DNA from: Candidatus Uhrbacteria bacterium
GTDB lineage: Bacteria > Patescibacteriota > Patescibacteriia > GWA2-47-26
Assembly (NCBI GenBank): GCA_016187515.1
Contig: JACPJN010000007.1
Coordinates: 228,778 to 292,777, forward strand
Length of the DNA: 64,000 nt
Direction of reading: 5' to 3'
The position numbers were made by a program, and so were the translations under genes. This document shows positions 1 through 64,000 of the stretch, piece after piece (the stretch's first letter is position 1; each line of letters starts with the position of its first letter). The notes beneath the pieces were generated by a model. The model had not been told where the DNA came from and ran no database searches. It saw only the letters and a program-made list of their open reading frames with translations.

Positions 1-391
1 GAAATGTCTTTATTGCGCCCATAACTGTCTCAAAAGTAACGCGATGATCCGAATGAATATCGGATCGATTGGGAAGATAGATGGTTGTCGGTTGGACTTC
101 CTTCACCACTTTAGATACCGCGGCCATTAACTCCCGTCTCGGCACAGTATCAAGCATTGTAGTTGCATACTGCAGCGGAAATACCTTTTCAAAATGATAT
201 GCCTCTACCACTTTTTTAATCTCCTCCTCCCGTATGCTAATCTGCTCCGCGCTATAACCGACCACGGGCGACATCTTGGTCATTATCAACCAATACACCT
301 GATCCCCATGGCCCGCATGTTTTAAAAGTGTTCCTCCGCAACCAAGCGTTTCGTCGTCAGGATGAGGGGCTACTACGAGTATTGTGGCCAT
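1..391 (-). CDS. PIG-L/LmbE family deacetylase, N-terminal part only (gene runs off window start)
   Basis: Manual minus-strand translation from ATG at 391: MATILVVAPHPDDETLGCGGTLLKHAGHGDQVYWLIMTKMSPVVGYS... HPDDE and GCGG motifs of PIG-L/LmbE zinc deacetylases. Absent from ORF track because no stop lies inside the window. Confidence 0.6.
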   Translation of the reverse strand, partial: MATILVVAPHPDDETLGCGGTLLKHAGHGDQVYWLIMTKMSPVVGYSAEQISIREEEIKKVVEAYHFEKVFPLQYATTMLDTVPRRELMAAVSKVVKEVQPTTIYLPNRSDIHSDHRVTFETVMGAIKTF

Positions 392-404
392 ATAAGCGAT
401 TAAA

Positions 405-474
405 TCCCCCCTCTTTCCGCCCGAGGCGGATCCGCCTTGGGAGGAAAGGTAAGAGGGGTAGGGGGAGTTATGAG
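405..474. repeat. GC-rich palindromic element (family P), intergenic copy
   Basis: CCCCCCTCTTTCC...GGAAAGGTAAGAGGGGTAGGGGGAGTTATGAG. Shares the ...GGTAAGAGGGG(G)TAGGGGGAGTTATGAG tail with the copy at 19141..19226. Confidence 0.7.
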
Positions 475-1649
475 ATACCGACAAGATTCTTTTTAATTAG
501 CCATTGCTTATCGCTTAGATCTATTGATCGTAGCACATCTCTAATTTTTTCTGAAGTATAACCATTACCGAACGGATTTTTCAGTTCTGCCACTTTTGCC
601 CGATATTCTTCATCTGTGCATGCTTTGTGGATAGCCTGTGTGATACTTTGCAGATCATCCGGCACAAACTCAACATTTCCGGCATTTAATCGTCCCTGTT
701 GTCTATTTCCTACATTAACAACCGGAAGTTTATAAAATGGCGCCTCCAGAAGACCCATGCTGGAATTTCCAACAAGCGCTCTGGCGTGCCGCATAACATT
801 AACAAATATCTCCCGCTCAAGGTTTTTGTAAAATTTAATAAACGGCTTATCCTTATACGACTGAATCGCCTCTACAATGTCGTGCGCGCCCGGATCGGTA
901 TTGGGATGAATGGCCACTACTTTGTAGCCGGATTCTTTAGAGAATCTCTCCAGCGCTTGAAGATTAATATGCATTTGTCGTCCGGCATCCTGCCATTCTG
1001 AAGAAAGTGGATTTCGAATAAACACAACATAGTGTCCATCGGTAATATCAAATTTCAATATATTGCTTATCTCGCTTAAACTGCGCGCTGGGGTCGTCCG
1101 AATAGTATCTAAAGCCGGATCACCAACATTAAAAATCCGAAATTCTTCTTCACCAACCCGCTGCAAATTTTTTGCGTACGCGTCTGCCAGAGTAAAATGG
1201 ATGTGTGCCAATTTTGAAACCGCAAATCGTATGGGGTCGTCGGCATTCCCATATACCGGATCTCCTCCGCCAAGGTGCGCGACAGCGACATCCATATAAT
1301 TACCAACTAACGCGGCGGCGATACTCTCTTCTCTATCTCCGACCACAAAAATAACATCCGGCTTTTCTCTTTCCACTGTTTGCGCGAGCGCATAAGTCAA
1401 CATTCCAACCCCTTTGACGCGCTGGGTCGTCCGATTAGTCATTAACTGGCTATCGATTTTATCAACAACATGAAACCCGTCCGCTTCAATCTCCCGCAGA
1501 GTAAGTCCATGCCAGTCGGACAAATGCGCTCCGGAAACAACAACCCGAACGTCAAACTGCTCATCTTTCCGCAACGCATTAATGACTGGATATAGAATAT
1601 AATATTCGCTTCTGATGCCGGTTAACGCGAGAATTTTTTTTATTGCCAT
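468..1649 (-). CDS. UDP-N-acetylglucosamine 2-epimerase (NeuC/WecB family)
   Basis: 393 aa. ILALTGIRSEYYILYPV, DVRVVVSGAHLS and HLGGGD motifs of UDP-GlcNAc 2-epimerases. Lies in a cluster with a NeuB-type synthase. Confidence 0.85.
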   Translation of the reverse strand: MAIKKILALTGIRSEYYILYPVINALRKDEQFDVRVVVSGAHLSDWHGLTLREIEADGFHVVDKIDSQLMTNRTTQRVKGVGMLTYALAQTVEREKPDVIFVVGDREESIAAALVGNYMDVAVAHLGGGDPVYGNADDPIRFAVSKLAHIHFTLADAYAKNLQRVGEEEFRIFNVGDPALDTIRTTPARSLSEISNILKFDITDGHYVVFIRNPLSSEWQDAGRQMHINLQALERFSKESGYKVVAIHPNTDPGAHDIVEAIQSYKDKPFIKFYKNLEREIFVNVMRHARALVGNSSMGLLEAPFYKLPVVNVGNRQQGRLNAGNVEFVPDDLQSITQAIHKACTDEEYRAKVAELKNPFGNGYTSEKIRDVLRSIDLSDKQWLIKKNLVGIS

Positions 1650-2434
1650 AAATCATCTAATTCACTTTGATCCAATTCGGACTGGTCGGAAATGCCGCTC
1701 GGTATCTCTTGCGCACTCTCGGCGCCACTTTTTACGAGTTCTTCTCTTTGAATATTTCCTTCCATTAGAACTTCCAAACTCTTGCCGCCGCAATTGAATA
1801 GCAGATCGACAATGCTTAATTTCGAGACGAACTCTCCCCACTGTTGAGGATACTTTGGGTAATGATAGTCCTGAAAATACGGCTGGACGCCTGCGCCCTT
1901 GAAATCTTTTGTCTTGACATACCGCTTTCCAAACGCGCCAAAAATATAGGCATCGGCTCCAAGCTTTTTACACATATCCAGCACCAGCTCTGACCCTTTA
2001 CCCTCAAAATGCATTTCCGAGGCCTTAGAATACCTAACCTTGATATCAAGTTCTTTTAAAAACCAAAGTAGTATGTAGTCCGTCAGCTCTGAAAAATATT
2101 TCCAGTCGCGCTTATATACATCTTCAAAAAAATCAGCATAACTGCTCCAGAACGGAGCATGTTTGTAACTAACCATGAGCGACCTAAAATGTTTTGACCG
2201 CCAATCCGTTGAATTATCTATCTCCATCTGCCAGAGCTGTTTTTCTCTGTAACCGTGAGTTAATAGTGGTACCGTGAGAAAACAAGTCCCCTGCGCGGTT
2301 TTGATCGTATTTCTATTAAACCCGCGCCGCCGATACTGCGCAATATCGAAGGAACAAAACGCGTCGCTCAAAGCAATCTTGTGGAAAAACGCGAGCCAGG
2401 GAAGATAAGTTGGCTGATGCGCGGTAAGTATCAT
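1640..2434 (-). CDS. WbqC-like family protein (glycan-cluster protein of unknown function)
   Basis: 264 aa. N-terminus MILTAHQPTYLPWLAFFHKIA fits the WbqC-like family. Overlaps its neighbour by 10 nt (operon). C-terminal SELDQSELD direct repeat. Confidence 0.6.
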   Translation of the reverse strand: MILTAHQPTYLPWLAFFHKIALSDAFCSFDIAQYRRRGFNRNTIKTAQGTCFLTVPLLTHGYREKQLWQMEIDNSTDWRSKHFRSLMVSYKHAPFWSSYADFFEDVYKRDWKYFSELTDYILLWFLKELDIKVRYSKASEMHFEGKGSELVLDMCKKLGADAYIFGAFGKRYVKTKDFKGAGVQPYFQDYHYPKYPQQWGEFVSKLSIVDLLFNCGGKSLEVLMEGNIQREELVKSGAESAQEIPSGISDQSELDQSELDDLWQ

Positions 2435-3561
2435 AGTATTGCATCCTTAAACTGTCCGGCTATAAAGCGGGCTGCATCTTTACTAATCCCGAGATGAATC
2501 GGCAGGCAGATATGGCGCTGTGCCCGACTCTCCGCGTTTAGATATTGGCCGGCTTTTGTGCCATACATCCTCTGAAATGCCGGCTGAAGATGAATAAGCG
2601 GCTGATAAGGCCAGTCAATAACAATGTCTTTTTCTTTCATTCTTTCCCGCACCTTATCACGATTAACGCCGGATTGCAAGAATACAATAAACCGCCAGTA
2701 GGAATGCCGCACTGCATCTGGAAACTGCGAAAATGTAATCCGACCTTCTTTTTCAAACGAGCGCAATTCTTCTTGATATATTCGGGCAATCATATTGCGA
2801 TGCGCCACAAACTCATCCAGCCGTTTGAGCTGAAAGCGTCCTAAAATTCCTTGGAATTCCGTCATGCGCCGATTGCCGCCTATTTCTGAATACTGCTCAA
2901 GGGGCGCATCCACATCAATTCCGAGATGAATTAAACTACGGCACAGTTTCGCGACTGCCTCATTATTAGTCGTAATCATTCCGCCATCACCGGTGGTTAT
3001 TACTTTGGTAGAAAAAAAAGAAAAACATCCGGCGTCTCCGATCGCGCCGGCGCGCACGCCATTGATTTCCGCTCCGGACGCGTGCGCCGCGTCCTCAATC
3101 AATAATATATTACGCTCCTTAAGATAATCACGGATCGCAAAAATTTCTGGATGAATCAGTCCGGCAAAATGCACCATCACCACGGCTTTGGTCGCCGCGG
3201 TAATCTTTGCTTTCAAATCTTCAAACGAGAGAAGGAAATTATCATCCGTGTCGCAAAATATCGGACGGGCGCCAACCATAACCGCGCTTGAAGCGCTTGA
3301 AAAAAACGTCTGCACCGGAACAATTACCTCGTCTCCTGTTCCAATGCCATACGCACGCAACACGACTTCCAGCGCCGAGGTGCAAGAATTAGCAGCTACG
3401 GCATGCCGCACTCCGGTGTACGCGGCAAATTCCTTTTCAAATTCTTTTACCTGCGGGCCCTTGGTAAGCATTCCTTCGCCGGCAAGAATATTCTTGAATT
3501 CGCTTAAAATTCGTTCAATATCTTCTTTCGGGAAATAAGGAAACGCGGAATTATATTTCAT
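2431..3561 (-). CDS. DegT/DnrJ/EryC1/StrS family PLP-dependent sugar aminotransferase
   Basis: 376 aa. GDEVIVPVQTFFSSASSAV and FSFFSTKVITTGDGGMITTN segments typical of sugar-nucleotide aminotransferases (PseC/LegC/PglE-like). 4-nt overlaps on both sides. Confidence 0.85.
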   Translation of the reverse strand: MKYNSAFPYFPKEDIERILSEFKNILAGEGMLTKGPQVKEFEKEFAAYTGVRHAVAANSCTSALEVVLRAYGIGTGDEVIVPVQTFFSSASSAVMVGARPIFCDTDDNFLLSFEDLKAKITAATKAVVMVHFAGLIHPEIFAIRDYLKERNILLIEDAAHASGAEINGVRAGAIGDAGCFSFFSTKVITTGDGGMITTNNEAVAKLCRSLIHLGIDVDAPLEQYSEIGGNRRMTEFQGILGRFQLKRLDEFVAHRNMIARIYQEELRSFEKEGRITFSQFPDAVRHSYWRFIVFLQSGVNRDKVRERMKEKDIVIDWPYQPLIHLQPAFQRMYGTKAGQYLNAESRAQRHICLPIHLGISKDAARFIAGQFKDAIL

Positions 3562-4493
3562 ACAGGCGCGGGCATGCTCTCAATATATTTTTTTATGCCA
3601 TCTTCTAAAGTCATCGGACTAAAACCTAACCGCTGTTTTATTTTTCCAATATTCATATTTACATCCCAAGGAGGGGAAGATGGCTTGTCAATCAATACCA
3701 CCTTGGATGATGAATGTAAATAATCTCTTACATATTCTGCGATCCTGGCCATCGGCAAAGAATTGGCGCTTCCAACAAGAAATATCTCAAACGGCGTGAG
3801 AATCTCCTTTTTCTCGGCAACTCTGCACAGTGCGTCAATCGCGTCGTCAACATAAAGCGCGTTGCGAAGCGTCTCGCCACGACCGTAGACCTCAATCGGC
3901 TTTGCTTCTTTAGCCAGCTGATAGTAGGTATAGATCATCCCGCCCAAATGATTACGGCCGAAAAGCGATGGAAAACGCACTACCGTTGCCTGCACATTCG
4001 TTCGCTGCAGTTCAATCTCAATCAGCCGTTCGGCAATATATTTTGTAAGACCGTAATAATTGCTGGGGACAGCAGGCACATCTTCACTAAGCTCCTTATC
4101 AAAAACACCGCATACGGCAATGGTTGAGACATAAATGAGCTGACTGGCGGATTGTTTGGCTAGTGTGATGACATTACGCGTGGTTGAAACATTGCCTTTG
4201 TAAAAATCGTCAAAACTAAGTGCGGGCGAAGATGGCTGCTGGGCGGCAAGGTGAAAAATGGTCTCAATCTTATACTCTGAAAGCGCGGCGGTAACGTCTT
4301 GTGTGAGGTCGAGTTTACGCAAAATAAATTGGGGATCTTTTACTGCCCTAGCTGATAAAAATCCTTGGTCGCGCCGGCCAATGCCAATCACCCGCTTGCC
4401 ACGATCAAGAAGCGCCCCCGTAAGCGCGCTCCCTAAAAATCCGGTTGCTCCTGTAACCAGATATGTTTGCATACTAACTTGATTTTCTCGCAT
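3558..4493 (-). CDS. NAD-dependent epimerase/dehydratase (SDR) family protein
   Basis: 311 aa. Rossmann motif LVTGATGFLGSAL. True start may be the internal Met MQTYLV at 4472. Confidence 0.75.
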   Translation of the reverse strand: MRENQVSMQTYLVTGATGFLGSALTGALLDRGKRVIGIGRRDQGFLSARAVKDPQFILRKLDLTQDVTAALSEYKIETIFHLAAQQPSSPALSFDDFYKGNVSTTRNVITLAKQSASQLIYVSTIAVCGVFDKELSEDVPAVPSNYYGLTKYIAERLIEIELQRTNVQATVVRFPSLFGRNHLGGMIYTYYQLAKEAKPIEVYGRGETLRNALYVDDAIDALCRVAEKKEILTPFEIFLVGSANSLPMARIAEYVRDYLHSSSKVVLIDKPSSPPWDVNMNIGKIKQRLGFSPMTLEDGIKKYIESMPAPV

Positions 4494-5340
4494 TAATCAC
4501 AAGCGCGAACCCTGCCCATTGTCCAATCGCGCGCTCAAAACTGCTGGGGAGTATGACATCGGCGTCTCCTAAATGCACTCTGTGCCGTTTCCATACATGA
4601 TAAATTCCCGGAAACAGATCAGGCCAGTGAAAAGAATGTTTGCGCAAACTTACAATTTGAAATTTATTAAACAGCTGTTTCATCTGCCGGCCGGAATACA
4701 CTTTCGTCATTGGGTTTAATCTTTCTTCCTTTGTATGCCAAGCCAGTTCAGTAGTGTGCCCGAGCCAGTTGCGGCCATGCCGAAAAATTCCGCCGAGAAT
4801 AATTCCGCGCACCAAAAGTAAACTCACCAGATACTGAAAAGACCACTTTGCGTAGAGCATGACGACCGCATGTCCGCCCGGTTTGAGCACGCGATGTATT
4901 TCATCCACTGCCTTTTGAGTATTGGGCGTATGATGCAAAACGCCACTTGAAAACACTATATCAAAACTATTATCGGGAAACGGTAAATTCTCCGCGTCGG
5001 CCTGTACCGCGTTTCCGGCAAGACCGAGTAGTTCAAATTTCGCTTTAGTAATAGCGACCGCCTCATCCGTTAAATCCGAAGCGGTTACCTGCGCCCCATC
5101 CAGCGCAAAAATTATACTGCTCGTTCCTGCTCCGCAACCGACCTCTAACACTGTCTTATCACGCAGTCCGATATCCTTCATCTCGCGCACCTGTTCACTT
5201 TCTTGCATTTCCAGGAGCATCCGGATTGCGCCAAGTTCTTGAAGGTATCGCTCTTTGGTTTTAGTACTTCCATCATCTCGTCCGCGCTTTTCCCATCCTT
5301 TACCCCAAAATTCCTTCATTTCTTGTTTGAATGTATTCAT
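4474..5340 (-). CDS. class I SAM-dependent methyltransferase
   Basis: 288 aa. SAM-binding motif VLEVGCGAGTSS and DIVFSSGVLHH. Confidence 0.75.
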   Translation of the reverse strand: MNTFKQEMKEFWGKGWEKRGRDDGSTKTKERYLQELGAIRMLLEMQESEQVREMKDIGLRDKTVLEVGCGAGTSSIIFALDGAQVTASDLTDEAVAITKAKFELLGLAGNAVQADAENLPFPDNSFDIVFSSGVLHHTPNTQKAVDEIHRVLKPGGHAVVMLYAKWSFQYLVSLLLVRGIILGGIFRHGRNWLGHTTELAWHTKEERLNPMTKVYSGRQMKQLFNKFQIVSLRKHSFHWPDLFPGIYHVWKRHRVHLGDADVILPSSFERAIGQWAGFALVINARKSS

Positions 5341-5346
5341 ACCCGC

Positions 5347-5622
5347 CTAAGTTTTTGCACTTAATAAGTAGTGCTTTAATGCTTTATGCATATATCGGCG
5401 ACCCCAGCCAGTCTTAAAAAATTTCTCCCTTTGTTCGGCATCTTTTCGATGGGGATAAGCTTCATAGTAAATAAGCATAAATGGGGTGCGTGTTTTAGTG
5501 GCAAACGATAGTTTAGCATTATGTTCTCGTATTCTTTTCCGTAAATTATCCGTACATCCTATGTAGAATTTACCATCTTTGAGACTTCGTAGAATATACA
5601 CATACGAGAACATACGGTGCAA
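5347..5622 (-). CDS. GIY-YIG nuclease family small protein
   Basis: 91 aa. YVYILRSLKDGKFYIGCTDNLRKRIREHN is the GIY-YIG motif. Embedded inside the sugar operon. Confidence 0.7.
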   Translation of the reverse strand: MHRMFSYVYILRSLKDGKFYIGCTDNLRKRIREHNAKLSFATKTRTPFMLIYYEAYPHRKDAEQREKFFKTGWGRRYMHKALKHYLLSAKT

Positions 5623-5626
5623 AAAT

Positions 5627-7012
5627 TTAGGCGGGCGTACAAAAAGTCCTCACCTGCGGGTGATCTTTTGCTTCCTGCTCCATCTTATCAAGAGTCGCGT
5701 CAACCCGCGAATCTTTTAAACGATAAAAATCCCGCAAGGTGCGAAAATTACCGCGTTTATAAAAGCGATATTGATTCCTGAAATAATATGCAAGCGGCGC
5801 CAGCCATAGCGGCACTTTATGAGGAATAGGAAGGGCTTCTTTCCAAGTATCATTTTGGACTTCTTTAAAGTCAGCTAAATCCTTAAGCACATCATCCGCT
5901 ATAACTTCATGCGCGGCTTTTTGATAAGGCCAATTATAGAGATCGCTTAAAAGTCCTGCAACTTCTTCTTTTGATCTTGGCGCAACCGACAACTTCCCGT
6001 CCTGCGCGGCGCGGATTTGATCAAATAATTCGTCTTCGGTTTTCGGTAAATGAAAAGAGGCCACGAATTTTTCAAATCCGCCGGCAACTTTATCAACATG
6101 GCGAAACAAATGCTCCTGATCCATAGTCCCCACAATCGAGACCACTGGAATACCTTCAATATACGCCTCCAGCCCGGTTGTTGACCAAGAAGTCATGAGT
6201 AGATCAATTCTAGATAACCACTCCGATAGCGGCACATTTAACATCACTTTAACCCGCTTGGGGTAGCGCTTTTGCAAAAACATATATTCTTTTTCATCCT
6301 CAAACGGACTTGGCCGGAAAATAACCTTTCCGGGAAAATCTTCAAGAAAACGCTTTAAATATCGCATCGACAGTCGCAGTGTTGCCTGATCAAGCCAGCA
6401 CATATCTTCAAAATGCCGGCGTGGAGGCAACCAAGTAAAGGTTAAGTCCTTGTGAAAATCAAAAAGGGTTTGCGCGTAATGCGGTTCGCCATAGTAGGCG
6501 CTGGTGGTTTTTGCGGAAAATGCCACGCCAAGGGTAAATTCTTTTGAATCCTTCGGTAGTGTGCGCGTCCGCACATGGTGGCGATAAACATCCAGCCGGG
6601 GACTGCCCGCCACCGTCAGCTGATCTTCTCGAAACATGCCGGTTTCCAAAAGCGAATTACGAACATAGTCACTCCAAACATAACACCGGCGTACCCAGTC
6701 AACAGAATCAATGTGTTCGTAAGGATCTCCCTTAAAAACCGCCAGCATGCTTTCCTTAGTAAGATAGGCGCCCTCGGCCGGAAATACATAAATACGGGAG
6801 CACTTTGCCGCTGGCTTGGCAAAGTGCATGTTGGCCCGGTTGGCCATCACGCCGTGCGGTTTAAACCGCCGTAGATTCGGCACCATGTCCAAAAGCGTGG
6901 ATAGCCGCGCATCCGCTCCTTTTTTTAAAAACGCGCGCTGAAGCATGCGGGTCGCGATAAAATCCCGGCGAGCATTATCCGCGACTAAAAGAATTCTTTT
7001 TTTCATAGGCAA
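5627..7012 (-). CDS. hypothetical protein, possibly a glycosyl/nonulosonic-acid transferase or capsule-type polysaccharide biosynthesis protein
   Basis: 461 aa with no motif I can name with certainty. Operon context between sugar-modifying enzymes and the NeuB-type synthase. LLMTSWSTTGLEAYIEGIPVV weakly resembles the C-terminal region of TagB/TagF- or KpsC-like transferases. Confidence 0.35.
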   Translation of the reverse strand: MPMKKRILLVADNARRDFIATRMLQRAFLKKGADARLSTLLDMVPNLRRFKPHGVMANRANMHFAKPAAKCSRIYVFPAEGAYLTKESMLAVFKGDPYEHIDSVDWVRRCYVWSDYVRNSLLETGMFREDQLTVAGSPRLDVYRHHVRTRTLPKDSKEFTLGVAFSAKTTSAYYGEPHYAQTLFDFHKDLTFTWLPPRRHFEDMCWLDQATLRLSMRYLKRFLEDFPGKVIFRPSPFEDEKEYMFLQKRYPKRVKVMLNVPLSEWLSRIDLLMTSWSTTGLEAYIEGIPVVSIVGTMDQEHLFRHVDKVAGGFEKFVASFHLPKTEDELFDQIRAAQDGKLSVAPRSKEEVAGLLSDLYNWPYQKAAHEVIADDVLKDLADFKEVQNDTWKEALPIPHKVPLWLAPLAYYFRNQYRFYKRGNFRTLRDFYRLKDSRVDATLDKMEQEAKDHPQVRTFCTPA

Positions 7013-7018
7013 TTCAAT

Positions 7019-8017
7019 CTAAACATTGTAGATGTCATTTTTATAACGACTAAAATTTTCTGTTTTACGAAACCACTCAATAGTCCGGCGCAGTCCTTCT
7101 TGCAGAGTAACCTTCGGCGTCCACCCGGTCAATTCCTTGATAAGACGGCTATCGCATACGAGCCGCTCCACCTCGCTTCGCTCCGGACGCTGACGCACAT
7201 CGTCTTTTGCAATCATCACCTGAACCCCCATCAGTTCAAATATTTGTTTTGCAAGATCGCCAATCGAAATCTCCGTGCTTGATCCAATATTAACCTCTTT
7301 ACCCACTGCGCCATCGCAACTTCCAAGGGCCACTAACCCCCGACAGGTATCCTCAACATAGTTGAAGTCCCTGGTCGGAGTAAGCGAGCCAAGCTTGATC
7401 TCTTGTAAACCCGCGAGCACCTGGGTCACAATCGTAGGGATCACCGCGCGGGCTGATTGACGCGGACCATAAGTGTTAAACGGACGCGCAATCACCACAG
7501 GAGTTCCAAACGAACAGTAAAACGACTCGGCAAGACGATCTGCTCCCAGTTTCGCCGCGGCATACGGCGATTGCGTCTGAAACGGATGACGCTCGTCGAT
7601 TGGAACATATCGCGCGGTTCCATACACTTCGGAAGTGGACACAATGACAACGCGAGGTGTATTTAATTCACGACACGCCTGCAATACATTAAGCGCGCCT
7701 TTTACATTAGTGTCCACAAACGCATCGGGAGAATGATAAGAAAAAGGGATCGCAATAAGCGAAGCCAGGTGAAATACCGCGTCAACTCCCCTGACGGCGG
7801 CGCGGACCCCGTGCGGATCACGGATATCTCCGGCCACAACTTCTACTTGAGACAATATCTCCTTGGATAGCGTATCCAGCCAACCCCATGAATTAAAGGA
7901 GTTATAAAACACGAATGCGCGTACCCGACATCCTTCTTGGAGCAGATGTTCAACTAAGTGGCTCCCGATAAAACCGTCCGCGCCCGTAACGAGCACATTT
8001 TTCCCCTTGAGTTCCAT
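7019..8017 (-). CDS. NAD-dependent sugar-nucleotide dehydratase/epimerase (SDR)
   Basis: ORF 7019..8047. Probable start MELKGKNVLVTGADGFIGSHLVEHLL at 8017. Y-x3-K catalytic motif present (SPYAAAKLGAD). Confidence 0.8.
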   Translation of the reverse strand: MELKGKNVLVTGADGFIGSHLVEHLLQEGCRVRAFVFYNSFNSWGWLDTLSKEILSQVEVVAGDIRDPHGVRAAVRGVDAVFHLASLIAIPFSYHSPDAFVDTNVKGALNVLQACRELNTPRVVIVSTSEVYGTARYVPIDERHPFQTQSPYAAAKLGADRLAESFYCSFGTPVVIARPFNTYGPRQSARAVIPTIVTQVLAGLQEIKLGSLTPTRDFNYVEDTCRGLVALGSCDGAVGKEVNIGSSTEISIGDLAKQIFELMGVQVMIAKDDVRQRPERSEVERLVCDSRLIKELTGWTPKVTLQEGLRRTIEWFRKTENFSRYKNDIYNV

Positions 8018-8091
8018 AGATTTTACATTGTACTCCCTTCTAAACAAAAAGCAAGGGGGTATGCTCGTCAGAACAATACCCCATGGAACCG

Positions 8092-9093
8092 CTATACCTC
8101 GATCAATTCGTCAGCCCGGAAATCCCGCCTGGACTTTTGCCCAAGCACCCGATCCCACTGCATCGCGCTTATCCCGCTTCCCGGACGCTTGGTGGTCAGA
8201 TTATCTTCACTAAACATTTCGCCAGCGGCAATGTCGCGGGAAGCCACGATACTTTTACGACCAACTGCTTTAAGTACCAGCTCGCGCTCGGTCGGACGCT
8301 TTACTCCATCACCAAGTGCGGATTCCACATTGCGAATCGCGGCCACCATGGCGCTAAGTTCATCGGGTTCAAGCGAGGCCTTGTGATCCGGGCCCGGCAT
8401 ATTGCGATCCAGTGTAAAGTGTTTTTCAATCACGCTCGCGCCGAGCGCCACTGCCGCAATCGGAATCTCAATGCCTGGGGTGTGATCCGAGTAACCCACC
8501 TTAACACCTAAGGCGTCGCGCATAGTTAGCATCGCGCGCAAATTTACATCTTGCATTTGAGTCGGATAATCCGTATGGCAATGGAGCACTGTGATTTTCC
8601 CTTTTGGTGTGCCTGCCTGCACGAGCACATTTAGCGCCGCCTCCACTTCGTCCATGTTTGCCATACCGGTTGACATAATCACCTCACGTCCAAGCCCACC
8701 GATTTTGCGCAGAAGGGGAAGATTAGTAATTTCGCCAGAAGCAATCTTAAACACCGACATCCCAAGTCCTGCGAGAAAATCCACACTCTCCAGATCAAAC
8801 GGTGTGGACATAAACATGATGCCGGTCTGCGCGCAGTACGCAACAAGTTCGCGATGCGCTTCCGCGGACAACTCCAGTGCGCGCAACATCTCTGCCTGCG
8901 ATTCGTTCGTGCCGGTATTTTCTATCTGATACCCGGCTTTTACTGCGCTGGCTATTACCAACTGGTCCGCGCGGAAGGTCTGAAATTTCACCGCATCAGC
9001 GCCCGCGTCAACCGCCGCATCAACCAATTTTTTGGCAATTTCAAGATCGCCATTATGATTTACTCCGGCCTCGGCAATGATAAAGGTATGCAT
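8092..9093 (-). CDS. N-acetylneuraminate synthase family (NeuB/LegI/PseI) nonulosonic acid synthase
   Basis: ORF 8092..9138. Probable start MHTFIIAEAGVNHNGDLEIAKKLVDAAVDAGADAVKFQTF, the NeuB TIM-barrel N-terminus. C-terminal SAF domain (KRPGSGISAMQWDRVLG). Confidence 0.9.
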   Translation of the reverse strand: MHTFIIAEAGVNHNGDLEIAKKLVDAAVDAGADAVKFQTFRADQLVIASAVKAGYQIENTGTNESQAEMLRALELSAEAHRELVAYCAQTGIMFMSTPFDLESVDFLAGLGMSVFKIASGEITNLPLLRKIGGLGREVIMSTGMANMDEVEAALNVLVQAGTPKGKITVLHCHTDYPTQMQDVNLRAMLTMRDALGVKVGYSDHTPGIEIPIAAVALGASVIEKHFTLDRNMPGPDHKASLEPDELSAMVAAIRNVESALGDGVKRPTERELVLKAVGRKSIVASRDIAAGEMFSEDNLTTKRPGSGISAMQWDRVLGQKSRRDFRADELIEV

Positions 9094-9149
9094 AATAGAT
9101 GACCAGTATATCAGAAGCAAACGCGCGCGGCAAGGCACTGATCATCAAA

Positions 9150-9186
9150 GAAAAAAGTCCTACCCCGGATGGCCGGAAATAGGACT
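9150..9186 (-). terminator. rho-independent terminator of the GC-islet gene
   Basis: Minus-strand reads AGTCCTATTTCCGGCCATCCGGGGTAGGACT followed by TTTTTT. 7-bp stem AGTCCTA/TAGGACT. Confidence 0.55.
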
Positions 9187-9230
9187 GCTGACCTGGATCA
9201 GCTAGGAAAAAGGTTCATCGAGCAGAGGGA

Positions 9231-10229
9231 CTACAGGGTCTGGAGCAGGCGCGCCGCCACGGCCATCGGCACTCCGCCATCCACCCCGGTCCAGCTCGTC
9301 ACCTCGGTCAAGACCGCGCGGGCCTCGTCCGTTCTGCCGAGCGACTTGAGCGCCCGGGCCTTGTGGAGCTTGAGCGAGAGCACCACGTTGGCAAACGAGG
9401 TCAGGGTTACCTCCGGAGCAACGAGCGCCGCGTCCGCCGCCGCGATCTGCGTTTCCGGATCGGCGATCTCGGAGACCTGGAACAGCCGCTTCCAGCTAGC
9501 GTACGCCGTCGGGAAGGTACCGCTCCGCAGCTCGTTCCGATCGTCCTCGCGTTCGAGGTAGTCCCGCTCGGCCAAGAGGTGCGCGAACCAGATGTGCCAG
9601 GTCGCGTTCTCCTGCATCCAGAGCGGGTACTTCTCGGTCGTGGCGCGCACAAGCTCCCGCATCTGCCGCAGGTGGGCGAGCTGTACCGCGATCTCCGGGG
9701 AGCTGTCGCGCGTGATGGAGTCGGAGGTGTACTCGACCGCGACCAGGAAAAGGCCAACCGGCGCCTTCTCCTGCCGTCCGGCCGCCATGAAGTAGTTGGC
9801 CGAGGCGAGCTGGGAGTTTCCGGCCTCGCGGTAATGCCGCAAACCGCGAAGCACGATCCCGAGGTTGTAGCAGACGCTCGCTCCCAGCAGGTACTTGAAC
9901 TGACCGGACGGGAGATCCTGGATCAGGTCGTCCCTGATCCGGGCGTACGCCGTGGCTACGGTGTTGTGATCCGCGGCGTTGGGCGGGCGTCGGCGGCCAT
10001 TCCACTCCTCGACCCGGCAGGCGAGCCGCATTGCCGGATCGGTCGTGCGGTTGGAGGCGAGCTCAAACAGGTGGGCGTAGCGGGCCGGATCTTGCGGCGC
10101 GCCGTTTCTGCCGGAAAGCAAATCGCCCACCGGATGACCCATGAAGAAGTCCGCTCCCAACGGCTCGGCGACCAACCTGGCCGCGAGCGCTTCGTCAGAT
10201 GCTGTCCAATCCCAGGGTGTCGAATCCAT
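9231..10229 (-). CDS. hypothetical protein encoded on a GC-rich islet
   Basis: 332 aa minus-strand ORF with balanced composition. Local GC far above flanking genes. Overlapping plus-strand ORFs (9363..10277 and others) are Arg-rich antisense artefacts. Own hairpin + T-run terminator downstream (9150..9186). Confidence 0.5.
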   Translation of the reverse strand: MDSTPWDWTASDEALAARLVAEPLGADFFMGHPVGDLLSGRNGAPQDPARYAHLFELASNRTTDPAMRLACRVEEWNGRRRPPNAADHNTVATAYARIRDDLIQDLPSGQFKYLLGASVCYNLGIVLRGLRHYREAGNSQLASANYFMAAGRQEKAPVGLFLVAVEYTSDSITRDSSPEIAVQLAHLRQMRELVRATTEKYPLWMQENATWHIWFAHLLAERDYLEREDDRNELRSGTFPTAYASWKRLFQVSEIADPETQIAAADAALVAPEVTLTSFANVVLSLKLHKARALKSLGRTDEARAVLTEVTSWTGVDGGVPMAVAARLLQTL

Positions 10230-10335
10230 TGTTGCTTCTCCTCTTGTTTATCTGCCGGTTGCCTTGCCAACCGGTAGATATGATGGAACACTCTTGCACA
10301 AGGTACCTTATATATAACATGGCGGCTTAAAAATG

Positions 10336-10980
10336 TCAAGGCCGCATTTGTAAAATTTTCCTGGCCGGTATACCAACATAGGTACCCGGCTCCAGACAAT
10401 CTTTGGTTACTGCCGCGCCGGCGCCGACAGTACAATGGTCGCCAATAGTTTTATATTGCACCACTGTTGCGCCTACACCTATAAGAGAATGCGAGCCGAC
10501 TTTAACGCCGCCTGAAAAAGTTACCCCCGGCGCAATATGGGTAAAATCTCCGATCACGCAATCATGATCAATGGAAGCACGGGTGTTAATAATCGCGTAA
10601 CGCCCAATGCGCGTACCGGAATTGATGACCACCCCATCCATAACTACGGTACCCTCACCAATTTGTACATCTTCATTCACGACCGCAGTCGGCGATACAA
10701 TCGCCGGCATGGTAAACCCCAACCCGCGCAGTTTCTCAACCAGCCGCTCGCGTAAATCATCTTTGCCTAAATATCCCAGGCCGAGCACTGCCGCACACTC
10801 ACCATGCCGCGCTTTAATATCATGAAGAACATCATCAGTTCCAATATATGGCAAGTAAAGTAGTGGCCCTTGATTCTCGCGGTCGGTATAGCCAAGAATT
10901 TCAAAGGTGTTGAGTTTTTTCAGGATGCTGGTTACAACTTTCGCATGACCGCCACCGCCAATGACGACAATTTTCTGCAT
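10336..10980 (-). CDS. hexapeptide-repeat sugar acetyltransferase (NeuD/PglD-like)
   Basis: ORF 10336..11037. Probable start MQKIVVIGGGGHAKVV at 10980. C-terminal left-handed beta-helix repeats (IGDFTHIAPGVTFSGGVKVGSHSLIGVGATVV). Confidence 0.8.
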   Translation of the reverse strand: MQKIVVIGGGGHAKVVTSILKKLNTFEILGYTDRENQGPLLYLPYIGTDDVLHDIKARHGECAAVLGLGYLGKDDLRERLVEKLRGLGFTMPAIVSPTAVVNEDVQIGEGTVVMDGVVINSGTRIGRYAIINTRASIDHDCVIGDFTHIAPGVTFSGGVKVGSHSLIGVGATVVQYKTIGDHCTVGAGAAVTKDCLEPGTYVGIPARKILQMRP

Positions 10981-10987
10981 ACAATGG

Positions 10988-12151
10988 TTATGAAAAATAA
11001 TTCTTAATCGCGCCTGCCACTGTTTCAATCTGATCATTCGTGATATTCACACTGCAGGGAATATTCAGACATGTCTGCCAGGCATGCAGTGCGTGTGGTG
11101 TGGACTCACCGTAAACATTGCCGCCCTTATACATCGGCAATTCGTGAATTAGATTCCAAATCGGCCGCGCTTGAATCCCTTGGTCGATAAGATATTGCAT
11201 AAGCGGCTCTTTCGCGTTCGGATCAACTTGAATGGTGGAAAGCCAATAGTTGCTCTTGGCCCAAGAGGCCTCCTGCAAAACCTTCAGCTTCCCGCCGATA
11301 CCGGCAAAAAGTTCGCGGTAGCGCGCAGCAATTTCGCGTTTGCGTGTAACATACTCCTCCAATTTTTCCAGTTGGGCCACTCCGAGCGCGGCCTGGATAT
11401 TGGTCAGCCGATAATTGTAGCCGATCTCGTCATGGTCGTAGCGTAGCGGATCTTTTTTTGCTTGCGTACTCAAATGCCGTACACGTGCGGCCCACTCACC
11501 GTTATTTGTTACCAACATGCCTCCGCCGCCAGTAGTAATAATTTTATTGCCGTTAAACGATAGGCATCCGATATTGCCAAGCGCGCCGGCCTTTTTTCCT
11601 TTATATTCCGATCCCAAACTCTCGGTCGCGTCTTCAATCACGCATACCTTATACTGCCGACAAACTTCCATAAGCGCGTCCATGTCCGCCGGGTGTCCCA
11701 AAGCATTAACCGGAATTACCGCGCCGACGCGCTGTCCGGTCTTTTTATAGTAGGCCATCCCATCACCGCGTCTCTCGCATTCACGGCTTAAAAACTGCGC
11801 GATTTGATTTACATCCAAACAAAGCGTTTCCGGATCACAATCAAAAAATACCGGATATGCTCCGACATAACGCACGGTATTAACCGGAGCGATAAAAGTC
11901 AGGGTCGGCACTAGCACGATATCATCCTTTTTGACACCCGCGATAATAAGCGACAGGTGAAGCGCGGCAGTGCCGTTTACCACGGCCACGCCGTGCGCGA
12001 CCCCGAGATACTTGGCCATCTCCTCTTCAAAGCGATTAACAAAACTACCGACCGAAGAAACCCAGCCGGTATCTAGACACTCTTTTATGTAGCGCCACTC
12101 ATTTCCGGCGAGCACTGGTTCAGCAAGCGGTATCATATCGTCAATCGTCAT
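10988..12151 (-). CDS. DegT/DnrJ/EryC1/StrS family sugar aminotransferase (second copy)
   Basis: 387 aa. LAEPVLAGNEWRYIKECLDTGWVSSVGSFV and LSFNGNKIITTGGGGMLVTN segments; PLP-enzyme architecture of LegC/PglE-like aminotransferases. Confidence 0.85.
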   Translation of the reverse strand: MTIDDMIPLAEPVLAGNEWRYIKECLDTGWVSSVGSFVNRFEEEMAKYLGVAHGVAVVNGTAALHLSLIIAGVKKDDIVLVPTLTFIAPVNTVRYVGAYPVFFDCDPETLCLDVNQIAQFLSRECERRGDGMAYYKKTGQRVGAVIPVNALGHPADMDALMEVCRQYKVCVIEDATESLGSEYKGKKAGALGNIGCLSFNGNKIITTGGGGMLVTNNGEWAARVRHLSTQAKKDPLRYDHDEIGYNYRLTNIQAALGVAQLEKLEEYVTRKREIAARYRELFAGIGGKLKVLQEASWAKSNYWLSTIQVDPNAKEPLMQYLIDQGIQARPIWNLIHELPMYKGGNVYGESTPHALHAWQTCLNIPCSVNITNDQIETVAGAIKNYFS

Positions 12152-12187
12152 TCCCGCGGAAGCGGGAATCCAGTCAATACTTAATGC

Positions 12188-13021
12188 TCAATAGGATCTC
12201 AAATCCAAAAGATAGTGATTGGTCTCATGGAGTTTAAACCCGACTTTTTGATACAAACTATTGGCCGCGACGCGTTTGGGATTGGTCGTCAGCTCTACCA
12301 TCTCCACCCCTTGCGCTTTGGCCCAGCGTAAAAGATCATGGAGAATCTTTTCGCCTAGTCCTTTGCCGCGCTGTGCCGGATCAACAATCATATCCTCAAC
12401 TACGGCCTGCCGGCGGAGCATCGTTTGCCGCGGAAAAATCCAACCCATACCCATCAACTTATCGCCTTCGTAGACCATACTCACATACCCGTCCAGCATG
12501 GCTTTATAAAGCGACTGCTCGTCAACAACCGCAGTCGGATCGAGTTGAGCGACTAACTCGCGTACGCGGACGACATCATAATTAAAATGTTTTTTAAGAT
12601 AAGTCAGAATGTCCTGATTAGAATCAAACGCGATCGTGTTAAGTTCTTTAAGCGGGACCCAAGCCAGCTCGGAGTTTTCATGATTAAGCCGCGGCTCGCC
12701 CTGCAGTTCTGCCAGATAGGCAAAACTCAAAACTGGATATTTATGATCCTTATAAGAAGCCGTACCCGGAAACGCGCCAATAAGCGTCTCCGAGCGCACC
12801 CCGACACCCAACTCTTCCTTCAGCTCGCGGCGAAGCGCCTGCTCTGGAGTTTCTCCTTTATGCAAATACCCGCCTAAAAAATCCCACTGATCCTTAAAGG
12901 GCTCTTCGTTGCGTTTGGCCACGAGAATTTTACCGTCGCGTATTACAATGGCCGTGGCTGTCGGTTTTGGGTTTTCAAACGCGCAAAGTTCGCATGTGGT
13001 ATTGTCCATATCTACAAACAC
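12188..13021 (-). CDS. NUDIX hydrolase - GNAT acetyltransferase fusion protein
   Basis: 277 aa. N-terminal half has the NUDIX box GGYLHKGETPEQALRRELKEELGV. C-terminal half has the GNAT acetyl-CoA motif QRGKGLGEKILHDLLRWAKAQG. Start may be MDNTT at 13009, avoiding overlap with the upstream gene. Confidence 0.75.
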   Translation of the reverse strand: MFVDMDNTTCELCAFENPKPTATAIVIRDGKILVAKRNEEPFKDQWDFLGGYLHKGETPEQALRRELKEELGVGVRSETLIGAFPGTASYKDHKYPVLSFAYLAELQGEPRLNHENSELAWVPLKELNTIAFDSNQDILTYLKKHFNYDVVRVRELVAQLDPTAVVDEQSLYKAMLDGYVSMVYEGDKLMGMGWIFPRQTMLRRQAVVEDMIVDPAQRGKGLGEKILHDLLRWAKAQGVEMVELTTNPKRVAANSLYQKVGFKLHETNHYLLDLRSY

Positions 13022-14337
13022 TTATAGATAATGCTGTGCTTCAGCGTGTCGGACGCTTGCACAACAGGTAAAAACCAACTCTTCACATCCATAAGCACTC
13101 CTTTACCGTTGCCATTTCCATTATAGTATTGGATGAGATTTTCAAGTTTCATGTCCTTAAACTGTCGGTGCAATGTTGCAAGAATAATGCCGTCCACTTT
13201 TCCAATCTTTTCAAGATCAGCCACATATTCCACGCCGAACTTTTCTACCTCTTCTTGGTAAAGATTTGGATCATACGCCAAGGGTCGAACACCATATGAT
13301 TTTAGTTTCTTGATTGTATCTCCGATCTTTGAATTACGTGTATCACGAATGTCTTCTTTAAATGTAAGGCCCATGACCAAGACACGCGCGCCTTGCACAA
13401 CTTTACCGGCTTCCACCAGTCCTCGTATAGTGAGATCTGCCACATACTCCGGCATCCAGTCATTAATGCGCCGGCCAGCCAGAATTACTTCCGGATTATA
13501 GCCAAGCTCTTGCGCTTTGTGGGTCAGATAATACGGATCGACTGAAATGCAATGTCCCCCAACGAGCCCTGGCTGATATTTATGAAAATTCCATTTCGTG
13601 CCCGCTGCTTCAATGACATCACGAGTATTGATTCCAAGGCGGTGAAAAATGATCGAGAGTTCGTTCACCAGCGCGATATTCAAATCGCGTTGGGTATTTT
13701 CAATGACTTTTTCAGCTTCCGCCGTCTTGATATTGGGTGTTTTATGCACACCACCTTTGCAAATCTCGCCATACACCGCAGCAACCAATTCAAGCGTCTC
13801 GGTATCCATTCCGGACACCACCTTAACCGTGGTTTCAATCGTATGTTCTTTATCACCAGGATTCGTGCGTTCTGGAGAATATCCCACTTTAAAATCCGCT
13901 CCGCACTTCAACTCAGAATGTTTCTCAATGAGTGACGCGCAAACCTCTTCCGTAACTCCCGGATACACGGTGGACTCATAAACCACCACTGTTCCGGGCT
14001 TCAGATATTTTCCAATGGTTTCCGAGGCCTCAATTACGGGCGACAAATCCGGGGTTTTGGCCTGCGTAATCGGAGTCGGCACCGTAACAATGATAAAATT
14101 CGCGCGCGAAAGCACGCTCGGGTCAGGCGTATACTCCACCTTTGCTGCGGCCATTTCTTCATCGGTAATTTCACCGTTCGGATCATGGCCGGCTTTAAGC
14201 GAGTCAATCCGCGCTTGACTCTTATTCAATCCGATCACCGGCGCAAATCGGCTTTTCCCAAACGCCACCGCCAAAGGCAGTCCCACATAGCCCAACCCCA
14301 CCACTGCAATTTTTATATCTTCAAGTTTTGGTAACAT
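13012..14337 (-). CDS. UDP-N-acetyl-D-mannosamine/glucosamine dehydrogenase (UDP-glucose/GDP-mannose dehydrogenase family, WecC/WbpA/TviB-like)
   Basis: 441 aa. N-terminal IAVVGLGYVGLPLAVAF Rossmann fold and catalytic-Cys region GGHCISVDPYYL. Confidence 0.8.
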   Translation of the reverse strand: MLPKLEDIKIAVVGLGYVGLPLAVAFGKSRFAPVIGLNKSQARIDSLKAGHDPNGEITDEEMAAAKVEYTPDPSVLSRANFIIVTVPTPITQAKTPDLSPVIEASETIGKYLKPGTVVVYESTVYPGVTEEVCASLIEKHSELKCGADFKVGYSPERTNPGDKEHTIETTVKVVSGMDTETLELVAAVYGEICKGGVHKTPNIKTAEAEKVIENTQRDLNIALVNELSIIFHRLGINTRDVIEAAGTKWNFHKYQPGLVGGHCISVDPYYLTHKAQELGYNPEVILAGRRINDWMPEYVADLTIRGLVEAGKVVQGARVLVMGLTFKEDIRDTRNSKIGDTIKKLKSYGVRPLAYDPNLYQEEVEKFGVEYVADLEKIGKVDGIILATLHRQFKDMKLENLIQYYNGNGNGKGVLMDVKSWFLPVVQASDTLKHSIIYKCL

Positions 14338-14453
14338 AGATGAGTGTAATTGACCTAATTAACCTAAGTGCTCTAATTGACCTAAACAATAACCAATATT
14401 GGGATTTGGGACTTGTTTAGAATAATTAGGTTAATTAGAGTAATTAAAAATTC
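14338..14453. repeat. AT-rich intergenic palindromic element, family R subtype 1
   Basis: CTAATTGACCTAAACAATAACCAATATTGGGATTTGGGACTTGTTTAGAATAATTAGGTTAATTAGAG. Arms pair around a central ATTGGGATTT core. Fills the whole ugd-like/ahcY intergenic gap. Confidence 0.75.
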
Positions 14454-15917
14454 TCAAGTACCTTCCTCCCATGAACTCAAATACTTTCTTTGCTCCTCGG
14501 TTAATTCATCTTTGCGCACCTCCATTGCCTCAAGCTGCAACGCGGCAATGTCGTCATCTACTCTGGATGGTAACACATAGACCTTTGGCTCGAGTTTCCC
14601 CAGGTTCTCCACAAGATACGCACAAGCCAAAGCTTGCCCGCAAAATGAAAGCGACATCACCTCTGAAGGATGACCTTCTGCCGCGGCCAAATTCACCAGC
14701 CGCCCTTCGCCGGCGACATACAACACGCGGTCATCCGTCATCGGTTCACGGTTCACGGTTTGTGTTGATTTACTGTGAACTGTCGACTGTGAACTGTCGA
14801 CTGGCAAAGTATATTCATCCAGCATCGTCCGCACCGTCCGCACACCCTTTGCCATCTCCCGCAGTCCTTTCAAATCAATCTCCGCGTCAAAATGTCCGGA
14901 ATTGGCCAGAATCGCGCCGGATTTCATTTTAGAAAAATGCTCTGGACGCAAAACATGTTTGTCACCCGTAACCGTAATAAAAATATCGCCAAGCGTGGCG
15001 GCTTCCGCAAGCGGCATCACCCGAAATCCATCCATCACGGCTTGTAGTGCGCGAAACGCGTCAACTTCACACACAATCACATTTGATCCCATGCCGCGCG
15101 CGCGCAAAGCCACGCCTTTGCCGCAGGAACCGTAACCACACACGACCACGGTTTTGCCCGCCCACAAAATATTGGTCGCCCGCGTAATCCCATCCAGCGT
15201 GGATTGCCCGGTGCCATAGTAATTGTCCATCAGATGTTTGGTCTTATTGTCATTCACTGCTACAACCGGGTATTTAAGCGCGCCGTCGCGCTCCATCGCC
15301 CGCAAGCGGATAAGGCCTGTTGTGGTTTCCTCGGTCCCGCCAATTAAATTCGCAATAAACTCCGGGTGTTTTTTGTGAATTTCACCAACTAAATCCCCGC
15401 CATCGTCAATGGTGATCAAATTTCTCCCACCCCTCCTAGCCTCCCCTCGGGTCCCGGCTGCGGCCGAGGATCCTCGATTCTCGAGAATCGGGACAGGGGA
15501 GGAAATTGATTGTTCTCCCCCTCTTAGAGGGGGAGATTCAGAGGGGGTCCGAACCTCTACTTTCATGAACTCAATCACCCGATTTAGAAAATCGTAGTAT
15601 TCCTCATTACTCTCGCCCTTATGTGCAAATACGGCCACGCCTTCCTCCGCGAGCGCCGCCGCCACATCATCTTGAGTGGATAATGGATTACATCCGGTAA
15701 TCGCAACCTCGGCCCCGCCAGAGCGAAGCGTGCGCACCAGCACTGCGGTTTCTTTGGTCACATGCAAGGCCATACCGACAGTCACACCCGCCAATGGTTT
15801 TTCGCGCGCAAACCGCTTTCGCACTTCCAAAAGCGCGCCCATTCTACGTTCGGCTAATTCAATCTGCAGCCGCCCTTGCGGCGCAAGCGAAATGTCTTTT
15901 ACCTTGTATTGTTCCAT
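14454..15917 (-). CDS. ahcY: adenosylhomocysteinase carrying two in-frame repeat-element insertions
   Basis: ORF 14454..15947; probable start MEQYKVKDISLAPQGR. Conserved AhcY blocks (GCNPLSTQDDVAAAL, NAD site VVVCGYGSCGKGVA, HPSEVMSLSF). Inserted peptides SESPPLRGGEQSISSP...GEARRGG and PVDSSQSTVHSKSTQTVNREPM coincide with DNA repeat elements. Confidence 0.9.
   Translation of the reverse strand: MEQYKVKDISLAPQGRLQIELAERRMGALLEVRKRFAREKPLAGVTVGMALHVTKETAVLVRTLRSGGAEVAITGCNPLSTQDDVAAALAEEGVAVFAHKGESNEEYYDFLNRVIEFMKVEVRTPSESPPLRGGEQSISSPVPILENRGSSAAAGTRGEARRGGRNLITIDDGGDLVGEIHKKHPEFIANLIGGTEETTTGLIRLRAMERDGALKYPVVAVNDNKTKHLMDNYYGTGQSTLDGITRATNILWAGKTVVVCGYGSCGKGVALRARGMGSNVIVCEVDAFRALQAVMDGFRVMPLAEAATLGDIFITVTGDKHVLRPEHFSKMKSGAILANSGHFDAEIDLKGLREMAKGVRTVRTMLDEYTLPVDSSQSTVHSKSTQTVNREPMTDDRVLYVAGEGRLVNLAAAEGHPSEVMSLSFCGQALACAYLVENLGKLEPKVYVLPSRVDDDIAALQLEAMEVRKDELTEEQRKYLSSWEEGT
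14742..14802. repeat. CTGTGAACT-type tandem/inverted repeat (family Q) in-frame in ahcY
   Basis: CGGTTCACGGTTCACGG...CTGTGAACTGTCGACTGTGAACTGTCGAC. Encodes PVDSSQSTVHSKSTQTV. Confidence 0.75.
15425..15552. repeat. family P palindromic element inserted in-frame in ahcY
   Basis: ...CGATTCTCGAGAATCG (perfect palindrome) ...CCCCCTCTTAGAGGGGGAGATTCAGAGGGGGTCC. Encodes SESPPLRGGE...RGEARRGG inside AhcY. Confidence 0.75.
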
Positions 15918-15962
15918 AGTAAATAGTGAAGAAAATAATCCTAACAAATTATATGCCGAGCG

Positions 15963-16736
15963 TCAAAGTTTTTGAGCAATGAATTGCGGGAATTTCAACA
16001 CCCGTGCCCCTTGGTCCGGGCGAATCAACAACGGCTCAACTTCTTTGGCCAGCGCTTTAAAATCAAGTTTTCCGCAATAATCATACACTTGTTTAATCAA
16101 TTTGGAAACTGTCAAACCCATGGCCGCTTTTACATAATCTTCACTGGGTTGTGTAATTCCATACAAAAAACTCACATCATAAAAATCGCGTCCTTTTGTC
16201 CGCTTACGCTGTAAAATCGTGATTAATTTCTGCGCTAGCAAAATATCTTCCGGATTTACTAGCAGATCATAAAACAGATCAAATTTGTTGATGGTATGCG
16301 CACGCGGCGTAAACACTTTCTTTTGCGCCATACTCTCCATTTTAATAAGAATCTTTTCGCTCGCGTGATCACTTATTTTATGCTCATGCAGTAGATGGGG
16401 AAATTTGATGTAGCAATGATACGCGCCTTTTTCTAAAAATCTAAATTCAACCGTAAGGCCCTTACGTCTCATGTCGTCTATTACCTGGTTAAGCATGGCT
16501 TGAAATGCCGAAAAAGAAAGTCCAAAATTATCAAAATCAAGATCTTCGGAAAAGCGATTTCCTTGATAACATATCCGAATTGAGGTTCCGCCCATAAAAC
16601 TTAATTGCTCACTGCCTTTCTGTTTATACAGCGAATCCAGCAGTTCATATTGGAGATATTCAACCAGGACGCGGCGAGGCGAAATAAACTCTTCGTTTTT
16701 TGTATAGTGATCTTTTAACTGCGTGAAGGTGAACAT
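15963..16736 (-). CDS. nucleotidyltransferase AbiEii/AbiGii toxin family protein
   Basis: 257 aa. GGTSIRICYQGNRFSEDLDFD matches the AbiEii hG[GS]...DhD nucleotidyltransferase motif. Overlaps the upstream antitoxin gene by 22 nt. Confidence 0.8.
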   Translation of the reverse strand: MFTFTQLKDHYTKNEEFISPRRVLVEYLQYELLDSLYKQKGSEQLSFMGGTSIRICYQGNRFSEDLDFDNFGLSFSAFQAMLNQVIDDMRRKGLTVEFRFLEKGAYHCYIKFPHLLHEHKISDHASEKILIKMESMAQKKVFTPRAHTINKFDLFYDLLVNPEDILLAQKLITILQRKRTKGRDFYDVSFLYGITQPSEDYVKAAMGLTVSKLIKQVYDYCGKLDFKALAKEVEPLLIRPDQGARVLKFPQFIAQKL

Positions 16737-17335
16737 AGGGCAAGCAATTCGTTAACCAGCTGATCTAAACGCTTGGAGTGGAACTGCTTAACATATTTTT
16801 TAATCCGGGCGCGGTTTAAGGTGGTACTCATGGTTTCGTAATCAAACCGCATTCCCTCCAGGTCGTCGCGAGTCCGTATCGCGCGCGGGTTGAGATAAAA
16901 ATAATCCAGCAATGCTTTTTCAGGGTGCGCAAACAAATACTTACCATGCTTTGTCTCTATATCCCCATATCCCCAAAAAAGTTTGGGTACAATAGTACGG
17001 TAGCTAAACCTGCCAAATTGGTTCGCGATCGTCCGCGTTGGCCGCGTGGTTACCGAAGTGCACACTGCCACCATCTCTGGAATAAACCCATAGTGATGCA
17101 GCGCGTACTCTAAACTAATATAACTTGGTTCATACAGCAGAAACGCGACCTCCTCCGGTATCACCTCTTTCTTACGCGCGGTAAAGACAAAAATCCCGCG
17201 CTGAATTTTTTCAATATCACCCATGCCCTGCCAGCGCGAAAGTTGGTAATCCGGCACCTGGAGATTCCGAATACGCAATTCTGTCCTTGTAAAATAGGGC
17301 TTTTCTATGATTTTAGTAAATTCTCTATATTTCAT
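16715..17335 (-). CDS. type IV toxin-antitoxin system AbiEi family antitoxin
   Basis: 206 aa. Sits immediately upstream of and overlapping the AbiEii gene. N-terminal wHTH-like region (FTRTELRIRNLQVPDYQLSRW), the usual AbiEi architecture. Confidence 0.65.
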   Translation of the reverse strand: MKYREFTKIIEKPYFTRTELRIRNLQVPDYQLSRWQGMGDIEKIQRGIFVFTARKKEVIPEEVAFLLYEPSYISLEYALHHYGFIPEMVAVCTSVTTRPTRTIANQFGRFSYRTIVPKLFWGYGDIETKHGKYLFAHPEKALLDYFYLNPRAIRTRDDLEGMRFDYETMSTTLNRARIKKYVKQFHSKRLDQLVNELLALCSPSRS

Positions 17336-17675
17336 AAACTTAGCAAAAATGATAAGTTACTGAAATACTATAAAATTATCAAAGTCTTGTCAACTGTGGA
17401 TAAAAAAGCCGCCGTGGGGAATTAATCCCGTTGGCGGCAACGCGGCAGGTGCGTGCGACCTGTTATAGCTGTATGGCGGACTCACCCCGTCGGAGACCAC
17501 GAAAAACGGCGGGCGAATCAGTCGGGCATCCTCGCTCACCCGCGCTGACCCCAGATCAAAGAGCGATTCAATTCGCATTACGGCCTCCTTGACGATTGAA
17601 TAATCATCTGCTAACACCCTACCACTGCTCGCCTAAAATGTCAATGCATTGCACTCCCTACTCGACCTCTCCTCA

Positions 17676-18512
17676 CTACCAAATCAGTAACCCTATCCCC
17701 AATGCCAAAACGACAAAAGTCCCTAATTTAATGAGGAGATTTTTCTCATGAAAATATAAATTTCCGGAAAGTACGGACCAAAGTATTGCGGAAGCGCGTT
17801 TTACCGCGGTGATAATGGAAGCCGGAGCAAACACAAATGCAAAACTTTCGAGCGCCACCGCCACGCCCATACCCAGCGATTGCGCGATAAAAATCGGCTG
17901 ACGAAAAAAGCGGAACGGATTTTCATGGGCGCGATAATAGGCGTTTACGAAAAAATATGCCATCAGCACGAGCATAATTATCAACTGCTCAGCGACAACC
18001 GAGTTAAAATGAGTAATGTTGTACTTGTAAAGTGAGATGGTCGCCACGGCATTGACCGCGGTAAACAGCACATACCCGCGGCCTTCCCGCTCAATACCGT
18101 GATTAGCAAACAAAAATAGCAGCGTAATTACAATCAATCCAAGACCGGCGATTTGCGATAAAGACAGCGCATAGCCAAGAAAGACATCCACAACCAAAAG
18201 CAGGGGGATGGTCAGTGAGCGGATAAAACTAAAGGTACTGCGTGCGGCCAGCGCCGCGGCTTTAACCGTCAGATGCGCCTGCGCTACTTCAAGAACCAGC
18301 CGTGGAATAAAAGTAGCGAGCGAAGCGGCGACAAATCGAAAACTGCCCGGCACCAATAACGCGACAGCGAAAAAAGCCAGCACGACCCAGAAAAGATCCA
18401 GAAAGCCCCAGGTAAAAATGCTTTCCTGCCGCTCCGTAACTTTTTTCTTGCCAATCAGCTTGGAACATTCATCAAACAAAGTTCCCAAAGAAGCCAGTAA
18501 AATACCGATCAT
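17676..18512 (-). CDS. EamA/DMT-like multi-pass membrane protein
   Basis: 278 aa, about 9 hydrophobic helices, duplicated-half organisation typical of drug/metabolite transporters. Family call is tentative. Confidence 0.45.
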   Translation of the reverse strand: MIGILLASLGTLFDECSKLIGKKKVTERQESIFTWGFLDLFWVVLAFFAVALLVPGSFRFVAASLATFIPRLVLEVAQAHLTVKAAALAARSTFSFIRSLTIPLLLVVDVFLGYALSLSQIAGLGLIVITLLFLFANHGIEREGRGYVLFTAVNAVATISLYKYNITHFNSVVAEQLIIMLVLMAYFFVNAYYRAHENPFRFFRQPIFIAQSLGMGVAVALESFAFVFAPASIITAVKRASAILWSVLSGNLYFHEKNLLIKLGTFVVLALGIGLLIW

Positions 18513-19804
18513 AATTTTGAAATTAACCGCGTAAGATCCGCTGCGTAGGCCGGCGCGCCGGTGGCTCCGGGAGAGTTATAATTGAGGATGTGGAGCGAGC
18601 GCGGAGTTTGCGCTTCTACAACTTCCGGCACAAATCTGCCGTTGCGATCGATAAGCGAGGCGCGCACGCCGGCAGTGCCGCGCGCCACACAATCCGCCAC
18701 GCGAAGATCGGGCAAGAATTTCTGCACCCGCGCGACCATTGCGTCCTTTGATAAGGCGCTGCGCCACTCCTTACCGCACAAACGTAAAAATTCCGGATTG
18801 CGGAGTAATCGCAATTTGTTGGCCAGTGGTTTTTCAGTGAGCTTGCCAAGCACATTACCCACTCCGCGATAGGCATACGACCCAAACACCGGCACCGCGG
18901 ACGGACCAATTTCCACGCGCCCGTCCACGCGCACCACATAGTGCGGGTCAAGAAACGGAAAATCTGTGTGCCGTGGCACAGAGTACACATTACGCAATGC
19001 CAATCGTGCGCTCTCTCCTTCCACAATCAAATACTCCCCGCGAAAATTCAGATCCGCAAACTCTCGCGCCACTCCCATCAGGTGGGCGATCTTCAGCGCG
19101 GCTCCTCCGGCGCAATTCACCATATAGTGCGCTCGTAACCCCTCCTCGCCTCCCCTTACCCTAAGGGGAGGAACCTCGGCAAAATTCCCCCTCTTAAGGT
19201 AAGAGGGGGTAGGGGGAGTTATGAGTCGTTGATATAAAATATCCACTCCGTCCTTCTTCTCTACGATCTTTTTCACCTCACACCCAAACAAAAATTTCAC
19301 TCCTCTTTCTTCGGCATCATCCCGCAACGCTCGTGTGAATGCACCAAAATCTACGGCCGTATCTGTTGTGCAAAGTAAAGCACCTGCACACCAAGCGCTG
19401 GGTTCAATCTCGCGCACTTCTTCCGCACTCAAAAGCCGCACCTCGCTATCTCCCATCCCATTTTGAAGAGACCAAGCTTTATACTTCTTCAGCCGCGCGA
19501 GCTGCGCCTCATCAAGCGCCACCTCCAGCGTTCCCACCTCGCGCCAGGGCAAACCCTTGCGCGCCGCATACTCTTTCCAAAACTCGTACGACTCTTGCGC
19601 GCAGCGCGCAAACTTCCCCTTGCTGATCGGATCAAGATAAAACGGGCGGTGAATCACGCCCGTGTTTCTACTGCTGGTATGCCGCGCGACACCCTCTTCT
19701 TTTTCCACGACCACAATTCTCTCGCCTGGAATATGTTTGGACAACTGATAGGCAAGCGCTGTCCCCAAAATCCCCCCGCCAACAATAACAATATCATACT
19801 CCAT
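18509..19804 (-). CDS. FAD-dependent oxidoreductase (L-2-hydroxyglutarate oxidase/GlpA-like) with in-frame GC palindromic element insertion
   Basis: 431 aa. DIVIVGGGILGTALAYQL dinucleotide-binding motif. Inserted peptide TPPTPSYLKRGNFAEVPPLRVRGGEEG corresponds to the element at 19141..19226. Confidence 0.7.
   Translation of the reverse strand: MEYDIVIVGGGILGTALAYQLSKHIPGERIVVVEKEEGVARHTSSRNTGVIHRPFYLDPISKGKFARCAQESYEFWKEYAARKGLPWREVGTLEVALDEAQLARLKKYKAWSLQNGMGDSEVRLLSAEEVREIEPSAWCAGALLCTTDTAVDFGAFTRALRDDAEERGVKFLFGCEVKKIVEKKDGVDILYQRLITPPTPSYLKRGNFAEVPPLRVRGGEEGLRAHYMVNCAGGAALKIAHLMGVAREFADLNFRGEYLIVEGESARLALRNVYSVPRHTDFPFLDPHYVVRVDGRVEIGPSAVPVFGSYAYRGVGNVLGKLTEKPLANKLRLLRNPEFLRLCGKEWRSALSKDAMVARVQKFLPDLRVADCVARGTAGVRASLIDRNGRFVPEVVEAQTPRSLHILNYNSPGATGAPAYAADLTRLISKL
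19141..19226. repeat. family P palindromic element inserted in-frame in FAD oxidoreductase gene
   Basis: CTCCCCTTACCCTAAGGGGAG ... CCCCCTCTTAAGGTAAGAGGGGGTAGGGGGAGTTATGAG. Confidence 0.75.
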
Positions 19805-19823
19805 ATAATCCGTGTTCTATCCG

Positions 19824-20753
19824 TTATCTATCTGTGTCCTTCCGTGTCATGGTCTCATACCATTCCATGGTTCTTTTCAATCCTTCTTCAAACTCCACCT
19901 CCGGTTCCCACCCTAAAAGTTCTTTGGCGCGGGAAATATCCGCCAGAGTGTCATGCGGTTCAACTCTGGGCGGGATGTGCGTAGTTGGCCCGCCAATAAG
20001 TTTCGCCACCTGATTAACGCTGTAATTTACACCGGTCCCGATATTGATTGCCTCTCCGCTGCCTACGCTACTGGAATCCATGGCTAGTAAATTTGCGCGC
20101 ACAACATCGTCAACATGGGTAAAATCCCGCGTCTGGGTGCCATCACTGGTAATCGTCATTTCATAACCTTGCGCTTTTTGATCTAAAAAAATAGGAATCA
20201 CTAGTTTATAGGCGCCTTGAAGTGGCATCCGTGGGCCATAGACATTGAAATAACGCAGTGAAACTGTTTGTAATCCCCAAAAAATCGTGGCGAGTTTCAG
20301 ATATCCTTCTCCCACATATTTTTGCAACGCGTAGGGGCTTTTTGGATTGGGAAGAACATTCTCGGGTGTCGGTAGTATCAAGGTATCGCCATAGATTGAT
20401 GACGAGGAGGAAAACACTATGCGCCGGACCCCGGCGCGGGAAGAGGCCTGAATCACGTTAAGGGTGCCGGTAATATTGGCTTCATTCGATTCGAACGGAT
20501 TGTCAATAGATTCCTGCACGCGCGCGAGCGCTGCCGTATGAAATACTCCATCAATCCCATTAAAGGCCTTGGCCATTTTTTTTAGATCAGTAATACTGGC
20601 CTCAAACAACTCCGCTCCCGCGGGCACATTGCCGGGTTTACCGGTTGAAAAATTATCTAACACTCTGACTTTATCCCCACGCTTCAAAAGCGTCTCTGCG
20701 ATATGCGACCCGATAAACCCCGCACCGCCGGTTACCAAATATTGCTTCGCCAT
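19824..20753 (-). CDS. NAD-dependent epimerase/dehydratase family (UDP-sugar 4-epimerase-like)
   Basis: 309 aa. LVTGGAGFIGSHIAETLL Rossmann motif and YALQKYVGE catalytic Y-x3-K. Confidence 0.8.
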   Translation of the reverse strand: MAKQYLVTGGAGFIGSHIAETLLKRGDKVRVLDNFSTGKPGNVPAGAELFEASITDLKKMAKAFNGIDGVFHTAALARVQESIDNPFESNEANITGTLNVIQASSRAGVRRIVFSSSSSIYGDTLILPTPENVLPNPKSPYALQKYVGEGYLKLATIFWGLQTVSLRYFNVYGPRMPLQGAYKLVIPIFLDQKAQGYEMTITSDGTQTRDFTHVDDVVRANLLAMDSSSVGSGEAINIGTGVNYSVNQVAKLIGGPTTHIPPRVEPHDTLADISRAKELLGWEPEVEFEEGLKRTMEWYETMTRKDTDR

Positions 20754-20892
20754 ATTTGAAAAATTCCAATAAACAAGTTACAGATTACAAACAAATCCAA
20801 AATCCCAATATTCAATGTCCAAACTTGTAATTTGGAGATTGTGATTTCCTTGTAATTTGGTGCTTGGGATTTGGAATTTAAATCTTGCCATT
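20754..20892. repeat. AT-rich intergenic palindromic element, family R subtype 2
   Basis: ACAAACAAATCCAAAATCCCAATATTC...CTTGTAATTTGGAGATTGTGATTTCCTTGTAATTTGGTGCTTGGGATTTGGAATTT. Confidence 0.75.
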
Positions 20893-21849
<957 letters not shown>

Positions 21850-21851
21850 AT

Positions 21852-21940
21852 TGGGTAAATCAGGTGAATCAAGTAAATCATGCAAGTCAAGCTCTTGATT
21901 TACTTATCTCGCTTGCTTTACTTGATTTACTTCAATTAAG
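21852..21940. repeat. AATCAAGTAAAT / ATTTACTTGATT hairpin element, family S
   Basis: GTGAATCAAGTAAATCATGCAAGTCAAGCTCTTGATTTACTTATCTCGCTTGCTTTACTTGATTTACTTC. Creates a spurious N-terminal ORF extension of the kinase gene. Confidence 0.75.
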
Positions 21941-22042
21941 GTCTTCCAACTGAAATATAAGTAAAGCCCAACTCCCGCATCTTTTTAGGATCAAGAGGAT
22001 TGTTGCCGTCCACGACCACGGGATTGCGCATGCGGGCTTTTT

Positions 22043-23428
22043 TTATACCATTAACCTATCTTTCTCAACCAGCAGTACTTTTTCCTCGCGCGCGATTTTT
22101 TTCATATCCGCGGTAAAGCCGCTCTTGCTAAACAAAATATACCGCTCTTCCCTGCCCTCCAATCCCCAATCTACCAGTTGCGCTTTCTTTTTTAGCGACT
22201 CATAAATGTTCGTACCGACCGGCTTCTCTGACCACTTACACTCGCCTAAAAGAATTTGGTTTTCACGCTGATTGATTGCCACCACATCTATTTCTTCATT
22301 TTTATCCCACCATTTTCCAACCCGCTCGAAAGGAAATAACTGATCCTGCCAGGTAGGCGCTAATTCACGGCACACCTCCTCATATGCAATCGCAGTGAGC
22401 ATATTAAATTGCTCGCGGAATTTGCGTAGCACCTCATTATGCCGCCCGATTTCCAAATCGCTTTTATAGGGAAATACGTATTGAAACCAAAACCGGAAAA
22501 AATTATCGCAGAGACGATATAATCCTTTGCGGGATTTTACCGGATTTTTTTCCGTAACGGGTAATTCGCGCTCCACGATTAAAAGCTGGGCAAGCGTATG
22601 GAGATACTTATTGACGAGTGTTCTATCGATGCCGGTTTCATTGACAATTTCTCCGAGTTTGCGCTTGCCGAATGAAATGGCGCGCAGAATGGAAAGGTAA
22701 TTTTTCGGTTCGCGCAACTCTTCCTTGAGTACGAATTCTATTTCATTGTATAAAAATTCCGTTTTCGGTAACACATGCGCAACGAGATTTTCCTCCGCAC
22801 TCAAGAGCCCTTCCATCTGCATCAAGTATGCCGGCATACCGCCCACGACCGCATAGAATTCGAGGAAATCGACAAATGACATCTTGGGGAAAAATTGCCA
22901 ACTCTGAGAAAAGGAAAGGGGTTGCAAAAGCAGCTGCCCGGTCCTGCGCCCAAAAAGCGGCGCTTTCTGAATCAAGGTTTCCGATTCCATCATGGCAATG
23001 CTTGACCCCATCAATATCAACATACTCTGCTGTGCGCGCAAGTATTCATCCCACCCCTTTTGAAATACAGAACTTGCGGCCGAATCAACTTCTGCCAAAT
23101 ACGGAAATTCATCCACCACCAGGATGCAACGCTTCTTGCTGTTTCGTTGCAAGTACCGAAATACCTCCAGCCAATCGCCAAAACCCTGCTTCTCAATGAG
23201 GGGGTCGCCGAATGCCTCCCCTACTAAACGACTCACCTCGCGTAACTGGTCAATCATAGTGCGCTTATCCGCTAAAAAGTATATAGCCGGTTTTCCTTGA
23301 ATGAATTTTTTTACCAGTTCGGTTTTGCCTACACGCCGTTTGCCATACACGATAAAAAGTTCCGGTTTTCCGGACTTCCAGCGTTTTTCCAGATCAGCGA
23401 GTTCATTGGTGCGGTTAATGAAATTCAT
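22043..23428 (-). CDS. AAA+ ATP-binding protein (archaeal-ATPase/DUF234-type)
   Basis: 461 aa. Walker A YGKRRVGKTELV. Architecture typical of the stand-alone ATPase family often called 'ATP-binding protein'. Confidence 0.7.
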   Translation of the reverse strand: MNFINRTNELADLEKRWKSGKPELFIVYGKRRVGKTELVKKFIQGKPAIYFLADKRTMIDQLREVSRLVGEAFGDPLIEKQGFGDWLEVFRYLQRNSKKRCILVVDEFPYLAEVDSAASSVFQKGWDEYLRAQQSMLILMGSSIAMMESETLIQKAPLFGRRTGQLLLQPLSFSQSWQFFPKMSFVDFLEFYAVVGGMPAYLMQMEGLLSAEENLVAHVLPKTEFLYNEIEFVLKEELREPKNYLSILRAISFGKRKLGEIVNETGIDRTLVNKYLHTLAQLLIVERELPVTEKNPVKSRKGLYRLCDNFFRFWFQYVFPYKSDLEIGRHNEVLRKFREQFNMLTAIAYEEVCRELAPTWQDQLFPFERVGKWWDKNEEIDVVAINQRENQILLGECKWSEKPVGTNIYESLKKKAQLVDWGLEGREERYILFSKSGFTADMKKIAREEKVLLVEKDRLMV

Positions 23429-23488
23429 AGTTACCTTTTTACCTAGATAATTGTGCCGGAAAGGCCTTATTTGGCATCATAATTAATA

Positions 23489-23510
23489 GTATACTTGTGA
23501 GTATACTATT
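23489..23510. promoter_or_regulatory. candidate operator: perfect 9-bp dyad TAGTATACT-tgtg-AGTATACTA upstream of the AAA ATPase gene
   Basis: Seen directly at ...aattaaTAGTATACTtgtgAGTATACTAtttgtc..., 60-80 nt upstream of the minus-strand ATG at 23428. Confidence 0.35.
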
Positions 23511-23590
23511 TGTCAATGGGCCCCAAACCGGGGTATTTACAATGAAGAAATCCCTCGCCAGCTTTTTCCTCACATACGCCGCGTCCGCAG

Positions 23591-24979
23591 TCAAGGCCGG
23601 CCGACTGAAATGTATTGAAAACCCAGTAAACGCATCTTTTTTGCGTCAAGGAGATTGCGGCCGTCAAAAATAAACGGCTGGCGCATTTTTGTTTTCATTT
23701 CTGCCCACGGCAGATCGCGAAACTGCGGCCATTCGGTAAGCACAAGCACTGCATCGGCGCCTTCAGTGACTTCTTCGGGTGTTGGACATGTCACAAGCTC
23801 GGTGATCTCATGCCTTGCATTGGATTCTGCCTGATAATCAAATGCTTTTATTATCGCGCCTTCTTTCATGAGCAATCGTGTAATATCCAGAGCGGTTGAT
23901 TCCCGCACATCATCAGTATTATTTTTAAACGCCAGTCCCAGCACGCCAATCGTCTTGCCTTCCAGGGCACCAAGTATATCCCGCACACGGCGCACAAAGC
24001 GATGCCGCTGTTCCTGATTGACTTCGATCACGGCCTTGAGCAATTTAAAATCATAATCATGATTTAATGCGATATTGTGCAACGCCCGGGTATCTTTCGG
24101 AAAACACGATCCTGAATATCCTGTCCCGGCCTTGAGGAAGTGTGGGCCAATGCGGGGATCCATACCCATTCCGCGGGCTACTTCGTCTACATTCGCGCCG
24201 ACTTCGTCGCAGACATTGGCAATCTCATTGATAAAGGAAATTTTCGTGGCCAAAAACGCATTGCTGGCGTATTTAATCATTTCCGCAGTCGCAATATCCG
24301 TGACCACGCGCTCACCCGGCAATCCCTCATGCACTTTCAAAAGCGCGTCGCGCGCGCGATCCGAGTCCACCCCGATCACCACACGATCCGGATTCATGGT
24401 GTCATGCACGGCCGACCCTTCGCGCAAAAACTCCGGACAAGACGCCACGTCAAACTCAACCTGTGAACTGTGAACTGACGTCTGTGAACTAATCAATTTG
24501 CGCACTTTCTCCGCGGTCCCCACCGGAACCGTGCTTTTATCCGCGATAACTTTGTATCCCCCTCCCCTAACCCCTCCCACAAGGGGAGGGGGATTGCCGT
24601 TTACTTCCCCTCCCTCGATGGGAGGGGATTGAGGGGAGGGTGAGGGTCCCCAATTTTCCGCCACCTCACGCGCCGCGGCAAACACCTGGCTTAAATCCGC
24701 TTCGCCAGAAGGCAACGGCGGCGTGCCCACGCACAAGAAAATCACCTCGGCATTGGGCACGGCCTCGGCATACGACGTCGTGGGAATGAGCCGGCCGCTA
24801 ACCACGCCTTCGCGCACAAGTTCGGGCAGTCCGGGCTCATAAAACGGTACTTCTCCGCGACGGAGCTTCTTCACCTTGTCCGCATCTTTGCGCACGGCAT
24901 AAACCGTGTGCCCCAACTTGGCATACACTGCCGCAGAAGTAAGGCCAACGTAGCCCGCGCCGATAATCGCAATGCGCAT
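23591..24979 (-). CDS. ugd: UDP-glucose 6-dehydrogenase with two in-frame repeat insertions
   Basis: 462 aa. MRIAIIGAGYVGLTSAAVYAKLGH N-terminus and catalytic GGSCFPKD-like motif (GYSGSCFPKDTRAL). Inserts GPSPSPQSPPIEGGEVNGNPPPLVGGVRGGGYK (element 24556..24650) and SSQTSVHSSQ (24461..24490). Confidence 0.85.
   Translation of the reverse strand: MRIAIIGAGYVGLTSAAVYAKLGHTVYAVRKDADKVKKLRRGEVPFYEPGLPELVREGVVSGRLIPTTSYAEAVPNAEVIFLCVGTPPLPSGEADLSQVFAAAREVAENWGPSPSPQSPPIEGGEVNGNPPPLVGGVRGGGYKVIADKSTVPVGTAEKVRKLISSQTSVHSSQVEFDVASCPEFLREGSAVHDTMNPDRVVIGVDSDRARDALLKVHEGLPGERVVTDIATAEMIKYASNAFLATKISFINEIANVCDEVGANVDEVARGMGMDPRIGPHFLKAGTGYSGSCFPKDTRALHNIALNHDYDFKLLKAVIEVNQEQRHRFVRRVRDILGALEGKTIGVLGLAFKNNTDDVRESTALDITRLLMKEGAIIKAFDYQAESNARHEITELVTCPTPEEVTEGADAVLVLTEWPQFRDLPWAEMKTKMRQPFIFDGRNLLDAKKMRLLGFQYISVGRP
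24461..24490. repeat. family Q repeat in-frame in ugd
   Basis: CTGTGAACTGTGAACTGACGTCTGTGAACT. Encodes SSQTSVHSSQ. Confidence 0.75.
24556..24650. repeat. family P palindromic element inserted in-frame in ugd
   Basis: CCCCTCCCACAAGGGGAGGGG ... CCCCTCCCTCGATGGGAGGGGATTGAGGGGAGGGTGAGGGTCC. Confidence 0.75.
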
Positions 24980-24980
24980 A

Positions 24981-26660
24981 TTACCTAACCGCGTTACTTT
25001 GCTTACCCTCTTCTCGCATAATGGTTTCTATCTCGTCGTATTCCAGTTCTTCTTTCCGAATTAACTCTTGCGCAAAACGATCCAGTAGTTTCTCCTCTTT
25101 CTTCAGTAACTGCTCCACCGCCTGGAGGCAGTCCTGTAAAATTGCCTCGGTGTCGCGGTTGAGTTTCTCTTTTACCGATTCCGCGACTTTATCCTCGCTG
25201 GACTCACCCCGAAAACGCGCCTGCCCAACCAGCAGCTCATAGTCGCCAATCAGTCCCGACGGCCCCATCCCGTATTTCCAGACCATGTTGTGCGCCTGCG
25301 CCATCGCGTTGCGGAAGTCCTGGGCCACCCCGTCGGAAGTTGATTCAAATTTCAACTTTTCCGCCCCGTAACCCCCCAGCGCGACCTTCACGTTCGCTAA
25401 AATCCGGTCGCGGGAAGAAGTAAAGATTTCTTCGCGCGGCTGATGAAACACCATTCCTAAAGCGTCGCGGCGTGAAATGATCGAGGCCTTAAACACATCA
25501 TCTGTGGGATGCAAAAAGTAAGTCACGATCAAATGCCCGGACTCGTGATAGGCCACGCGCTTTTTCTCATCCGCGGTAAGCCGCCGGTGGTGTTTGAATC
25601 CCAGATCAATTCTCTCCATGGCTTCGGACATATCGCGCATCTCCAGGCGCTCCCGTTTATGCCGCGCGGCAATCAGCGCCGCCTCTTTCACCAGATTTTC
25701 AATATCCGCCGGGGACTTCCAAACCGCGCGCCGCGCTAACTTTCCCACGTCCACACTTTCCTCGTGCGCTACCTTTTTAAGATAATGCGCGAAAAGTTGC
25801 GCCCGATCTTCCAGCGTCGGCAGATCCACGTAAATTTTGCGATCAAACCGGCCCGGACGCAAAAGCGCGGCGTCCAGAGCGGACTCGGAGGCATTGGTGG
25901 CGCCAATTACAATCACATCCGCGCCTTTCTCTTGAATGCCATCCATCTCCACTAGCAGCTGATTGACGGTGTTATTCGCTTCGGTACGCGCGCCAAAGCC
26001 CAGGTCGGTCTTCCGCTCGGTTCCGACCGCGTCAAGCTCATCAATAAAAACAATGCAGGCCCCGTGCATTTGCGAAAGTTGGCGCGCCTGTTTAAACAAT
26101 TTGCGCACCCTGGAAGGCCCCACGCCGACAAAAATCTCCACAAATTCGGAGCCGGAAACCGAAATAAACGGAATGCCGGCCTCGGTCGCGATGGCTTTGG
26201 CCAAGTAGGTTTTTCCGCATCCGGGCGGGCCGGTCAAAAGAATGCCGCGCAAAATTTTACCGCCAATGCGCGCGGTCAGCGTCCTGTCCTTGAGCAATTC
26301 GACAACTTCCCACGCTTCCATCTTGGCCTCTTTCAACCCAATCACCTCCTCCCATTTTACATTTACAAATTCCGCCTTCACTTTGGACTTGCCCCATTTC
26401 ATGAATCCGCCGCCGTGATGCAGCCACCACAGTCCAATGATAAAAGTAGCGGCCGAAAGCGTTGACCACATCGGGACCGTAGAGAGTTGGGCCAGATAGC
26501 CCAGGCGCTGCAGTTCATCCAGTTTGCGGTAAATCACGAGCGGCTGGGCGATCGTCAAAATCCAAAAAATGATCGGCAGTACCGTTACGGCTAGAAATAT
26601 GCCGCCCACATATTTTCCCCAATGAAACCGAAAATGCCATTTTAGTTTGTTCCAGGACAT
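24981..26660 (-). CDS. FtsH-family AAA metalloprotease paralog (divergent N-terminus)
   Basis: 559 aa. Walker A GPPGCGKT, second region of homology, M41 zinc site AYHESGHLIV. N-terminal membrane region unlike canonical FtsH. Confidence 0.75.
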   Translation of the reverse strand: MSWNKLKWHFRFHWGKYVGGIFLAVTVLPIIFWILTIAQPLVIYRKLDELQRLGYLAQLSTVPMWSTLSAATFIIGLWWLHHGGGFMKWGKSKVKAEFVNVKWEEVIGLKEAKMEAWEVVELLKDRTLTARIGGKILRGILLTGPPGCGKTYLAKAIATEAGIPFISVSGSEFVEIFVGVGPSRVRKLFKQARQLSQMHGACIVFIDELDAVGTERKTDLGFGARTEANNTVNQLLVEMDGIQEKGADVIVIGATNASESALDAALLRPGRFDRKIYVDLPTLEDRAQLFAHYLKKVAHEESVDVGKLARRAVWKSPADIENLVKEAALIAARHKRERLEMRDMSEAMERIDLGFKHHRRLTADEKKRVAYHESGHLIVTYFLHPTDDVFKASIISRRDALGMVFHQPREEIFTSSRDRILANVKVALGGYGAEKLKFESTSDGVAQDFRNAMAQAHNMVWKYGMGPSGLIGDYELLVGQARFRGESSEDKVAESVKEKLNRDTEAILQDCLQAVEQLLKKEEKLLDRFAQELIRKEELEYDEIETIMREEGKQSNAVR

Positions 26661-26800
26661 AAGAAAAACAGGGAAAAATTCACCTAATTATCCTAATTGA
26701 CCTAATTATTCTAAACAATACCCAAACCCAAAATCCCAATTTTGGTGATTGGAAATTAGGATTTGTTTAGATCAATTAGAGTAATTAGGGCAATTAGAAA
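26661..26800. repeat. AT-rich intergenic palindromic element, family R subtype 1
   Basis: CACCTAATTATCCTAATTGACCTAATTATTCTAAACAATACCCAAACCCAAAATCCCAATTTTGGTGATTGGAAATTAGGATTTGTTTAGATCAATTAGAGTAATTAGGGCAATTAGAAATT. Abuts the hup stop and the FtsH-paralog start. Confidence 0.8.
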
Positions 26801-27079
26801 TTACGCGCGAAGCGCGTCTTTTAAGGTTTTCCCGGCTTTAAATTTGGGAGTTCTGACCGGGGGGATTTCGATTGGTGCTTTGGTCTGCGGATTAATTCCG
26901 GTTCTGCCCTTTCTCATCTTGGCCAAAAACGCGCCGAATCCGGAGAGCGTAACTTCGCCGCCGCCTTTAATCGTCTCGGTAATCACCCCGGTCATGGTCT
27001 CCAGAATCTCCAAAACCTTGGCTTTGGGCACGTCCGCGACCTTTTGAGAAATTACTTCCGCGAGTTCTACTTTGTTCAT
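26801..27079 (-). CDS. hup: HU family DNA-binding protein
   Basis: 92 aa. MNKVELAEVISQK...GFGAF...RTGINPQT matches the HU/IHF fold signature. Confidence 0.85.
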   Translation of the reverse strand: MNKVELAEVISQKVADVPKAKVLEILETMTGVITETIKGGGEVTLSGFGAFLAKMRKGRTGINPQTKAPIEIPPVRTPKFKAGKTLKDALRA

Positions 27080-27080
27080 A

Positions 27081-27170
27081 TTGGTGAGTTATTTAGTTAT
27101 TGGGTTATTAGTTATTAGTTATTAGTTATTTCTGCGCCAATTTTAATAACTTAATCACTTAATAACTTAA
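27081..27170. repeat. palindromic tandem heptamer element (GTTATTA)n / (AATAACTTAATCACTT)n
   Basis: GTTATTGGGTTATTAGTTATTAGTTATTAGTTATTtctgcgccaattttAATAACTTAATCACTTAATAACTTAATCACT, between ymdB stop and hup start. Confidence 0.8.
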
Positions 27171-28001
27171 TCACTCGATCACGATTTGCTCATCAATTCT
27201 TTTTATCGACTTTGCTAATTTAGTGGTTTCATTAATCTCCACCAGCACCGCGCTGATTTGACACAACCCGGTTTCCACTGGCGTGTGCTTGAATGGCTGT
27301 TGCAGTAGGAATGAGCGGATAATCCCATTTTTTTCTTCACCTAAAATTGAATCCACGGCTTGCACTCCGCCCACTTCGGTTACATACGCGGTGCCGCTGG
27401 GCAAAATGCGGGTGTCCGTCGTGCCCATCGAGGTATGCGTGCCCAGCACGGCGGAAACCCGGCCATCAGCGTAATTGCCCAAAGCATTAGCTTCGGAAGT
27501 GGCTTCACAGTGAAAGTCCACCAGAATGCCATTCAATTCTCCCCCTCTTAGGTTAAGAGGGGGCGGGGGGGAGTTATGATACCTCGCCAAAATCTCATCC
27601 AGCTTCCGAAATGGATCATCATACTGCGACTGAAAAAACACCCGGCCCATTAAGTTTACCACCAGCAGCCGAATTTTTCCATCTTTGCTTTCCACTACCA
27701 TATCGCCGCGTCCCGGCAAACCCGGCGGAAAATTGGCTGGCCGCACCAGCGGTAAATCTCCGCGAGCCATCAGCTTGGCCCCTTCGGCCTTAAACGAATG
27801 GTTGCCGCCCGTTACGCAATCCACTCCGGCATCCAAAAGTTCGCGCACGGTTTTTTCAGTCATGCCTACGCCATGCGCCAGATTTTCTCCATTGCCAATT
27901 ACAAAATCCGGCTTGTATTTCTTGCGCCAGCGCGGCAAGACCTCGGCCACGGCCCGCCGCCCGATTTTTCCGAAGATGTCGCCGATGAATATGATGCGCA
28001 T
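27171..28001 (-). CDS. ymdB: YmdB-family metallophosphoesterase (2',3'-cyclic-nucleotide phosphodiesterase) with in-frame palindromic insert
   Basis: 276 aa. MRIIFIGDIFGKIGRRAV...DFVIGNGENLAHGVG metallophosphatase motifs. Adjacent to rny. Inserted SPPPPLNLRGGE coincides with the element at 27541..27578. Confidence 0.8.
   Translation of the reverse strand: MRIIFIGDIFGKIGRRAVAEVLPRWRKKYKPDFVIGNGENLAHGVGMTEKTVRELLDAGVDCVTGGNHSFKAEGAKLMARGDLPLVRPANFPPGLPGRGDMVVESKDGKIRLLVVNLMGRVFFQSQYDDPFRKLDEILARYHNSPPPPLNLRGGELNGILVDFHCEATSEANALGNYADGRVSAVLGTHTSMGTTDTRILPSGTAYVTEVGGVQAVDSILGEEKNGIIRSFLLQQPFKHTPVETGLCQISAVLVEINETTKLAKSIKRIDEQIVIE
27541..27578. repeat. family P palindromic element (short copy) inserted in-frame in ymdB
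   Basis: CCCCCTCTTAGGTTAAGAGGGGGCGGGGGGGAGTTATGAT. Confidence 0.7.
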
Positions 28002-28244
28002 AAGTAAATAAGTTGTAAGTAGTAAGTAGTAAGTAGTGGTAAGTTACTTTTGAATTTTCTTCCAGCCATTGATTAGTTTAGCAGTTTCTTCTGTAACTTG
28101 GTACACCTCCAATGTCAATTCATGAGCTCTCTGCCATGCAATAATTTCACGAAATGTCTTGACCAATATAACTTACAACTTACTCACTTACTCACTTACT
28201 CACTTACTCACTTACTCACTTACTCACTTACTCACTTACTCACT
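28002..28244. repeat. palindromic tandem octamer element: (GTAAGTAG)n ... (CTTACTCA)x9
   Basis: 28003-28050 GTAAGTAGTAAGTAGTAAGTAGTGGTAAGTTAC and 28161-28244 TAACTTACAACTTACTCA(CTTACTCA)n. The two blocks are reverse complements. Spans the whole rny-ymdB intergenic region and generates spurious ORF 28098..28349. Confidence 0.8.
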
Positions 28245-29768
28245 TTAGCGCGCATACTCCACCACCCGCGTCTCCCGAATCACGTTAACCTTCACCTCGC
28301 CGGGATATTGCATCTCGGCTTCGATCCGTTTCGCCACATTTTTGGCTAACTCATAGGCCGACAGGTCGTCAATCTCCTGGGGCTTGACAAAGACCCGCAG
28401 CTCGCGGCCGGCCTGAATCGCGTAGGCATGTTCAACGCCGGGAAAGGCAGTGGCAATTTTTTCCAAATCCTCCAGGCGTTTGACATAGTCCTCGGCGGAT
28501 TCGCGCCGCGCGCCCGGCCTGGAACCGGAGATCGCGTCAGCCACTTTTACGATAATCCCTTCCAGCGTCTTCGGATTGTCTTCATGGTGGGCAATGGCCA
28601 TGTACGCGATATTTTCCGGAAAATTGAATTTCTTCATCAGCTCATAGCCCAAGTGCGTGTGCGCGCCTTTCATGTCCTGATCAATCGCTTTGCCGATATC
28701 ATGGAACAGTCCGCCTTTTTTACAAATGCTCACATCCGCGCCCAGCTCCTCGGCTAAAAGCGTGGCGAGATAGCCCACTTCGGTGGAATGCACTAGGACA
28801 TTTTGACCATAACTCGTGCGATATTTAAGGCGGCCCAGGATGGAGACCATCTTCGGATCAATTCCGGTAATCCCCATTTCATAAAGTACGTCGTCGCCGG
28901 CTTTACGAATGTCCAGCGCGAGTTCCTGGCGGGCTTCTTCCACTTTCTCTTCAATGCGCGCCGGATGAATCCGTCCATCCGCGATGAGTTTATCCAAAGC
29001 GCGCTTGGCCACTTGCCGGCGGATCGGCGAAAATCCGGAAACCGTCAAGGCATTCGGGGTCTCATCAATAATCACGTCAATTCCGGTCAACCGCTCCAGG
29101 GTCTTGATATTCCGGCCTTCTTTTCCAATAATGCGCCCTTTCATTTCATCGGAGGGCAGCGGCACGACGGTAGTGTTAATATCGGAGGCGTGGGAGGCCG
29201 CGATACGCTGGACCGCGGTGGCGACCATGGTCCGGGCTTGGCGATCCAGCTCTTCTTGAGTAGTCCCCTGCAGTTTGCGAATCCGGGTTATCAATTCTTC
29301 TTGGCTATCCTCTTCCACTTTCTTTAAAAGCTCGGCAACGGCTTGCTCGCGGGTCAGTCCGGCCACGGTTTGCAGCCGCTCGATCGCTTGCTGGCGCACT
29401 TGTTCGATCTGCGCTTTAACCCCCTCCACCTGCTTTAATTTTTCTTGCAGTTTTTCTTGCTTATCTTCAAGCTCCAGGAGTTTTTTATCAAACGTTCCCT
29501 CGCGGTCAACCAACCGCTGCTTCTCCACCCGCAACTCTTTGCGTACGGTCTCTTCTTCGGCCTTGGCTTTATCAATAATGACAATACTCTTCTCCCGGGC
29601 TTGAAGAAGAATCTCCTGCTCTTTGGACTTGGCCTCCGCGACGATTTTTTCGGCTTTGGCTTCGGCGCTATGCGCGAGCGTCGCGGCGCGGCTCTTGCGC
29701 AGATACCAGCCGATGGCGGCGCCGATGGCCAGCGCCCCGAGTGTCGAAAGAATGGTAATCAATGACAT
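28245..29768 (-). CDS. rny: ribonuclease Y
   Basis: ORF 28245..29804. Probable start MSLITILSTLGALAIG (N-terminal TM anchor) at 29768. Long coiled-coil, KH domain (GRIIGKEGRNIKTLE), HD domain (HSTEVGYLA...HDIGKA). Confidence 0.9.
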   Translation of the reverse strand: MSLITILSTLGALAIGAAIGWYLRKSRAATLAHSAEAKAEKIVAEAKSKEQEILLQAREKSIVIIDKAKAEEETVRKELRVEKQRLVDREGTFDKKLLELEDKQEKLQEKLKQVEGVKAQIEQVRQQAIERLQTVAGLTREQAVAELLKKVEEDSQEELITRIRKLQGTTQEELDRQARTMVATAVQRIAASHASDINTTVVPLPSDEMKGRIIGKEGRNIKTLERLTGIDVIIDETPNALTVSGFSPIRRQVAKRALDKLIADGRIHPARIEEKVEEARQELALDIRKAGDDVLYEMGITGIDPKMVSILGRLKYRTSYGQNVLVHSTEVGYLATLLAEELGADVSICKKGGLFHDIGKAIDQDMKGAHTHLGYELMKKFNFPENIAYMAIAHHEDNPKTLEGIIVKVADAISGSRPGARRESAEDYVKRLEDLEKIATAFPGVEHAYAIQAGRELRVFVKPQEIDDLSAYELAKNVAKRIEAEMQYPGEVKVNVIRETRVVEYAR

Positions 29769-29810
29769 AGGACTGGGAGGGACGGGATAGTATTGCAACA
29801 CCACAAGAAT

Positions 29811-29858
29811 CTCTCCCCCTTAGGATAAGGGGGAGCAAGAGGGGGTTACGAACCCTCA
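29811..29858. repeat. family P palindromic element in rny 5' region
   Basis: TCCCCCTTAGGATAAGGGGGAGCAAGAGGGGGTTACGAACCC, about 40 nt upstream of the rny start codon. Confidence 0.65.
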
Positions 29859-29990
29859 TGCGGTGTGCCTGCCCCGCACCGAGCTTGCTCTGGTGCTGGG
29901 TTGCGTAATACGTGTTACGTGAATCCATACTATTCCATCCAAATTTACCTGATTTAAGCTATGCTTCTATCCTACCATAGGCCAAAAAGC

Positions 29991-30025
29991 TTGACAAGAG
30001 TTGAAAAATATGCTAGTATAAAGGG
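29991..30025 (+). promoter_or_regulatory. putative sigma70-type promoter and strong SD for the GC-islet gene
   Basis: cTTGACAagagttgaaaaatatgcTAGTATaaa, followed at 30071-30088 by gggagAAAGGAGctggcaATG. Confidence 0.35.
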
Positions 30026-30088
30026 TCCCTTGACAATGGGTTCCCATACCCAAAAACCCCCGTTATATACGGGAGAAAGGAGCTGGCA

Positions 30089-31222
30089 ATGGAAAAGTGC
30101 ATACACGGAATGCGACCCGAGTTTTGCGCTCGCTGCCGGCCCCAAGACCCCCAAAAGAGTCAGCCGGGCAGCAGCGAACCATCTCGCGCCAAGGCAGGGA
30201 CTCTTGATCAGCAATATCGCGAACTTCTAGCTGAACGCCGGCGCGCCCAAGTTGTGGTGCGCAAGGATGCGCGCGCGGCTCTGGAAACCGGATACGTGAG
30301 GATCTGTACTCAGGGAGGAGGACGCCGCCATCACAGCTTCAACGACCTCGACGTGCGCACTCGGGTTGTGCACATCAATGGCTACCCGTTTCTGTGGGCA
30401 ATCGAGCTGATCCTGGAGCGGGCTCCCAACGTGAGTCGGATCGAGGTCATCCCGAGCATGCTCGCTAAACTCCAAGCTATGCAGAGCAGCAGGGCGTTGG
30501 CACTGTGTCGCGAGCGCGCAGTTGAACTGGTGGCGGGTCACGACCGCCCGGACACGGCCTGGGAAGGCAAGGAAAACCGCTCGCCTACCTACGACAAGCA
30601 GCGCGCTTTCCTCGTCGGCCTCGCCGGGACACAAAAGGCGCGCTGGGAAGAGTTGCTCGCCATGGAGTTCGAGGCCGCGCAGCTCACCGCGCGCTACTTC
30701 TGTCTCCGCGGAGAAGAATACCGTTCGCAGAGGATCTTGGGTGAGGACTACGGGATCGCTCAAAGCATGGACCATATGGTCTCGATGCGGATTACCGCGA
30801 TCCTGTACTACCTTGATCCGTCGTTCAAGATCAGTGCGCGATCCAAGCAGTTCGCGGGAATGATGGAACGACGCGCCGCTCGTTTGCGGCCATTTCTCAC
30901 CGATGCAAGGTTGCGGGAAAAACTTGCCACGCAGCTGGGCATCCCTGCCCTTCCCTCTGGCTTGCCACTCAGCAGGCTAGAGGTCTACGACGCCCTGCTT
31001 CAGGCCCGCCAGGACGGGCGACTGGACCGGCTCGCCAAGGACCACGAGAACGCTCACTGCGCGCTTGCGTTGCGCTTTGGCCTGGACAAGCTTGATGCCC
31101 CGGCGTATCTCACTCTGGAGGCAGTTGGTCAGCTCATGGGTGAGGGAGGAGTCACGCGTGAGCGGATCCGTCAGCTCGAAGAACGGGCGCTGGAGCTTCT
31201 CGGAATCCAGGAAGACGAATAG
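30089..31222 (+). CDS. GC-rich ORFan with N-terminal Cys cluster and C-terminal sigma-70 region 4-like HTH
   Basis: 377 aa. N-terminus MEKCIHGMRPEFCARC. C-terminus YLTLEAVGQLMGEGGVTRERIRQLEERALELLG closely matches sigma-70 region 4.2 (LTLEEVG..VTRERIRQIE.KAL.KL). No sigma region 2 recognisable. GC much higher than neighbours. Confidence 0.6.
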   Translation: MEKCIHGMRPEFCARCRPQDPQKSQPGSSEPSRAKAGTLDQQYRELLAERRRAQVVVRKDARAALETGYVRICTQGGGRRHHSFNDLDVRTRVVHINGYPFLWAIELILERAPNVSRIEVIPSMLAKLQAMQSSRALALCRERAVELVAGHDRPDTAWEGKENRSPTYDKQRAFLVGLAGTQKARWEELLAMEFEAAQLTARYFCLRGEEYRSQRILGEDYGIAQSMDHMVSMRITAILYYLDPSFKISARSKQFAGMMERRAARLRPFLTDARLREKLATQLGIPALPSGLPLSRLEVYDALLQARQDGRLDRLAKDHENAHCALALRFGLDKLDAPAYLTLEAVGQLMGEGGVTRERIRQLEERALELLGIQEDE

Positions 31223-31299
31223 CACCCTCCCAATGTCCCGCCGGTCATAACGGCGGGAAAGACGCCCTTCATCCACTGAAGGACGCTGCGAAAAACGCA

Positions 31300-31331
31300 G
31301 AGCCCCACGGCAACGTCGGGGCTCGTTTTTT
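31300..31331. terminator. bidirectional rho-independent terminator
   Basis: GAGCCCCacggcaacgtcGGGGCTC followed by TTTTTT on plus strand. Lies between convergent genes ending at 31222 (+) and 31338 (-). Confidence 0.6.
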
Positions 31332-31337
31332 AAAAAT

Positions 31338-31937
31338 TTATGGCAATTGGGCTAGGATTTTGCGCTTGAGGCGGGAGAATTGATGAGCGTTAAGGTTGAG
31401 CTCGGGTACTTCTATTGTCTTTTGCAATAATTCGCGCAGACGCTCCGTGTGCGAGGTCAAATTGTGGGCCTTAACGAGCTTCGCGTATAAGCTCCAATCA
31501 ATGCCGGTATTAAGCAATCCGATAATGTCCACGCGATCTTTCTCACCTTTTAAACTATGCCCACGATCGTGCCAGGCATGTTGCTTGAGAATAAGTAAGA
31601 CGGCTTTTCGCGGCAGAGTAAATCCTTCCACCTGCGCAGTATGTTTCTGCACCGTCTCAATCGGGAGTCCCAGATCGGAAAAATACGGGACATAAACATC
31701 CACATCAATTTCTTCAAGATGAATCTCGTATTTCTTTAGTCGATCGTTTTTAAAAAGCTCGTGTTCTTTGCGTAAGCGTTCCAACTCGCCATACGCTACA
31801 ATCACATCAATATCTTTTGATTTCAATTGTTTGGTATATAAATATACTGCCCATCCGCCAATTAAAATAAATTGATGCTGACGTTTGAGGTCTTGAAGCA
31901 TCCTCCAGCTTTTTTCAGTAATGAGCTCATGATACAT
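31338..31937 (-). CDS. minimal nucleotidyltransferase-fold protein (candidate toxin)
   Basis: 199 aa. FILIGGWAVYLYTKQLKSKDIDVIV fits the hG[GS]-x(9-13)-DhD Pol-beta-type NTase motif. Immediately downstream (4 nt) of an HTH protein gene. Confidence 0.45.
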   Translation of the reverse strand: MYHELITEKSWRMLQDLKRQHQFILIGGWAVYLYTKQLKSKDIDVIVAYGELERLRKEHELFKNDRLKKYEIHLEEIDVDVYVPYFSDLGLPIETVQKHTAQVEGFTLPRKAVLLILKQHAWHDRGHSLKGEKDRVDIIGLLNTGIDWSLYAKLVKAHNLTSHTERLRELLQKTIEVPELNLNAHQFSRLKRKILAQLP

Positions 31938-31940
31938 ATC

Positions 31941-32582
31941 TCACAGTTTCATTTTTTCTTTTAGCGCTTCGAGAAATTCTTTGGCATACCAATGCGGGGT
32001 ATTCCAGATATCCACGAAGGTTTGCGCGTCGGACGTCAGGTGCGGCTCCGGCGCGCCCAGAGCATCGGGTTTTAAGACCACCAGATTTTCATAGCCCCTG
32101 GTTTTCGGAAAACGCGCTCTGATCGCGTCCACATCAGGGGCATACACATACACCACGTCATAATCCGCCGGCGCGTCCTTGTAGCGCAGGCGATAGGCGC
32201 TGAAGGCCGCAAAGATCGCGCCGGGAACCATCGCCCCCTCGATTTTTTGTACGGATGCGTCAACGTGGGTGGCATAAAGAATGTCGCGCTTGAGGTTACG
32301 CTGCGTTGCCCAAAGATAAAGCAGTTTTTCCGGATCACGCAGGCGAAAAAATCGTCCGGTTACCTCCACCGCGCCGATCTTGCGCGGGATATCCAGGGCG
32401 TGGTGTACGGTGCTCAAAGAAAACCGAAAGCGCCGCGCCAGCTCTTTTTGCGTAAAGGTTGGCAACTTTTTTGGGCTGGCCGTGTCCAAAATATGGCGCC
32501 AAATTAGCTCTTTTTTGGTCATACCCGGTTTCGATTTCTTTACCCTATTTATAGCTTCATTTCTATTATAATCGAAACTCAA
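31941..32582 (-). CDS. winged-HTH DNA-binding protein (candidate antitoxin/regulator partner of the NTase)
   Basis: 213 aa. N-terminal TQKELARRFRFSLSTVHHAL helix-turn-helix. Gene order HTH then NTase mirrors AbiEi-AbiEii modules. Confidence 0.4.
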   Translation of the reverse strand: MSFDYNRNEAINRVKKSKPGMTKKELIWRHILDTASPKKLPTFTQKELARRFRFSLSTVHHALDIPRKIGAVEVTGRFFRLRDPEKLLYLWATQRNLKRDILYATHVDASVQKIEGAMVPGAIFAAFSAYRLRYKDAPADYDVVYVYAPDVDAIRARFPKTRGYENLVVLKPDALGAPEPHLTSDAQTFVDIWNTPHWYAKEFLEALKEKMKL

Positions 32583-32614
32583 TTTTTTGTCAACCCTGAC
32601 CCATCAGAGCCTGT

Positions 32615-35600
32615 TTACGCGCTATTTTTGCTCTTGCGCGTGATAAGAAACCAAGCCGCGCGGGTTCCGGAGACAAAGAGTTTCCGCCGGCGCAGCGCGG
32701 CCGCGGCCGCCACCGCGCCTCCTCCGGCCGCCGTGGCGGTAGTATAGGGAGAGGGTTCGGCGGTTGATGCTCCGTCTTTTTCTGTCTCCGCGCCAGTTGC
32801 GCCCAACAATTCATCTTTACTCAAAATCTCAATATCTTCGGTAAACCTGGGCATGAGTTGATACCCGTTTTTGGTCTGTCCTAAAATACCCGTAACCGCG
32901 ACTCTAAATCCCGGGACAAGCTCGGTCATCTTAATATCGGTCGTATTCTTTACCGCCACATAAACTTCCCCGGCCGCATCCTCCAAAGTAAATCCGGAGT
33001 TTTTTATATCAATAATCGTGCCTTCCATCTTAATTAACGCGGCCTCGGTTTCCTCACCAACTTCATCGCTTAAAACCTGGCGCGGAATTGGCGCTTTTCC
33101 TTTCTTAATAAATCCAACGTCTTCCTTATCTTTAACGCGAATCCGATACTCGCCGCCGGCCTGACCCAGTACGCCTTGAACGGTAACCACATCGCCAATC
33201 TCAAGCGCCGGAAACGCTTTTTTGCTGGAATAAACCTGCAAACCTGATTCCCGGCTTTGCCGAGGATCCTCGGTAGTAAAGCTACCGGGACCGAATAAAT
33301 AAAAAATCTGCGCGCCGAGCATTCCGGGCGGCGCGGAAACCACTCCTTGCACGCGGACTTTTGTACCCAGCTCAAGATCACGCACTTCGGAAAGCGGTAC
33401 TTCCTGCGCGGCGTAAGACCCCTCCTCCGCTCCGCGCGGGAGAGGAGGGGGTGAGGACGATTCAATCACATTTTTCGCGCCCGGTGTTAACTTCCCGGTC
33501 CATCCCCACTGACCGTTTTGCGTCCGCGCGTAACTGTGTCCCTCACGCGCTTCTTCATACTCCACACTATCGATCAGCCGACCGACCGGATCAAACAAGC
33601 GCACCGCGTCCGTTGTATTGTTGAGCGTAAGCCGCGTTTTTGATTTGGGGAAAAGCGCGTAGCTGTGCGGCGCGGCTTTAACCGCCTCAATCGTATGGGC
33701 CGGACTCCCGCCTTCGATGTCATCCAGTTTAAATCCGGCCAGATCCAATTCTTCAGCGCCATCCCAAAACAGTTCAAGCCATTCTCCCTCATCAGATCCC
33801 TCCGGATCAGGAATAAATTCCGAGATGAAAAGTTTATCTCGCACATCAGAAATCCCCTCACCCCCACCCTCTCCCGCAGGGGGCGAGGGAGTACGATTGG
33901 CTTCCTCCCCCTTGATGGGGGAGGATTGAGGAGGGGGTGGTAATTTTGTGTTATCTGTGTCGATTTTCTGTGATTCTTCAATCACGTTTCCCTGCCCTTT
34001 CGTCACCTTCGCCGTTACCGCAAAATCCTTCTGATCATTAGCGGTGTCTTGCCCGTCTACCCGTCGGGCAACCGAATGGGGGTCTTGAGCGGCTGGCGCG
34101 TTATCCGAAGGTATGCCATCCTCCCACACGCCATAGGCCACGCGATCCACTACTGCGTTTTTATCATTTTTTAGCCGAATGATGTCGCCCTTGTTGTTGA
34201 GATTGCCTTTGATTGTCTCCACCACCAAAAACATTCCGGGAACAATGGTGCCTTGCAATTTGGTCTTACTTTCCGCGCCTTCTTCTAAAAACCAACCTTG
34301 AAGATCAACCGCGACCTCGCCGGAGTTAAAAAGTTCAACCCACTCCTCGCCGTCTTCCGGATCAGACACGAATTCGTTGATCACTATTTCCGCGGAAGGA
34401 ATGTTCGATGGCGCGGATACAACATCTGTGCCTCCGCGAGTAACGGTTTCAGTAATAACTTTGATTGCGGTAATGGTATTGGCCGAACCCTTGGTTGGGG
34501 TAGATGAAACCGCAAAATCGACGTTATCTATTCCAGTATCCGCGCCATTGCTTTTGCGCGCCACCGCGTGTCCGGGAGTATCGGGCGCCGGGGCATTGTC
34601 GGAAATGTTTCCATCGTTCCAATCGCCATAAGCGGCTTTATCGAGAAGCAACCCCGCGGCCGACTTCAGTTCAATAACGTCGCCGCTATTGTTGAGCCGC
34701 GCGGACGAAACTTCAAAAACCAAAAAGCCGCGCGCCGAAATTGTGCCCGTAAGCGATTTTATGGAATTGCCGGTGCCGTCATAAATTCTCCACCCGGCCA
34801 AATCAATCGGGAGATTAGTATTGTTGTAAAGTTCAATCCACTCCACGCTGTCGGTCGGATTGGGAACAAACTCATTGATAACCACCTCTCCCGCGCCAAC
34901 CACCCCTTCCTCCCCTCCTGCCAAAGGAGGGGGAAGCGGATCGTTTTCCTCCCCTGCCGGAGGAGGGTCGCCTTCCTCGCTTTCTCCCCCTTCTGAAGGG
35001 GGAGATTCAGAGGGGGTCCCAAGCTCCGGCCGTACCGCACTTACGCTATTTCGCGGATCCGCGCTTGCCCGTAACACAAAATCCGCGACATTGTTATTGG
35101 TATCCGCGCCGTTACCTTCCGCGCCGCCCGGAAGACGCTCAATACTTTCGCCCGCGCCCGGATTTGCCGCGAAAACTGTCCCTTCCACAAAAGCGTTTGC
35201 CGCCGTACCCCAGCCGACCGCGTCAATGATCTCGCCGGTATTTTCCGGGCCGCGGCGAAGGGCGATCCCGTTGTCCGGAGCAATCGTGCCTACGGTGGTT
35301 TCATCCGGCGTAACCGCGATAGCCGTAAACCCGCTATTGGCCCAAAGATAATAGCCGTGGGATGGCACTAGCGCCGCTTCGGTCCAGGATTTCAGAGTAG
35401 TGTCGCTGGTGCCCGTGGCGGTTCGCTTCACCAGCCGTATCCCATTCAAATCTACGGCCGCGGCCGTGGGATTGTAAAGCTCCACAAAATCATTCGTAGT
35501 TTTTCCCGCCCCGCCGGTGATCTGCACTTGGGAAATTAGCAGTCCGGTACCATGCGCGGCCGAGGCAAGGTTCCCCAAATAAAAAAATCCCCCCACTACT

Positions 35601-35635
35601 ACTAAAAATATAGAAATCCTTCGGTAAAACACCAT
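32615..35635 (-). CDS. large cell-surface protein with four lamin-tail domains (LTD) and repeat-element-derived P/G/E-rich linkers
   Basis: ORF 32615..35788; probable start MVFYRRISIFLVVVGGFFYLGNLASA (signal/TM) at 35635, because the longer ORF would run through tRNA-Leu. Four repeats of the LTD pattern, e.g. INEFVPNPTDSVEWIELYNNTNLPIDLAGWRIYDG. Linkers PPSEGGESEEGDPPPAGEENDPLPPPLAGGEEG coincide with GC palindromic elements. Confidence 0.7.
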   Translation of the reverse strand: MVFYRRISIFLVVVGGFFYLGNLASAAHGTGLLISQVQITGGAGKTTNDFVELYNPTAAAVDLNGIRLVKRTATGTSDTTLKSWTEAALVPSHGYYLWANSGFTAIAVTPDETTVGTIAPDNGIALRRGPENTGEIIDAVGWGTAANAFVEGTVFAANPGAGESIERLPGGAEGNGADTNNNVADFVLRASADPRNSVSAVRPELGTPSESPPSEGGESEEGDPPPAGEENDPLPPPLAGGEEGVVGAGEVVINEFVPNPTDSVEWIELYNNTNLPIDLAGWRIYDGTGNSIKSLTGTISARGFLVFEVSSARLNNSGDVIELKSAAGLLLDKAAYGDWNDGNISDNAPAPDTPGHAVARKSNGADTGIDNVDFAVSSTPTKGSANTITAIKVITETVTRGGTDVVSAPSNIPSAEIVINEFVSDPEDGEEWVELFNSGEVAVDLQGWFLEEGAESKTKLQGTIVPGMFLVVETIKGNLNNKGDIIRLKNDKNAVVDRVAYGVWEDGIPSDNAPAAQDPHSVARRVDGQDTANDQKDFAVTAKVTKGQGNVIEESQKIDTDNTKLPPPPQSSPIKGEEANRTPSPPAGEGGGEGISDVRDKLFISEFIPDPEGSDEGEWLELFWDGAEELDLAGFKLDDIEGGSPAHTIEAVKAAPHSYALFPKSKTRLTLNNTTDAVRLFDPVGRLIDSVEYEEAREGHSYARTQNGQWGWTGKLTPGAKNVIESSSPPPLPRGAEEGSYAAQEVPLSEVRDLELGTKVRVQGVVSAPPGMLGAQIFYLFGPGSFTTEDPRQSRESGLQVYSSKKAFPALEIGDVVTVQGVLGQAGGEYRIRVKDKEDVGFIKKGKAPIPRQVLSDEVGEETEAALIKMEGTIIDIKNSGFTLEDAAGEVYVAVKNTTDIKMTELVPGFRVAVTGILGQTKNGYQLMPRFTEDIEILSKDELLGATGAETEKDGASTAEPSPYTTATAAGGGAVAAAAALRRRKLFVSGTRAAWFLITRKSKNSA
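33420..33460. repeat. family P-like palindrome inside LTD surface protein gene
   Basis: CCTCCTCCGCTCCGCGCGGGAGAGGAGGGGGTGAGGACGATTC. Encodes SSPPPLPRGAEEG. Confidence 0.55.
33853..33945. repeat. family P palindromic element inside LTD surface protein gene
   Basis: ...CTCCCCCTTGATGGGGGAGGATTGAGGAGGGGGTGG; the GATTGAGG tail is shared with the ugd copy. Confidence 0.7.
34902..35017. repeat. family P palindromic element (composite) inside LTD surface protein gene
   Basis: ...CCCCTTCTGAAGGGGGAGATTCAGAGGGGGTCCC; the AGATTCAGAGGGGGTCC tail is identical to the ahcY copy. Confidence 0.75.
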
Positions 35636-35728
35636 GGTATTGAAAAACTTTCGGTATTCTGCTATATTATAACATACGCGCCGCGGTGGTGAAATGGCAA
35701 ATTTACCCCGTAAGCTCTTGCCCAGATG

Positions 35729-35750
35729 GCGGAACTGGAATACACAGCCC
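35729..35750 (+). other. degenerate partial copy of tRNA-Leu 5' end
   Basis: GCCCAGATGGCGGAACTGGA versus tRNA 5' GCCGAGATGGCGGAATTGGC, 17/20 identical, lying about 30 nt upstream of the intact tRNA. Confidence 0.5.
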
Positions 35751-35760
35751 TCCAAAATTT

Positions 35761-35844
35761 GCCGAGATGGCGGAATTGGCAGACGCACTGGGTTTAGGAC
35801 CCAGCGATCGCAAGATCATGGGAGTTCAAATCTCCCTCTCGGCA
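35761..35844 (+). tRNA. tRNA-Leu (anticodon TAG)
   Basis: GCCGAGATGGCGGAATTGGCAGACGCACTGGGTTTAGGACCCAGCGATCGCAAGATCATGGGAGTTCAAATCTCCCTCTCGGCA. 7-bp acceptor stem, anticodon loop TTTAGGA, long variable arm, T-arm GGAGTTCAAATCTCC. No encoded CCA. Confidence 0.85.
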
Positions 35845-35910
35845 AATTTAGGCGGGCCAATATAACTTAAACAAACTTAATCTTGACAATCCCGGCTCCG
35901 GATGGTAGGT

Positions 35911-36120
35911 TTAAGGGGACTGTTGCGCAGTGCGCTTTCGTAGCGAAAGGTAAGAATTTCGAGCGAGCCGAAGCAAAAATTATGAAGCATATACGGAGTA
36001 TCTGTTGAGTAATTTTTGCAAAGGCGCAGCCGAAATTCTTACCTTGCAGTAGAAATTTGCAAAGGCGCAGCCGAAATTCTTACCTTGCAGTAGAAATGGC
36101 ACTGCGCAACAGTCCCCTAA
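35911..36120. mobile_element. MITE-like structured element: 19-bp perfect terminal inverted repeats (GGGGACTGTTGCGCAGTGC) enclosing two tandem 42-bp hairpin units
   Basis: TIRs at 35911-35929 and 36099-36120. Internal direct repeat TTGCAAAGGCGCAGCCGAAATTCTTACCTTGCAGTAGAAAT x2 (about 36011-36097); each unit is itself a hairpin. A third solo copy of TTTAAGGGACTGTTGCGCAGTGC lies at 40880-40903. Confidence 0.55.
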
Positions 36121-36145
36121 AGAACTAGGCAATCCCGCCTGGTTT

Positions 36146-36655
36146 ATGGAGGAAGTTATGCCGAAGCAGCGCCAGTCCGGTGCGCGAACCTTCAATCCTG
36201 CCGACGTCTTGAAAATTGCCAGGGAGGCCCTGCGTGATGTCTGCGGAGCCGCCGATACCGACGGCCGGGCCGGCGGATACTTTGGCCTGTTTCCCAAAGA
36301 CCGCTTCCGCCGAAACGGTTTTCCCGCGATTCTGGAGCCCATCGGGAGAATCAAGCCCGGAAAACGCGCCCTGGCCAAAAGGCGCGCGCAGGAAAAGCCC
36401 CGCCGCTTGAGCAGACACCCGGATCATGTGAGCAGCCACCAGAGCCGCGATGAAAAACGCGACCGTTGGGGCGGCGCGATCGCCGCCCAAGAATACTACT
36501 TGTCCTTTTCCGGCCTGCCGGAGCTGTGCGACGAAACGCTGTCCCTCATTGTCGCCCGCAAGCTTGGGCTGTTGACCGATAAGCAAGCCAGACGAATCGC
36601 CGGCATCAGCGGCAACCGGCTCTTCAGAGAATGGGCCGCTACCCATCGCGTCTGA
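36146..36655 (+). CDS. GC-rich hypothetical protein
   Basis: 169 aa; the start may be MPKQ at 36158, preceded by GGAGGAAG. High GC. Basic and Arg-rich. Followed by hairpin CTCCCCGCAGTACTGCGGGGAG (36661-36682) and a T-run. Confidence 0.45.
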   Translation: MEEVMPKQRQSGARTFNPADVLKIAREALRDVCGAADTDGRAGGYFGLFPKDRFRRNGFPAILEPIGRIKPGKRALAKRRAQEKPRRLSRHPDHVSSHQSRDEKRDRWGGAIAAQEYYLSFSGLPELCDETLSLIVARKLGLLTDKQARRIAGISGNRLFREWAATHRV

Positions 36656-36737
36656 ACCCACTCCCCGCAGTACTGCGGGGAGGTCGAAAAGGGTTCTCTT
36701 TTTTTACCGTACCACGGTATGATAGGATTCCACCCGT

Positions 36738-37238
36738 ATGACTCGCTTCACTCTTAAGAATGAACAACAAACTCTTGCGCTGGCCCGCCGCCTTGCCCGT
36801 ACGCTCCGCGGCGGGGACGTCTTGTTATTGCAAGGCGAGCTTGGCGCGGGCAAAACCACTTTTGTCCGCGGCTTGGCCCGCGCGCTTGGCGTGCGCAGCC
36901 GCATCAAAAGCCCGACTTTTACGCTAATACATGTGCATGAATTGGCTAAGGGCAAAGAGCATAGGGCTAAGGGCACTTTGCACAAAACTCTAAGCTCTAA
37001 GCTCTACGCTCTACGCTACCTCGTGCATTGCGATGCTTATCGGATAAAGCGCGCGCGCGAATTACGCGATGCGGGCCTCATGGACTGGCTTGGCCGACCC
37101 GACACGCTCGTGGTCGTAGAGTGGGGAGAAAAAATAAAACCGCTTCTTAAGGGGCGGCGATATATCCTGATCAAATTTGAGCATGGAGAACAAGGGAACC
37201 AGAGAATCATCAAAATGATGGCCTCTCTGCAGAGTTAG
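36738..37238 (+). CDS. tsaE: tRNA threonylcarbamoyladenosine biosynthesis protein TsaE (YjeE P-loop ATPase) with in-frame tandem-repeat insertion
   Basis: 166 aa. [22 protein letters not shown] Walker A and SPTFTL block. About 25 extra residues ([25 protein letters not shown]) encoded by tandem DNA repeats at 36941-37020 (gctaagggca / ctctaagctctacgct). Confidence 0.8.
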
Positions 37239-37294
37239 TTGACAGGTGCCTCTCGTTATGCTACAGTGGTATCGATCGCGGCACAGATGCCGTA

Positions 37295-39031
37295 TTGATC
37301 ACAACCCTGGTTTTCGAAGAAAGGAATGGTGCTAAAATGGCATTCATTGCCCCGAAGTTCCGACGTGAATCGTGGTACGGGCGACTGTACCTGCGCGCGT
37401 ACGGCGAGGATCGCGGGTGGCTCGTCCGCCTCAAGCTGGCGGGCTCGATCGGGTTCGACTACGCGCCGTGCCCGGAGTTCCCCGCCGATGTCCCCGAGGC
37501 CGAGCGCATCGGTGCGGCCGTTGACTGGCGCAGGCGGAGCGACGAAGCACATCAGCGCTCGCTCGCGTTCCTCATGATGCCGCCAGCGGTCCAGCCGTTC
37601 GTCGAGACGGGCCCGAAGGTTTCGATCTGTCCGACGTTCTGGAAGATCGTGTTCGCGATGCTCGTGTACTGTCCGATCGTCGCGCTGCGCGCGATGAGAC
37701 GGGCGATCCGCGATGCGGCGCGGGCGGCGCTCGCGGCGATCGCCTCCGCGTTCCGGTGGACCGGCCGTCGGTTCGGTCGGCCGCTCGCGTGGATGACCGC
37801 CGGCGCGTTCGTACTTGCCAGCTACGGCATGGGCGTCTACATGATCGCAGCGGTGTCGTACGGCGTGACCGGCTATCTCATGGGTCGTGCCGGCATCAGT
37901 CCGGAGGAAGCGCTGCTGCAAGTGGTGGAGGCGCAGACGCGTGCCGAACGCGAGCAGCTTCGCCAGGACTACCTCAAGGAGTGCGCCGCGAGCATCCGAG
38001 CCGAAGCGGAGAGGACCGTTGAGTCCTACCCGGAGTGCGATACGTTCGTTCTCATTGGCGGGATGTCGCACGAAGAGCAGGCGAAGCGGTGCGTCGGCCG
38101 CGACGAGCGGTATCTCTCCGAGATCAAGGCAGTCGAGGGCGGCGACCACGACTGCGTGGTGCAGGAGATGTATGGTTGGAGAGGTCTTGTCTTCGCGCGT
38201 CTGTTCCCCGGTGAGGCCGAACGAAAGGAGCTCGCAACATGGCTCGCGGCAAAGCTCCGCGAGCGGTTCGCGAAGGAGGTGCAGGCCGGTCTCGACTCGC
38301 GCGAGCGGCGGATCGCCGAGGCGCGCAAGGAGGACGCGAAGGTCGTCGGCGCCGCGGTCGCGAAGCTCGTCCCGATGCAGCATGATCCTCGCAAGCTCTA
38401 CGAGCAGTTCACGGCCAACTGTCGGTACGAGGAGTACGACAAGCGGTGGGTCGCGAGGTATGGGCACGGTGTCGTCTCGAACGCGACCTGTGCGACGCTC
38501 GCCGGACTGTTCGGCCCGCAGATCGAGGACGCGCAGTTCACGATCCGGTGGCAGGAGAGGAGAACAGCGCTCCGACAGTACGGGCCGGGCGTCGGGAAGG
38601 GGATCGGGTTCGTGGTCGGTGTCGTGTTCCTTCTCGCACTGCTCGTCGTGCTCCTGGACAGGTACATCCGCGCAATCGGTCGCGCGCTCGCGTGGTTTTT
38701 AGACAGGATTGTCTGGCCAGTCGGCAAATGGACCGTGATCATCGCGACCGCGCCGATCTGGATGCCGGTGCGGTACCTCGTCTGGCCGGCGCTCTGTCTG
38801 GTCGGGCGGAGTTTCCGGTCCGTCGGGCTCGCGTTCGGGCTCGCGTTCTGGAACGTCTGGCTCGTACGCACGGTTCGCTCCGCGTTCGTCTCCGTGTTCA
38901 CCGGCATCGCCTCCGGCATCCGCCGGTTCGCTGCCGCGACGCGGCAGGTCCTCGCGGACACCTGGCACCTCATCCGCGCCTTCGCGTCCGCGAAGTGGGA
39001 ACGCCTCTGCCCGTTCATCGAGTGGTCGTAA
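37295..39031 (+). CDS. GC-rich hypothetical polytopic membrane protein
   Basis: 578 aa; start possibly MAFIAPKF at 37337. Multiple hydrophobic helices at both ends and a central soluble Cys-containing domain. Local GC very high, so several long antisense ORFs appear (37256..38467- and others). Confidence 0.5.
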   Translation: MITTLVFEERNGAKMAFIAPKFRRESWYGRLYLRAYGEDRGWLVRLKLAGSIGFDYAPCPEFPADVPEAERIGAAVDWRRRSDEAHQRSLAFLMMPPAVQPFVETGPKVSICPTFWKIVFAMLVYCPIVALRAMRRAIRDAARAALAAIASAFRWTGRRFGRPLAWMTAGAFVLASYGMGVYMIAAVSYGVTGYLMGRAGISPEEALLQVVEAQTRAEREQLRQDYLKECAASIRAEAERTVESYPECDTFVLIGGMSHEEQAKRCVGRDERYLSEIKAVEGGDHDCVVQEMYGWRGLVFARLFPGEAERKELATWLAAKLRERFAKEVQAGLDSRERRIAEARKEDAKVVGAAVAKLVPMQHDPRKLYEQFTANCRYEEYDKRWVARYGHGVVSNATCATLAGLFGPQIEDAQFTIRWQERRTALRQYGPGVGKGIGFVVGVVFLLALLVVLLDRYIRAIGRALAWFLDRIVWPVGKWTVIIATAPIWMPVRYLVWPALCLVGRSFRSVGLAFGLAFWNVWLVRTVRSAFVSVFTGIASGIRRFAAATRQVLADTWHLIRAFASAKWERLCPFIEWS

Positions 39032-39062
39032 GAGAGCAGATCTTGATCATTCTTGCCCCGTA

Positions 39063-39125
39063 CAGGTTTCCGGCATCACGCCGGGGGCTCGCACGGGGCG
39101 TTTTTCTTTTAAAATCCCCGCTGCT
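39063..39125 (+). terminator. putative rho-independent terminator after GC-islet membrane protein gene
   Basis: GCCCCGTACAGG...CTCGCACGGGGCGTTTTTCTTTT; GC stem CCCCGT(a)C / G(c)ACGGGG with a T-run. Confidence 0.4.
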
Positions 39126-39147
39126 CTTTTAAGTCGTATAAGACCTA

Positions 39148-40866
39148 TCATTCTGCCACTCGGAAGACCTCTTCCACCGTCGTAATCCCGTCTAAGGCCT
39201 TGAGCAGGCCGTCTTGAACCATGGTGATCATGCCGGCTTTGACCGCAATTTCCTGCAGGGTATATTCGGAGATTTTTCCGGCCAGCACCACCTCTTCAAT
39301 TTCTTTATTCATCATCATTACCTCAAAAATACCCACCTGTCCTTTGTAGCCCAGATCAAAACAGCGCGCGCAGCCCCGGCCGCGGTAGAATTTTAAGGCG
39401 GCTAACGGCTGACGGTCCCGGCTTTGCCGAGGACTCTCGGTTTGACCGGAGCTTACCGCGGACTGCTCTTTGGGAAGCGCCGCGAGTATTTCTTTCACGC
39501 GCTTAAGCGTCTCCTCCTCCAATTTCACCTCTTCTTTGCACTCCTCGTGAATCCGGCGAACCAACCGCTGGGCCATTACCGCGTTAAGCGCGGGAGCCAG
39601 CAGAAACGGTTTAGCCCCCAACGCTAAAAACCGCGGAATCGCGCCGGAGGCGGAATTAGTATGGACGGTGGAAAGCACCAAATGTCCGGTAAGCGCGGCT
39701 TGGATCGCGATATCCACGGTTTCCAGGTCGCGGATCTCGCCGACCATAATCACATCCGGGTCTTGGCGCAAAATCGAACGCAGCCCTTCGGCAAAGGAAT
39801 AATGCTTGGCCGTATCAATTTGGCTTTGCGCGATGCCGGGAAGTTTGTACTCGATGGGATCCTCCAGGGTAATGATCTTGGTCTCCGGATTATTGAGTTT
39901 ATGCAAAGCCGCGTAAAGCGTGGTGGTTTTCCCCGAGCCGGTCGGCCCGGTCGTGATAATCATGCCGTTGGGACGCTTAATTTCCGCCATCAGTCGCTCA
40001 AACGGCTTGCCCCGCAACCCCAATTCTTCAAAGTTAAGCCCCTTGGAAATTGGTTTCAAAATACGAATCACCACGGACTCTCCCTCGGAAGTGGGAATAG
40101 TGGAGACGCGCACCTCCACATTTCCCTCTTTTACAAAAATAGTAAACCGCCCGTCTTGGGGACGATCGGTAACATTAATCTTTAGCCCGGAGATTAACTT
40201 GATCCGCGAAACAACCTTGGGCCACTCGGATTTATCAAGCTTGGCGACTTGATGAAGGACCCCATCAATGCGAAAGCGCACCACAATAGCGGCGCTTTCG
40301 GCTTCAATATGAATATCGGAAGAATTGGCCCGCAAGGCCGAGGCGACCAGCAGGGTGACCAGATCGGTAACCGCTGCGCCTTTGAGCCGCGCCTGGAGCT
40401 CGTCAAACGAATGAAATTCTTCTTTAAAATTCGCCAAATCCTCGGCCTTAATTTCCACGCCTTTGACGGACGGCTTAAGGCGAGGCAGTTTCGCGTATAA
40501 CTTAAGCGCGTGATCTAAAGAATCATCCGAGATCATGTAAATCAACCCGCGGGCCTTAATCCGCTCCTGAATTTGATATAGCAGTTCGTGGAGCGCGGGA
40601 TTTTCCGGACGCGGACTCCCTATCCTAAACTCGTCTCCAATATAAAAAAAACACACTACGGATAGCTGCCGGGCCTGCTCCTCCGGGATAATCCGCAGCG
40701 CCTCCGTACTAATCGGAAACTTTACCAACTGAATATAGGGAATGGCGGCGCGCGAGGCGGCCTGTTCAATGTCATGTTCCTTGCCGCGCAAGTTCAGCTC
40801 CTTCATCTTTTCTTCAAACTCCTGCCGGGCCTCTTTGGAACTGATGCGCGGAAACTGATTGTCCAT
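39148..40866 (-). CDS. type II/IV secretion system ATPase (GspE/PilB family)
   Basis: 572 aa. Walker A GPTGSGKTTTLYAAL; GEIRD and tetracysteine motif (GCARCFDLGYKG) typical of PilB/GspE. Confidence 0.85.
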   Translation of the reverse strand: MDNQFPRISSKEARQEFEEKMKELNLRGKEHDIEQAASRAAIPYIQLVKFPISTEALRIIPEEQARQLSVVCFFYIGDEFRIGSPRPENPALHELLYQIQERIKARGLIYMISDDSLDHALKLYAKLPRLKPSVKGVEIKAEDLANFKEEFHSFDELQARLKGAAVTDLVTLLVASALRANSSDIHIEAESAAIVVRFRIDGVLHQVAKLDKSEWPKVVSRIKLISGLKINVTDRPQDGRFTIFVKEGNVEVRVSTIPTSEGESVVIRILKPISKGLNFEELGLRGKPFERLMAEIKRPNGMIITTGPTGSGKTTTLYAALHKLNNPETKIITLEDPIEYKLPGIAQSQIDTAKHYSFAEGLRSILRQDPDVIMVGEIRDLETVDIAIQAALTGHLVLSTVHTNSASGAIPRFLALGAKPFLLAPALNAVMAQRLVRRIHEECKEEVKLEEETLKRVKEILAALPKEQSAVSSGQTESPRQSRDRQPLAALKFYRGRGCARCFDLGYKGQVGIFEVMMMNKEIEEVVLAGKISEYTLQEIAVKAGMITMVQDGLLKALDGITTVEEVFRVAE

Positions 40867-40879
40867 ATTCCCGCGTGGC

Positions 40880-40903
40880 TTTAAGGGACTGTTGCGCAGT
40901 GCC
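40880..40903. repeat. solo copy of the MITE-like terminal repeat TTTAAGGGACTGTTGCGCAGTGC
   Basis: Identical 23-mer to 35907-35929 (the left TIR of the tRNA-Leu-adjacent element). Lies between pilB start and the downstream membrane-protein gene. Confidence 0.65.
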
Positions 40904-40905
40904 GT

Positions 40906-41877
40906 TTAGATTACTTTGCGATGCAGGAGATGACCAAACCGGGAAGTAAGACGGATAATCTTGGCGGTGGCGCCTTCCTCACGCAGGCGCATAAACAGCA
41001 GCACCCAGGAAGCGTATTGAAAAGTCACAAACGCGGAACCGATCAGCAAGAGCGCCGCCAAATACGCGGCCGCCCCGACTGCCACGATTACCCAAAGCAG
41101 CGCCGGAACATTCAAAAACACCGCGATTGAACCCGCCAGCAGCAGCGGTATTCCCAAAGCGAACATGGCGAGCAGAACGCCGACCCCGACCAAAAGCGTG
41201 ATAAAGTAAAGAATCAGCGCCAGCTCGATGGAGACCAGCCAGTGCTGCGCGAAAATTGAAAACGCTTCCCGCAGTGATTGTAAGAAGGTGTGTCCATCAA
41301 GAATAACCAGCACCGCGGCGTAGATGCCCAGAAAAGATAAGATCAGTGAAAGTAAGGTGACTAAAACAAAGGCGAGCAAGAACAGCGTAAAGGTGAGCGG
41401 AGACGGCCCTTGCGCGACTAAAGGATTGATCAAGAACCAATACAGCAGAATGTCCAGCCGCGTCAGCAGGCCAATCCCCAGCAGCGGAAAAAAAGCGCGC
41501 GCTCCGCGCTTTAAAAGCGCCGGAATACTTTCTTTTCGCCCAGGACTAGCGGTCTTCGCCAGCGCCCAAATCAGTCCGCCGCGAGCGGCCGTCACCAAAA
41601 CGAGCAGAGCCGCCATTACGGCAAGCGCAATAAACGAGAGGCCCAAAAGGACGGCGAATTGCCAAAAATTCAGACCGGCAAACGGCAAGAGCAAAGAGCT
41701 TGCTCCGGCAAGAAAGCCGGGTCCTGGCAGGCGTTCCAGGGCTTGGTTAAAGGTCTGGTAGGCGCCCAGATCACCCCAGAATACGGCCAAAAGCCCCAGC
41801 GCCCAAAACCGCTTATAATTCCAGGTCGTTTTCCAGGCCTCCCGCAAAATGTGCCGATAAAGCGTATCCTCCTGCAT
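40906..41877 (-). CDS. hypothetical multi-pass membrane protein
   Basis: ORF 40906..41922. Probable start MQEDTLYRHILREAWK at 41877, since the N-terminal extension is encoded by an intergenic hairpin repeat. About 6 TM helices. Confidence 0.45.
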   Translation of the reverse strand: MQEDTLYRHILREAWKTTWNYKRFWALGLLAVFWGDLGAYQTFNQALERLPGPGFLAGASSLLLPFAGLNFWQFAVLLGLSFIALAVMAALLVLVTAARGGLIWALAKTASPGRKESIPALLKRGARAFFPLLGIGLLTRLDILLYWFLINPLVAQGPSPLTFTLFLLAFVLVTLLSLILSFLGIYAAVLVILDGHTFLQSLREAFSIFAQHWLVSIELALILYFITLLVGVGVLLAMFALGIPLLLAGSIAVFLNVPALLWVIVAVGAAAYLAALLLIGSAFVTFQYASWVLLFMRLREEGATAKIIRLTSRFGHLLHRKVI

Positions 41878-41886
41878 ATTTATGGA

Positions 41887-41970
41887 GTGAATCAAGTAAA
41901 TCAAGCGAGGCATGTAAATCAAGGGCCTGATTTACCTGATTTACCTGATTTACTTATCTTACTTAATTTA
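41887..41970. repeat. family S hairpin element
   Basis: GTGAATCAAGTAAATCAAGCGAGGCATGTAAATCAAGGGCCTGATTTACCTGATTTACCTGATTTACTTATCTTACTTAATTTAC. Confidence 0.75.
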
Positions 41971-41978
41971 CACCACCA

Positions 41979-43895
41979 TTATACCATCGAAGGGCCCAGT
42001 TGGGGAAGTATTCTGGTTGGAACGCGTTCTTTCTTAACCGGCTTCACGGTTCCGCTTGGCGCTTTAGGGCGCCCCTTGGTCTTGACGGTAAAAAGCGCTT
42101 CAAATTCCTCGCGTTCAAGAGTTTCCTTTTCAAGCAGGTGTTCCGCGATCTGATCTAAGATCGGACGCTGCTCTTTAATTATTTTTGTCGCGACATCCCG
42201 AGCATTACCAATGATGCGATCCATCTCCGCGTCAATGGCCTTGGCAATATCTTCGGAATAATTACGCTGCTCGGTAATCTCGCGGCCCAAAAATATCAAG
42301 TCCTCATGATCCCCAAAAGTGCGCGGTCCCAGTTTATCCGACATCCCGTATTCCACGACCAGTTTTCGCGCGAGTTGGGTCGCCACCTTAAGATCGTTGG
42401 ACGCGCCGGTCGTAATATCGCCGAACACTTCTTTTTCGGCGACGTATCCGCCCAGAAGCGCGGCGAGCTCATCCAAAAATTCCGCGCGCGTCTTCAAATG
42501 CCGGTCTTCGGAGGGGAGCTTTAGCGTATAGCCCGCGGCGCGGCCGCGCGAGATAATCGATACTTTATGCACCGGATCGGCGCCGGGCAGCTCATGACCA
42601 ACGAGGGCGTGCCCTCCTTCATGATACGCGGTAACCTTCCGCTCATTTAACGACAGTAAATGGCTCTTGCGTTCCGGACCAAGCATCACCTTCTCAATTG
42701 ATTCAACCAGTTCAGCCATCCCGACCTCTTTTTTGTTTCGCCGGGCGGTCAAAATTGCCGCCTCATTCATCAGATTCGCCAGATCCGCGCCGGAAAATCC
42801 CGGCGTCCGCTCGGCAATTATCCTAACTTTTACCCCGTGGCCGATCGGCTTGCCCTGGGCATGAATCTGCAGGACCGCTTCGCGGTCGTTAATGTCCGGA
42901 AGTTCTAAAATAATCCGCCGATCAAAGCGCCCGGGACGCAGGAGCGCCGGATCCAAAATATCCGGGCGATTGGTCGCCGCCATAATTATTACCCCCAGAT
43001 TGGGATCAAAGCCGTCCATCTCCACCAGAATTTGGTTCAGCGTCTGTTCCCGCTCGTCATGGCTCCCCCCCAGTCCGGCGCCGCGCTGGCGCCCGACCGC
43101 GTCAATCTCATCCACAAACAAAATGCAGGGAGCCGCTTTTTTGGCCTTGCGAAACAGATCGCGCACGCGCGCCGCCCCCACGCCAACAAACATCTCCACA
43201 AACTCGGACCCGGAGATATGGAAAAATGGGACATTGGCTTCCCCGGCAACCGCGCGGGCGAGCATGGTTTTGCCGGTGCCCGGCGCCCCCATCAGCAGGA
43301 CGCCTTTGGGAATTTTCGCGCCGACCGCCGTAAACTTCTTGGGGTTTTTAAGAAACTCCACAATCTCATTAAGTTCTTCTTTCGACTCCTTAAGGCCGGC
43401 CACGTCTTTAAAGGTCACCTTATCTTTGTCATTGGGCGCGGCTTGTCTGGCGCCGGCCTGACCAAAGGACATCGCGCGAGAATTCACCCCCTGGACCTGG
43501 CGCATCATAAAAAATATCACCAGGCCAATGAGCACGAAGGGGATAAGAAAGGGCAGCAATGCCGAGAGCCAGTAGCCGACTCCGCTTTCCCGCTTGACTT
43601 CAATCTGCACCCCCTGCAGCACCGGGGACTCTATTCCATAGTTCTTCAATAAATTGGAAAATGACTCGCCCGGCTCTTTTTGAGTGGTGAGCTGCTTTCC
43701 GTCCTTAAGCGTCGTATGGATAATATCTCCGCGCACTTCAATCTTGGATACTTCGCCGCCGCGCACATGTCCCAGCAGCGTCCCCACATCAATACGATCG
43801 GGACGCGCCTCCGGAAAGCGCACCGAGGACAATACTCCCGCGATAACCAAAAGACCCAAAAGAAAAATGAAAAAATTACGGAACAAACTGGACAT
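41979..43895 (-). CDS. ftsH: ATP-dependent zinc metalloprotease FtsH
   Basis: 638 aa. N-terminal TM, Walker [19 protein letters not shown] zinc site. Confidence 0.9.
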
Positions 43896-43922
43896 GTGTT
43901 TTGTAGGTTAAGAACTAGGTAA

Positions 43923-43978
43923 AATAAGTAAAGCAAGCAGCTTAATTCACTTAATTTACTTAACCACTTGATTTACTG
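43923..43978. repeat. family S-related short element
   Basis: AATAAGTAAAGCAAGCAGCTTAATTCACTTAATTTACTTAACCACTTGATTTACTG, between rpsA start and ftsH stop. Confidence 0.55.
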
Positions 43979-43980
43979 TT

Positions 43981-45180
43981 TCATTGTACCACATCCGATG
44001 CCGGGATACTAGGCGGGGCCTCAACCAGCTCCGACTTCTTCACCTCTTCTGTGGGTTCTGTGTCGGTTTTCTGTGGTTCGGCTTTGGCCTTTTTTTCGGA
44101 AAGGCCCAACCGATGATGTTCGGATTCAATGGAAACCACCTTAAATTCTCGCGTATCCCCGGGCTTGACTTGCTCTTCCACCGGAATACCCGGCGTGATG
44201 TCCAGCTCTGAAACATGCGCCAAGCCGTGGATCTCGGGATCGAGCTCCACAAAAAGTCCAAAGGGATTGACTTTCAAAATCTTGCCTTTAACTACCTGCC
44301 CCACGGCATACCGGCTTTCCACTTGCTTCCAAGGATCCCCAATCAGGACGCGAATGGAAAGGAAGATCTTTGACCCTTGAATGTTTAAGACCTGCGCCCG
44401 AACCGTATCGCCCACCTTGACGACTTGCGAAGGATGATCCAGGCGCTGCCAAGCAATTTCAGAAATATGCACTAAGCCCTCGAGGCCATCAAAACCGACA
44501 AATACTCCGAAGTCCGCGACCGCCGTAACTTGACCCTCAACAATATCGCCGACTTTATACTTCGAGATAAGATCTTTCTGTTCTTCTTCCCAAAGCGTCT
44601 TTTCCGAGAAAATCAATTTATTCTCGTGCGGCACGCAATCCAGCACGCGCAGGCGAAAATTAGTTCCGACAAACGACCGCAGCCGTTCCAAAATTTTGCC
44701 CTTATCGCCCCCGGGCACGCGCGGATAATGCTCCGGCGCCAGTTGTGATACCGGAAGAAACCCGGCCATGCCCAGCCAGGTCACCATCAGTCCTCCGCGA
44801 TTCGCCTCCACGACCTTGCCTTCAACAATAGTATTTTTCGTTTTGGCTTCAATCGCCTTTTCCCAGCCGCGCAGTTCTCCCGCGAACTGAAAAGAGAGTT
44901 CCACTTGTCCTTCTTCGTTTTCCAGCTCGGTAACCGTGGCCTCCACCGGATCGCCGATTTTAAGGTTGGGGTAGACCTGGCTTAACTCTTTCATCTCCAG
45001 GCCCCGCACGATTCCGGTTTTAAATCCGGGAATGTCCACGAGAATTTCGCGCGAGGACAAGGCAATCACCGTACCTTTGACCACGTCCCCTTCTTTGGGA
45101 ACGGTAATGTAAGTTTTATCAGATAATAACCTTTTAAGCTCCGAGTCGTTGGCAGTACTGGCAGTAACCGCTGTTGACAT
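43981..45180 (-). CDS. rpsA: 30S ribosomal protein S1 (short 4 x S1-domain form)
   Basis: 399 aa. Repeated S1 domains (GDVVKGTVIALSSREILVDI, GDIVEGQVTAVADFGVFVGF, GQVVKGKILKVNPFGLFVEL). Confidence 0.75.
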   Translation of the reverse strand: MSTAVTASTANDSELKRLLSDKTYITVPKEGDVVKGTVIALSSREILVDIPGFKTGIVRGLEMKELSQVYPNLKIGDPVEATVTELENEEGQVELSFQFAGELRGWEKAIEAKTKNTIVEGKVVEANRGGLMVTWLGMAGFLPVSQLAPEHYPRVPGGDKGKILERLRSFVGTNFRLRVLDCVPHENKLIFSEKTLWEEEQKDLISKYKVGDIVEGQVTAVADFGVFVGFDGLEGLVHISEIAWQRLDHPSQVVKVGDTVRAQVLNIQGSKIFLSIRVLIGDPWKQVESRYAVGQVVKGKILKVNPFGLFVELDPEIHGLAHVSELDITPGIPVEEQVKPGDTREFKVVSIESEHHRLGLSEKKAKAEPQKTDTEPTEEVKKSELVEAPPSIPASDVVQ

Positions 45181-45303
45181 ACGATTATGAATTAAATTAT
45201 GAATTAAATAAGCAAAGACAGTATATCAGAACGCGAATTGCTTGACAAGGGGGTCACCTTGGAGTAAGGTAAATAGGCCGAAAAGGCATGAAAGTGAGGA
45301 ATC

Positions 45304-45885
45304 ATGAAGACGTTCGTTCTTTGTACAGCAGTTCTGGCCGGATGCCATGCACCCACTCGCGGTACCACGCCCGTCCGCATCAAGGCAGCGCCTTCGCAGT
45401 ATACCTGCCGCGATCTCGCCAGAGACACGGCATCGTATCCGGGAGAGGAAAACGAGAGGCCTTCACCGCGCGTATTCTCTTGCCATGACGATACGTGCTG
45501 TTCGACGGATGTGCTCCATGTGACCCCCATGGTCGAAGAGATGATTGCGGTTGAGGGGTCGTGGGAAAGCGCCGTGTTGATTCCCCATGACTCAAACGGA
45601 GAAATGATCCAGCTGGGCATCCTCTTTCGAGCAGGAGAGCTGGAGGTAGAGCCGGGACTCAAGGTAACGTTGTTCAAGTTCACCTACCCCTCCTTCATGG
45701 CGCTCGAGAATGGCGGAACGCTCACCGCATTCATCACCACCTCCGCAAGCAACATTAAGGCTGGACCGGATGGTCGTCTCCCTTTGCGGGACAGTGGGTG
45801 TCGTGACGTGCGCATCATCCTCGCACCTTCCACGCCGGTTCCTCTACGTCCTGCGGTCCCATCGGAACCGGCACAGTCGATCTGA
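45304..45885 (+). CDS. GC-rich putative lipoprotein
   Basis: 193 aa. Signal peptide with lipobox MKTFVLCTAVLAGC. Elevated GC. Cys-rich. Hairpin + T-run (CCGGTGTCGCG...CGCGACCCGG CCTTTTTTTT) downstream at about 45905-45960. Confidence 0.5.
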   Translation: MKTFVLCTAVLAGCHAPTRGTTPVRIKAAPSQYTCRDLARDTASYPGEENERPSPRVFSCHDDTCCSTDVLHVTPMVEEMIAVEGSWESAVLIPHDSNGEMIQLGILFRAGELEVEPGLKVTLFKFTYPSFMALENGGTLTAFITTSASNIKAGPDGRLPLRDSGCRDVRIILAPSTPVPLRPAVPSEPAQSI

Positions 45886-46025
45886 GATCCGTAGTACCTT
45901 CCCGTCCGGTGTCGCGTGCATATCCTTACCGGATGCACCCCTCGCGACCCGGCCTTTTTTTATTTGCAAAAAGGTGTCCATGATCAGACACCGTCGCTGT
46001 TCGGTTATTTGAACACTGTCTTTGT

Positions 46026-46574
46026 TTATATGTCCAACACTCTGATGCCAGGAATCTTTTGAAATCTTTCAACATCGTAGGTGTAGAGTCGGGCTACACC
46101 ATTGCTAAGCATAGTTGCCGCCAGGACTACATCATAAATATGTTTGCTTCCAAACCCGAGTTGTCTCATCAAGTTAATCACATTGTCGTGTACATTCATC
46201 GGCGGCGTAATGAGGGAAAGAGAATCGGCGAGTTTTGTCATTTCGTCCAGCGCCTCGGTAGGTGTAATAGGTTTTGCCACTCGCGCAGGATTGGTTACTA
46301 CTGCGAAAAATTCAAAAAGAATTTGTGGCGCAAGGCAAGCATTCAGTTCACCCTTAGTCGCACGATCAAGTAGTGCGCGACATGTAGTATGATACTCGCT
46401 GTCCGCATTATATGCGTATACGAGTATGTTCGTATCCAACAAAGCAGTATCCGGAGCAATTCCAGATACTGCAGTCGCATTGACCGTTGTGTTCAACCCA
46501 AGGAAAGGTGGGGCCATTCCGCTAGTAAATGTAGTGAATGCAACACTAGCCGAGGGATCAAATGAGCTCTCCAT
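46026..46574 (-). CDS. vapC: PIN-domain ribonuclease, type II toxin VapC
   Basis: ALLDTNILVYAYN first acidic PIN residue, later DVVLAATMLSNG. ORF track start 46586 overlaps the antitoxin. The true start is uncertain: MESS at 46574, or a non-ATG codon nearer LLDTNIL. Confidence 0.65.
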   Translation of the reverse strand: MESSFDPSASVAFTTFTSGMAPPFLGLNTTVNATAVSGIAPDTALLDTNILVYAYNADSEYHTTCRALLDRATKGELNACLAPQILFEFFAVVTNPARVAKPITPTEALDEMTKLADSLSLITPPMNVHDNVINLMRQLGFGSKHIYDVVLAATMLSNGVARLYTYDVERFQKIPGIRVLDI

Positions 46575-46776
46575 AGATCTCGTCACGTGTCAAACGTCCC
46601 TTAAGAGCCCCAAGATGCCAAACCCCAAGCCGGTACTTCTTTTTTGGAAGCACTGTGTTTATCGTAGTAATAGTGACATTAAGGGGCTGTCCCTCGGGGA
46701 GGTCCACTCGTTCCAGTGGTTCAAACACCCCCCCACGAACTTGTACGCGAATTGTCTTAGTTAATGTAGTTGCCAT
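46558..46776 (-). CDS. vapB: VapB-type antitoxin (DUF104-like, IxAxYENGV...LPEG family)
   Basis: ORF 46558..46797; probable start MATTLTKTIRVQVRGGVFEPLERVDLPEGQPLNVTI. Directly upstream of and overlapping the PIN gene. Confidence 0.55.
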   Translation of the reverse strand: MATTLTKTIRVQVRGGVFEPLERVDLPEGQPLNVTITTINTVLPKKKYRLGVWHLGALKGRLTRDEIYGELI

Positions 46777-46836
46777 ACAAGATATATGATACATCAACAG
46801 TGCAAAATTGACAAGTCGTTTTTCAGCAACTAAACC

Positions 46837-47568
46837 GTGACTTGTCGACTAGCTAAAGATGCGCTACACTATCTTCATATGCTCCATCCCCATCATTATA
46901 CCCTTTCCTTACTTCAGCATCTGCTGGCTAAAGCCGACCATACTCTTTTTCCGCCGGACCGCTTGGCGGAGATGAAAAAAGAATACGCCCGGACCATGGG
47001 CGACCACGAGGTTCCCCAAGTGCAGGTTGAACAAATGGCCAGTAAGTTCGGGCGGGAAATTTGGCCTTACCACGAAGCCCTGGAAGAACTCTATCGCCGA
47101 CATGGCAAGAGTCAAGAAGAAGAGCGGGTGCGCCAAGAACTTAATCCGCAACTTAAAGAAAAATATGAGCGCTTCCTGGCCGGCGGCGGCAGTTTAAATG
47201 ATTTCCGCCGCGGCGCGGAGGTGGAGACGTATTTTACTCCGGAGGAAAAATTCGAACTCGGCTCCGCGGTAGTGGATGCTCATCACGCCGTATTGCAAGA
47301 AATCGCCTCCGGCTGCCGGCTGGATCTTCGACCAGAATGTGAAGAAGTCATCAACGACCATAAACAAAAAATCGAGCGCATCGAGAAAAAGCTCGTCATC
47401 CTAAAAAACCTGGCTTCCCGTTCGGAAAAATGGCGTCCGGAAATTGAAGACAAAGTAAAAACCTTGGAAGAGGCCTTTGGGTACCTGGAACGCACTTTTC
47501 ACGAATCCGATCTGGATGGCGCGATTGACTACTACGAAGGCGTGATTGAGAGTCCGGAATTTGGATAA
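46837..47568 (+). CDS. hypothetical protein
   Basis: 243 aa, helical, charged. No recognisable motif. Confidence 0.4.
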   Translation: MTCRLAKDALHYLHMLHPHHYTLSLLQHLLAKADHTLFPPDRLAEMKKEYARTMGDHEVPQVQVEQMASKFGREIWPYHEALEELYRRHGKSQEEERVRQELNPQLKEKYERFLAGGGSLNDFRRGAEVETYFTPEEKFELGSAVVDAHHAVLQEIASGCRLDLRPECEEVINDHKQKIERIEKKLVILKNLASRSEKWRPEIEDKVKTLEEAFGYLERTFHESDLDGAIDYYEGVIESPEFG

Positions 47569-47679
47569 ATCACAAATCACAAATCACAAACAAATTCAAA
47601 ATCACAATATCCAAACTTTGTAATTTGGAATTTGTAATTTCCTTGTAATTTGTTGCTTGAGATTTGGAATTTTCACCGC
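47569..47679. repeat. AT-rich intergenic palindromic element, family R subtype 2, with (AATCACA)n tandem arm
   Basis: AAATCACAAATCACAAATCACAAACAAATTCAAAATCACAATATCCAAACTTTGTAATTTGGAATTTGTAATTTCCTTGTAATTTGTTGCTTGAGATTTGGAATTTT. Confidence 0.8.
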
Positions 47680-48552
47680 ATGTCCACGGCTATCCAGTTG
47701 TTTATCAACATCCTCATCCAAACCACCCTGCTTGGACTTGTCGCCGCAGGGTTTAGTGTATTTTATTCCGTCTCTAAAGTACAGCACCTGGCCCACGGCG
47801 CGATTATCACCGGATCCGGCTACATTTTTCTGGCCTTGCTAAAGGCCGGATTGGGCATTCCGCTGGCCCTTGGCGGCGCGCTTGGCGGCGCGATCGTTGC
47901 CGGCTTACTTTGCAATTTTTTACTTTATGAGCGGCTGCAAAGGCGGCGCTGGTTTTCCGGCCTGGTCGCGCTGATCGCTTCACTCATCTTGCTTTCCGGA
48001 CTCCAGAGCATGCTTTTAATTATTTGGGGATCGCAGCCGCGAGTTATCCCGCTCGAAGGGACCCACGAACGCCTGGACCTTTGGGGGGCCTCGCTCACGC
48101 CGCTCCAAATCCTCATCATGGCCTTGTCGCTATTTTTAATTGGCATTTTTTACCTATATCTTAAACGCTCCCGCCTGGGAGTGGCGATCCGAGCCGCTGC
48201 GGATAATCCCGAAATGGCGGAAATTATCGGAATCAGCACTCGCGCCGTGCGTTATCGCACCATGGCGTTAATTTCTTTGCTTGGCGGAGTTGCCGGGGTG
48301 CTGATCGCTCTGGAATACAATCTTGATCCCTACTCCTCTACGCTGCATGCCGTACGCATGTTTGCGCGCACGATTGTGGCCGGGGTTGGTTCGGTGCCCG
48401 GAGTAATCGCTTCCGGACTGCTGATTGACGGCGCGGAAAATCTGGGCGGATACTTTATTTCCAGTTCGTTCAAAGATGCCTACTCCTTTCTCTTGGTTTT
48501 CTTATTTTTATTGCTGCGTCCGCGGGGATTATTTGGCCCAAAAAAAGATTAG
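47680..48552 (+). CDS. livH: branched-chain amino acid ABC transporter permease (LivH-type)
   Basis: ORF 47650..48552; probable start MSTAIQLFINILIQTTLLGLVAAGF. Confidence 0.8.
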   Translation: MSTAIQLFINILIQTTLLGLVAAGFSVFYSVSKVQHLAHGAIITGSGYIFLALLKAGLGIPLALGGALGGAIVAGLLCNFLLYERLQRRRWFSGLVALIASLILLSGLQSMLLIIWGSQPRVIPLEGTHERLDLWGASLTPLQILIMALSLFLIGIFYLYLKRSRLGVAIRAAADNPEMAEIIGISTRAVRYRTMALISLLGGVAGVLIALEYNLDPYSSTLHAVRMFARTIVAGVGSVPGVIASGLLIDGAENLGGYFISSSFKDAYSFLLVFLFLLLRPRGLFGPKKD

Positions 48553-48558
48553 GAGAGT

Positions 48559-49422
48559 ATGTTCAATTCCGGCTACATCATCTATCTAGTCAATCTGGTG
48601 GCTCTGTTTGCCATCCTGGGACTTTCATATAATCTGCTGGTCGGCTTTACCGGTCTGGGCAATCTTGGGCATCCGGCTTTTTTTCTGGTCGGGGCCTATA
48701 CTACCGCTCTGCTTACTGTAAAAGCGGGTTGGCCATTGCCGGTTGCCTGGGCTTTGGGAACGCTAGCGGGTATGATCACGGGCGCGCTGCTTTCGCTGGT
48801 TACCCGCAAAGCGCGCGGGGATGTGGTTTCGGTGCTGACTTTATTTTTTCTCATCACCGTGATTACGGTTACCCTAAATTGGACTACGGTCACCCGCGGA
48901 GCCCTGGGCATCCCGGGAATTCCCCGGCCAACCGCTTTTCAAACTCCGGAACAATTCCTGCTGCTAACCGTGTTTGCTTTTATTCTAGTGTATGGCATAG
49001 TTTGGAAAATTACCCGCAGTCCGTTTGGCCGGGTCTTGGGAGCAGTCCGCGATGATGAACTCGCCGCCGCGACTCTGGGCAAAAACGTATTCAAAGCGCG
49101 AGTGGTTGCCTTTTTGATTGCCGGGGCGCTCGCGGGTTTTGGCGGCGGACTGTTTGGTATGTTTTTTCGATTTGTTGATCCGGGGAGTTTTTATTTTCCA
49201 ATGCTGATCTCGGTTTTAACCATCGTCTATATCGGCGGGCTGGCTTCGCTTCCGGGCACCATCCTTGGCGCGGTGGTGGTCATCTTGCTTCCGGAAATTT
49301 TGCGCTTTCTTCCGCTAAACCCCGAGGTCGTCGGCGCCCTGCGCCAAATTATCTTCTCCGCGCTGGTGCTGATCGTAATCATTTGGAGACCCAAAGGGAT
49401 GCTGGGTAAAGTGGAGTTATAG
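48559..49422 (+). CDS. livM: branched-chain amino acid ABC transporter permease (LivM-type)
   Basis: 287 aa; hydrophobic, LivM-like order after LivH. Confidence 0.75.
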   Translation: MFNSGYIIYLVNLVALFAILGLSYNLLVGFTGLGNLGHPAFFLVGAYTTALLTVKAGWPLPVAWALGTLAGMITGALLSLVTRKARGDVVSVLTLFFLITVITVTLNWTTVTRGALGIPGIPRPTAFQTPEQFLLLTVFAFILVYGIVWKITRSPFGRVLGAVRDDELAAATLGKNVFKARVVAFLIAGALAGFGGGLFGMFFRFVDPGSFYFPMLISVLTIVYIGGLASLPGTILGAVVVILLPEILRFLPLNPEVVGALRQIIFSALVLIVIIWRPKGMLGKVEL

Positions 49423-49424
49423 TT

Positions 49425-50159
49425 ATGCTGGGAGTTCAAAATCTTAAAAAAAACTTCGGCGGCATCCAGGCCGTTGACAACTGTACTTTTAGCGTTGAAC
49501 CGCGGCGGATCACCGCGCTTATTGGTCCCAATGGCGCCGGAAAAACCACACTCTTTAATGTGGTGGCCGGGGTGGTTCCATCGGATGGCGGCACGGTGCG
49601 CCTGGGGGGGCATGACCTCACGCGTCTGCCAATCCACCTCCGGGCTCGGCTCGGGATCTCGCGAACCTTCCAAACCGTCCGCAATTTTTCCAACCTGAGT
49701 TTGGAAGAAAATCTGCGGCTGGCGGCCGAGCCGCGGGATCAGCATTTTTGGCAATCAATTTTTATTCCACGGAGCGCTCCCAAAAACCAACTGCTCGAGA
49801 TATTGAAGCGTGTCGGTCTAGAACAACCGCTTAATTACCCGTCCAAAGATCTTTCCTACGGGCAGAGTAAACTACTGTCGCTGGCCCGCGCGCTCTTAAT
49901 GCCGCACAAAATTCTGATGTTGGATGAGCCGGTCGCCGGAGTCGCTCCAACCTTGCGCGAGCAGTTTAAAGAGTTGTTGCCTGATCTTCAAGCGCGCGGC
50001 GAAACCATCTTTTTTATCGAGCACGATATGGATTTTGTCCGCGCCGTCGCCGACACGGTGATTGTCATGGATCAAGGCCGGGTGCTTACGGAAGGAACAC
50101 CCAATGAGGTACTTCGCGACCAGCGTGTACTTGATGCCTATCTTGGGGAACAACTCTAA
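49425..50159 (+). CDS. livG: ABC transporter ATP-binding protein (LivG-type)
   Basis: 244 aa. Walker A GPNGAGKTTLFN; signature LSYGQSKLL; Walker B ILMLDEP. Confidence 0.85.
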   Translation: MLGVQNLKKNFGGIQAVDNCTFSVEPRRITALIGPNGAGKTTLFNVVAGVVPSDGGTVRLGGHDLTRLPIHLRARLGISRTFQTVRNFSNLSLEENLRLAAEPRDQHFWQSIFIPRSAPKNQLLEILKRVGLEQPLNYPSKDLSYGQSKLLSLARALLMPHKILMLDEPVAGVAPTLREQFKELLPDLQARGETIFFIEHDMDFVRAVADTVIVMDQGRVLTEGTPNEVLRDQRVLDAYLGEQL

Positions 50160-50283
50160 AATTTCTAATTCACCTAATTAACCTAATTATTCTAAACAAT
50201 GTCCAATTCTCAAGCCCCAATTTTGGTCATTGGATATTGGGATTTATTTAGGTCAATTAGAGCAGTTAGAATAATTAGAAATT
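50160..50283. repeat. AT-rich intergenic palindromic element, family R subtype 1
   Basis: AATTTCTAATTCACCTAATTAACCTAATTATTCTAAACAAT...ATTGGGATTTATTTAGGTCAATTAGAGCAGTTAGAATAATTAGAAATT. Ends immediately at the livF ATG. Confidence 0.8.
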
Positions 50284-50988
50284 ATGCTTCGTATAAGCAA
50301 TCTCACTTCCGGTTACTCCGGCAATGAAGTCCTGCACGATATTTCCCTGCATGTTGCGCCCGGAGAAATTGTGGGACTGATTGGCCCCAACGGCGCCGGA
50401 AAATCCACGGTGCTGCGCTCGATTTTTCAGTTGGCGCAGATCAAGCGCGGTGCGATCACGTTCAAGAAACATGACGTCACGCGCCTGCACACCCACGATC
50501 TGCTGGAGCTGGGGATTGGCTTTGTGCCCCAGGGCCGGCTAGTATTTTCCAATCTGACGGTGCAGGAAAATTTGCGCATGGGCGGGTTCCTGCTCAACAA
50601 CAAAGATGTGCTCACGCGCAACATGAACGATGTGCTGGCGCGCTTTCCAGTGCTGCGCGAGAAACTCCGCGACAAAGCCCGCAACCTTTCCGGCGGCCAA
50701 CAGCAAATGCTGGCCATTGGCCGGGCGCTCATGATGACCCCGCAACTGCTTTTGCTTGACGAGCCCTCGCTTGGGCTCTCACCAAAAATAATGGGTGAAA
50801 TTGTGGAGATTTTGAAACAGCTCAACGCCGCCGGCGCCACCCTTATGATTGTTGAACAAAACGTGCACCTGCTTTTGGAATTCGCCACCCGTCTTTACGT
50901 GCTGGCCGCCGGCCGCGTGGTTGCGGAAGGCCCGCCTGAACAATTTCACGATCCGGCCGTACTGCGAAAACTTTACTTTCAGGAATAA
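50284..50988 (+). CDS. livF: ABC transporter ATP-binding protein (LivF-type)
   Basis: 234 aa. GPNGAGKSTVL; LSGGQQQML; LLLLDEPS. Confidence 0.85.
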   Translation: MLRISNLTSGYSGNEVLHDISLHVAPGEIVGLIGPNGAGKSTVLRSIFQLAQIKRGAITFKKHDVTRLHTHDLLELGIGFVPQGRLVFSNLTVQENLRMGGFLLNNKDVLTRNMNDVLARFPVLREKLRDKARNLSGGQQQMLAIGRALMMTPQLLLLDEPSLGLSPKIMGEIVEILKQLNAAGATLMIVEQNVHLLLEFATRLYVLAAGRVVAEGPPEQFHDPAVLRKLYFQE

Positions 50989-51158
50989 AAAAGCAAATTT
51001 TTGCTCGATCAGCTAGGCGGCCTTGACCCAAAGATGAGCGCAAGGGCGCCCAAATAGAAGAAGCCGATCCTTCGATGAAGGATCGGCACGGAAGAACAGC
51101 TGGATGCGGCGACGCTACATGCCGCGCGCGAGCACGCTGATCGCGCACATCTGGGTCG

Positions 51159-51608
51159 TCAGCGACGGTCCCGCGCCTGCGTCATGACATCTCGGGTCGC
51201 CTTGAGCTCGCCCTGGAGTGCCGCAACCTCCGGCCGGAGGTTGTTGACGGTCTCCCGGAGGTTGTTGACGGTCTCCGTAAGGTGCTGAACGCTCTCATCG
51301 AGCTTGGTGACCTTCTCGCCGAAGGGCTCGATGGCCCGCGAGACCCTGTCCTCGAGGCCCTTGACCGTCGTCCACGCGGTACCTGCGGAAATCATGGCTA
51401 CGGCGACGATCACCGTCGCAAGCCACCACCAGGATGGGCGCGAATCTCGCGTTCCCTTGAATTCCCGACGTTGTAAGTCCACGACGACCGCTCTGAATTC
51501 TGTGATCGCCTGCAACATCACCGCACGTTCTGGCCGCAGCGCTTCCAGAATCTCTCTGACGTCCGACTTGGTAGCCGGCGTTGGCTCGGCCGGTGGCAGA
51601 GGATCCAT
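51159..51608 (-). CDS. GC-rich hypothetical membrane-anchored coiled-coil protein
   Basis: 149 aa. Central TM WWWLATVIVAVAMISAG. C-terminal tandem peptide repeat TETVNNLRETVNNLR. GC well above neighbours. Perfect 11-bp-stem hairpin GCCGATCCTTCgatgAAGGATCGGC downstream at 51061-51086. Confidence 0.5.
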   Translation of the reverse strand: MDPLPPAEPTPATKSDVREILEALRPERAVMLQAITEFRAVVVDLQRREFKGTRDSRPSWWWLATVIVAVAMISAGTAWTTVKGLEDRVSRAIEPFGEKVTKLDESVQHLTETVNNLRETVNNLRPEVAALQGELKATRDVMTQARDRR

Positions 51609-51764
51609 GGGTGCCGTCCTGTCTTGGCGCTGGTCCTCACCTGACCACCAGGGCGCCGTGCCTACTGGTCATGGCGCGGACCCCCGCCGACCACCTCTCC
51701 TTCTATTCAACCACACCGGCAGGATCCGTCAAGGACGCATAAGTTAAGATACATCTTGCACTCC

Positions 51765-51793
51765 TTGTCAAAATGAGAAAATTGTGGTATACT
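51765..51793 (+). promoter_or_regulatory. near-consensus sigma70 promoter giving a leaderless transcript
   Basis: TTGTCA-17nt-TGgTATACT (-35 at 51765-51770, -10 at 51788-51793). ATG of the small protein at 51803, only about 3 nt past the predicted start site. Confidence 0.6.
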
Positions 51794-51802
51794 ATTATTG
51801 TT

Positions 51803-52060
51803 ATGACCATCAATGACTTTATAAAACAGCGCCCGCATCTGATTTGGTATACCAAGAATTATGCCGGTCTTAATGCGGAGGCAATTGTCGAGGCAACGCT
51901 CAATTACGGAAATTGGAAGGACGTACAAACGCTGATAAAAATTATGGGGGTGAAGGAGGTGGCACGCGTCTTTACTACCTACGCGAACCGGCCAAGATGC
52001 AATTATCGTCCTGATATTAAGCATTTTTTTACTCTTTACTTTAAGCGCCATGCCCCGTAG
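51803..52060 (+). CDS. small AbiEi-like wHTH protein (candidate antitoxin), cassette 1
   Basis: ORF 51773..52060, but its first ATG lies inside the promoter spacer, so the start is taken as MTINDFIKQRP. Homologous to the small protein at 54709 (shared L[YW]Y...YG[ND][WL]K..Q...G......R.....YR pattern). Confidence 0.5.
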   Translation: MTINDFIKQRPHLIWYTKNYAGLNAEAIVEATLNYGNWKDVQTLIKIMGVKEVARVFTTYANRPRCNYRPDIKHFFTLYFKRHAP

Positions 52061-52067
52061 TGAAACC

Positions 52068-52679
52068 ATGCATAAAGAAATTCTTACTTCCGAGCAAGTT
52101 GAGCTCTTGCCGCTGGTTGGCTCGTTTTCCAAAGAGTTTGGTTTGGTAGGCGGTACGGCGGTTGCCCTTCAGCTTGGCCACCGGCGTTCCATTGACTTTG
52201 ATCTTTTTTCTTTTAAGGGCTTCAATAATTTAAGCATCAAGCAAAAAATATCGCGGAAACGTAAGATTGATGAAATTTATGTGAACAGAAAAGGGGAGTT
52301 TACTTTTCTGATGAATGGGGTTAAGGTAACTTTTTTTCACTATCCTTTCGAGCTTGATTTTTCAGAGCGGTTTGACCGCGTAATCCGCATGCCGGACCTG
52401 CTGACCCTTGCCGCAATGAAGGCCTATACATTGGGGCAAAGAGCCAAATGGAAAGATTATGTAGATCTGTATTTTATCATGCAAAAATATCATGGCATCT
52501 CGGCAATCGCCGAGAAAGCCGAGACACTCTTCGGCAATGAGTTTAATGAAAAATTATTCCGCACCCAGCTCACATTTTTTCAAGATATTAACTATGCGGA
52601 AAAAGTTGAGTATCTGCCGGGGTTTGAGGTTGAACAACATACCATTGAAAAAGCGCTTGAAAACTACAGCGTAAGTTAG
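52068..52679 (+). CDS. AbiEii/AbiGii-family nucleotidyltransferase (candidate toxin), cassette 1
   Basis: ORF 52050..52679. Start MHKEILTSEQVELLPL at 52068 aligns with the paralog's MHHETIEKK. GLVGGTAVALQLGHRRSIDFDLF NTase motif. Confidence 0.7.
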   Translation: MHKEILTSEQVELLPLVGSFSKEFGLVGGTAVALQLGHRRSIDFDLFSFKGFNNLSIKQKISRKRKIDEIYVNRKGEFTFLMNGVKVTFFHYPFELDFSERFDRVIRMPDLLTLAAMKAYTLGQRAKWKDYVDLYFIMQKYHGISAIAEKAETLFGNEFNEKLFRTQLTFFQDINYAEKVEYLPGFEVEQHTIEKALENYSVS

Positions 52680-52683
52680 GACT

Positions 52684-54216
52684 ATGTCAACTAAAGTTCT
52701 CTCGGTCGCGCTGGTGGGGCTGGAAGCGGCGCAAGTGGAGGTGGAAGCCGGCATTACCTCGGCCCTTACCGCGTTTACGATTGTGGGACTGCCGGATACC
52801 GCGGTTCAAGAAGCGCGTGAGCGCGTGCGTCTCGCCATTAAATCCAGCGATCTGAATTTTCCAACGACTAAAACCACGGTTAACCTCGCGCCGGCGGACG
52901 TAAAAAAGGAAGGGCCAAAGTATGATTTGCCGGTCGCGCTTTCGGTCTTGCTGGCGCACGAAGAATTAAAGCCCGCGGCCGGCCTGGGCCCGAATTTTTT
53001 CGGGCGTTTTTTATTTTTGGGCGAACTCGCGCTTGACGGCCGTTTGCGCCCGGTTTCCGGCGTGCTCCCCGCGGCGCTTTTTGCGGCCGCGCGCGGACTG
53101 GAAGGAATGTTTGTGCCGGAGCAAAACGCGGCCGAAGCCGCGATTATTAAAAAGATCAAAGTGTATCCGGTACGCGATCTGCGCGAACTGGTGGAGCACA
53201 TCCAATGCAATGAACAAATTGAACCGGCGCCGCCCACAGAAGTGGAGCGTGAGCGCGGCCAAATCGAAGTGGATATGGCCTATATTGCCGGGCAAGAGCA
53301 TGCCAAGCGCGCGCTTGAGATTGCCGCGGCCGGACACCATAATGTGCTCATGCACGGGCCGCCCGGATCCGGCAAAACGCTGATGGCCAAGGCCACCGCC
53401 GGACTGCTCCCGCGTCCGTCTTTAGATGAGATGATTGATGTGACGCGGATTTATTCGGTGGCGGGATTGCTTCCGCCCGGAGTGCCGTTAATTACGGAGC
53501 GCCCCTATCGCGCGCCGCACCACAGCGCCTCATCTGCCGCGCTGGTCGGCGGAGGTACCGCGGTCAAGCCCGGGGAGATTACGCTGGCGCACCGCGGCGT
53601 GCTCTTTTTGGATGAACTGGTGGAGTTTCATCGCGACGTGCTGGAATCGCTGCGGGAGCCCTTAGAGAACGGCGCGATTACGATTTCCCGCGCCGCCGGA
53701 TCGCTGCGTTTTCCCGCGAAGTTTATGCTCATTGCCGCGTGCAATCCGTGCCCGTGCGGTTATCTGGGCGACCGGGAAAAACAGTGCGTGTGTATGCCCG
53801 GGGCTGTTGCAAAATATCGGAAAAAACTTTCCGGTCCAATTCAGGATCGCATTGACTTGCATGTGGAAGTGCCGCGGCTTAAATTTGATAAATTAACCTC
53901 GGAGGCAGTGGCCGAGCCATCGGAAACAATCCGCGCGCGCATTGAGAAGGCGCGCGAAATTCAGCGCGCTAGATTTGCGGAGCGCGGGTATGCCGTAAAC
54001 GCCGAAATGCCGGTGCAAGACATAAAAAAATTCTGCGCGGTGGACGCCCAAACGCAAGATGTACTTCGAAACGCCGTAGATCGCCTGCATCTTTCCGCCC
54101 GCGCTTATCACCGCGTGCTCAAACTCTCCCGCACCATTGCCGATCTTGCCGGGGCCGAGCGTATTGAACAGAATCACGTTGCCGAGGCGATAAATTATAG
54201 ACCCAAGAGTGACTGA
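52684..54216 (+). CDS. comM: YifB/ComM family Mg-chelatase-like AAA+ ATPase
   Basis: 510 aa. N-terminal Lon-like domain (VLSVALVGLEAAQVEVEA), Walker A GPPGSGKTLMA, C-terminal zinc motif CNPCPCGY...C. Confidence 0.85.
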   Translation: MSTKVLSVALVGLEAAQVEVEAGITSALTAFTIVGLPDTAVQEARERVRLAIKSSDLNFPTTKTTVNLAPADVKKEGPKYDLPVALSVLLAHEELKPAAGLGPNFFGRFLFLGELALDGRLRPVSGVLPAALFAAARGLEGMFVPEQNAAEAAIIKKIKVYPVRDLRELVEHIQCNEQIEPAPPTEVERERGQIEVDMAYIAGQEHAKRALEIAAAGHHNVLMHGPPGSGKTLMAKATAGLLPRPSLDEMIDVTRIYSVAGLLPPGVPLITERPYRAPHHSASSAALVGGGTAVKPGEITLAHRGVLFLDELVEFHRDVLESLREPLENGAITISRAAGSLRFPAKFMLIAACNPCPCGYLGDREKQCVCMPGAVAKYRKKLSGPIQDRIDLHVEVPRLKFDKLTSEAVAEPSETIRARIEKAREIQRARFAERGYAVNAEMPVQDIKKFCAVDAQTQDVLRNAVDRLHLSARAYHRVLKLSRTIADLAGAERIEQNHVAEAINYRPKSD

Positions 54217-54313
54217 ATCATGCCTGTCTGACAAATCGGGTATGGCCTGAATATAGGCGAGCCCAGCGAGTTGTAGTCAAAAGCCCATATTCTGTATTCT
54301 GTGGCCCATATTC

Positions 54314-54349
54314 TGTCCCAAAATCTCACGGCCGTGAGATTTTGGGACA
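54314..54349. repeat. 36-nt perfect palindrome TGTCCCAAAATCTCACGGCCGTGAGATTTTGGGACA (copy 1)
   Basis: Identical copy at 60673..60708. Both lie just downstream of plus-strand genes. Preceded by a direct repeat GCCCATATTCTGT x2. Confidence 0.8.
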
Positions 54350-54669
54350 ATTTTGAAATGTGTAAAAGTACCGGTTCACTTATGCAACACGAAGACTAAG
54401 CTTCCGGAAAAGTATGGCTGTTGGCAATACAATGCGCGGGACAAGCATCTTTATTATTACCCAAATTTTAAATCACAGACATCGAGGTAACCCTCTCTTC
54501 CGTCATTTCGACCGAGGATCCGACCGCGGTCGGATCGAAGTGGAGAAATCCCACCCCCTGCCATAATGCAAGAGGAATTTTGCAAGCAGTAACAACCCGC
54601 CGCGTCTGCCGGTGCCACAGCACCGAAGCGAAGCGGAGGCATGTGCGTCGGTGGGAGAGGCGGGTCTTT

Positions 54670-54698
54670 TTGACAAACCCGCGATTTTGTGATATCAT
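54670..54698 (+). promoter_or_regulatory. consensus sigma70 promoter giving a leaderless transcript (cassette 2)
   Basis: TTGACA-17nt-TATCAT with TG extension (tgTGaTATCAT). ATG at 54709. Confidence 0.6.
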
Positions 54699-54708
54699 AT
54701 TGTGTAGT

Positions 54709-55029
54709 ATGAAGACCAAACTTCCCAAATCCCTCTACCGTTATTTTTGGGATATTGAACCGGAGAAACTTGACGTGCGCCAATACTCCACCTATGTAAT
54801 TTCACGATTGTTTGAGTACGGTGATCTCAAGTCGATTCAATGGATGCGTAAGACATACCGCACACCGACACTCCGTGCTGCCCTGACCCGACGAGGTCTT
54901 TCACTTAGATCCCGGCACTATTTTGCCCTCCTGTTTGATCAAAAACTTCATAAAATTTTATGCACCACGAAACCATCGAAAAGAAAACTCGCGCTGCTCT
55001 CGAGCTTTTGGGATCGTCGCGACTCCTAA
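54709..55029 (+). CDS. small AbiEi-like wHTH protein (candidate antitoxin), cassette 2
   Basis: ORF 54580..55029, trimmed to MKTKLPKSLYRYFWDIEPEKLDVRQ... directly after the promoter. Its 3' end overlaps the NTase start by about 70 nt (possibly a frameshifted or extended tail). Confidence 0.45.
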   Translation: MKTKLPKSLYRYFWDIEPEKLDVRQYSTYVISRLFEYGDLKSIQWMRKTYRTPTLRAALTRRGLSLRSRHYFALLFDQKLHKILCTTKPSKRKLALLSSFWDRRDS

Positions 55030-55574
55030 ACGATTTTTATCTTGCCGGCGGCACCGGACTTGCGCTCCATCTTGGCCATCGTCTTTCCTACGATCTTGAT
55101 TTTTTTTCTCCCAAAGAGTTCTCACCCCAATCGATGATCATTAAACTTCGAAAGGCGGGACATTTTGCTCTTGACAGTAAAGACAAGGGAACCGTGCACG
55201 GACAATTTGGGGGCGCCAAATTGAGTCTTCTACGCTATCCCTACCCGCTTCTTTTTCGTCCCGCACAATGGTTGGGTATCGCAATCGCGGATCCGCGCGA
55301 TATCGGCTGCATGAAACTTGACGCGATATCCTCCCGTGGCACAAGAAAAGATTTTATTGATCTCTTTTTCCTCCTCAAAACAATCTCATTAAAAGACCTG
55401 CTCGCATTATTTGAGAAAAAATATCGTCGCGTCAGTTATAATCTTGCGCATGTATTAAAAAGCATTGTGTACTTTGAGGATGCGCGGTCAGAGCCGGAAC
55501 CCACTATGCTTCTTCCATACTCCTGGGAAAAAATTGAACGCCTGCTTGAACAGCAAATAAAAACAACCCTATAA
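54960..55574 (+). CDS. AbiEii/AbiGii-family nucleotidyltransferase (candidate toxin), cassette 2
   Basis: 204 aa. FYLAGGTGLALHLGHRLSYDLDFF NTase motif. Paralog of 52068..52679. Confidence 0.7.
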   Translation: MHHETIEKKTRAALELLGSSRLLNDFYLAGGTGLALHLGHRLSYDLDFFSPKEFSPQSMIIKLRKAGHFALDSKDKGTVHGQFGGAKLSLLRYPYPLLFRPAQWLGIAIADPRDIGCMKLDAISSRGTRKDFIDLFFLLKTISLKDLLALFEKKYRRVSYNLAHVLKSIVYFEDARSEPEPTMLLPYSWEKIERLLEQQIKTTL

Positions 55575-55610
55575 ATGGTCGCATTTATCCGCCCGCGCTT
55601 AGCGCGCGGC

Positions 55611-55639
55611 TTGACCTCTGATTTGCAATGTGATAAACT
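55611..55639 (+). promoter_or_regulatory. sigma70-type promoter for the zinc-ribbon miniprotein
   Basis: TTGACC-17nt-TAAACT. AGGAGG Shine-Dalgarno 8 nt before ATG 55660. Confidence 0.45.
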
Positions 55640-55659
55640 GCTGATCAGGAGGTACATCC

Positions 55660-55857
55660 ATGTCCAAAATCGCTCCCCCATTGCCATGGAAAGAGGGTGA
55701 TGCTGACCGGAATCCTGACGAGCTTCAGGAAAGAGGAACCCGGGTCTGCTTCAACTGCGGTGAACCTCGGGTGGTCGGGCAACCGCATCGCTGCGGCGAG
55801 CTGGATGCGCTGGCAAGACCGCGCGAAAAAGCGCCCCCGCAACCCAAGCGGAAGTGA
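55660..55857 (+). CDS. small zinc-ribbon-like protein
   Basis: 65 aa. CFNCGEPRVVGQPHRCGE gives a C-x2-C...H-x-C cluster. Strong RBS and promoter. GC-rich. Confidence 0.4.
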   Translation: MSKIAPPLPWKEGDADRNPDELQERGTRVCFNCGEPRVVGQPHRCGELDALARPREKAPPQPKRK

Positions 55858-55959
55858 CTATTCGGCTCTTTTCAATACTCTCTCAAATCCCTGCGACCGC
55901 TCCGGCGGTCTTTTTTTATTTCGAGCAATTGACCTGATTGACAGGACATGATACAGTAC

Positions 55960-56050
55960 TGTGTACGAATTACGAATCTTGTCCGAATGTTACGAATACA
56001 TTGATTAATGCAAATTCGTAGTATTCGCAGCGTCATTCGTAATTCGTATA
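55960..56050. repeat. long imperfect palindrome of TACGAAT / ATTCGTA heptamer repeats in the infB 5' region
   Basis: gtgTACGAATTACGAATcttgtccgaatgtTACGAATacattgattaatgcaaATTCGTAgtattcgcagcgtcATTCGTAATTCGTAtac. Also a 10-nt perfect palindrome ACAGTACTGT at 55953-55962. Confidence 0.7.
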
Positions 56051-56054
56051 CAAT

Positions 56055-59000
56055 ATGAACGTTACTGAACTCGCTCGTCGGCTTAAAGTGTCTCCGCAAG
56101 AGCTTCGGGAAATGCTCCCGGCGCTTGGTTTTGATATTGGCATGCGCGCGGTTAAAGTTGACGATCGGACGGCCTGGCGCATTATTGAGCAGTGGCCGCA
56201 ATTGCGCCGCCAATGGCAGACCCTGAAGCAAAAAGAAGACGTGGCCAAAGTCGCCGAGGTGGCCAAGGCCGCCCAGGAGGTAGAGCTTCCCGCGATGATG
56301 ACTGTCCGCGAATATGCCGCCTATCTGGGACTCCCGATTGCCCGAGTGATCTCCGAACTGATGAAAAACGGGATTTTGGCGGCCATGAATGAACGCCTGG
56401 ACTTTACAACGGCTTCCATCATCGCGCAGGATTTGGGCTTCAAGATCAAAGAAAAAACCAAACCAACCTCCATCGAGGAAGAGGTAATCTCCGATGTAAT
56501 CCGTGAGCGGCTCGGTCAAGAGACCGCCGAGCAGCTTAAAGAGCGTCCGCCGGTAGTGGTCGTTATGGGCCATGTTGATCACGGCAAGTGTATTACCGGC
56601 GATACTGAAATTGTGTTGGGGAATGGTGAATTAAAAACGGCTCAGGCATTTTGGGAGGAAGAAACTGCCACGCAATCTCCAATTGCTTCACCTGATGGTG
56701 AAGGTGAATTTGTTGCGCCTCGCTCAAATATCAGCACCATGAGTTATGACCCAGACAGCCATACCATGAAAGCTTCTAAAATTGAGGCGCTGTGGAGGAT
56801 GCCAGCGCCTCAAGCGCTTACTGAAATTAGGCTGCGCTCGGGTGATAAAGTAACGACCACGCCAGAGCACCCCTTCTTTGTGACAGACCTTTCGGGCGAC
56901 ATCAGGCAAGTACCAGCCCAAAATATCTCTGAGGGGCAGTTTGTGATTATTCCTCAAAAATTACCCACGCACAATACTCTCGAAAAATTAGCTCATGAAA
57001 TCATAGAAAGACTTGGCAAGAGCAAAGATTTACTTATTCTTCTTCACAAAACACGGGGTAAAGACTTTCTCACGCGCCTGGAATCAGCCAATAAACAAGA
57101 ATTGTTACGCCAAGGTATACTTTCTACAAAACCACGTTCAAAACAGTATGGACTAAGGAGATTGCGCGCCAGGGATTATATTCTTCTTGGTCGTAAGTGG
57201 CGCTACTGCGACTATGAACTGTGGGAAAGTGTTGAAGCCATAAAACATGCTTCAGAAAAACAAAGAGCATCTCACAAGAGCTTCTTTATACGCTTTCCTC
57301 AACCCAGTGATGACTTACGACAACTCGGATATATTATGGGATGCCTGGCTGGTGATGGTCATATTCCAACAATGCAACTTTCCAATAACGACGGTGATAT
57401 TCAAGAAGCCTATAAGGAAGCGCTGGAAACAATCTTTGGCATCACGACTACCAAATACTCCTACGCAGGCGCGTGTGATACTATCGTCACAACTGGCGGC
57501 GAATCTTTAGCTCGATTCATGTTCGAGATAGCGGGCTTTCCCAGAAAGCAAAAAAGCGCTACTATCACCCTCCCTGTAATCGCACAAATAAATTCGGATA
57601 TCTTTCGCGGCTTCATCGAAGGGTGGTTCGATACTGACGGATATGTATCACCGTTTAATTGGTGGGTAGAAATCACCAGCAAAAGTCACGCGCTGGTACA
57701 ACAATGCGCCACACTCTTACTGCAGGATGAAATTCATAGTGTGATTGCTGAAAAGAAGGGGTTTTTTACCTTGCGGATTGCCAACGAACCTTATCTTTCC
57801 AAGTTTGCCTCTGTCTATCACCCTTGCTGCATGAGAAAAGTCTCCAGATTGGCAGATGCCGTGCACCATGCGGGCACGAGCCGTATTTTTGATCTGACGC
57901 CACTCTCCGGGGGTAGTCTTTTATCTCAAATCAACGTACGAGGGGGTAATAAGACGGTGCCTTTCTTAAGTCGCTATCGAGATTATAGTCAACTGTCACG
58001 GCCATTTTTGCAAGGCTTATTGCCCAACGTCACTCCTCAGAGTGTCGCGGTACTGGACAGAATTAAACCCTGGCTGACAAGCGAGATAAGTTTAGTTCCT
58101 GTCATATCAGTCAGACAGGTGCCGCCCGGTGATGCTTTTGTCTATGATTTCACCGTACATAAAACTCATACCTTTATTGGAAATAGGATTGTACTCCATA
58201 ACACCAAATTGCTCGATGCCATTCGCAAAACTAATGTCGTGGCTACGGAAGCCGGCGGAATTACCCAGCATATCGGCGCTTATCAAACCGTCCGGCACAA
58301 CCGCAAAATTACCTTCATTGATACCCCCGGACACGAGGCCTTTACCACCATGCGCAGCCGCGGGGCGCGGGTGGCGGATGTCGCTATTTTAGTGGTGGCG
58401 GCCGACGATGGGGTCCAGCCGCAAACCGTGGAAGCGCTAAACATCATCAACGCCGCGAAAGTTCCGTTTGTGGTCGCCGTGAATAAAATGGACAAACCGG
58501 AGGCCAGCGCAGACAAAGTAAAACGCGAACTTTCGGAAAAAGGAGTAATCCCGGAGGATTGGGGCGGCAAAACTCCTTTCGCACCCATCTCGGCGAAATC
58601 CGGCCTGGGGATTGACGCGCTTCTGGATGTCATCCTCTTGGTCGCCGACCTGGAGAAAGAAAAAATCACGGCCAATCCGGAGGCGCGAGCGCTCGGCACC
58701 ATTATTGAGGCCCACGTTTCCCCGGGCGAGGGCGCGGTCGCGACTATGCTGGTCCAAAACGGAACTTTAAAAGTCGGCGATGCGCTGGCTGTGGGCCACT
58801 CACTCTACGGCAAAGTCCGCGCGATGAAGGCCTGGGACGGCGCGCTGGTTAAAACCGCCCCGCCCGGAATGCCGGTGCGCATCCTGGGGTTCAAGGTTGC
58901 TCCGGAAGTCGGAGACATCGCGGAGGTGCCGGAAAATCCCAAACTGCTCGAACTTAAAAAAGCCCGTCCAACTTTTGAAAAACTGGTGATTAGTCCTTTC

Positions 59001-59651
59001 AACACCCGGACGGAAGAAGAAATTAAGGCCCAAACCCTGATTAATGTGGTAATCAAGACCGACGTGCTTGGCTCGCTGGAGGCCATCCTGGCGAAATTGG
59101 AGCAACTGCAGACCCCGGAGGTCGCGGTAAAAGTCGTGGCTAAAGGACTGGGTAACATTACGGAAGCCGAGATTCTCCAGGCCGAGTCCTCCAAAGCCAT
59201 TGTCTATGGCTTTCAGGTGATCGCCCCGCCGGCCGTCCTGGAACTCGCGCGAGAAAAAAGCGTGGAGATTCAAATGTATAAAATTATTTACGAACTGCTT
59301 GACGACATTAAAGGCCGCTTGGAGGTGCTGCTGAAACCGGAAATTCTGCGCATTGCTTTGGGGAAACTAAAAGTCCTGGCGGTGTTTCGAAAAGAGCGGC
59401 ATCATGCTATTATAGGAGGACGGGTGGAGGAGGGCAAAGCCGTTAAAAAAGCCAGGGTAACGATCATGCGCGCGGGCGCCGAGGCCGGAGGCGGCGAGAT
59501 TACGGAATTGCAATCCGCTAAACAGGCGGTCTTGGAAGTGCCCGGCGGTTCGCAGTGCGGTCTGAAAATCAACACCAAAGCTGAAATTCAGGAAGGGGAC
59601 GTGCTCGAGCTGTACCGCGAAGAGAAAAAAGAGCGCAAACTTGCGCTTTGA
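56055..59651 (+). CDS. infB: translation initiation factor IF-2 precursor interrupted by an intein in the GTPase P-loop
   Basis: 1198 aa. G1 motif GHVDHGK split after K178 by CITGDTEIVL...FIGNRIVLHN, then TKLLDAIRKTNV resumes IF-2. Downstream G motifs DTPGHEAF and NKMDK. C-terminal IF-2 domains present. Extein about 660 aa. Confidence 0.9.
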   Translation: MNVTELARRLKVSPQELREMLPALGFDIGMRAVKVDDRTAWRIIEQWPQLRRQWQTLKQKEDVAKVAEVAKAAQEVELPAMMTVREYAAYLGLPIARVISELMKNGILAAMNERLDFTTASIIAQDLGFKIKEKTKPTSIEEEVISDVIRERLGQETAEQLKERPPVVVVMGHVDHGKCITGDTEIVLGNGELKTAQAFWEEETATQSPIASPDGEGEFVAPRSNISTMSYDPDSHTMKASKIEALWRMPAPQALTEIRLRSGDKVTTTPEHPFFVTDLSGDIRQVPAQNISEGQFVIIPQKLPTHNTLEKLAHEIIERLGKSKDLLILLHKTRGKDFLTRLESANKQELLRQGILSTKPRSKQYGLRRLRARDYILLGRKWRYCDYELWESVEAIKHASEKQRASHKSFFIRFPQPSDDLRQLGYIMGCLAGDGHIPTMQLSNNDGDIQEAYKEALETIFGITTTKYSYAGACDTIVTTGGESLARFMFEIAGFPRKQKSATITLPVIAQINSDIFRGFIEGWFDTDGYVSPFNWWVEITSKSHALVQQCATLLLQDEIHSVIAEKKGFFTLRIANEPYLSKFASVYHPCCMRKVSRLADAVHHAGTSRIFDLTPLSGGSLLSQINVRGGNKTVPFLSRYRDYSQLSRPFLQGLLPNVTPQSVAVLDRIKPWLTSEISLVPVISVRQVPPGDAFVYDFTVHKTHTFIGNRIVLHNTKLLDAIRKTNVVATEAGGITQHIGAYQTVRHNRKITFIDTPGHEAFTTMRSRGARVADVAILVVAADDGVQPQTVEALNIINAAKVPFVVAVNKMDKPEASADKVKRELSEKGVIPEDWGGKTPFAPISAKSGLGIDALLDVILLVADLEKEKITANPEARALGTIIEAHVSPGEGAVATMLVQNGTLKVGDALAVGHSLYGKVRAMKAWDGALVKTAPPGMPVRILGFKVAPEVGDIAEVPENPKLLELKKARPTFEKLVISPFNTRTEEEIKAQTLINVVIKTDVLGSLEAILAKLEQLQTPEVAVKVVAKGLGNITEAEILQAESSKAIVYGFQVIAPPAVLELAREKSVEIQMYKIIYELLDDIKGRLEVLLKPEILRIALGKLKVLAVFRKERHHAIIGGRVEEGKAVKKARVTIMRAGAEAGGGEITELQSAKQAVLEVPGGSQCGLKINTKAEIQEGDVLELYREEKKERKLAL
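56589..58202 (+). mobile_element. intein (538 aa) with double-motif LAGLIDADG homing endonuclease
   Basis: Begins with Cys (block A CITGDTEIVLGNG), block B TTPEHPFFV, ends VLHN before extein +1 Thr. LAGLIDADG motifs YIMGCLAGDGHI and GFIEGWFDTDGYV. Confidence 0.85.
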
Positions 59652-59683
59652 AATTTCTTTAGATATTTTCAAATCTAGCTAGT

Positions 59684-59941
59684 ATGACCATTCCGCTTTG
59701 GTTCATCCTTGTCCTCTGGGGAATCTTTATCGGCTTTACCGTACTTTTATCACTGGTCAATCTTTTTCATATCCTGCATTACGGCTTTTGGACTTTCAAG
59801 TCCGCGCTGTTTTCGCTCTTTTATTACGGAGCTGTAATCATTATTCTGTATTGGGCTTGGACCGAGCTCGGCAGTTTTAATTGGAATCAACCGCTCGTTA
59901 CGTTTGGCATACCGGCTTTTAGCATACCCGCTTCTTTATGA
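59684..59941 (+). CDS. small hydrophobic membrane protein
   Basis: 85 aa, three predicted TM helices (WFILVLWGIFIGFTVLLSLV...). Confidence 0.4.
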   Translation: MTIPLWFILVLWGIFIGFTVLLSLVNLFHILHYGFWTFKSALFSLFYYGAVIIILYWAWTELGSFNWNQPLVTFGIPAFSIPASL

Positions 59942-60045
59942 GTAAATCAAGTAAATAAGGTAAATCAAGCTCTTGATTTACTTGCCCCGTAGTAGAGCGA
60001 AGCTTCACTACAGGGCTTGCCTCGCTTGATTTACTTGCTTTACTT
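59942..60045. repeat. family S hairpin element with nested GC hairpin
   Basis: GTAAATCAAGTAAATAAGGTAAATCAAGCTCTTGATTTACTTGCCCCGTAGTAGAGCGAAGCTTCACTACAGGGCTTGCCTCGCTTGATTTACTTGCTTTACTTC. Confidence 0.75.
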
Positions 60046-60052
60046 CAATAAT

Positions 60053-60661
60053 ATGGATTTTTCAAAAATTCTTAAAAAACTGCTGCCGGTCCCCAAGGAA
60101 TACGAAAAACTGGCCGTCATTGTCAAGCGGCACTGGGTCACTTTTATTCCGTATGCGGCCCTGTTTTTACTGCTCGCCGCTCTGCCGGCGGGCGGGTATT
60201 TCTTTGCCAAAACCTACGAGCCGCAGCTTTTGGCCACTGTCTGGCTCCCGCTGATTTTTGTGCTGGGCGGCAGCGCTTGGTATCTTTTCGCGCTGCTTTT
60301 ATTTTTCACGCACTTCACGGATTTTTTTCTGGACGTCTGGATTGTTACCAACGAGCGCGTCATCGCGATTGTGCAAAAGGGTCTGTTCCATCGGGAGGTC
60401 TCCCAAGCGCGGCTGTATCAAGTTCAGGATGTCCGCGCGATCGTTAAAGGCCCGATCCAAATGATTTTTGGACTGGGAGATTTGCGGGTGGAGACGGCCG
60501 GACTGGGGCATGGCGAATTCCATTTTGACAATATCCCGGCGCCAAACGAAGTAGCCCGTCGAATTATGGAGCTCGTCGAAGGCGACCGCAAATATCATGA
60601 GGAAAAAATTCGTTTGCTCAAAATTGAAGAAACGCCCAGAATTATTGATTCCGGAGCGTAG
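60053..60661 (+). CDS. membrane protein with bacterial PH (YdbS/YdbT-like, DUF304) domain
   Basis: ORF 60017..60661; start MDFSKILKK. The upstream extension is encoded by a hairpin repeat. Two TM helices, then a PH-like region (DVWIVTNERVIAIVQKGLFHREVSQARLYQVQDV). Confidence 0.5.
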   Translation: MDFSKILKKLLPVPKEYEKLAVIVKRHWVTFIPYAALFLLLAALPAGGYFFAKTYEPQLLATVWLPLIFVLGGSAWYLFALLLFFTHFTDFFLDVWIVTNERVIAIVQKGLFHREVSQARLYQVQDVRAIVKGPIQMIFGLGDLRVETAGLGHGEFHFDNIPAPNEVARRIMELVEGDRKYHEEKIRLLKIEETPRIIDSGA

Positions 60662-60672
60662 TGGTGTTATAT

Positions 60673-60708
60673 TGTCCCAAAATCTCACGGCCGTGAGATT
60701 TTGGGACA
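60673..60708. repeat. 36-nt perfect palindrome TGTCCCAAAATCTCACGGCCGTGAGATTTTGGGACA (copy 2)
   Basis: Identical to 54314..54349. Confidence 0.8.
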
Positions 60709-60802
60709 GAATGGACGGGGTAGTTGCCGACGGCGGTTTCCAGGAAAATCAGAAAATCAGTGGTCTCCAGAAAAATTTAGAAGAATTGTACGAATCATTC
60801 TC

Positions 60803-63800
60803 CTACTTCACCCACTCTCCGATTTTCTTGTAGTTTTGAACTGCCCACTGACCGACCGACATTTTTGGATTGGCCTCATGAAGTTCCATGGCCTGGGCCA
60901 GCTTATAATGCGCATCATTTTCCGCTGAAAATAATCGAGCCGGACTAAATCGTGCCGGGGCATCTTCGATGAAATCCTTAACTGGCATATCATCCCACGC
61001 CATAAACCATCTTTCCGGAATCGCAAATTCGCCAAAGTGCAGCTTACCGTCCGCCGCTCGAAGTCCCCCTTCGTCAATCGGCCGCGTCAGCGCGCGCGCG
61101 TCGCGTGGAACCTGTACTCCCGCCTCATCAGGTGCTGGCGCCTCAACTGCTCCGCCTTCTGGCGCGACTGCGACCGCTGCGGCCTCGGCTTTTCCTCCAA
61201 ATTCTTTAATCGCGGACGTATAGGCCTTATCCAGCGCTTGTGCTAATTCATCTCCGGCATAGGGGTGGTCAAGATCAATGGGCGCGTCCAGTGCATGCGT
61301 ATATTCCTGCCCTTGCCAAGCCGCCGTGATTTTGTGAATAACGCCGTTTTCAACCGGCACAACATTATTTCCAAGATGCGCCGCGTAGTTATGCTCATCC
61401 GCCACATCTTCCGGCCTGACTTCTAATCCCGGAATGCCGGTAGTTTGGGCTTCATATTGCGCCACTTGTATTTCTGCTTTATGCACGGCTGGGCTCTTGT
61501 CAAAATCATCCACTATAATCTTTATACCAGTGCCATGTGCACGCGCGTCCATAATGCCCTGTGAGATACTTCGTTTCGTATTATTAAGGTAGGCCATCAT
61601 GGAAACATTGTATTTATCCGCCATGTGTTCAAGCTCCGGCATCAATGTTTTAAACTTGTCCACATCTTCAACAACAAGATCGCCATGGTCATCAAGGTGC
61701 ACTACATCCTTGGCTTTTGCAAGAAGCGCGTCTATTTTTGCTTGATCAAAATCTTTTGCAAACCACTGCGCGTGCAACCGCTCGTGATGCACCGTATGCG
61801 TCAATATTTTAATAATTTTCTCCGCGCGGTCCATTTCAATATCGGTTAAGTGATCACCTTTAACATCAAGATCCTGCAATATCACGCGCCGGAGCCCTTG
61901 CTGCACTTCTTCAAACCCATGCGCGCGATCACCAAGCGGAATTGTCAAACGATGACCATCAAGAACAGCCCGGTGCTCTTCCACAAGCGATTTAATCACC
62001 CCATGCTTGCTCAAAAATTCTTCCGGTGTCTCCACAGGCGGTGCTTCCGCCGCAGGGACCCCTGCGATAGCAGCGGGTTTCACTGGATGTACTTCCGAAT
62101 GCGTTTGTAGCGTTTCCTGTCCGCGCTCGCCGCCAAAGACAAGATGCCAAGCGCCCTTCATTCCTTTCCAAACCCGCTCTGGATAGCGCACAAAACTATT
62201 CCCAATCGCCGTAAATGGGCCATCTTTATCCCATTGATCCTGAAATTCCTGAACATTGCGCCGGATCGCTTCGGTTACTCCGCCATGATCCCATTGTGAA
62301 TACGCAGAAAATCCAATAGAAGCATAGCGCGCAGTAATGAGCAGTGCTTTTAATTTGTCCATTCCTTTCCCAGCCCAAAGCATGCCATATTCTTTCACGC
62401 CTTCCGCAATGGTTCGCTTGGCCACCACTTCCCACGCTTTTTCCAAAACTCCCGGCTCCAGCGCTTCTCCCTCACGCAAGGCCTTGGCGCGCAAATCCAG
62501 TTCATATTCTTTTTTCTGTTTAAGCGCGCGTTCAATCGGACCCATGGCAAAAAGAGCCAGACCGCGTGCAAGATACTGTTGGGTGACAAAAAGACCAGTA
62601 TTCACTGCCTCCTTTGCCAATGTAAAACCAGTTACTTTTTTAATTAAATAATCATCGACAATCCGGTCTCCGTCTTTTATTACCTGTTCGGTTGGAGCAT
62701 CGAATTCTTTTGCGCGCTTACTTAATGTATCCGCAATTTCTCCCAGTATTTGATCACGCCGTTTTGCCGATAATTTTCCATCTGAAACAAGCTGATTAAC
62801 TTGCGTCCGCAAGGTTTCCACTTTTTGGTCAAATACTTGGCGCTGATCTTCTGGCAGTGCAAAAAACCATAACGGCTCGTTTTCGCGGGTAAGTTTTCTC
62901 GCCTCCTGGGTAAACAGCTGGTCAATTTCTTTCATGATATTTCCCACGTTCTCGCCCACTGATTTCCGTGTCTTGCTTTCTTGCCTGCGTAGCGCAATGG
63001 CAAGCGGCAAATTTGCCCCAAATGCTTTAGTCAAGTTGTCAATTACAGTATTGTTAAGCAGTTTTTCAAATAATCTTCTTTTTGCCTTGCCTGGCTCTCG
63101 GGGCAATTGTTCAGTCGCGGCTTCGGCCGGCGGCGGTTCTACAAGTCGTGGGGTCTCCGGGACTGAAGGCGCTTCACGGGTCTCTGGAGTCACAGCAGGC
63201 GGGGCTGCTTCTGGCACGACCTCCGGCGCGGCCTGGCGAATCTCCTCGTCGGTTGCGCCTAGCCGCTCTTTAGCATCGCGGGCGGCTTTATCAAGTTCAT
63301 CACGCAAGCGAACAATTTCATCAAATCTCTGGGTTTGCAGTTCTTGAAGTGTACTTTGAAGGTCCGGGGGAATATCCGGCAAATCCAGAGCTGCTTGCGC
63401 ATTTATCGCTCCAAGTTGGTCAACAAGCTGACGATATTCTCGTGCTTCAGCGGGCTGTTTTTGAAAGCGCTGGCGACGGGCTTTAGGTGAAAGATCAAGA
63501 TAAGGACGCAACTTATCCAAAATACTTTGGGCCACAATTTTCAAATCCGCGATTTGCCCAGCGTAGGATTCCACCTCTTTTAGCGCATCTGCCTTGGCTG
63601 CCCGCGGACGGTACGGCACCACTGGCCCGCGCTCTAATTTCCGGGGAGAGATTTCTCCAGCGACAGCAAGACGCTCCCGCGCGCCTTCCGGCGGCGGGAT
63701 GACTGCTGGTCTGGTGTCTGGAAGCCCGGCGCCTGGCTCTACGCCAACTTCAGCCGGGGATGCGCGCTTAGCCGCAATCTCCCGGCCAATCGCAACACGC

Positions 63801-63859
63801 TCTGCATCGCTAAGCCGAGCGGCATTCGGCACTTCAAATTTTATCCGTGGTCTTGCCAT
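60803..63859 (-). CDS. large hypothetical protein (1018 aa ORFan)
   Basis: Single long minus-strand ORF, moderately GC-rich. P/A/E-rich N-terminal third, no nameable catalytic motif. Start overlaps/abuts the upstream partial gene. Confidence 0.5.
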   Translation of the reverse strand: MARPRIKFEVPNAARLSDAERVAIGREIAAKRASPAEVGVEPGAGLPDTRPAVIPPPEGARERLAVAGEISPRKLERGPVVPYRPRAAKADALKEVESYAGQIADLKIVAQSILDKLRPYLDLSPKARRQRFQKQPAEAREYRQLVDQLGAINAQAALDLPDIPPDLQSTLQELQTQRFDEIVRLRDELDKAARDAKERLGATDEEIRQAAPEVVPEAAPPAVTPETREAPSVPETPRLVEPPPAEAATEQLPREPGKAKRRLFEKLLNNTVIDNLTKAFGANLPLAIALRRQESKTRKSVGENVGNIMKEIDQLFTQEARKLTRENEPLWFFALPEDQRQVFDQKVETLRTQVNQLVSDGKLSAKRRDQILGEIADTLSKRAKEFDAPTEQVIKDGDRIVDDYLIKKVTGFTLAKEAVNTGLFVTQQYLARGLALFAMGPIERALKQKKEYELDLRAKALREGEALEPGVLEKAWEVVAKRTIAEGVKEYGMLWAGKGMDKLKALLITARYASIGFSAYSQWDHGGVTEAIRRNVQEFQDQWDKDGPFTAIGNSFVRYPERVWKGMKGAWHLVFGGERGQETLQTHSEVHPVKPAAIAGVPAAEAPPVETPEEFLSKHGVIKSLVEEHRAVLDGHRLTIPLGDRAHGFEEVQQGLRRVILQDLDVKGDHLTDIEMDRAEKIIKILTHTVHHERLHAQWFAKDFDQAKIDALLAKAKDVVHLDDHGDLVVEDVDKFKTLMPELEHMADKYNVSMMAYLNNTKRSISQGIMDARAHGTGIKIIVDDFDKSPAVHKAEIQVAQYEAQTTGIPGLEVRPEDVADEHNYAAHLGNNVVPVENGVIHKITAAWQGQEYTHALDAPIDLDHPYAGDELAQALDKAYTSAIKEFGGKAEAAAVAVAPEGGAVEAPAPDEAGVQVPRDARALTRPIDEGGLRAADGKLHFGEFAIPERWFMAWDDMPVKDFIEDAPARFSPARLFSAENDAHYKLAQAMELHEANPKMSVGQWAVQNYKKIGEWVK

Positions 63860-63865
63860 ACTGGT

Positions 63866-64000
63866 TAAGTCCTATTTTTCTTGCGCGGACGCACTTTGAC
63901 CCATTCCACAAACTCCGGCAATTGCTTAACATAGTCCGGCAGGTAGGTGACCAGAACATGGTTGGGGCAACTCACCTCCTCCGGGGAAACGCCGGATTGT
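63866..64000 (-). CDS. hypothetical protein, C-terminal fragment only (gene starts beyond window end)
   Basis: Manual translation of minus strand: ...QSGVSPEEVSCPNHVLVTYLPDYVKQLPEFVEWVKVRPRKKNRT, stop at 63866-63868. Confidence 0.3.

What the first reader, a model, noticed from the sequence alone, without database searches (positions are those of the whole stretch)
35690..36140. tRNA-Leu hotspot: degenerate tRNA fragment, intact tRNA-Leu(TAG), and a MITE-like element with 19-bp perfect TIRs and tandem 42-bp hairpin units
Upstream of tRNA-Leu (35761-35844) lies a 20-nt degenerate copy of its 5' end (35729-35750), which may be a footprint of site-specific integration at the tRNA. Downstream, a 210-bp element (35911-36120) is bounded by a perfect 19-bp inverted repeat GGGGACTGTTGCGCAGTGC. 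It contains two tandem 42-bp units, each a hairpin, plus a further internal inverted repeat (GGTAAGAATTTCG / CGAAATTCTTACC). A third, solo copy of the terminal 23-mer occurs 5 kb away at 40880-40903. The two GC-rich islets (36146-36655 and 37256-39140) follow directly after the element. The element could be a non-autonomous transposon (MITE), an integron-like attC-type site, or a structured sRNA gene.
Basis: seen in the sequence. Interest (0 to 1): 0.66.

Follow-up and report, generated by a model that had tools for sequence, protein, structure and literature searches.

The report
Dispersed palindromic mini-element in an mRNA leader
The 211-bp hairpin-forming sequence next to tRNA-Leu is one copy of a small, non-coding, repeated (MITE/REPIN-like) element scattered through a Patescibacteria genome, and it has landed between the promoter and the start of a conserved tsaE operon; this is an ordinary kind of bacterial junk or regulatory DNA, though not described before in this group.

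Summary
tRNA-Leu(TAG) lies at 35761-35844. A 24/29 copy of its 5' end lies at 35718-35746. A 211-bp palindromic element spans 35910-36121 and has 20-bp perfect terminal inverted repeats. Its tandem unit is 41 nt, not 42, in two identical copies. A solo terminus lies at 40879-40907.

New evidence supports the mobile-element reading.
- A fourth terminus, identical over 30/30 nt but with a different flank, ends a public contig about 8.5 kb left of the window. It exactly explains why nine independent assemblies break at 36092.
- The five orthologous species found have short leaders of about 20-45 nt without the element. The closest reads like an empty site.
- The element sits between a conserved promoter (TTGACA-17-TAGGTT) and the ribosome-binding site of a conserved ORF165-tsaE operon. 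It should therefore be transcribed as a 5' hairpin of about -105 kcal/mol.

No transposase, integrase or RAYT gene lies in about 76 kb examined. The terminus matches public collections only by chance, and Rfam gives nothing.

The tRNA-integration footprint, attC, sRNA and "35845-39140 is an insertion" ideas are not supported. ORF165 is GC-rich in every relative, and ORF165-tsaE-pilB synteny is conserved.

Verdict: a new family of a known kind, comparable to Correia or REPIN elements. Interest is modest.

The parts
35640..35668 (+). sigma-70-like promoter (TTGAAA-17-TATATT, with extended TG) upstream of the tRNA leader
   Evidence: 10 of 12 consensus matches
35718..35746 (+). degenerate copy (24/29) of the 5' acceptor and D-arm part of tRNA-Leu, 41 nt upstream of the real one; most simply a decayed local tandem duplication within the tRNA leader
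   Evidence: (D2)
35761..35844 (+). tRNA-Leu(TAG), intact; leader and trailer pair to extend the acceptor stem (35747-35770 / 35834-35857)
   Evidence: I4
35883..35911 (+). promoter of the ORF165-tsaE operon: -35 TTGACA (35883-35888), 17-nt spacer, -10 TAGGTT (35906-35911); inferred transcription start about 35917-35919, inside the left terminus of the element
   Evidence: Sequence read directly. Four orthologous loci have TTGACA-17-TA(G/T)nnT at the same place and L060 has a weaker TTGCGC-17-TAAGGT. The consensus scanner did not flag it because the -10 matches only 3 of 6.
35910..36121 (.). palindromic non-coding element (211-212 bp; about 170 bp before the internal duplication); outer boundaries TTTA(A)GGGG...CCCCTAAA
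   Evidence: the right boundary at 36121/36122 is defined by the identity break with the L066 copy
35914..35933 (+). left terminal inverted repeat (20 bp perfect); itself a small hairpin GG.ACTG-TTGCG-CAGT.CC
36099..36118 (-). right terminal inverted repeat (20 bp perfect)
36015..36096 (+). two identical 41-nt tandem units on the right arm (a recent duplication); each can form a weak 7-bp hairpin
   Evidence: (D1)
36158..36655 (+). ORF165 (ribosome-binding site GGAGGA at 36149-36154): conserved uncharacterised partner of tsaE in Patescibacteria; first gene downstream of the element
36738..37238 (+). tsaE (t6A biosynthesis ATPase)
   Evidence: PF02367, 1e-33
37337..39031 (+). ORF564, 66.7% GC, predicted membrane protein with its own promoter and terminator; absent between tsaE and pilB in relative L054; not part of the element
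40879..40907 (+). solo terminus of the same family (TTTAAGGGACTGTTGCGCAGTGCCGTTT), in the 39-nt gap between the stop of ORF335 and the ATG of the pilB-like ATPase
   Evidence: (I9)

Best explanation
The 211-bp sequence at 35910-36121 is one copy of a dispersed, non-autonomous, palindromic repeat family (MITE-like in the broad sense) in the chromosome of a Patescibacteria (CPR) bacterium.

**Shown:**
- The family's terminus TTTA(A)GGGGACTGTTGCGCAGTGCC occurs four times at three loci within about 76 kb, each with a different flank. These are the two arms here, a solo remnant upstream of pilB, and a copy that overlaps the 3' end of a HAD/nucleotidyl-transferase gene about 8.5 kb left of the window.
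- This copy lies between the conserved promoter of the ORF165-tsaE operon and its ribosome-binding site. Orthologous loci in the five related species found have only a leader of about 20-45 nt there.
- One arm has recently gained a perfect 41-bp tandem duplication.

**Inferred:**
- The element arrived by transposition. One route is a DDE transposase, which would give the TAA (or TA) direct repeat visible on both sides of GGGG...CCCC. The other is a REP/REPIN-type HUH transposase that recognises the small hairpin in each terminus plus the conserved TTTA. My split between the two routes is about 60:40.
- Because no other promoter lies between the element and the gene, the element is transcribed as the first ~200 nt of the mRNA. 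It may also be transcribed by read-through from tRNA-Leu.
- That RNA folds into a hairpin of about -105 kcal/mol whose base is a 20-bp perfect duplex.
- By analogy with Correia elements, this hairpin would be an RNase III substrate or a 5'-end protecting structure, and would therefore change mRNA stability rather than encode anything.

The upstream tRNA 5' fragment is an unrelated, decayed 41-nt local duplication in the tRNA leader.
For: **Repeat family and boundary**
- Searches show three termini in the window, with 0 expected by chance.
- Searches show that contig L066 ends in ...GGAAGTG|TTTAGGGGACTGTTGCGCAGTGCCATTTCT. This is 30/30 identical to the reverse complement of 36092-36121, and the flank differs.
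- A k=31 de Bruijn graph of the window alone predicts breaks at 28215/16 and 36067/68 but not at 36091/92. A break at 28216 is observed.
- Adding L066 to the graph predicts the 36091/92 break. That is where all nine Logan contigs carrying tsaE start.

**Insertion**
- In L054, L055, L056, L058 and L059 the promoter is followed by a leader of about 20-30 nt.
- L060 (73% amino-acid identity) reads TAAGGT-TAAGGGG-CTAGAG...CTATGGAGGAACCGATG. The window reads TAGGTT-TAAGGGG[ACTG...206 nt...AGAA]CTAGGC...TTTATGGAGGAAGTTATG.

**Non-coding and palindromic**
- Searches show a whole-length palindrome with no long open frame. Folding gives z = -10.7 and -11.3 on the two strands.
- One search finds no + strand promoter or terminator between the element and ORF165.
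- In the fold of the whole leader the ribosome-binding site stays largely unpaired.

**Not a conserved RNA**
- Rfam gives nothing.
- The 18-mer matches GTDB representatives, JGI metagenomes and IMG/VR only by chance; no hit shares flanking sequence.

**Documented analogues (PMC2649163)**
- Correia elements occur as solo 26-bp repeats.
- They have length variants caused by tandem duplication.
- One copy lies between the mtrCDE promoter and its genes, is co-transcribed, and is cut by RNase III.
Against: - No transposase, integrase or RAYT gene is present in the window or in the ~11.7 kb of extensions.
- No autonomous partner with these ends was found in any public collection.
- Only three loci are known. 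The whole-genome copy number is unknown, and it is unknown whether the L066 copy is a full element.
- The target-site duplication is ambiguous. TAA fits, but all four termini carry TTTA, which may belong to the element itself.
- The 'empty site' in L060 already contains TTAAGGGG, identical to the first 8 nt of the left end. That could mean part of the left terminus is ancestral leader sequence and the palindrome grew in place.
- Two termini, the right arm and the solo copy, lie in the same orientation 12-36 nt upstream of start codons. A regulatory motif would also produce this pattern.
- A search for spurious ORFs translated across other copies found nothing.
- Transcription, RNase III cleavage and mobility are all untested.
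Confidence: 0.62

Rival explanations
1. It is a host-selected cis-regulatory element and not mobile DNA. The ~25-nt motif would be an operator or RNA-binding site placed upstream of ORF165-tsaE and of pilB. The long palindrome would be a structured leader, for example an RNase III processing site separating tRNA-Leu from the mRNA, or a stability or attenuation hairpin.
For: - The right arm and the solo copy lie in the same orientation 36 and 12 nt upstream of the two start codons.
- The left arm overlaps the -10/+1 region of the promoter.
- The hairpin is extremely stable.
- No transposase lies nearby.
Against: - The fourth copy overlaps the 3' coding end of a gene and points away from any start codon.
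- The relatives found lack the motif at both loci, so it is not conserved with the genes it would regulate.
- ORF165 is not a helix-turn-helix protein; its model is a confident alpha/beta fold with only weak resemblance to DUF336.
- 30/30 identity between copies 44 kb apart, together with a perfect 41-bp duplication, points to recent copying rather than ancient constraint.
Confidence: 0.15
2. The palindrome arose in place. An inverted duplication of ancestral leader sequence, by template switching at a hairpin, produced it. The other termini are products of gene conversion or illegitimate recombination, not transposition.
For: - L060's leader already contains TTAAGGGG at the position of the left terminus.
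- The whole 170-bp core is an imperfect palindrome, not merely its ends.
- The window holds several other families of intergenic palindromes built from short repeats. Palindrome-generating processes therefore seem active in this genome.
Against: - It does not explain identical 30-nt termini at an unrelated locus 44 kb away with a sharp identity boundary.
- It does not explain the solo copy either.
- MAFFT prefers to align L060's TAAGGGGCTAG with the right flank TAAAGAACTAG. That is the classical empty-site geometry with a TAA duplication.
Confidence: 0.08
3. It is the footprint of site-specific integration at tRNA-Leu. The upstream tRNA fragment and the downstream GC-rich genes would mark a genomic island, and the element would be an att-type or attC-type recombination site.
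For: - A genuine partial tRNA copy exists at 35718-35746.
- ORF564 is 66.7% GC and is absent from relative L054.
Against: - The copy is of the 5' end, lies upstream and is only 41 nt away. Tyrosine integrases duplicate the 3' part of the tRNA at the far end of the island (own knowledge, Williams 2002).
- No 3' tRNA copy exists in the window.
- No integrase or IntI lies in 64 kb.
- ORF165-tsaE-pilB synteny is conserved, and ORF165 is GC-rich in all relatives.
- The attC-like heptamers are in reversed order: GTTGCGC...GCGCAAC instead of RYYYAAC...GTTRRRY.
Confidence: 0.03
4. It is a small-RNA locus: either a type III antitoxin-like repeat array (two 41-nt repeats upstream of a ~165-aa toxin), a TIGR-like guide array, or a free-standing sRNA.
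For: - Two tandem 41-nt units, each with hairpin potential, lie directly upstream of a 165-aa basic protein.
- TIGR arrays occur in CPR bacteria (PMC12045711).
Against: - ORF165 is a conserved partner of tsaE in relatives that have no repeats.
- ORF165 has no ToxN/AbiQ, PADLOC or Pfam hit.
- TIGR units are about 36 nt with variable 9-nt spacers, occur in 5-15 copies and sit next to a Nop-domain protein. Here the two units are identical and no such protein is present.
- There is no Rfam hit and no terminator.
Confidence: 0.02

Closest known systems
Correia repeat-enclosed elements (CREE/NEMIS) of Neisseria
   Same: - Size of about 100-170 bp, non-coding.
- Perfect or near-perfect terminal inverted repeats of 20-26 bp.
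- Solo terminal repeats also occur.
- Length variants arise by internal tandem duplication.
- Copies inserted between a promoter and its gene are co-transcribed, and their hairpin is bound or cut by RNase III.
- Target is a TA-type site.

All taken from PMC2649163.
   Different: - There is no sequence similarity and the phylum is different.
- Here the whole interior is palindromic.
- No IHF site or outward promoter is recognisable.
- Copy number is unknown: 3 loci in 76 kb, against more than 100 per Neisseria genome.
- RNase III cleavage is not tested.
REP / REPIN elements mobilised by RAYT (HUH Y1) transposases
   Same: - Each terminus is itself a short imperfect palindrome preceded by a conserved tetranucleotide (TTTA here).
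- Two termini in inverted orientation form a long hairpin (a doublet).
- A singlet is also present, which in REPIN biology is a decayed remnant.
- Location is mostly extragenic.

Taken from PMC3116915.
   Different: - The spacer between the termini is 165 bp, against about 40-90 bp.
- No RAYT gene was seen in 76 kb.
- One copy overlaps the 3' end of a coding sequence.
- A possible TAA direct repeat would not be expected for HUH transposition.
- The abundance typical of REPINs (tens to hundreds of copies) is not shown.
Other bacterial MITEs and whole-length palindromic repeats (ERIC, RUP, BOX, Rickettsia palindromic elements) - from own knowledge
   Same: - They are small imperfect palindromes, usually intergenic.
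- They are co-transcribed with neighbouring genes and affect mRNA stability.
- They are sometimes tolerated at the ends of genes.
   Different: There is no sequence relationship, and the parent insertion sequence is unknown.
Integron attC sites
   Same: They are imperfect palindromes of 60-140 bp that fold as single strands.
   Different: - The core sites are in the wrong order.
- There is no IntI and no cassette array.
- The element lies inside an mRNA leader.

Membership tests
MITE (non-autonomous DDE-transposon derivative) | Small (under ~600 bp) and non-coding | tested here: met
   The element is 211 bp. All six frames are interrupted or lack a start and ribosome-binding site.
MITE (non-autonomous DDE-transposon derivative) | Terminal inverted repeats | tested here: met
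   The repeats are 20 bp perfect, extending to 29 nt at 90%. None is expected by chance.
MITE (non-autonomous DDE-transposon derivative) | Target-site duplication flanking the terminal repeats | tested here: inconclusive
   TAA flanks GGGG...CCCC on both sides. However, TTTA is present at all four termini, so it may be part of the element. Both ends are visible for only one copy.
MITE (non-autonomous DDE-transposon derivative) | Several copies in one genome with unrelated flanks | tested here: met
   Three loci with four termini lie in about 76 kb, and all flanks differ. Genome-wide number is unknown.
MITE (non-autonomous DDE-transposon derivative) | Presence/absence polymorphism at orthologous sites | tested here: met
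   The element is absent from the ORF165 leader in all five relatives found. These are different species (46-73% amino-acid identity), not strains.
MITE (non-autonomous DDE-transposon derivative) | A related autonomous insertion sequence with the same ends | tested here: not met
   No transposase lies in the window or its extensions. The terminus is absent from GTDB representatives, JGI metagenomes, IMG/VR and plasmids. The rest of this genome could not be searched.
REPIN / REP | Unit is a short imperfect palindrome with a conserved adjacent tetranucleotide | tested here: met
   Each terminus folds as GG.ACTG-loop-CAGT.CC, at -9.1 to -9.6 kcal/mol on the strand beginning TTTA and -4.7 to -5.3 on its complement. 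TTTA is conserved at all four termini.
REPIN / REP | Inverted doublet forming a hairpin; singlets as remnants | tested here: met
   The doublet is 35910-36121 and the singlet is 40879-40907. The spacer is unusually long at 165 bp.
REPIN / REP | A cognate RAYT (Y1 HUH transposase) gene in the genome | not testable with these tools
   None is present in the 76 kb examined.
Integron attC | 5'-R''(RYYYAAC)...R'(GTTRRRY)-3' core sites and an integron integrase or cassette context | tested here: not met
   Both strands read 5'-GTTGCGC...GCGCAAC-3', which is the reverse order with one mismatch each. No integrase is present (Pfam).
tRNA-integrated genomic island | Tyrosine or serine integrase next to the tRNA, and a direct repeat of the tRNA 3' part at the distal boundary | tested here: not met
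   There is no integrase. The only tRNA-like copy is a 5' fragment lying upstream. Synteny of the supposed cargo is conserved in relatives.
Type III toxin-antitoxin (ToxIN/CptIN/TenpIN) | Tandem RNA repeats, then a terminator, then a ToxN/AbiQ-family endoribonuclease | tested here: not met
   ORF165 has no Pfam, NCBIfam or PADLOC hit. It is a conserved neighbour of tsaE in genomes without the repeats.
TIGR-Tas array | Alternating 8-12-nt repeats with variable 9-nt spacers in units of about 36 nt, next to a Nop-domain Tas protein | tested here: not met
   The two units are identical, 41 nt long, and no Nop protein is present. The definition comes from PMC12045711.

The most novel reading that the evidence does not exclude
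The family could be a REPIN-like population in a reduced (~1 Mb) Patescibacteria genome. It would be maintained by a single-copy HUH transposase and co-opted as RNase III-sensitive leaders or intercistronic hairpins that set expression of the tsaE (t6A) operon and the pilB pilus/competence ATPase. It would be one of several co-existing families of intergenic palindromes seen in this window. Together these would mean that CPR bacteria, despite streamlined genomes, carry a rich and functionally used population of hairpin repeats.
Probability: 0.1. Interest if true: 0.55.

Novelty: new member of a known kind. Interest (0 to 1): 0.33.

Why it matters
Small palindromic repeats such as MITEs and REPINs are well known in Proteobacteria and Firmicutes. 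I found no paper describing them in Patescibacteria. Patescibacteria genomes are tiny and usually described as poor in mobile DNA.

This copy is placed where it must become the 5' end of the mRNA for a conserved tRNA-modification operon. That makes it a natural test case for how such insertions rewire expression in an uncultivated lineage.

The family also has a practical effect. It visibly fragments metagenome assemblies of this organism, because contigs from about ten samples stop exactly at its termini. Beyond that, it is an ordinary class of element.

Tried and rejected
**Exact 18-mer scans.** I scanned GTDB species representatives, JGI metagenomes and IMG/VR. All 44 hits are chance matches with unrelated flanks. 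No relative or parent insertion sequence was found.

**BLAST.** Neither the region against phages nor the element against plasmids gave a hit.

**Six-frame peptide search.** I concatenated peptides translated from the element and searched 5.8 billion proteins, hoping to catch spurious ORFs called over other copies. None scored at E<=10.

**Left-hand contig.** I tried to recover the Logan contig on the left of the element through the LTD protein. The exact product is not on record, and the homolog search returned only relatives at 72% identity or less. Contigs from the next gene break inside the LTD gene at about 33930.

**Rfam.** Searches at the gathering threshold and at E<=10 returned only the tRNA and a meaningless plant miRNA hit at 14.8 bits.

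**ORF165 as regulator or toxin.** I tested whether ORF165 could be a helix-turn-helix autoregulator or a toxin. The AlphaFold model is confident (pLDDT 90.5), but its best PDB neighbours are weak DUF336/EfgA-like folds with E>0.1. Both ideas were rejected.

**Other ideas rejected.**
- A replication origin, because GC skew shows no switch.
- An outward-facing promoter in the right arm or at the solo copy, because no sigma-70-like match was found (and by inspection).
- An invertible 4.8-kb segment between the right arm and the solo copy, because gene order and orientation are the same in relative L054.
- A link between the two 41-nt periodicities (tRNA fragment offset and tandem unit), because the units share no sequence.
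Full report
**Context**

The window is a stretch of bacterial chromosome, not a phage or plasmid.
- It carries housekeeping genes: two ftsH, RNase Y, ymdB, ribosomal protein S1, infB, tsaE, a pilB-like type II/IV secretion ATPase, and sugar-nucleotide biosynthesis genes.
- Megablast of 30000-44000 against the phage collection finds nothing, and blastn of the element against the plasmid collection finds nothing.
- The best-named homologs of the large lamin-tail-domain/OB-fold protein next to the tRNA are from 'Patescibacteria group' MAGs.
- Sequence matching the window, with identical gene products, occurs in Logan assemblies of runs SRR12113383-431.
- Relatives of the neighbouring gene come from other metagenomes, including a sample whose contig name begins 'Hain_H51_02um'.

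**Checking the observation**

*tRNA and its upstream fragment.* ARAGORN and Rfam both find one tRNA, tRNA-Leu(TAG), at 35761-35844.

Forty-one nt upstream, 35718-35746 matches the first 27 nt of the tRNA plus 2 leader nt at 24/29. The next-best match to that 29-mer on either strand of the window is 20/29. The fragment is therefore real and longer than the 20 nt reported.

*The element.*
- It has 20-bp perfect terminal inverted repeats: 35914-35933 against 36099-36118.
- These extend to 29 nt at 90%. The 19-mer is never found in shuffles.
- The tandem unit is 41 nt, not 42, in two perfect copies.
- After one unit is deleted, the remaining 170 bp is 79% self-complementary along its entire length. 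The element is a whole-length imperfect palindrome, not just terminal repeats around unrelated DNA.
- As RNA it folds at -104.7 kcal/mol on the + strand (z = -10.7) and -94.2 kcal/mol on the - strand (z = -11.3).

*The solo copy.* It is confirmed at 40879-40907, with 1 mismatch in the 19-mer and 93% identity over 29 nt to the right arm. It fills the 39-nt gap between the stop codon of a 335-aa membrane-protein gene and the ATG of pilB.

**What surrounds the element**

*Promoters upstream.* Divergent promoter-like sites at 35640-35668 (+) and 35693-35666 (-) serve the tRNA and the LTD gene. The LTD gene starts at 35635, not at the 35788 given in the mechanical ORF list.

*The downstream gene.* Logan gene calls and the ribosome-binding site place the first downstream gene at 36158-36655 (165 aa). 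It has a small set of homologs (12 proteins).

In every contig that reaches the next gene except L057, where a DUF559-family gene follows, the homolog sits directly upstream of tsaE. In one species (contigs L054 and L055) the order is M23 peptidase, ORF159, tsaE, then pilB on the opposite strand. ORF165-tsaE-pilB is therefore conserved synteny, not cargo.

*GC content.* In all six relatives the ORF165 homolog is 9-19 GC points richer than the following gene. The 'GC-rich islet' at 36146-36655 is a property of the protein family, which is rich in Arg, Gly and Ala and has the invariant motifs EK..RL, SS.QSR, WGGA and SFSGL..CDE.

*ORF165 structure.* Its AlphaFold model is confident (pLDDT 90.5). 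It has only weak DUF336/EfgA-like neighbours and no DNA-binding fold.

*ORF564.* This gene (37337-39031, 66.7% GC) has its own TTGACA-17-TACAGT promoter and a stem-plus-T-run terminator. It is absent between tsaE and pilB in L054. It is a separate lineage-specific gene.

**The element lies in an mRNA leader**

Upstream of the ORF165 homologs, four relatives show TTGACA-17-TA(G/T)nnT followed by a leader of about 20-30 nt. The fifth and closest, L060, has a weaker TTGCGC-17-TAAGGT and a leader of about 40 nt.

The window has the same promoter: TTGACA at 35883-35888, a 17-nt spacer, and TAGGTT at 35906-35911. In the window, 246 nt separate the -10 box from the ATG.

| Locus | Sequence |
|---|---|
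| L060 (73% aa identity) | TAAGGT-TAAGGGG-CTAGAGAAAACTCGCCTAGTCTATGGAGGAACCGATG |
| Window | TAGGTT-TAAGGGG[ACTG...element...CCCCTAAAGAA]CTAGGCAATCCCGCCTGGTTTATGGAGGAAGTTATG |

The sequences on both sides of the element are thus homologous to a continuous leader in the relative.

The consensus scan finds no + strand promoter or terminator between the element and the gene. Transcription from the conserved promoter, or read-through from the tRNA, must therefore cross the element. With a start about 7 nt after the -10 box, the mRNA would begin inside the left terminus.

The hairpin would then be 5'-terminal, with a 17-20 bp perfect duplex at its base. The ribosome-binding site stays largely unpaired in the fold of the whole leader. 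These transcription statements are inferences; no expression data were available.

**The element belongs to a dispersed family**

Nine independent Logan contigs that carry tsaE all start at window position 36092.

| Graph (k = 31) | Predicted breaks | Observed? |
|---|---|---|
| Window alone | 28215/16 | Yes, contig end at 28216 |
| Window alone | 36067/68 | No |
| Window alone | none at 36091/92 | Contigs start here |
| Window plus L066 | 36091/92 | Yes |

The unexplained break implied that the 30-mer 36092-36121 exists somewhere else with a different neighbouring base.

Extending the genome leftwards through a flanking gene gave contig L066, which is seen in six samples. It ends in ...CCGGAAGATCTGGAAGTG|TTTAGGGGACTGTTGCGCAGTGCCATTTCT. 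Its last 30 nt are identical to the reverse complement of 36092-36121, and identity stops exactly at the outer T.

This fourth terminus lies at about window coordinate -8490. A HAD/nucleotidyl-transferase gene reads into it (...GTPEDLEVF|RGLLRSAIS). Comparison with the solved homolog 4evw suggests only the last 10-20 residues of that gene are affected.

The four termini, written 5'-3' from the flank into the element:

| Terminus | Flank | Element end |
|---|---|---|
| Left arm | ggtagg | TTTAAGGGGACTG |
| Right arm | agttc | TTTAGGGGACTG |
| Solo | gtggc | TTTAAGGGACTG |
| L066 | gaagtg | TTTAGGGGACTG |

The flanks are unrelated. The element end is TTTA(A)GGG(G)ACTGTTGCGCAGTGCC.

The family therefore occupies at least three loci in about 76 kb. 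The recent 30/30 identity between copies 44 kb apart and the perfect 41-bp duplication both indicate recent activity.

**Mechanism of mobility: unresolved**

Two geometries fit.
- *DDE-type MITE.* The terminal repeats are GGGGACTGTTGCGCAGTGC, flanked by a TAA direct repeat on each side. MAFFT's preferred alignment of the L060 empty site agrees with this.
- *REP/REPIN-type.* Each terminus is a small imperfect hairpin (GG.ACTG-TTGCG-CAGT.CC; -9.1 to -9.6 kcal/mol on the strand beginning TTTA, -4.7 to -5.3 on its complement) next to a conserved tetranucleotide TTTA. Two such units in inverted orientation form a long hairpin, and a singlet is a decayed remnant. This is the organisation described for REPINs in PMC3116915.

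No transposase of any kind is encoded in the window or its extensions. The terminus is absent, apart from chance hits without flank similarity, from GTDB representatives, JGI metagenomes, IMG/VR and plasmids.

One caveat remains. The L060 leader already contains TTAAGGGG, identical to the first 8 nt of the left end. This leaves room for partial in-situ origin, or for a target preference for terminus-like sequence.

**Likely consequence**

The closest documented analogue is the Correia element (PMC2649163).
- It has 26-bp inverted repeats.
- Solo repeats occur.
- Length variants arise from tandem duplications.
- One copy lies between the mtrCDE promoter and its genes, is part of the mRNA, and is cleaved by RNase III.

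By analogy, I propose that the element here modulates stability or processing of the ORF165-tsaE transcript. It might also separate that transcript from tRNA-Leu read-through. This step is inference only.

**Rejected readings**

- *tRNA-integration footprint.* The fragment is a 5' piece lying upstream. There is no 3' repeat, no integrase, and synteny is conserved.
- *attC.* The heptamers are in reversed order and there is no IntI.
- *Type III antitoxin or TIGR array.* ORF165 is a conserved core gene without toxin or Nop signatures, and the units are identical.
- *Free-standing sRNA.* There is no Rfam match and no terminator.
- *Replication origin.* GC skew shows no switch.
- *Invertible segment.* Gene orientation is the same in L054.

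**Verdict**

The element is a new family of a known kind of bacterial repeat, found in a phylum where I found no paper describing such elements. Interest is modest. It would rise if the family proves to be an actively maintained REPIN-like population, or a functional RNase III-dependent leader.

Noticed in passing
window 14338-14453, 26676-26806, 50153-50287: Another dispersed family of ~120-bp intergenic palindromes. The arms are built from 9-nt periodic repeats (TAATTGACC / GGTCAATTA). Two copies are 82% identical over 123 nt. Predicted hairpins range from -27 to -45 kcal/mol.
   Followed up: partly
window 21855-21932, 41887-41971, 59942-60045; also 20762-20879 and 47591-47672: Two further families of intergenic palindromes made of 9-nt repeats: GTAAATCAA / TTGATTTAC and CAAATCC / TTGTAATTTGG. 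They fill gaps between genes on the same strand. Together with the studied element, this streamlined genome carries at least four families of hairpin repeats in 64 kb.
   Followed up: partly
window 28170-28257: A microsatellite of about nine ACTTACTC units lies between the RNase Y and ymdB genes. Logan contigs break exactly where a k=31 graph predicts (28216).
   Followed up: yes
window 54310-54351 and 60671-60712: A 42-nt perfect palindrome (ATTCTGTCCCAAAATCTCACGGCCGTGAGATTTTGGGACAAT) is present twice, 6.3 kb apart. It looks like a terminator or another repeat family.
   Followed up: no
window 36158-36655 and loci L054-L060: ORF165 belongs to a small, strongly conserved, uncharacterised protein family (invariant SFSGL..CDE, WGGA and SS.QSR motifs). 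It is upstream of tsaE in all relatives whose contig reaches the next gene except L057. The AlphaFold model is confident (pLDDT 90.5) but has no close structural neighbour. It may be a lineage-specific partner in t6A biosynthesis.
   Followed up: partly
loci L054 1225-1275, L058 110-156, L059 205-247: In more distant relatives the ORF159 leader has a conserved hairpin AGGAAC...GTTCCT directly before the ribosome-binding site AGGAAGGAGG. The 3' arm could pair alternatively with the ribosome-binding site, which would make a possible translational switch.
   Followed up: no
window 37337-39031: ORF564 is a 66.7% GC predicted membrane protein with no family match. It has its own promoter and terminator and lies between tsaE and pilB. 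It is absent at that position in relative L054, so it is probably a horizontally acquired or lineage-specific gene.
   Followed up: partly
window 56055-59651: The translation initiation factor IF-2 gene is interrupted by an intein carrying a LAGLIDADG homing-endonuclease domain.
   Followed up: no
window 35747-35770 / 35834-35857: The tRNA-Leu leader and trailer are complementary (24 nt, 88%), which extends the acceptor stem in the precursor.
   Followed up: no
window ~33930 (inside the LTD gene) and 15513-15557 / 34982-35026: All Logan contigs break at about 33930 inside the lamin-tail-domain gene, although the window alone predicts no repeat there. A 45-nt GGGGGAG-type hairpin repeat is shared between an intergenic site and the LTD coding region.
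   Followed up: no
window 15963-16736, 52050-52679, 54960-55574; 46026-46586: Three AbiEii-like nucleotidyltransferase toxin genes or fragments and a PIN/AF2212-like toxin-antitoxin pair are scattered through the window.
   Followed up: no

Follow-up and report, generated by a model that had tools for sequence, protein, structure and literature searches.

Nucleotidyltransferases of the AbiEii/MenT type are a known toxin family, and MenT and AbiEii act on the 3' ends of tRNA, arresting translation. Active-site occlusion, induced auto-phosphorylation or both have been reported as the mechanism of MenA1, MenA3 and AbiEi, which are structurally unrelated antitoxins, and unrelated antitoxins induce auto-phosphorylation of the toxin at an S/T-x-D motif (PMC11375011; bioRxiv 10.64898/2026.01.19.700257). 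The DUF1814 motifs of these toxins comprise hG[GS]x9-15DhD with an Arg (motifs I-II), a Lys in a KLxAaxxR-like context (motif III) and +DxxD (motif IV) (PMC3985639). In Mycobacterium tuberculosis, toxin-antitoxin (TA) transcripts are predominantly leaderless (PMC8485053, PMC3898074). Against this background we analyzed a 64,000-nucleotide stretch of Candidatus Uhrbacteria DNA (the window), which carries two non-identical cassettes of a small protein plus an AbiEii-family nucleotidyltransferase (NTase), with all ORFs located where an earlier sequence-only reading had placed them. We consider it probable (roughly 0.65) that each cassette is a two-gene TA-type module made up of a DUF6922 putative antitoxin and a short DUF1814/AbiEii/MenT NTase as putative toxin.

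All genes of the locus lie on the forward strand. Cassette 1 consists of promoter P1 (51765..51793, forward strand; TTGTCA, 17-nt spacer, TG-extended TATACT; 10/12 match), the gene for small1 (51803..52060; 85 aa, pI 9.8, five-helix), a divergent DUF6922-like putative antitoxin, and the gene for NTase1 (52068..52679; 203 aa), a short DUF1814/AbiEii-family nucleotidyltransferase and putative toxin. For small1 the start at 51803 was favoured over the ATG at 51773, as its relatives are 84-88 aa long with the N-terminus MTIxDFIK; NTase1 has a second in-frame ATG at 52050. The comM/yifB gene (52684..54216), encoding a Mg-chelatase-like AAA+ ATPase, starts with an ATG 4 nt past the NTase1 stop and is context outside both modules. 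Cassette 2 consists of promoter P2 (54670..54698, forward strand; TTGACA, 17-nt spacer, TG-extended TATCAT; 11/12 match), the gene for small2 (54709..55029; 106 aa, pI 10.4), a DUF6922 protein and putative antitoxin, and the gene for NTase2 (54960..55574; 204 aa), again a short DUF1814/AbiEii-family nucleotidyltransferase and putative toxin, whose 5' 70 nt overlap the 3' end of the small2 gene in a different frame.

Both NTases matched the Pfam AbiEii family (PF08843), with 38.5 bits for NTase1 and 48.1 bits for NTase2 at a gathering threshold of 22.5 bits, and PADLOC AbiEii models matched both weakly (E 1e-5 to 1e-6). Pairwise alignment bore out their proposed homology (33% identity, E=7e-19). 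The motifs GGTAVALQLGHRRSIDFDLF and GGTGLALHLGHRLSYDLDFF that had been attributed to them were both found, and DUF1814 motifs I-IV are present in each protein (VGGT-x-HRRS-I-D-F-D, MKAYTLGQR and KDYVD in NTase1; AGGT-x-HRLS-Y-D-L-D, MKLDAISSR and KDFID in NTase2). Alignment of the two subfamilies revealed G28, G29, R39, S41, D43, K118, D130 and D133 as invariant and D45 and R125 as nearly invariant (at least 90%). The invariant S41-x-D43 sets a Ser at position -2 relative to the first catalytic Asp, equivalent to T39/D41 of MenT1 and S78 of MenT3 (PMC11375011). A Candidatus Uhrbacteria entry at NCBI, named 'nucleotidyl transferase AbiEii/AbiGii toxin family protein', shares 100% identity with NTase2, and the N-terminus of the NTase1 family is MHKEIL. 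Relatives of the NTases are named 'nucleotidyltransferase component of viral defense system' by JGI. Profile searches with the NTases matched no solved structure by sequence, so the assignment of a MenT/AbiEii mechanism rests on the Pfam and PADLOC scores and the motifs. By these measures NTase1 and NTase2 are AbiEii/MenT-type nucleotidyltransferases and putative toxins, and sequence comparison places the two cassettes in two diverged subfamilies.

The small proteins had been read as homologous to each other and as AbiEi-type winged-helix (wHTH) proteins. Their homology was not apparent in pairwise comparison (BLASTP E=11) and held at the profile level only, through Pfam DUF6922 (PF21956; gathering threshold 27 bits) and hhalign. 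Small2 scored 51 bits, above the cutoff, and small1 18.9 bits, below it; the Pfam model spans 52 positions only, misses the last helices and the conserved ILC...W tail, and leaves most of the 200+ relatives of small1 below threshold as well. Precomputed annotation of small2 relatives agreed with DUF6922 membership. Alignment of the small1 and small2 families by hhalign gave E=7.6e-4 with shallow profiles, and the small1 family aligned with a deeper DUF6922 profile over 59 columns (probability 87%, E=4e-6). In predicted structures (pLDDT 93 for small1 and 85 for small2) the helix order of the two proteins is identical, and small2 shows a five-helix core followed by a low-confidence C-terminal tail bearing the family motif ILC...W. 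Given the sub-threshold score, the hhalign match and the common helix order, small1 is a divergent DUF6922 relative and no formal Pfam member.

Both partners are far shorter than AbiEi, at 85 aa and 106 aa, as had been claimed. Neither partner proved to be a COG5340/AbiEi protein with an N-terminal winged HTH and a C-terminal antitoxin domain; each has a DUF6922 domain alone and lacks a wHTH. The proposed 'minimal AbiE variant' gives way to a distinct widespread module, counting 1901 clusters of DUF6922 (50% identity) and over 6400 of the NTase (90% identity). Small1 had 207 homologues at E<=1e-3, with relatives in 284 species, and HTH-DUF6922 fusions were found. No PADLOC model matched small1 or small2, and the searched literature contained no mention, function or partner of DUF6922. 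A HEPN/MNT toxin-antitoxin system was also considered and rejected: the conserved columns of the small-protein alignments held no Rx4-6H, no HEPN Pfam match was obtained, and the NTase is a DUF1814-type enzyme, not a small MNT antitoxin.

The pairing of the two genes is conserved across genomes. Of the 78 GTDB species loci with a small1-type gene that could be assessed, 71 carry an intact NTase1-type gene directly downstream of it, and a small2-type gene was followed by its NTase in 13 of 14 assessable metagenome loci. The small2-type pairing also occurs in Atribacterota, and NTase2 relatives, including those of Atribacteria, had a DUF6922 gene of 100-101 aa upstream with an overlap of 52-67 nt (4/4 tested). 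The junction of the cassette-2 family is an out-of-frame overlap of 43-76 nt, most often 52 nt; that of the cassette-1 family is an 8-nt ATGCATAA overlap, for which the arrangement in the window (stop, 7 nt, ATG) is atypical. In L030 and L033, which carry both types, the small genes each stand beside their own type of NTase. Since each small protein is found only with its own NTase type, the cassettes probably coexist without cross-talk. On the strength of these comparisons, DUF6922 plus a short NTase is a widespread conserved module of hundreds of species and not a local oddity. Intact small genes with a truncated or absent NTase were also identified (L001, L036, L044, L048, L049, L068, L070, L074 and L106), as were fusions of DUF6922 to a catalytically dead C-terminal NTase half (P0183, P0227). 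This pattern of decay fits a toxic NTase with a harmless partner, an argument that is one-sided as most loci were located via the small gene.

P1 and P2 were confirmed as predicted sigma70-type promoters, ranking as the two best matches in 51000-56200, where the scan returned 13 sites compared with 4.2 +/- 1.7 in shuffles. The distance from the -10 box to the ATG was as claimed, 9 nt for P1 and 10 nt for P2. Among 70 cassette-1 family loci, 43 place the end of the -10 box 5-9 nt ahead of the ATG, most commonly 6 nt, and most cassette-2 family loci, including those of Atribacteria, have a similar geometry. The retention of this geometry in dozens of species and across phyla supports the proposal of leaderless or nearly leaderless mRNAs. 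As the 9-10 nt seen in the window are among the larger distances in the family, a leader of 2-4 nt and a true leaderless start are equally likely. Shine-Dalgarno (SD) motifs were found for 7/34 genes of this organism, and the absence of such a motif is uninformative because its genes are mostly without one.

P2 is conserved in five related loci with diverging flanks, and its spacer contains an imperfect palindrome, CAAAnnCGCGnnTTTG, conserved in these five loci. The inverted repeats in cassette-1 family promoters are heterogeneous, with arms of at least 6 nt in 36% of loci compared with 13% of shuffles. Such repeats would be expected of a miniature canonical AbiE, with the small protein as a truncated AbiEi-like winged-HTH repressor-antitoxin acting on inverted repeats of its own promoter; the P2 palindrome, the mild enrichment in the cassette-1 family, the basic small proteins and a gene order and overlap like those of abiEi-abiEii (PMC3985639) all point that way. 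We regard this reading as improbable. Binding of DNA or RNA by DUF6922 may nevertheless occur, given a pI of about 10 and the palindrome in the P2 spacer.

ComM is intact, with a full-length TIGR00368 match of 582 bits and a Pfam Mg_chelatase match of 301 bits. The suggestion that comM marks an integration hotspot is softly supported by gene content beside comM that differs among relatives; no integrase, tRNA or repeat boundary was found at the locus, and comM is undisrupted, which speaks against it. As judged from gene order in close relatives, the comM linkage is lineage synteny and concerns cassette 2 only. A perfect palindrome 3' of comM (54314..54349; 18+18 nt) may separate comM from cassette 2 by terminating transcription or acting as an insulator; no Rfam family scored above noise for it. 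Elsewhere, an NTase2-type gene abuts ruvA (L110) or has ruvB nearby (L112), and the viral contigs searched held no cassette relatives. The DUF6922 profile also matched Pumilio PUF repeats, at a summed E of 4e-4 and with the motif YVIxRLLEyGD. These observations, together with the pI of about 10, the end of cassette 1 only 4 nt before comM and the synteny of cassette 2 with comM, could be accommodated by a non-TA function, in which the NTase would be a regulated RNA/tRNA-modifying enzyme and DUF6922 its PUF-repeat-like RNA-binding or specificity subunit, with a housekeeping or recombination-linked role beside comM/ruvAB. We regard such a function as unlikely.

The window had been described as dense in TA modules, and further AbiEii, DUF6036-like NTase and PIN/VapC modules were indeed detected. 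The first pairs an AbiEii of 71.9 bits with an AbiEi_4-like protein that stayed below threshold at 20.2 bits. In the second, neither the DUF6036-like NTase (20.7 bits) nor its HTH-like partner reached threshold, and the third combines PIN/VapC at 42.6 bits and an AF2212-like antitoxin at 32.5 bits; the canonical AbiEii of the window is 257 aa long. The gathering of several TA/Abi modules in the window and in relatives, the PADLOC AbiEii matches of both NTases, the JGI naming and the status of the founding AbiE as an Abi system (PMC3985639) would agree with strict, infection-triggered abortive phage defence rather than chromosomal addiction or stress TA. However, the PADLOC matches are weak and extend to neither small protein. 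We rate strict phage defence as rather unlikely, and since defence and TA behaviour are compatible, it refines the TA explanation more than it rivals it.

Under the favoured TA explanation, a strong sigma70-type promoter placed very close to the first ATG would produce a bicistronic mRNA that is leaderless or has a leader of at most a few nucleotides, as promoter sequence and family comparison suggest. Translation of the NTase would be coupled to the antitoxin ORF through the junction overlap, and the leaderless start and coupled junction would keep the antitoxin in excess. By analogy with its family, the NTase would add nucleotides to tRNA 3' ends and so arrest translation. The DUF6922 protein, acting as a neutralizing rather than a DNA-binding module, would bind the NTase directly, and might neutralize it by blocking its active site, by causing its invariant Ser (RS-I-D-F-D, LS-Y-D-L-D) to be auto-phosphorylated, or by both. 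A more specific version, that DUF6922 is an unrecognized widespread antitoxin class with its own fold that combines direct binding with induced Ser auto-phosphorylation, the leaderless start and junction setting the ratio, is offered tentatively as the less probable elaboration. If true, DUF6922 would add a third structural solution to those of MenA1 and AbiEi/MenA3, and the antitoxin:toxin ratio would be set by a leaderless start with an 8-nt or ~52-nt overlap instead of by transcriptional autorepression. More remotely, the PUF-repeat-like core of DUF6922 may bind RNA, linking neutralization to the tRNA substrate.

The cassettes resemble mycobacterial leaderless TA operons in having the putative antitoxin first, with its start codon predicted to lie at or beside the transcription start (PMC8485053, PMC3898074). 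They differ in that their putative leaderless state is deduced from promoter geometry and conservation alone, and in their host, a Patescibacteria lineage with genes mostly lacking SD motifs. With AbiE of Lactococcus and Streptococcus agalactiae they share the toxin Pfam family PF08843 with motifs I-IV, and a bicistronic operon of overlapping genes with the antitoxin first (PMC3985639). In contrast, AbiEi belongs to COG5340 and has two domains, of which the N-terminal wHTH exerts autorepression through inverted repeats (PMC3985639), whereas the cassette partners consist of a single DUF6922 domain lacking a wHTH, and typical AbiEii proteins exceed the cassette NTases by about 50-90 aa.

The closest characterized analogue is MenAT1 of Mycobacterium tuberculosis (MenA1 Rv0078B / MenT1 Rv0078A). 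MenT1, a toxin, is likewise a short DUF1814 NTase (195 residues, PDB 8AN4, compared with 203-204). Ahead of it comes a helical antitoxin that is also very short and has no DNA-binding domain (68 aa, PMC10435456, compared with 85-106 aa). Its phospho-acceptor site T39/D41 corresponds to S41/D43 of the cassette NTases, alongside the catalytic Lys and Asp (PMC11375011). DUF6922 gave no sequence match to MenA1 in PDB profile searches (E<=10), and the cassette NTases are too diverged to match MenT1 by sequence. The predicted DUF6922 fold is a compact five-helix domain, whereas MenA1 forms a two-helix V. The long out-of-frame overlap also sets the cassette module apart, as does its CPR/Atribacterota distribution.

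All of the open reading frames (ORFs) that an earlier sequence-only reading had placed at the two cassettes, and comM between them, were recovered. Cassette 1 comprises small1 (51803-52060, 85 aa) and NTase1 (52068-52679, 203 aa), comM/yifB (52684-54216) encodes a full-length YifB-family ATPase (TIGR00368, 582 bits), and cassette 2 comprises small2 (54709-55029, 106 aa) and NTase2 (54960-55574, 204 aa), the two genes overlapping by 70 nt in different frames. The outline of that reading, two toxin-antitoxin (TA)-like nucleotidyltransferase (NTase) cassettes with leaderless-type promoters, appears right, and its scope was too narrow. Sequence comparison identifies the cassettes as members of a putative, uncharacterised module of a DUF6922 (Pfam PF21956) protein and a short DUF1814 NTase, present here in two diverged, apparently insulated copies and widespread elsewhere (approximately 1900 DUF6922 clusters and more than 6400 NTase clusters).

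The two NTases are homologous, as had been proposed; pairwise alignment gave 33% identity (E = 7e-19). Both exceeded the cutoff of the Pfam AbiEii family (38.5 bits for NTase1 and 48.1 bits for NTase2, cutoff 22.5) and matched PADLOC AbiEii models weakly. NTase2 was 100% identical to an NCBI protein from a Candidatus Uhrbacteria bacterium, which places the window in a genome of the Patescibacteria (CPR), and its family contains >6400 clusters at 90% identity. Homology of the small proteins was also part of the earlier claim, and it holds at the profile level but not pairwise (BLASTP E = 11). Analysis with Pfam DUF6922 (cutoff 27) placed small2 within the family at 51 bits, and small1 scored 18.9 bits. 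Comparison of the small1 family with a deep DUF6922 alignment by hhalign revealed a match over 59 columns (probability 87%, E = 4e-6); shallow profiles of small1 and small2 gave E = 7.6e-4. The cassettes are old relatives that have diverged, and not products of a recent duplication. The small1 family comprised 207 relatives at E <= 1e-3, nearly all of 84-88 aa, a length that supports the start at 51803; relatives occurred in 284 GTDB species, all Patescibacteria-type metagenome-assembled genomes. Among 1.8 billion proteins, a profile of small2 relatives detected 1901 clusters at 50% identity, the majority of them stand-alone proteins of 75-105 aa. The possibility that small1 and small2 are spurious ORFs was ruled out by this conservation together with confident AlphaFold2 models (pLDDT 93.3 and 85.3, respectively). 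A literature search on DUF6922 found no publication.

To define the pairing of the two genes, 80 GTDB loci were collected via the small1 family, of which 78 were assessable. An intact NTase1-type gene (at least 190 aa; observed phmmer E 1e-62 to 1e-87) lay directly 3' of the small1-type gene on the same strand in 71/78 loci. At the canonical junction the small-gene stop and the NTase ATG overlap by 8 nt, forming the octamer ATGCATAA; it was present in 43 of 79 cassette-1 loci (L010-L089, related loci from other genomes), and nine more had equal geometry. The junction in the window (52041-52079) is atypical, with the stop followed by 7 nt and then ATGCATAAAGA. An additional in-frame ATG at 52050 overlaps the end of small1 by 11 nt, so the start of NTase1 is ambiguous and the protein would be 203 or 209 aa. 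For the cassette-2 family, an intact NTase2-type gene was identified in 13 of 14 assessable metagenome loci, and the remaining one was frameshifted. The reverse search, starting from NTase2 relatives, revealed an upstream DUF6922 gene of 100-101 aa in 4/4 loci, including Atribacteria, overlapping the NTase start by 52-67 nt. A conserved [IV]LC...W motif is present in the C-terminal tail that the overlap encodes, and the long overlap is thus a genuine, conserved feature rather than the result of a wrong ORF call.

Where both cassette types occurred together, in tandem in locus L030 (2020-3900) and convergently in L033, every small gene was next to its own NTase type. A third AbiEii-like type (224 aa) was observed directly upstream of a cassette-1 pair in L032 (2301-3014). 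No relatives of either small family were detected in IMG/VR viral contigs, and a phage origin is thus not supported. In the public assemblies of L109 and L115 the DUF6922 ORF 5' of the NTase had been left uncalled; such omissions of the small overlapping ORF by gene callers are common, and these NTases are therefore widely annotated as orphan toxins.

Several features fit the NTase as the putative toxin and DUF6922 as the putative antitoxin. The full set of DUF1814 motifs described by Dy et al. (PMC3985639) is present in both NTases: hGG-x13-DhD together with the Arg of motif II, the Lys of motif III (K-x6-R) and motif IV (KDxxD). The motif residues were invariant across both NTase subfamilies, and D45 and R125 nearly so. 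An invariant serine, S41, lies two positions before the first Asp and corresponds to the auto-phosphorylation sites T39 of MenT1 and S78 of MenT3, at which unrelated antitoxins neutralise MenT toxins (PMC11375011; bioRxiv 10.64898/2026.01.19.700257). In decayed loci the small gene was kept and the NTase was lost or truncated (L001, L036, L044, L048, L049, L068, L070, L074 and L106), a survey biased in this direction because the loci were found via the small gene. In two database homologues (P0183 and P0227) DUF6922 is fused to a catalytically dead C-terminal NTase half that does not contain the GG...DxD part. Assignment to the HEPN/MNT systems was ruled out, as the Rx4-6H motif is missing and the NTase is a DUF1814-type enzyme. 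Sequence searches with NTase1, NTase2 and a joint profile against all PDB chains gave nothing useful for ranking their nearness to the MenT1, MenT3 and AbiEii structures.

The small proteins had been described as winged-helix-like. Their predicted models instead contain five helices in identical order and no beta-strands, with the final ~25 residues of small2 at low confidence. DUF6922 homologues with an N-terminal fused DNA-binding domain were rare and carried HTH_17 (P0146), HTH_3 (P0168 and P0248) or an HTH_11/DeoR-like domain (P0228). A DNA-binding domain joined to a neutralising domain is the usual modular antitoxin layout, which argues for DUF6922 as the neutralising module of a putative antitoxin. 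The winged-helix description is therefore not supported. Nucleic-acid binding by small1 and small2 is kept as a possibility because both are very basic (predicted pI 9.8 and 10.4). The DUF6922 profile also matched the PUF repeats of Pumilio weakly (summed E 4e-4), the best single repeat scoring 9 bits (YVIxRLLEyGD against GNYVIQHVLEHG), and we treat this likeness as a lead only.

We also examined the promoters of the cassettes. P1 (TTGTCA-17-TATACT) and P2 (TTGACA-17-TATCAT), both with a TG extension, were the top sigma70-type matches within 51000-56200, a region with 13 such sites compared with 4.2 ± 1.7 in shuffles. The spacing from the -10 box to the ATG was 9 nt for P1 and 10 nt for P2, as originally noted. 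The proposal of leaderless mRNAs is strengthened by promoter geometry conserved among relatives, but the spacing in the window would also allow a leader of 2-4 nt. Analysis of 70 distinct cassette-1 family upstream regions revealed -10-like hexamers 5-9 nt before the ATG in 43, with a peak at 6 nt (22 loci, 18 with a TG extension) and 0-4 loci at each other position. The same placement was observed for the cassette-2 family, in Uhrbacteria relatives as well as in distant members, among them Atribacteria. Across the window, only three sites combined a good -35 box and a good -10 box with a real ORF whose ATG follows after 5-10 nt; all precede antitoxin genes, namely small1, small2 and the gene of a VapB-like antitoxin (46776). 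The last of these, an AF2212-like antitoxin gene, has TTGTCA-17-TATCAT and a 9-nt spacing to its ATG, the design of both cassettes.

A Shine-Dalgarno-like motif within 20 nt upstream was identified for 7/34 confidently placed gene starts in the window. The organism thus appears to initiate translation largely without Shine-Dalgarno pairing, and a missing motif proves nothing about leaderlessness. Leaderless TA transcripts have a precedent in M. tuberculosis (PMC8485053, PMC3898074); a literature search on leaderless translation in Patescibacteria found nothing except a passing remark on YchF. The 17-nt spacer of P2 was almost invariant over five related loci (window 54670-54698, L005, L009, L090 and L094), while the sequence upstream and the stretch from the -10 box to the ATG diverged. 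This spacer contains an imperfect palindrome, CAAAnnCGCGnnTTTG, a possible operator for some regulator. Operator-like inverted repeats in the 70 cassette-1 promoters were mildly enriched over mononucleotide shuffles and shared neither position nor sequence, and no operator is claimed for them.

The stop codon of NTase1 lies 4 nt 5' of the comM ATG, and comM may be read from P1. Located 3' of comM are a tandem imperfect direct repeat of 21 nt (54272-54313) and, directly after it, a perfect loop-free palindrome of 18+18 nt (54314-54349), probably a terminator-like element. An Rfam scan of 51000-56200 yielded just sub-threshold miRNA noise, on the palindrome.

The suggestion that comM marks an integration hotspot was borne out only for local gene content. 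In the window and in its close relatives L009, L005, L090 and L091, cassette 2 is found 3' of comM; comM was near 0/80 cassette-1 loci. In L090, whose small2 is 90% identical, an extra gene pair (737-2631) separates comM from cassette 2 and encodes a 206-aa protein at the AbiEi-type position, with no Pfam match, and a 425-aa AbiEii (Pfam 82 bits). The interval between comM and cassette 2 contains a 172-aa gene of no known function in L005, and in L009 a 231-aa gene of no known function takes the place of cassette 1. The surroundings of comM gain and lose TA-type genes among close relatives. A role for comM as an integration target is not supported: the gene is intact, and neither an integrase or transposase gene nor a tRNA or direct-repeat boundary was found around it in the window. 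The linkage of comM and cassette 2 reflects synteny within the lineage, overlaid by local flux; it does not demonstrate a site of integration. In L110 (2615) ruvA directly adjoins an NTase2-type gene, and in L112 ruvB is near one (3980); adjacency to recombination and branch-migration genes (comM, ruvA and ruvB, three loci) may be coincidence.

The earlier count of five TA-like modules over 64 kb can reasonably be kept, with one of the five weakly supported. The canonical AbiEii scored 71.9 bits, and its AbiEi-like partner was sub-threshold in Pfam and NCBIfam. A consensus promoter, TTGACA-17-TAGTAT (17335-17400, minus strand), precedes the AbiEi gene, with a leader of ~30 nt. Both genes of the 31338-32582 HTH/NTase pair were sub-threshold. 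Its promoter region (32560-32600, minus strand) contains TTGACA-17-TATAAT, and the 'longest ORF' start is the TTG of this -35 box, so the true start of the HTH gene is further downstream. The VapC/PIN toxin (46026-46586, minus strand) scored 42.6 bits, with 72.5 against 73.6 in NCBIfam, and its AF2212-like antitoxin (46558-46776, minus strand) scored 32.5 bits in Pfam. Beyond cassette 2, infB (IF-2; 56055-59651, plus strand, 1198 aa) is interrupted by an intein that includes a homing-endonuclease domain of the LAGLIDADG type, according to the precomputed Pfam list (Intein_splicing, LAGLIDADG_3, IF-2) of the identical-length product of L115.

DUF1814 NTase toxins, including AbiEii and MenT, are a current focus of TA biology, and antitoxins of unrelated structure seem to share a convergent mechanism in which the toxin is induced to phosphorylate itself. 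On the basis of what is known of the family and of the comparative anatomy, we propose that DUF6922 would neutralise its NTase directly, possibly via induced auto-phosphorylation at S41, and that dosage would be set by the leaderless start and the overlapping ORFs. If true, the generality of auto-phosphorylation would find a natural test in a third partner family, unrelated and very abundant, and both a Pfam DUF and the large sister group now overlooked by Pfam would gain a function. It would also become clear how a single toxin family persists in ultra-small Patescibacteria genomes as several insulated copies. Together, the leaderless promoter and the frame-overlapping junction, both conserved, suggest a dosage-control model that is simple, open to testing and independent of a DNA-binding antitoxin. 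The closest characterised system is MenAT1, with a toxin of 195 residues (MenT1) and a helical antitoxin of 68 aa that has no DNA-binding domain (PMC10435456); DUF6922 is unrelated to MenA1 in both sequence and predicted fold.

What the first reader, a model, noticed from the sequence alone, without database searches (positions are those of the whole stretch)
56055..59651. IF-2 P-loop interrupted by a 538-aa intein carrying a LAGLIDADG homing endonuclease
The G1 motif GHVDHGK of infB is followed directly by Cys (CITGDTEIVL, intein block A). The insert contains block B (TTPEHPFFV), two LAGLIDADG motifs (YIMGCLAGDGHI, GFIEGWFDTDGYV) and ends ...VLHN, followed by Thr (TKLLDA), after which canonical IF-2 continues (DTPGHEAF, NKMDK). 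This is a complete, apparently splicing-competent intein in the most conserved nucleotide-binding loop of an essential translation factor. The P-loop insertion site is the classic intein hotspot. IF-2 inteins are known mainly from archaea, so a bacterial IF-2 host may be unusual. Just upstream, the infB leader contains a long palindrome of TACGAAT repeats (55960-56050).
Basis: partly seen in the sequence, partly recalled or inferred. Interest (0 to 1): 0.6.

Follow-up and report, generated by a model that had tools for sequence, protein, structure and literature searches.

The report
Intein in a bacterial IF-2 gene
The gene for the essential translation factor IF-2 of an uncultured Uhrbacteria (CPR) bacterium is interrupted in its GTP-binding loop by a complete self-splicing intein with a homing endonuclease; the kind of element is well known, but its closest relatives sit at the same spot in the archaeal counterpart of IF-2, so this selfish element has probably moved between bacteria and archaea.

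Summary
ORF 56055-59651 (+) encodes a 1198-aa bacterial IF-2. Its Walker A motif GHVDHGK|T is split by a 538-aa insert (nt 56589-58202).

The insert has every class-1 intein hallmark: Cys1, block B TxxH, block F, and His-Asn followed by Thr+1. It also has two LAGLIDADG motifs with both catalytic Asp residues. Pfam and NCBIfam intein models match. An AlphaFold model (pLDDT 90) matches archaeal intein-endonucleases (TliVMA, PI-PkoII, PI-PfuI).

Removing the insert restores a 660-aa IF-2 that is 72-73% identical over its full length to intein-free Candidatus Uhrbacteria orthologues. One of these is syntenic. All 120 nearest orthologues lack the insert. The insert is compositionally foreign (GC3 42% against 63%).

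Its nearest relatives (32-38% identity) occupy exactly the same site in a few Patescibacteria IF-2 genes. They also occupy that site in the aIF5B genes of Micrarchaeota, Nanoarchaeota and other archaea. Intein similarity does not track host similarity, which points to horizontal spread, including across domains.

This is a new host group for a known intein site, not a new mechanism. Splicing and homing are inferred, not shown. The upstream TACGAAT palindrome is real, and intein-free relatives have a comparable leader hairpin, so it is unrelated to the intein.

The parts
56055..59651 (+). infB precursor ORF (1198 aa plus stop): N-extein, intein, C-extein
   Evidence: NCBIfam TIGR00487 scores 559 bits against a cutoff of 424. 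The protein is NCBI MBI2552494.1, 'IF-2 [Candidatus Uhrbacteria bacterium]'.
56055..56588 (+). N-extein, aa 1-178: IF2_N region and the first part of the G domain, ending in the Walker A residues GHVDHGK
   Evidence: The N-terminus MNVTELARRL is conserved in orthologues.
56589..58202 (+). Intein, 538 aa (precursor aa 179-716), from Cys1 to His537-Asn538
   Evidence: GC is 45.4% and GC3 is 42.4%, against 55.4% and 63.3% for the exteins.
56589..56963 (+). N-terminal part of the HINT splicing domain (intein aa 1-125), with block A (Cys1) and block B (TTPEHPFFV, nt 56856-56882; Thr91 and His94)
   Evidence: PDB sequence matches to the Pyrococcus CDC21-1 mini-inteins 6rpp/6rpq, E = 1.8e-11. TIGR01445 matches. 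C1, T91 and H94 are invariant in alignment A1.
56964..57308 (+). Mixed helix/strand region between the splicing domain and the endonuclease core (intein aa 126-240); probably an accessory DNA-contacting domain
   Evidence: The AF2 model is confident here apart from two short dips. The whole model superposes on PI-PkoII and PI-PfuI, which have such accessory domains. The role is inferred.
57309..57818 (+). LAGLIDADG homing-endonuclease core (intein aa 241-410). Motif 1 is YIMGCLAGDGHI (nt 57330-57365, Asp256). Motif 2 is GFIEGWFDTDGYV (nt 57609-57647, Asp350). There are two invariant Lys-Ser pairs (K322/S323, K365/S366).
   Evidence: Pfam LAGLIDADG_3, 1.9e-14. Invariant columns in A1. Foldseek matches to I-DmoI and I-Tsp061I over this part.
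57819..58082 (+). Helical region after the endonuclease core (intein aa 411-498), including the family-conserved SRIFDLTP segment
   Evidence: Function not assigned.
58083..58202 (+). C-terminal part of the HINT domain (intein aa 499-538), with blocks F and G (FVYDFTVHKTHTFIGNRIVLHN, nt 58137-58202)
   Evidence: second aligned stretch to 6rpp/6rpq. V518, Y519, D520, H537 and N538 are invariant in A1.
58203..59651 (+). C-extein, aa 717-1198, starting with Thr+1 (TKLLDA): the rest of the G domain (DTPGHEAF, NKMDK), domain II and the IF-2 C-terminal domains
   Evidence: The spliced junction VVMGHVDHGKTKLLDAIRKT is identical in amino acids to the intein-free orthologue in L027.
55929..55957 (+). 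Promoter-like site for infB (TTGACC-17 nt-TACAGT with an upstream TG), conserved in related Uhrbacteria
   Evidence: This is a consensus match only.
55957..56055 (+). Leader palindrome/hairpin made of 3x TACGAAT and 3x ATTCGTA. It fills the predicted 5' UTR and ends at the start codon. It is not part of the intein.
   Evidence: Comparable hairpins occur in intein-free orthologues.
55895..55917 (+). Terminator-like hairpin plus T-run that closes the upstream transcription unit
   Evidence: The same sequence is present in L027 and L114.

Best explanation
This is a mobile class-1 intein with a nested LAGLIDADG homing endonuclease. It is inserted in infB of a Candidatus Uhrbacteria (Patescibacteria/CPR) bacterium, between Lys178 and Thr of the Walker A motif GHVDHGK|T.

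**Proposed splicing mechanism (inferred).** The gene is translated as a 1198-aa precursor. That precursor cannot bind GTP, because the P-loop is split.
1. Cys1 performs an N-S acyl shift, assisted by block B Thr91 and His94.
2. The Thr+1 hydroxyl attacks the thioester to form a branched intermediate.
3. Asn538 cyclises, helped by His537, and releases the intein.
4. An O-N shift re-forms the Lys-Thr peptide bond.

The products are a normal 660-aa IF-2 and a free 538-aa intein.

**Proposed homing mechanism (inferred).** The free intein acts as a site-specific endonuclease on intein-less infB alleles at the GHVDHGK/T(K/T/S)LLD coding sequence. Repair from the intein-containing copy then spreads the element. 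The target encodes one of the most conserved peptide motifs shared by bacterial IF-2 and archaeal aIF5B. The same intein lineage has therefore colonised both proteins, and it reached this Uhrbacteria lineage horizontally and fairly recently.

**What is shown and what is inferred.** The anatomy, the fold prediction, the family relationships, the restoration of an intact IF-2 on removal of the insert, and the compositional foreignness are shown. Actual splicing, endonuclease activity, and the direction and timing of transfer are inferred.
For: - **Boundaries and motifs.**
- **Curated models.** Pfam Intein_splicing and LAGLIDADG_3 match. TIGR01445 passes its cutoff.
- **Sequence relatives with solved structures.** Archaeal CDC21, RadA, PI-PkoII, PI-PfuI and VMA inteins.
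- **Predicted fold.** The AF2 model has pLDDT 90.4 and pTM 0.92. Its best PDB matches are full-length intein-endonucleases: 7qss (E = 9e-25, TM 0.80 over the target), 2cw7 and 1dq3.
- **Catalytic residues.** C1, T91, H94, D256, D350, H537 and N538 are invariant in the family alignment.
- **Restoration of IF-2.** The spliced sequence matches 120 intein-free IF-2 proteins of 645-703 aa at 54-73% identity and about 100% coverage.
- **Syntenic empty site.** The Uhrbacteria MAG locus L027 is syntenic and intein-free. Its junction peptide is identical in amino acids, and 48 of 60 nt match.
- **Composition.** GC3 is 42% in the intein against 63% in the exteins and about 60-63% in neighbouring housekeeping genes.
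- **Same-site relatives.** They occur in 4 Patescibacteria and 6 archaeal genomes among the GTDB representatives, all with an open frame.
- **Decoupling from the host.** Intein identity to all of these relatives is a flat 32-37%. Host identity ranges from 49% (bacterial) down to 29% (archaeal).
- **Shared clade.** Bacterial and archaeal IF-2 inteins form one clade apart from other P-loop inteins, with NJ bootstrap 100 and 74 in two trees.
- **Reality of the sequence.** The gene is identical in 15 samples.
Against: - No experiment or proteomic evidence for splicing or for DNA cleavage is available.
- Thr+1 is a weaker nucleophile than Cys or Ser.
- A co-occurring related Uhrbacterium in the same sample (SRR12113383) has an empty site with the same peptide sequence. 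Either homing between these lineages is inefficient, or the 12 synonymous differences block recognition, or the endonuclease is no longer active.
- The trees are distance-based, and the internal branches have low support. The number and direction of cross-domain transfers are therefore unresolved.
- Low GC is common to these inteins whatever the host. Composition alone does not date the acquisition.
- Only 64 kb of the genome was examined, so a second infB copy cannot be excluded.
Confidence: 0.88

Rival explanations
1. The intein still splices, but its homing endonuclease is no longer active. The element would then be a fixed, vertically inherited passenger in this Uhrbacteria lineage rather than an active mobile element.
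For: - A related Uhrbacterium with an empty, peptide-identical target site co-occurs in the same sample.
- The nearest known relative of the intein is only 38% identical, so no recent transfer partner has been found.
- Homing cycles are expected to end in endonuclease decay (established model of the homing cycle).
Against: - Both catalytic Asp residues (D256, D350), the two invariant Lys-Ser pairs and the whole 170-aa LAGLIDADG core are intact, and they are conserved with the family.
- The 538-codon frame is open in AT-richer DNA.
- GC3 remains 21 points below the host gene, which argues against long residence.
Confidence: 0.25
2. The intein has been co-opted as a post-translational switch (conditional protein splicing). 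It would hold back active IF-2, and hence translation initiation, until redox, temperature or another condition permits splicing.
For: - The insert sits in the nucleotide-binding loop, so the precursor must be inactive (sequence).
- Conditional splicing is documented for other P-loop inteins, such as Pyrococcus RadA and mycobacterial DnaB (abstracts of PMC4513877 and PMC6195587).
- The intein uses a Cys1 thiol and contains several other cysteines.
Against: - Nothing in the sequence specifically indicates regulation.
- All 120 nearest orthologues do without the intein.
- The distribution is sporadic and decoupled from host phylogeny, as expected for a selfish element.
Confidence: 0.1
3. The insert is an artefact or belongs to another organism: a chimeric assembly or a mis-binned archaeal gene, or a dead pseudogene whose function is covered by another infB copy.
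For: - The closest intein relatives include archaeal genes.
- The homologous locus L001 carries a frameshift inside its intein.
- Only 64 kb of the genome was seen.
Against: - The exteins are bacterial IF-2. TIGR00487 passes its cutoff, while the archaeal models fail theirs.
- The exteins are 72-73% identical to Uhrbacteria IF-2.
- The flanking genes are syntenic with an Uhrbacteria MAG: comM, DUF6922, AbiEii, infB.
- The identical gene and flank were assembled independently in 15 samples.
- The frame is uninterrupted for 1198 codons.
Confidence: 0.02

Closest known systems
Archaeal aIF5B ('IF2') P-loop inteins, for example in Pyrococcus abyssi aIF5B and the 15 aIF2 inteins counted by Novikova et al. 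2016 (PMC4760082; PMC9226500 mentions the P. abyssi intein)
   Same: The host protein is orthologous. For the archaeal relatives recovered here, the insertion point is identical (GHVDHGK|T), the size is similar (522-546 aa), the splicing domain plus LAGLIDADG architecture is the same, and the boundary residues Cys1 ... His-Asn/Thr+1 are the same. They are 32-38% identical to the window intein and fall in one clade with it.
   Different: The host here is a bacterial IF-2 with IF2_N and bacterial C-terminal domains. The archaeal relatives recovered here are from Micrarchaeota, Nanoarchaeota, Geothermarchaeales and unclassified archaea. I did not have the classical Thermococcales or Methanococcales IF2 intein sequences, so I could not test whether they belong to the same clade.
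Related inteins in other Patescibacteria IF-2 genes: Saccharibacteria L007 and L014, Patescibacteria L010, bacterium L008, JGI contig L001, and proteins P0003 and P0011
   Same: Same site, same architecture and a bacterial IF-2 host.
   Different: They are only 31-37% identical to the window intein, which is no closer than the archaeal ones. Most of these hosts have a truncated IF-2 N-terminus of 17-30 aa before the P-loop. The window protein and P0011 keep a 170-180-aa N-terminal region. The L001 copy has a frameshift.
Structurally characterised archaeal intein-homing endonucleases: TliVMA (7qss), PI-PkoII (2cw7) and PI-PfuI (1dq3); also the Pyrococcus CDC21-1 mini-inteins (6rpp, 6rpq)
   Same: The overall predicted fold is the same: a HINT splicing domain with a LAGLIDADG endonuclease inserted at the canonical position, plus accessory regions. 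The CDC21-1 inteins are the best sequence match for the splicing domain.
   Different: Sequence identity is only 14-16% over the whole structure, or 23-25% over the splicing domain. The host proteins differ (V-ATPase, DNA polymerase, ribonucleotide reductase, MCM). The CDC21-1 structures lack the endonuclease.
Other P-loop (GK|T/S) inteins of the same sequence family, in archaeal EF-2, FtsY, FlaI/T2SS-type ATPases and SMC
   Same: Same position within the Walker A motif, same length class (521-546 aa), and the same Cys1 ... HN|T/S boundaries. They are 21-25% identical.
   Different: The host proteins differ, and these inteins fall outside the IF-2/aIF5B clade.

Membership tests
Class-1 intein (HINT splicing domain) | N-terminal nucleophile (Cys/Ser/Thr) as the first residue, immediately after the N-extein | tested here: met
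   Cys179 of the precursor is intein residue 1 and directly follows GHVDHGK. It is invariant in alignment A1.
Class-1 intein (HINT splicing domain) | Block B TxxH motif | tested here: met
   TTPEHPFFV contains Thr91 and His94, both invariant in A1.
Class-1 intein (HINT splicing domain) | C-terminal His-Asn followed by a Cys/Ser/Thr +1 nucleophile in the C-extein | tested here: met
   The sequence is ...VLH537-N538 | T717-KLLDA. H537 and N538 are invariant in A1.
Class-1 intein (HINT splicing domain) | Matches curated intein profiles and the HINT fold | tested here: met
   Pfam PF14890 scores 70.3 bits against a cutoff of 35.8. TIGR01445 scores 46.4 bits against a cutoff of 24.5. Sequence matches to solved mini-inteins. 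Foldseek matches to intein structures at probability 1.00.
Class-1 intein (HINT splicing domain) | Removing the insert restores an uninterrupted, conserved host protein | tested here: met
   The 660-aa spliced sequence aligns over 100% of its length with intein-free IF-2 at up to 73% identity. The junction peptide is identical to that of L027.
Class-1 intein (HINT splicing domain) | Autocatalytic protein splicing actually occurs | not testable with these tools
   This needs expression of the precursor or a reporter, followed by detection of ligated exteins and free intein.
LAGLIDADG homing endonuclease (double-motif, monomeric) | Two LAGLIDADG helices, each ending in a catalytic acidic residue | tested here: met
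   YIMGCLAGD256G and GFIEGWFDTD350G. Both Asp residues are invariant in A1. Pfam LAGLIDADG_3 matches at 1.9e-14.
LAGLIDADG homing endonuclease (double-motif, monomeric) | Alpha-beta-beta-alpha-beta-beta-alpha core fold, duplicated | tested here: met
   The secondary structure of the AF2 model over aa 243-409 fits this pattern. Foldseek matches I-DmoI and I-Tsp061I with TM about 0.66 over the target.
LAGLIDADG homing endonuclease (double-motif, monomeric) | Site-specific cleavage of the intein-less allele, and homing | not testable with these tools
   This needs an in vitro cleavage assay on the 40-60-bp empty infB site (sequence given).
Bacterial translation initiation factor IF-2 (infB) | Passes the equivalog model and has the bacterial domain set (IF2_N, G domain, domain II, IF-2 C-terminal domains) | tested here: met
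   TIGR00487 scores 559 bits against a cutoff of 424. The archaeal TIGR00491 scores 203 bits against a cutoff of 555 and fails.
IF2/aIF5B P-loop intein allele (same insertion site as the archaeal IF2 inteins) | Insertion between Lys and Thr of GHVDHGK|T in the IF-2/aIF5B orthologue, and sequence relatedness to inteins at that site | tested here: met
   The site is identical in 10 genome loci and in more than 10 protein representatives. These inteins share a clade.
IF2/aIF5B P-loop intein allele (same insertion site as the archaeal IF2 inteins) | Relatedness to the classical InBase IF2 inteins of Pyrococcus, Thermococcus and Methanocaldococcus | not tested
   Those sequences were not retrieved by any search here. 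The Thermococci hits turned out to be FlaI-type ATPase inteins.

The most novel reading that the evidence does not exclude
One intein lineage circulates between the two groups of ultra-small episymbionts, CPR/Patescibacteria bacteria and DPANN-type archaea. It does so by homing into the universally conserved GHVDHGK|T coding sequence shared by bacterial IF-2 and archaeal aIF5B. That would make it a documented case of a homing element crossing the bacteria-archaea boundary at an orthologous site in the core translation machinery. I found no description of bacterial IF-2 inteins in the literature available to me.
Probability: 0.6. Interest if true: 0.5.

Novelty: new member of a known kind. Interest (0 to 1): 0.4.

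Why it matters
Inteins are strongly biased towards replication and repair proteins and are rare in the core translation apparatus, especially in bacteria (PMC4760082). This locus shows that bacterial IF-2 can host one at the same site as archaeal aIF5B.

Intein phylogeny is also decoupled from host phylogeny here. That makes the locus a clean marker of genetic exchange between Patescibacteria and small-genome archaea, which are known to co-occur in groundwater (abstract of PMC7906910; the habitat of these samples was not checked).

There is a practical consequence too. The insert triples the distance between the G1 and G3 motifs and adds 538 aa. It can therefore confuse marker-gene alignments and completeness or phylogeny pipelines that use infB.

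A Thr+1 P-loop intein from a presumably mesophilic bacterium, with an apparently intact endonuclease, could also serve as a protein-engineering or rare-cutter reagent. None of this changes how inteins are understood to work.

Tried and rejected
1. **Word-index protein searches.** I searched with the intein alone and with the nine-sequence intein alignment. Both returned only one hit (P0001), although the exhaustive representative search found 823. These two searches were uninformative about distribution.
2. **Metagenome scan with the spliced extein.** It returned mostly distant IF-2 genes from ordinary bacteria. Only L031 (72% identity), L032 and L033 (49%) were close, so it added little on presence or absence of the intein.
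3. **Viral contig scan with the intein alignment.** It gave only 21-31% partial matches to the LAGLIDADG core. There is no evidence for a viral vector.
4. **Weaker genome hits, L015-L026.** I examined six of them (L015-L017, L019, L025, L026) as possible classical Thermococcales IF2 inteins. They are inteins in FlaI-type ATPases and MCM, so they were rejected as IF2 relatives.
5. **Rfam scan of the whole window at gathering thresholds.** It found only a tRNA-Leu. The leader hairpin is not a described RNA family.
6. **TACGAAT as a genome-wide motif.** There are 11 copies against 7.1 expected in the window, which is not significant overall. The signal is purely the local cluster of six.
7. **Literature searches for bacterial, CPR or infB inteins**. 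They found nothing specific. The library lacks most subscription journals and InBase, so absence is weak evidence.
8. **BIL or Hedgehog-type HINT domain, or an unspliced inserted domain.** I rejected this because all splice-junction residues and an endonuclease are present, and because the P-loop would otherwise be destroyed.
9. **A naturally split intein in L001.** I rejected this. The two ORFs are joined by a single frameshift inside the intein, and the reading continues in another frame.

Full report
**1. The observation**

The window contains one long ORF at 56055-59651 on the + strand, 1198 aa.
- The Walker A motif GHVDHGK ends at residue 178.
- Residue 179 is Cys, at the start of CITGDTEIVL.
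- The insert ends ...RIVLHN at residue 716 and is followed by TKLLDA.
- The insert is exactly 538 aa, nt 56589-58202.
- Pfam reports IF2_N, GTP_EFTU, EF-G_D2 and IF-2 on the flanks, and Intein_splicing (2e-19) plus LAGLIDADG_3 (1.9e-14) on the insert.
- NCBIfam's bacterial IF-2 equivalog TIGR00487 passes its cutoff (559 bits against 424). The archaeal aIF-2 models do not. The intein N-terminal model TIGR01445 passes.

The sequence is not an assembly accident. The identical gene and identical upstream DNA occur on three independently assembled Logan contigs that represent 15 samples. The protein is public as MBI2552494.1, 'translation initiation factor IF-2 [Candidatus Uhrbacteria bacterium]'.

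**2. What the insert is**

By sequence, the splicing-domain halves match solved archaeal mini-inteins. The best matches are the Pyrococcus CDC21-1 inteins 6rpp and 6rpq, with both the N-terminal and the C-terminal halves aligned. The middle part matches intein-associated endonucleases.

An AlphaFold2 model was built on a nine-sequence family alignment and is confident (mean pLDDT 90.4, pTM 0.92). Its best PDB matches are full-length intein-homing endonucleases:
- TliVMA, 7qss: E = 9e-25, TM 0.80 normalised to the target.
- PI-PkoII, 2cw7.
- PI-PfuI, 1dq3.
- After these come mini-inteins for the splicing domain, and I-DmoI and I-Tsp061I for the endonuclease core.

In the family alignment the following columns are invariant, and the window sequence has all of them: Cys1, Thr91, His94, Gly255-Asp256-Gly257, Asp348, Asp350-Gly351, two Lys-Ser pairs (322/323 and 365/366), Val518-Tyr519-Asp520, and His537-Asn538.

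The anatomy is therefore that of a complete class-1 intein with an apparently intact double-motif LAGLIDADG endonuclease.

**3. The host gene and the empty site**

Deleting nt 56589-58202 gives a 660-aa protein.
- Its 120 best matches in the 5.8-billion-protein collection are IF-2 proteins of 645-703 aa. They are 54-73% identical at about 100% coverage.
- Where named, they are Candidatus Uhrbacteria, Parcubacteria or Patescibacteria. None of these nearest orthologues carries the insert.
- The best named one, P0151, lies on an Uhrbacteria MAG contig (L027) that is syntenic with the window: ABC ATPase, DUF5671, comM-like Mg-chelatase ATPase, DUF6922, AbiEii, infB.
- At the insertion point L027 encodes VVMGHVDHGKTKLLDAIRKT, identical to the window's spliced junction. 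48 of 60 nucleotides are identical, and all differences are synonymous.
- That intein-free allele also occurs in sample SRR12113383, where the intein-containing gene is found as well.

**4. Foreignness**

The intein has 45.4% GC and 42.4% GC3. The exteins have 55.4% GC and 63.3% GC3, and neighbouring housekeeping genes such as ftsH, the T2SS ATPase and comM have about 60-63% GC3.

Related inteins are also AT-richer than their host genes in almost every genome examined. The skew shows that the element does not share the host's composition, but it cannot date the insertion precisely.

**5. Relatives elsewhere**

An exhaustive HMMER search of 1.84 billion cluster representatives found 823 proteins with E <= 1e-3.
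- Apart from the window protein itself, the best 15 or so (E from 1e-104 to 1e-53, 33-42% identity) are all IF-2 or aIF5B proteins or fragments.
- In those whose N-terminal junction is included, the intein sits at exactly this site.
- Judged by their exteins, P0001, P0003, P0004 and P0011 are bacterial IF-2 (GGITQHIGAY...ITFIDTPGHEAF).
- P0005-P0010, P0012, P0014 and P0015 are archaeal aIF5B (…IPGLLFIDTPGHEAFTNLR…).
- A second, more distant aIF5B intein group (P0016, P0019, P0031; Nitrososphaerales by one member's name) follows. After it come inteins at the GK|T/S position of archaeal EF-2, FtsY, FlaI/T2SS-type ATPases and SMC.

A scan of one genome per GTDB species with the family alignment returned ten full-length relatives (31-36% identity). 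All have an open frame and all sit at the identical site.
- Four are bacterial: two Candidatus Saccharibacteria, one 'Patescibacteria group bacterium' and one unclassified 'bacterium' whose IF-2 extein is of bacterial type.
- Six are archaeal: two Micrarchaeota, one Nanoarchaeota, one Geothermarchaeales and two unclassified.

That scan used a single degenerate peptide pattern, so these counts are lower bounds.

**6. Horizontal spread**

The window intein is about equally distant from all of these relatives, at 32-37% identity. The host proteins, in contrast, range from 49% and 43% identity (P0011, P0004) down to 29-31% for the archaeal aIF5Bs.

The cross-domain intein alignments score about twice as many bits as the cross-domain extein alignments, about 300-340 against 157-177.

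Neighbour-joining trees recover the bacterial plus archaeal IF-2 inteins as one clade, separate from the Nitrososphaerales aIF5B inteins, the EF-2 inteins and others. Bootstrap support is 100 in the first tree and 74 in the second. In the larger tree the eight bacterial inteins group together, but without support.

The simplest reading is a single intein lineage that homes into the GHVDHGK|T coding sequence shared by IF-2 and aIF5B and has crossed the domain boundary at least once. The number and direction of transfers are not resolved by these distance trees. No close relative was found on viral contigs.

**7. Mechanism**

*Shown:* the precursor's P-loop is split between the phosphate-binding Lys and the Mg-binding Thr. 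All residues needed for the four-step class-1 splicing pathway are present.

*Inferred from the established intein mechanism:*
1. N-S acyl shift at Lys178-Cys179.
2. Trans-esterification to Thr717.
3. Asn716 cyclisation, assisted by His715.
4. O-N shift, giving a 660-aa IF-2 with an intact GHVDHGKT loop and a free 538-aa endonuclease.

IF-2 is essential, and the exteins are well conserved with an uninterrupted frame. Efficient splicing is therefore very likely. Endonuclease activity is likely from the intact catalytic residues, but it is less certain. The co-occurring empty site in a related species suggests either limited DNA exchange, sensitivity to the 12 synonymous differences, or lost activity.

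**8. Comparison with what is known**

P-loop inteins are a recognised hotspot, and aIF2/aIF5B is among the top 15 archaeal intein hosts. IF-2 is not among the top 15 bacterial hosts, and translation proteins 'contain few inteins' (PMC4760082). The P. abyssi aIF5B intein is mentioned in PMC9226500.

I found no paper describing IF-2 inteins in Patescibacteria or any other bacterium. The searchable library is incomplete, and the protein is already in NCBI under a plain IF-2 name.

The finding is therefore a new host group for a known intein site and kind. The mechanism is ordinary. The evolutionary pattern (CPR bacteria and DPANN-type archaea sharing one intein lineage) is the interesting part.

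**9. The upstream palindrome**

The palindrome is real.
- Six TACGAAT copies lie in 55964-56048, three on each strand.
- The arms 55957-55977 and 56035-56055 are 90% complementary.
- The RNA fold is -40 kcal/mol with z = -6.
- A promoter-like site (TTGACC-17-TACAGT, 55929-55957) and an upstream terminator-like hairpin (55895-55917) suggest that the hairpin occupies essentially the whole 5' UTR up to the start codon. No Shine-Dalgarno sequence is apparent.

Intein-free Uhrbacteria orthologues keep the same promoter and a long UTR hairpin ending just before ATG:
- L116 has related TACGAAT, CGCGAAT and CTACGAAA motifs (-32.5 kcal/mol).
- L031 has CTACGAAA and three TTTCGTAG motifs (-32).
- L027 and L114 have a different repeated motif (-43).
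- L115 has a weaker hairpin (-23).
- In L029, L111 and L112, infB abuts the upstream gene and has no such leader.

The structure is therefore a lineage-specific infB leader feature that is independent of the intein. Its function is open. It could be a 5' stabiliser, a hairpin that occludes translation, or an array of protein-binding repeats. It matches no Rfam family.

**10. Verdict**

- Confidence that this is a genuine, complete intein in a bacterial IF-2: about 0.9-0.95.
- Confidence that the full mechanism is as described, with efficient splicing and horizontal acquisition within an IF-2/aIF5B-specific lineage: 0.88.
- Interest is moderate. It is a textbook element in an unusual host, with a credible cross-domain transfer signal that a proper phylogeny and two simple biochemical assays could settle.

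Noticed in passing
window 55929-56055; L027 5885-6003; L031 about 2390-2503; L116 about 1090-1203; L115 about 1110-1203: The infB 5' UTR of this Uhrbacteria group is a long hairpin built from short repeated motifs (TACGAAT in the window). It starts at the predicted transcription start, ends at the start codon, and has no Shine-Dalgarno sequence. The promoter is conserved, the hairpin persists, and the repeat motif varies between genomes. It is present in intein-free orthologues and matches no Rfam family.
   Followed up: partly
L112 2389-3796 (Logan SRR22388267_226489): In a related Uhrbacterium the thioredoxin gene next to infB contains an intein. It appears to be inserted at the redox-active site: ...FWAPW|CIDPNTSVL... 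where WCGPC is expected. The gene runs off the locus.
   Followed up: no
L001 6001-9140 (JGI Ga0115863_1000228): A low-GC CPR genome has the homologous IF-2 intein at the same site, but a single frameshift near 7370-7390 splits infB into two called genes. This is either a sequencing error or a decaying copy. It is not a split intein.
   Followed up: partly
proteins P0020, P0021, P0058 (EF-2), P0036 (FtsY), P0044/P0054/P0056 (FlaI/T2SS ATPases), P0059 (SMC): Inteins of the same sequence family and size (521-546 aa) sit at exactly the GK|T/S position of the Walker A motif in at least five other NTPase families. This illustrates retargeting of one intein family among P-loops.
   Followed up: partly
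window 54580-55574 and 52050-52679: A DUF6922 plus AbiEii (type IV toxin-antitoxin nucleotidyltransferase) gene pair lies immediately upstream of infB, and a second AbiEii-like gene lies before comM. The pair is syntenic in the Uhrbacteria MAG L027.
   Followed up: no
window 60803-63859 (-) and 32615-35788 (-): There is a 1018-aa ORF with no Pfam match next to infB. There is also a 1057-aa protein with four lamin-tail domains and an OB-fold. Both look like the large surface or unknown proteins typical of CPR genomes.
   Followed up: no
L027 9288-10676: A reverse transcriptase (RVT_1) with an adjacent bAvd-like gene lies three genes downstream of infB in the syntenic MAG. This suggests a diversity-generating retroelement. 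It is absent from the corresponding place in the window, where synteny ends after infB (no trxA-trxB).
   Followed up: no
window 468-8047: The two ORFs checked at the left end of the window have clearly lower GC (44-47%) and GC3 (40-47%) than the housekeeping genes (GC3 about 60-63%). This may be another foreign segment.
   Followed up: no
window 22043-23428 (-): An ATPase_2 (PF01637, 'predominantly from Archaea') plus DUF234 protein is encoded in this bacterial window.
   Followed up: no
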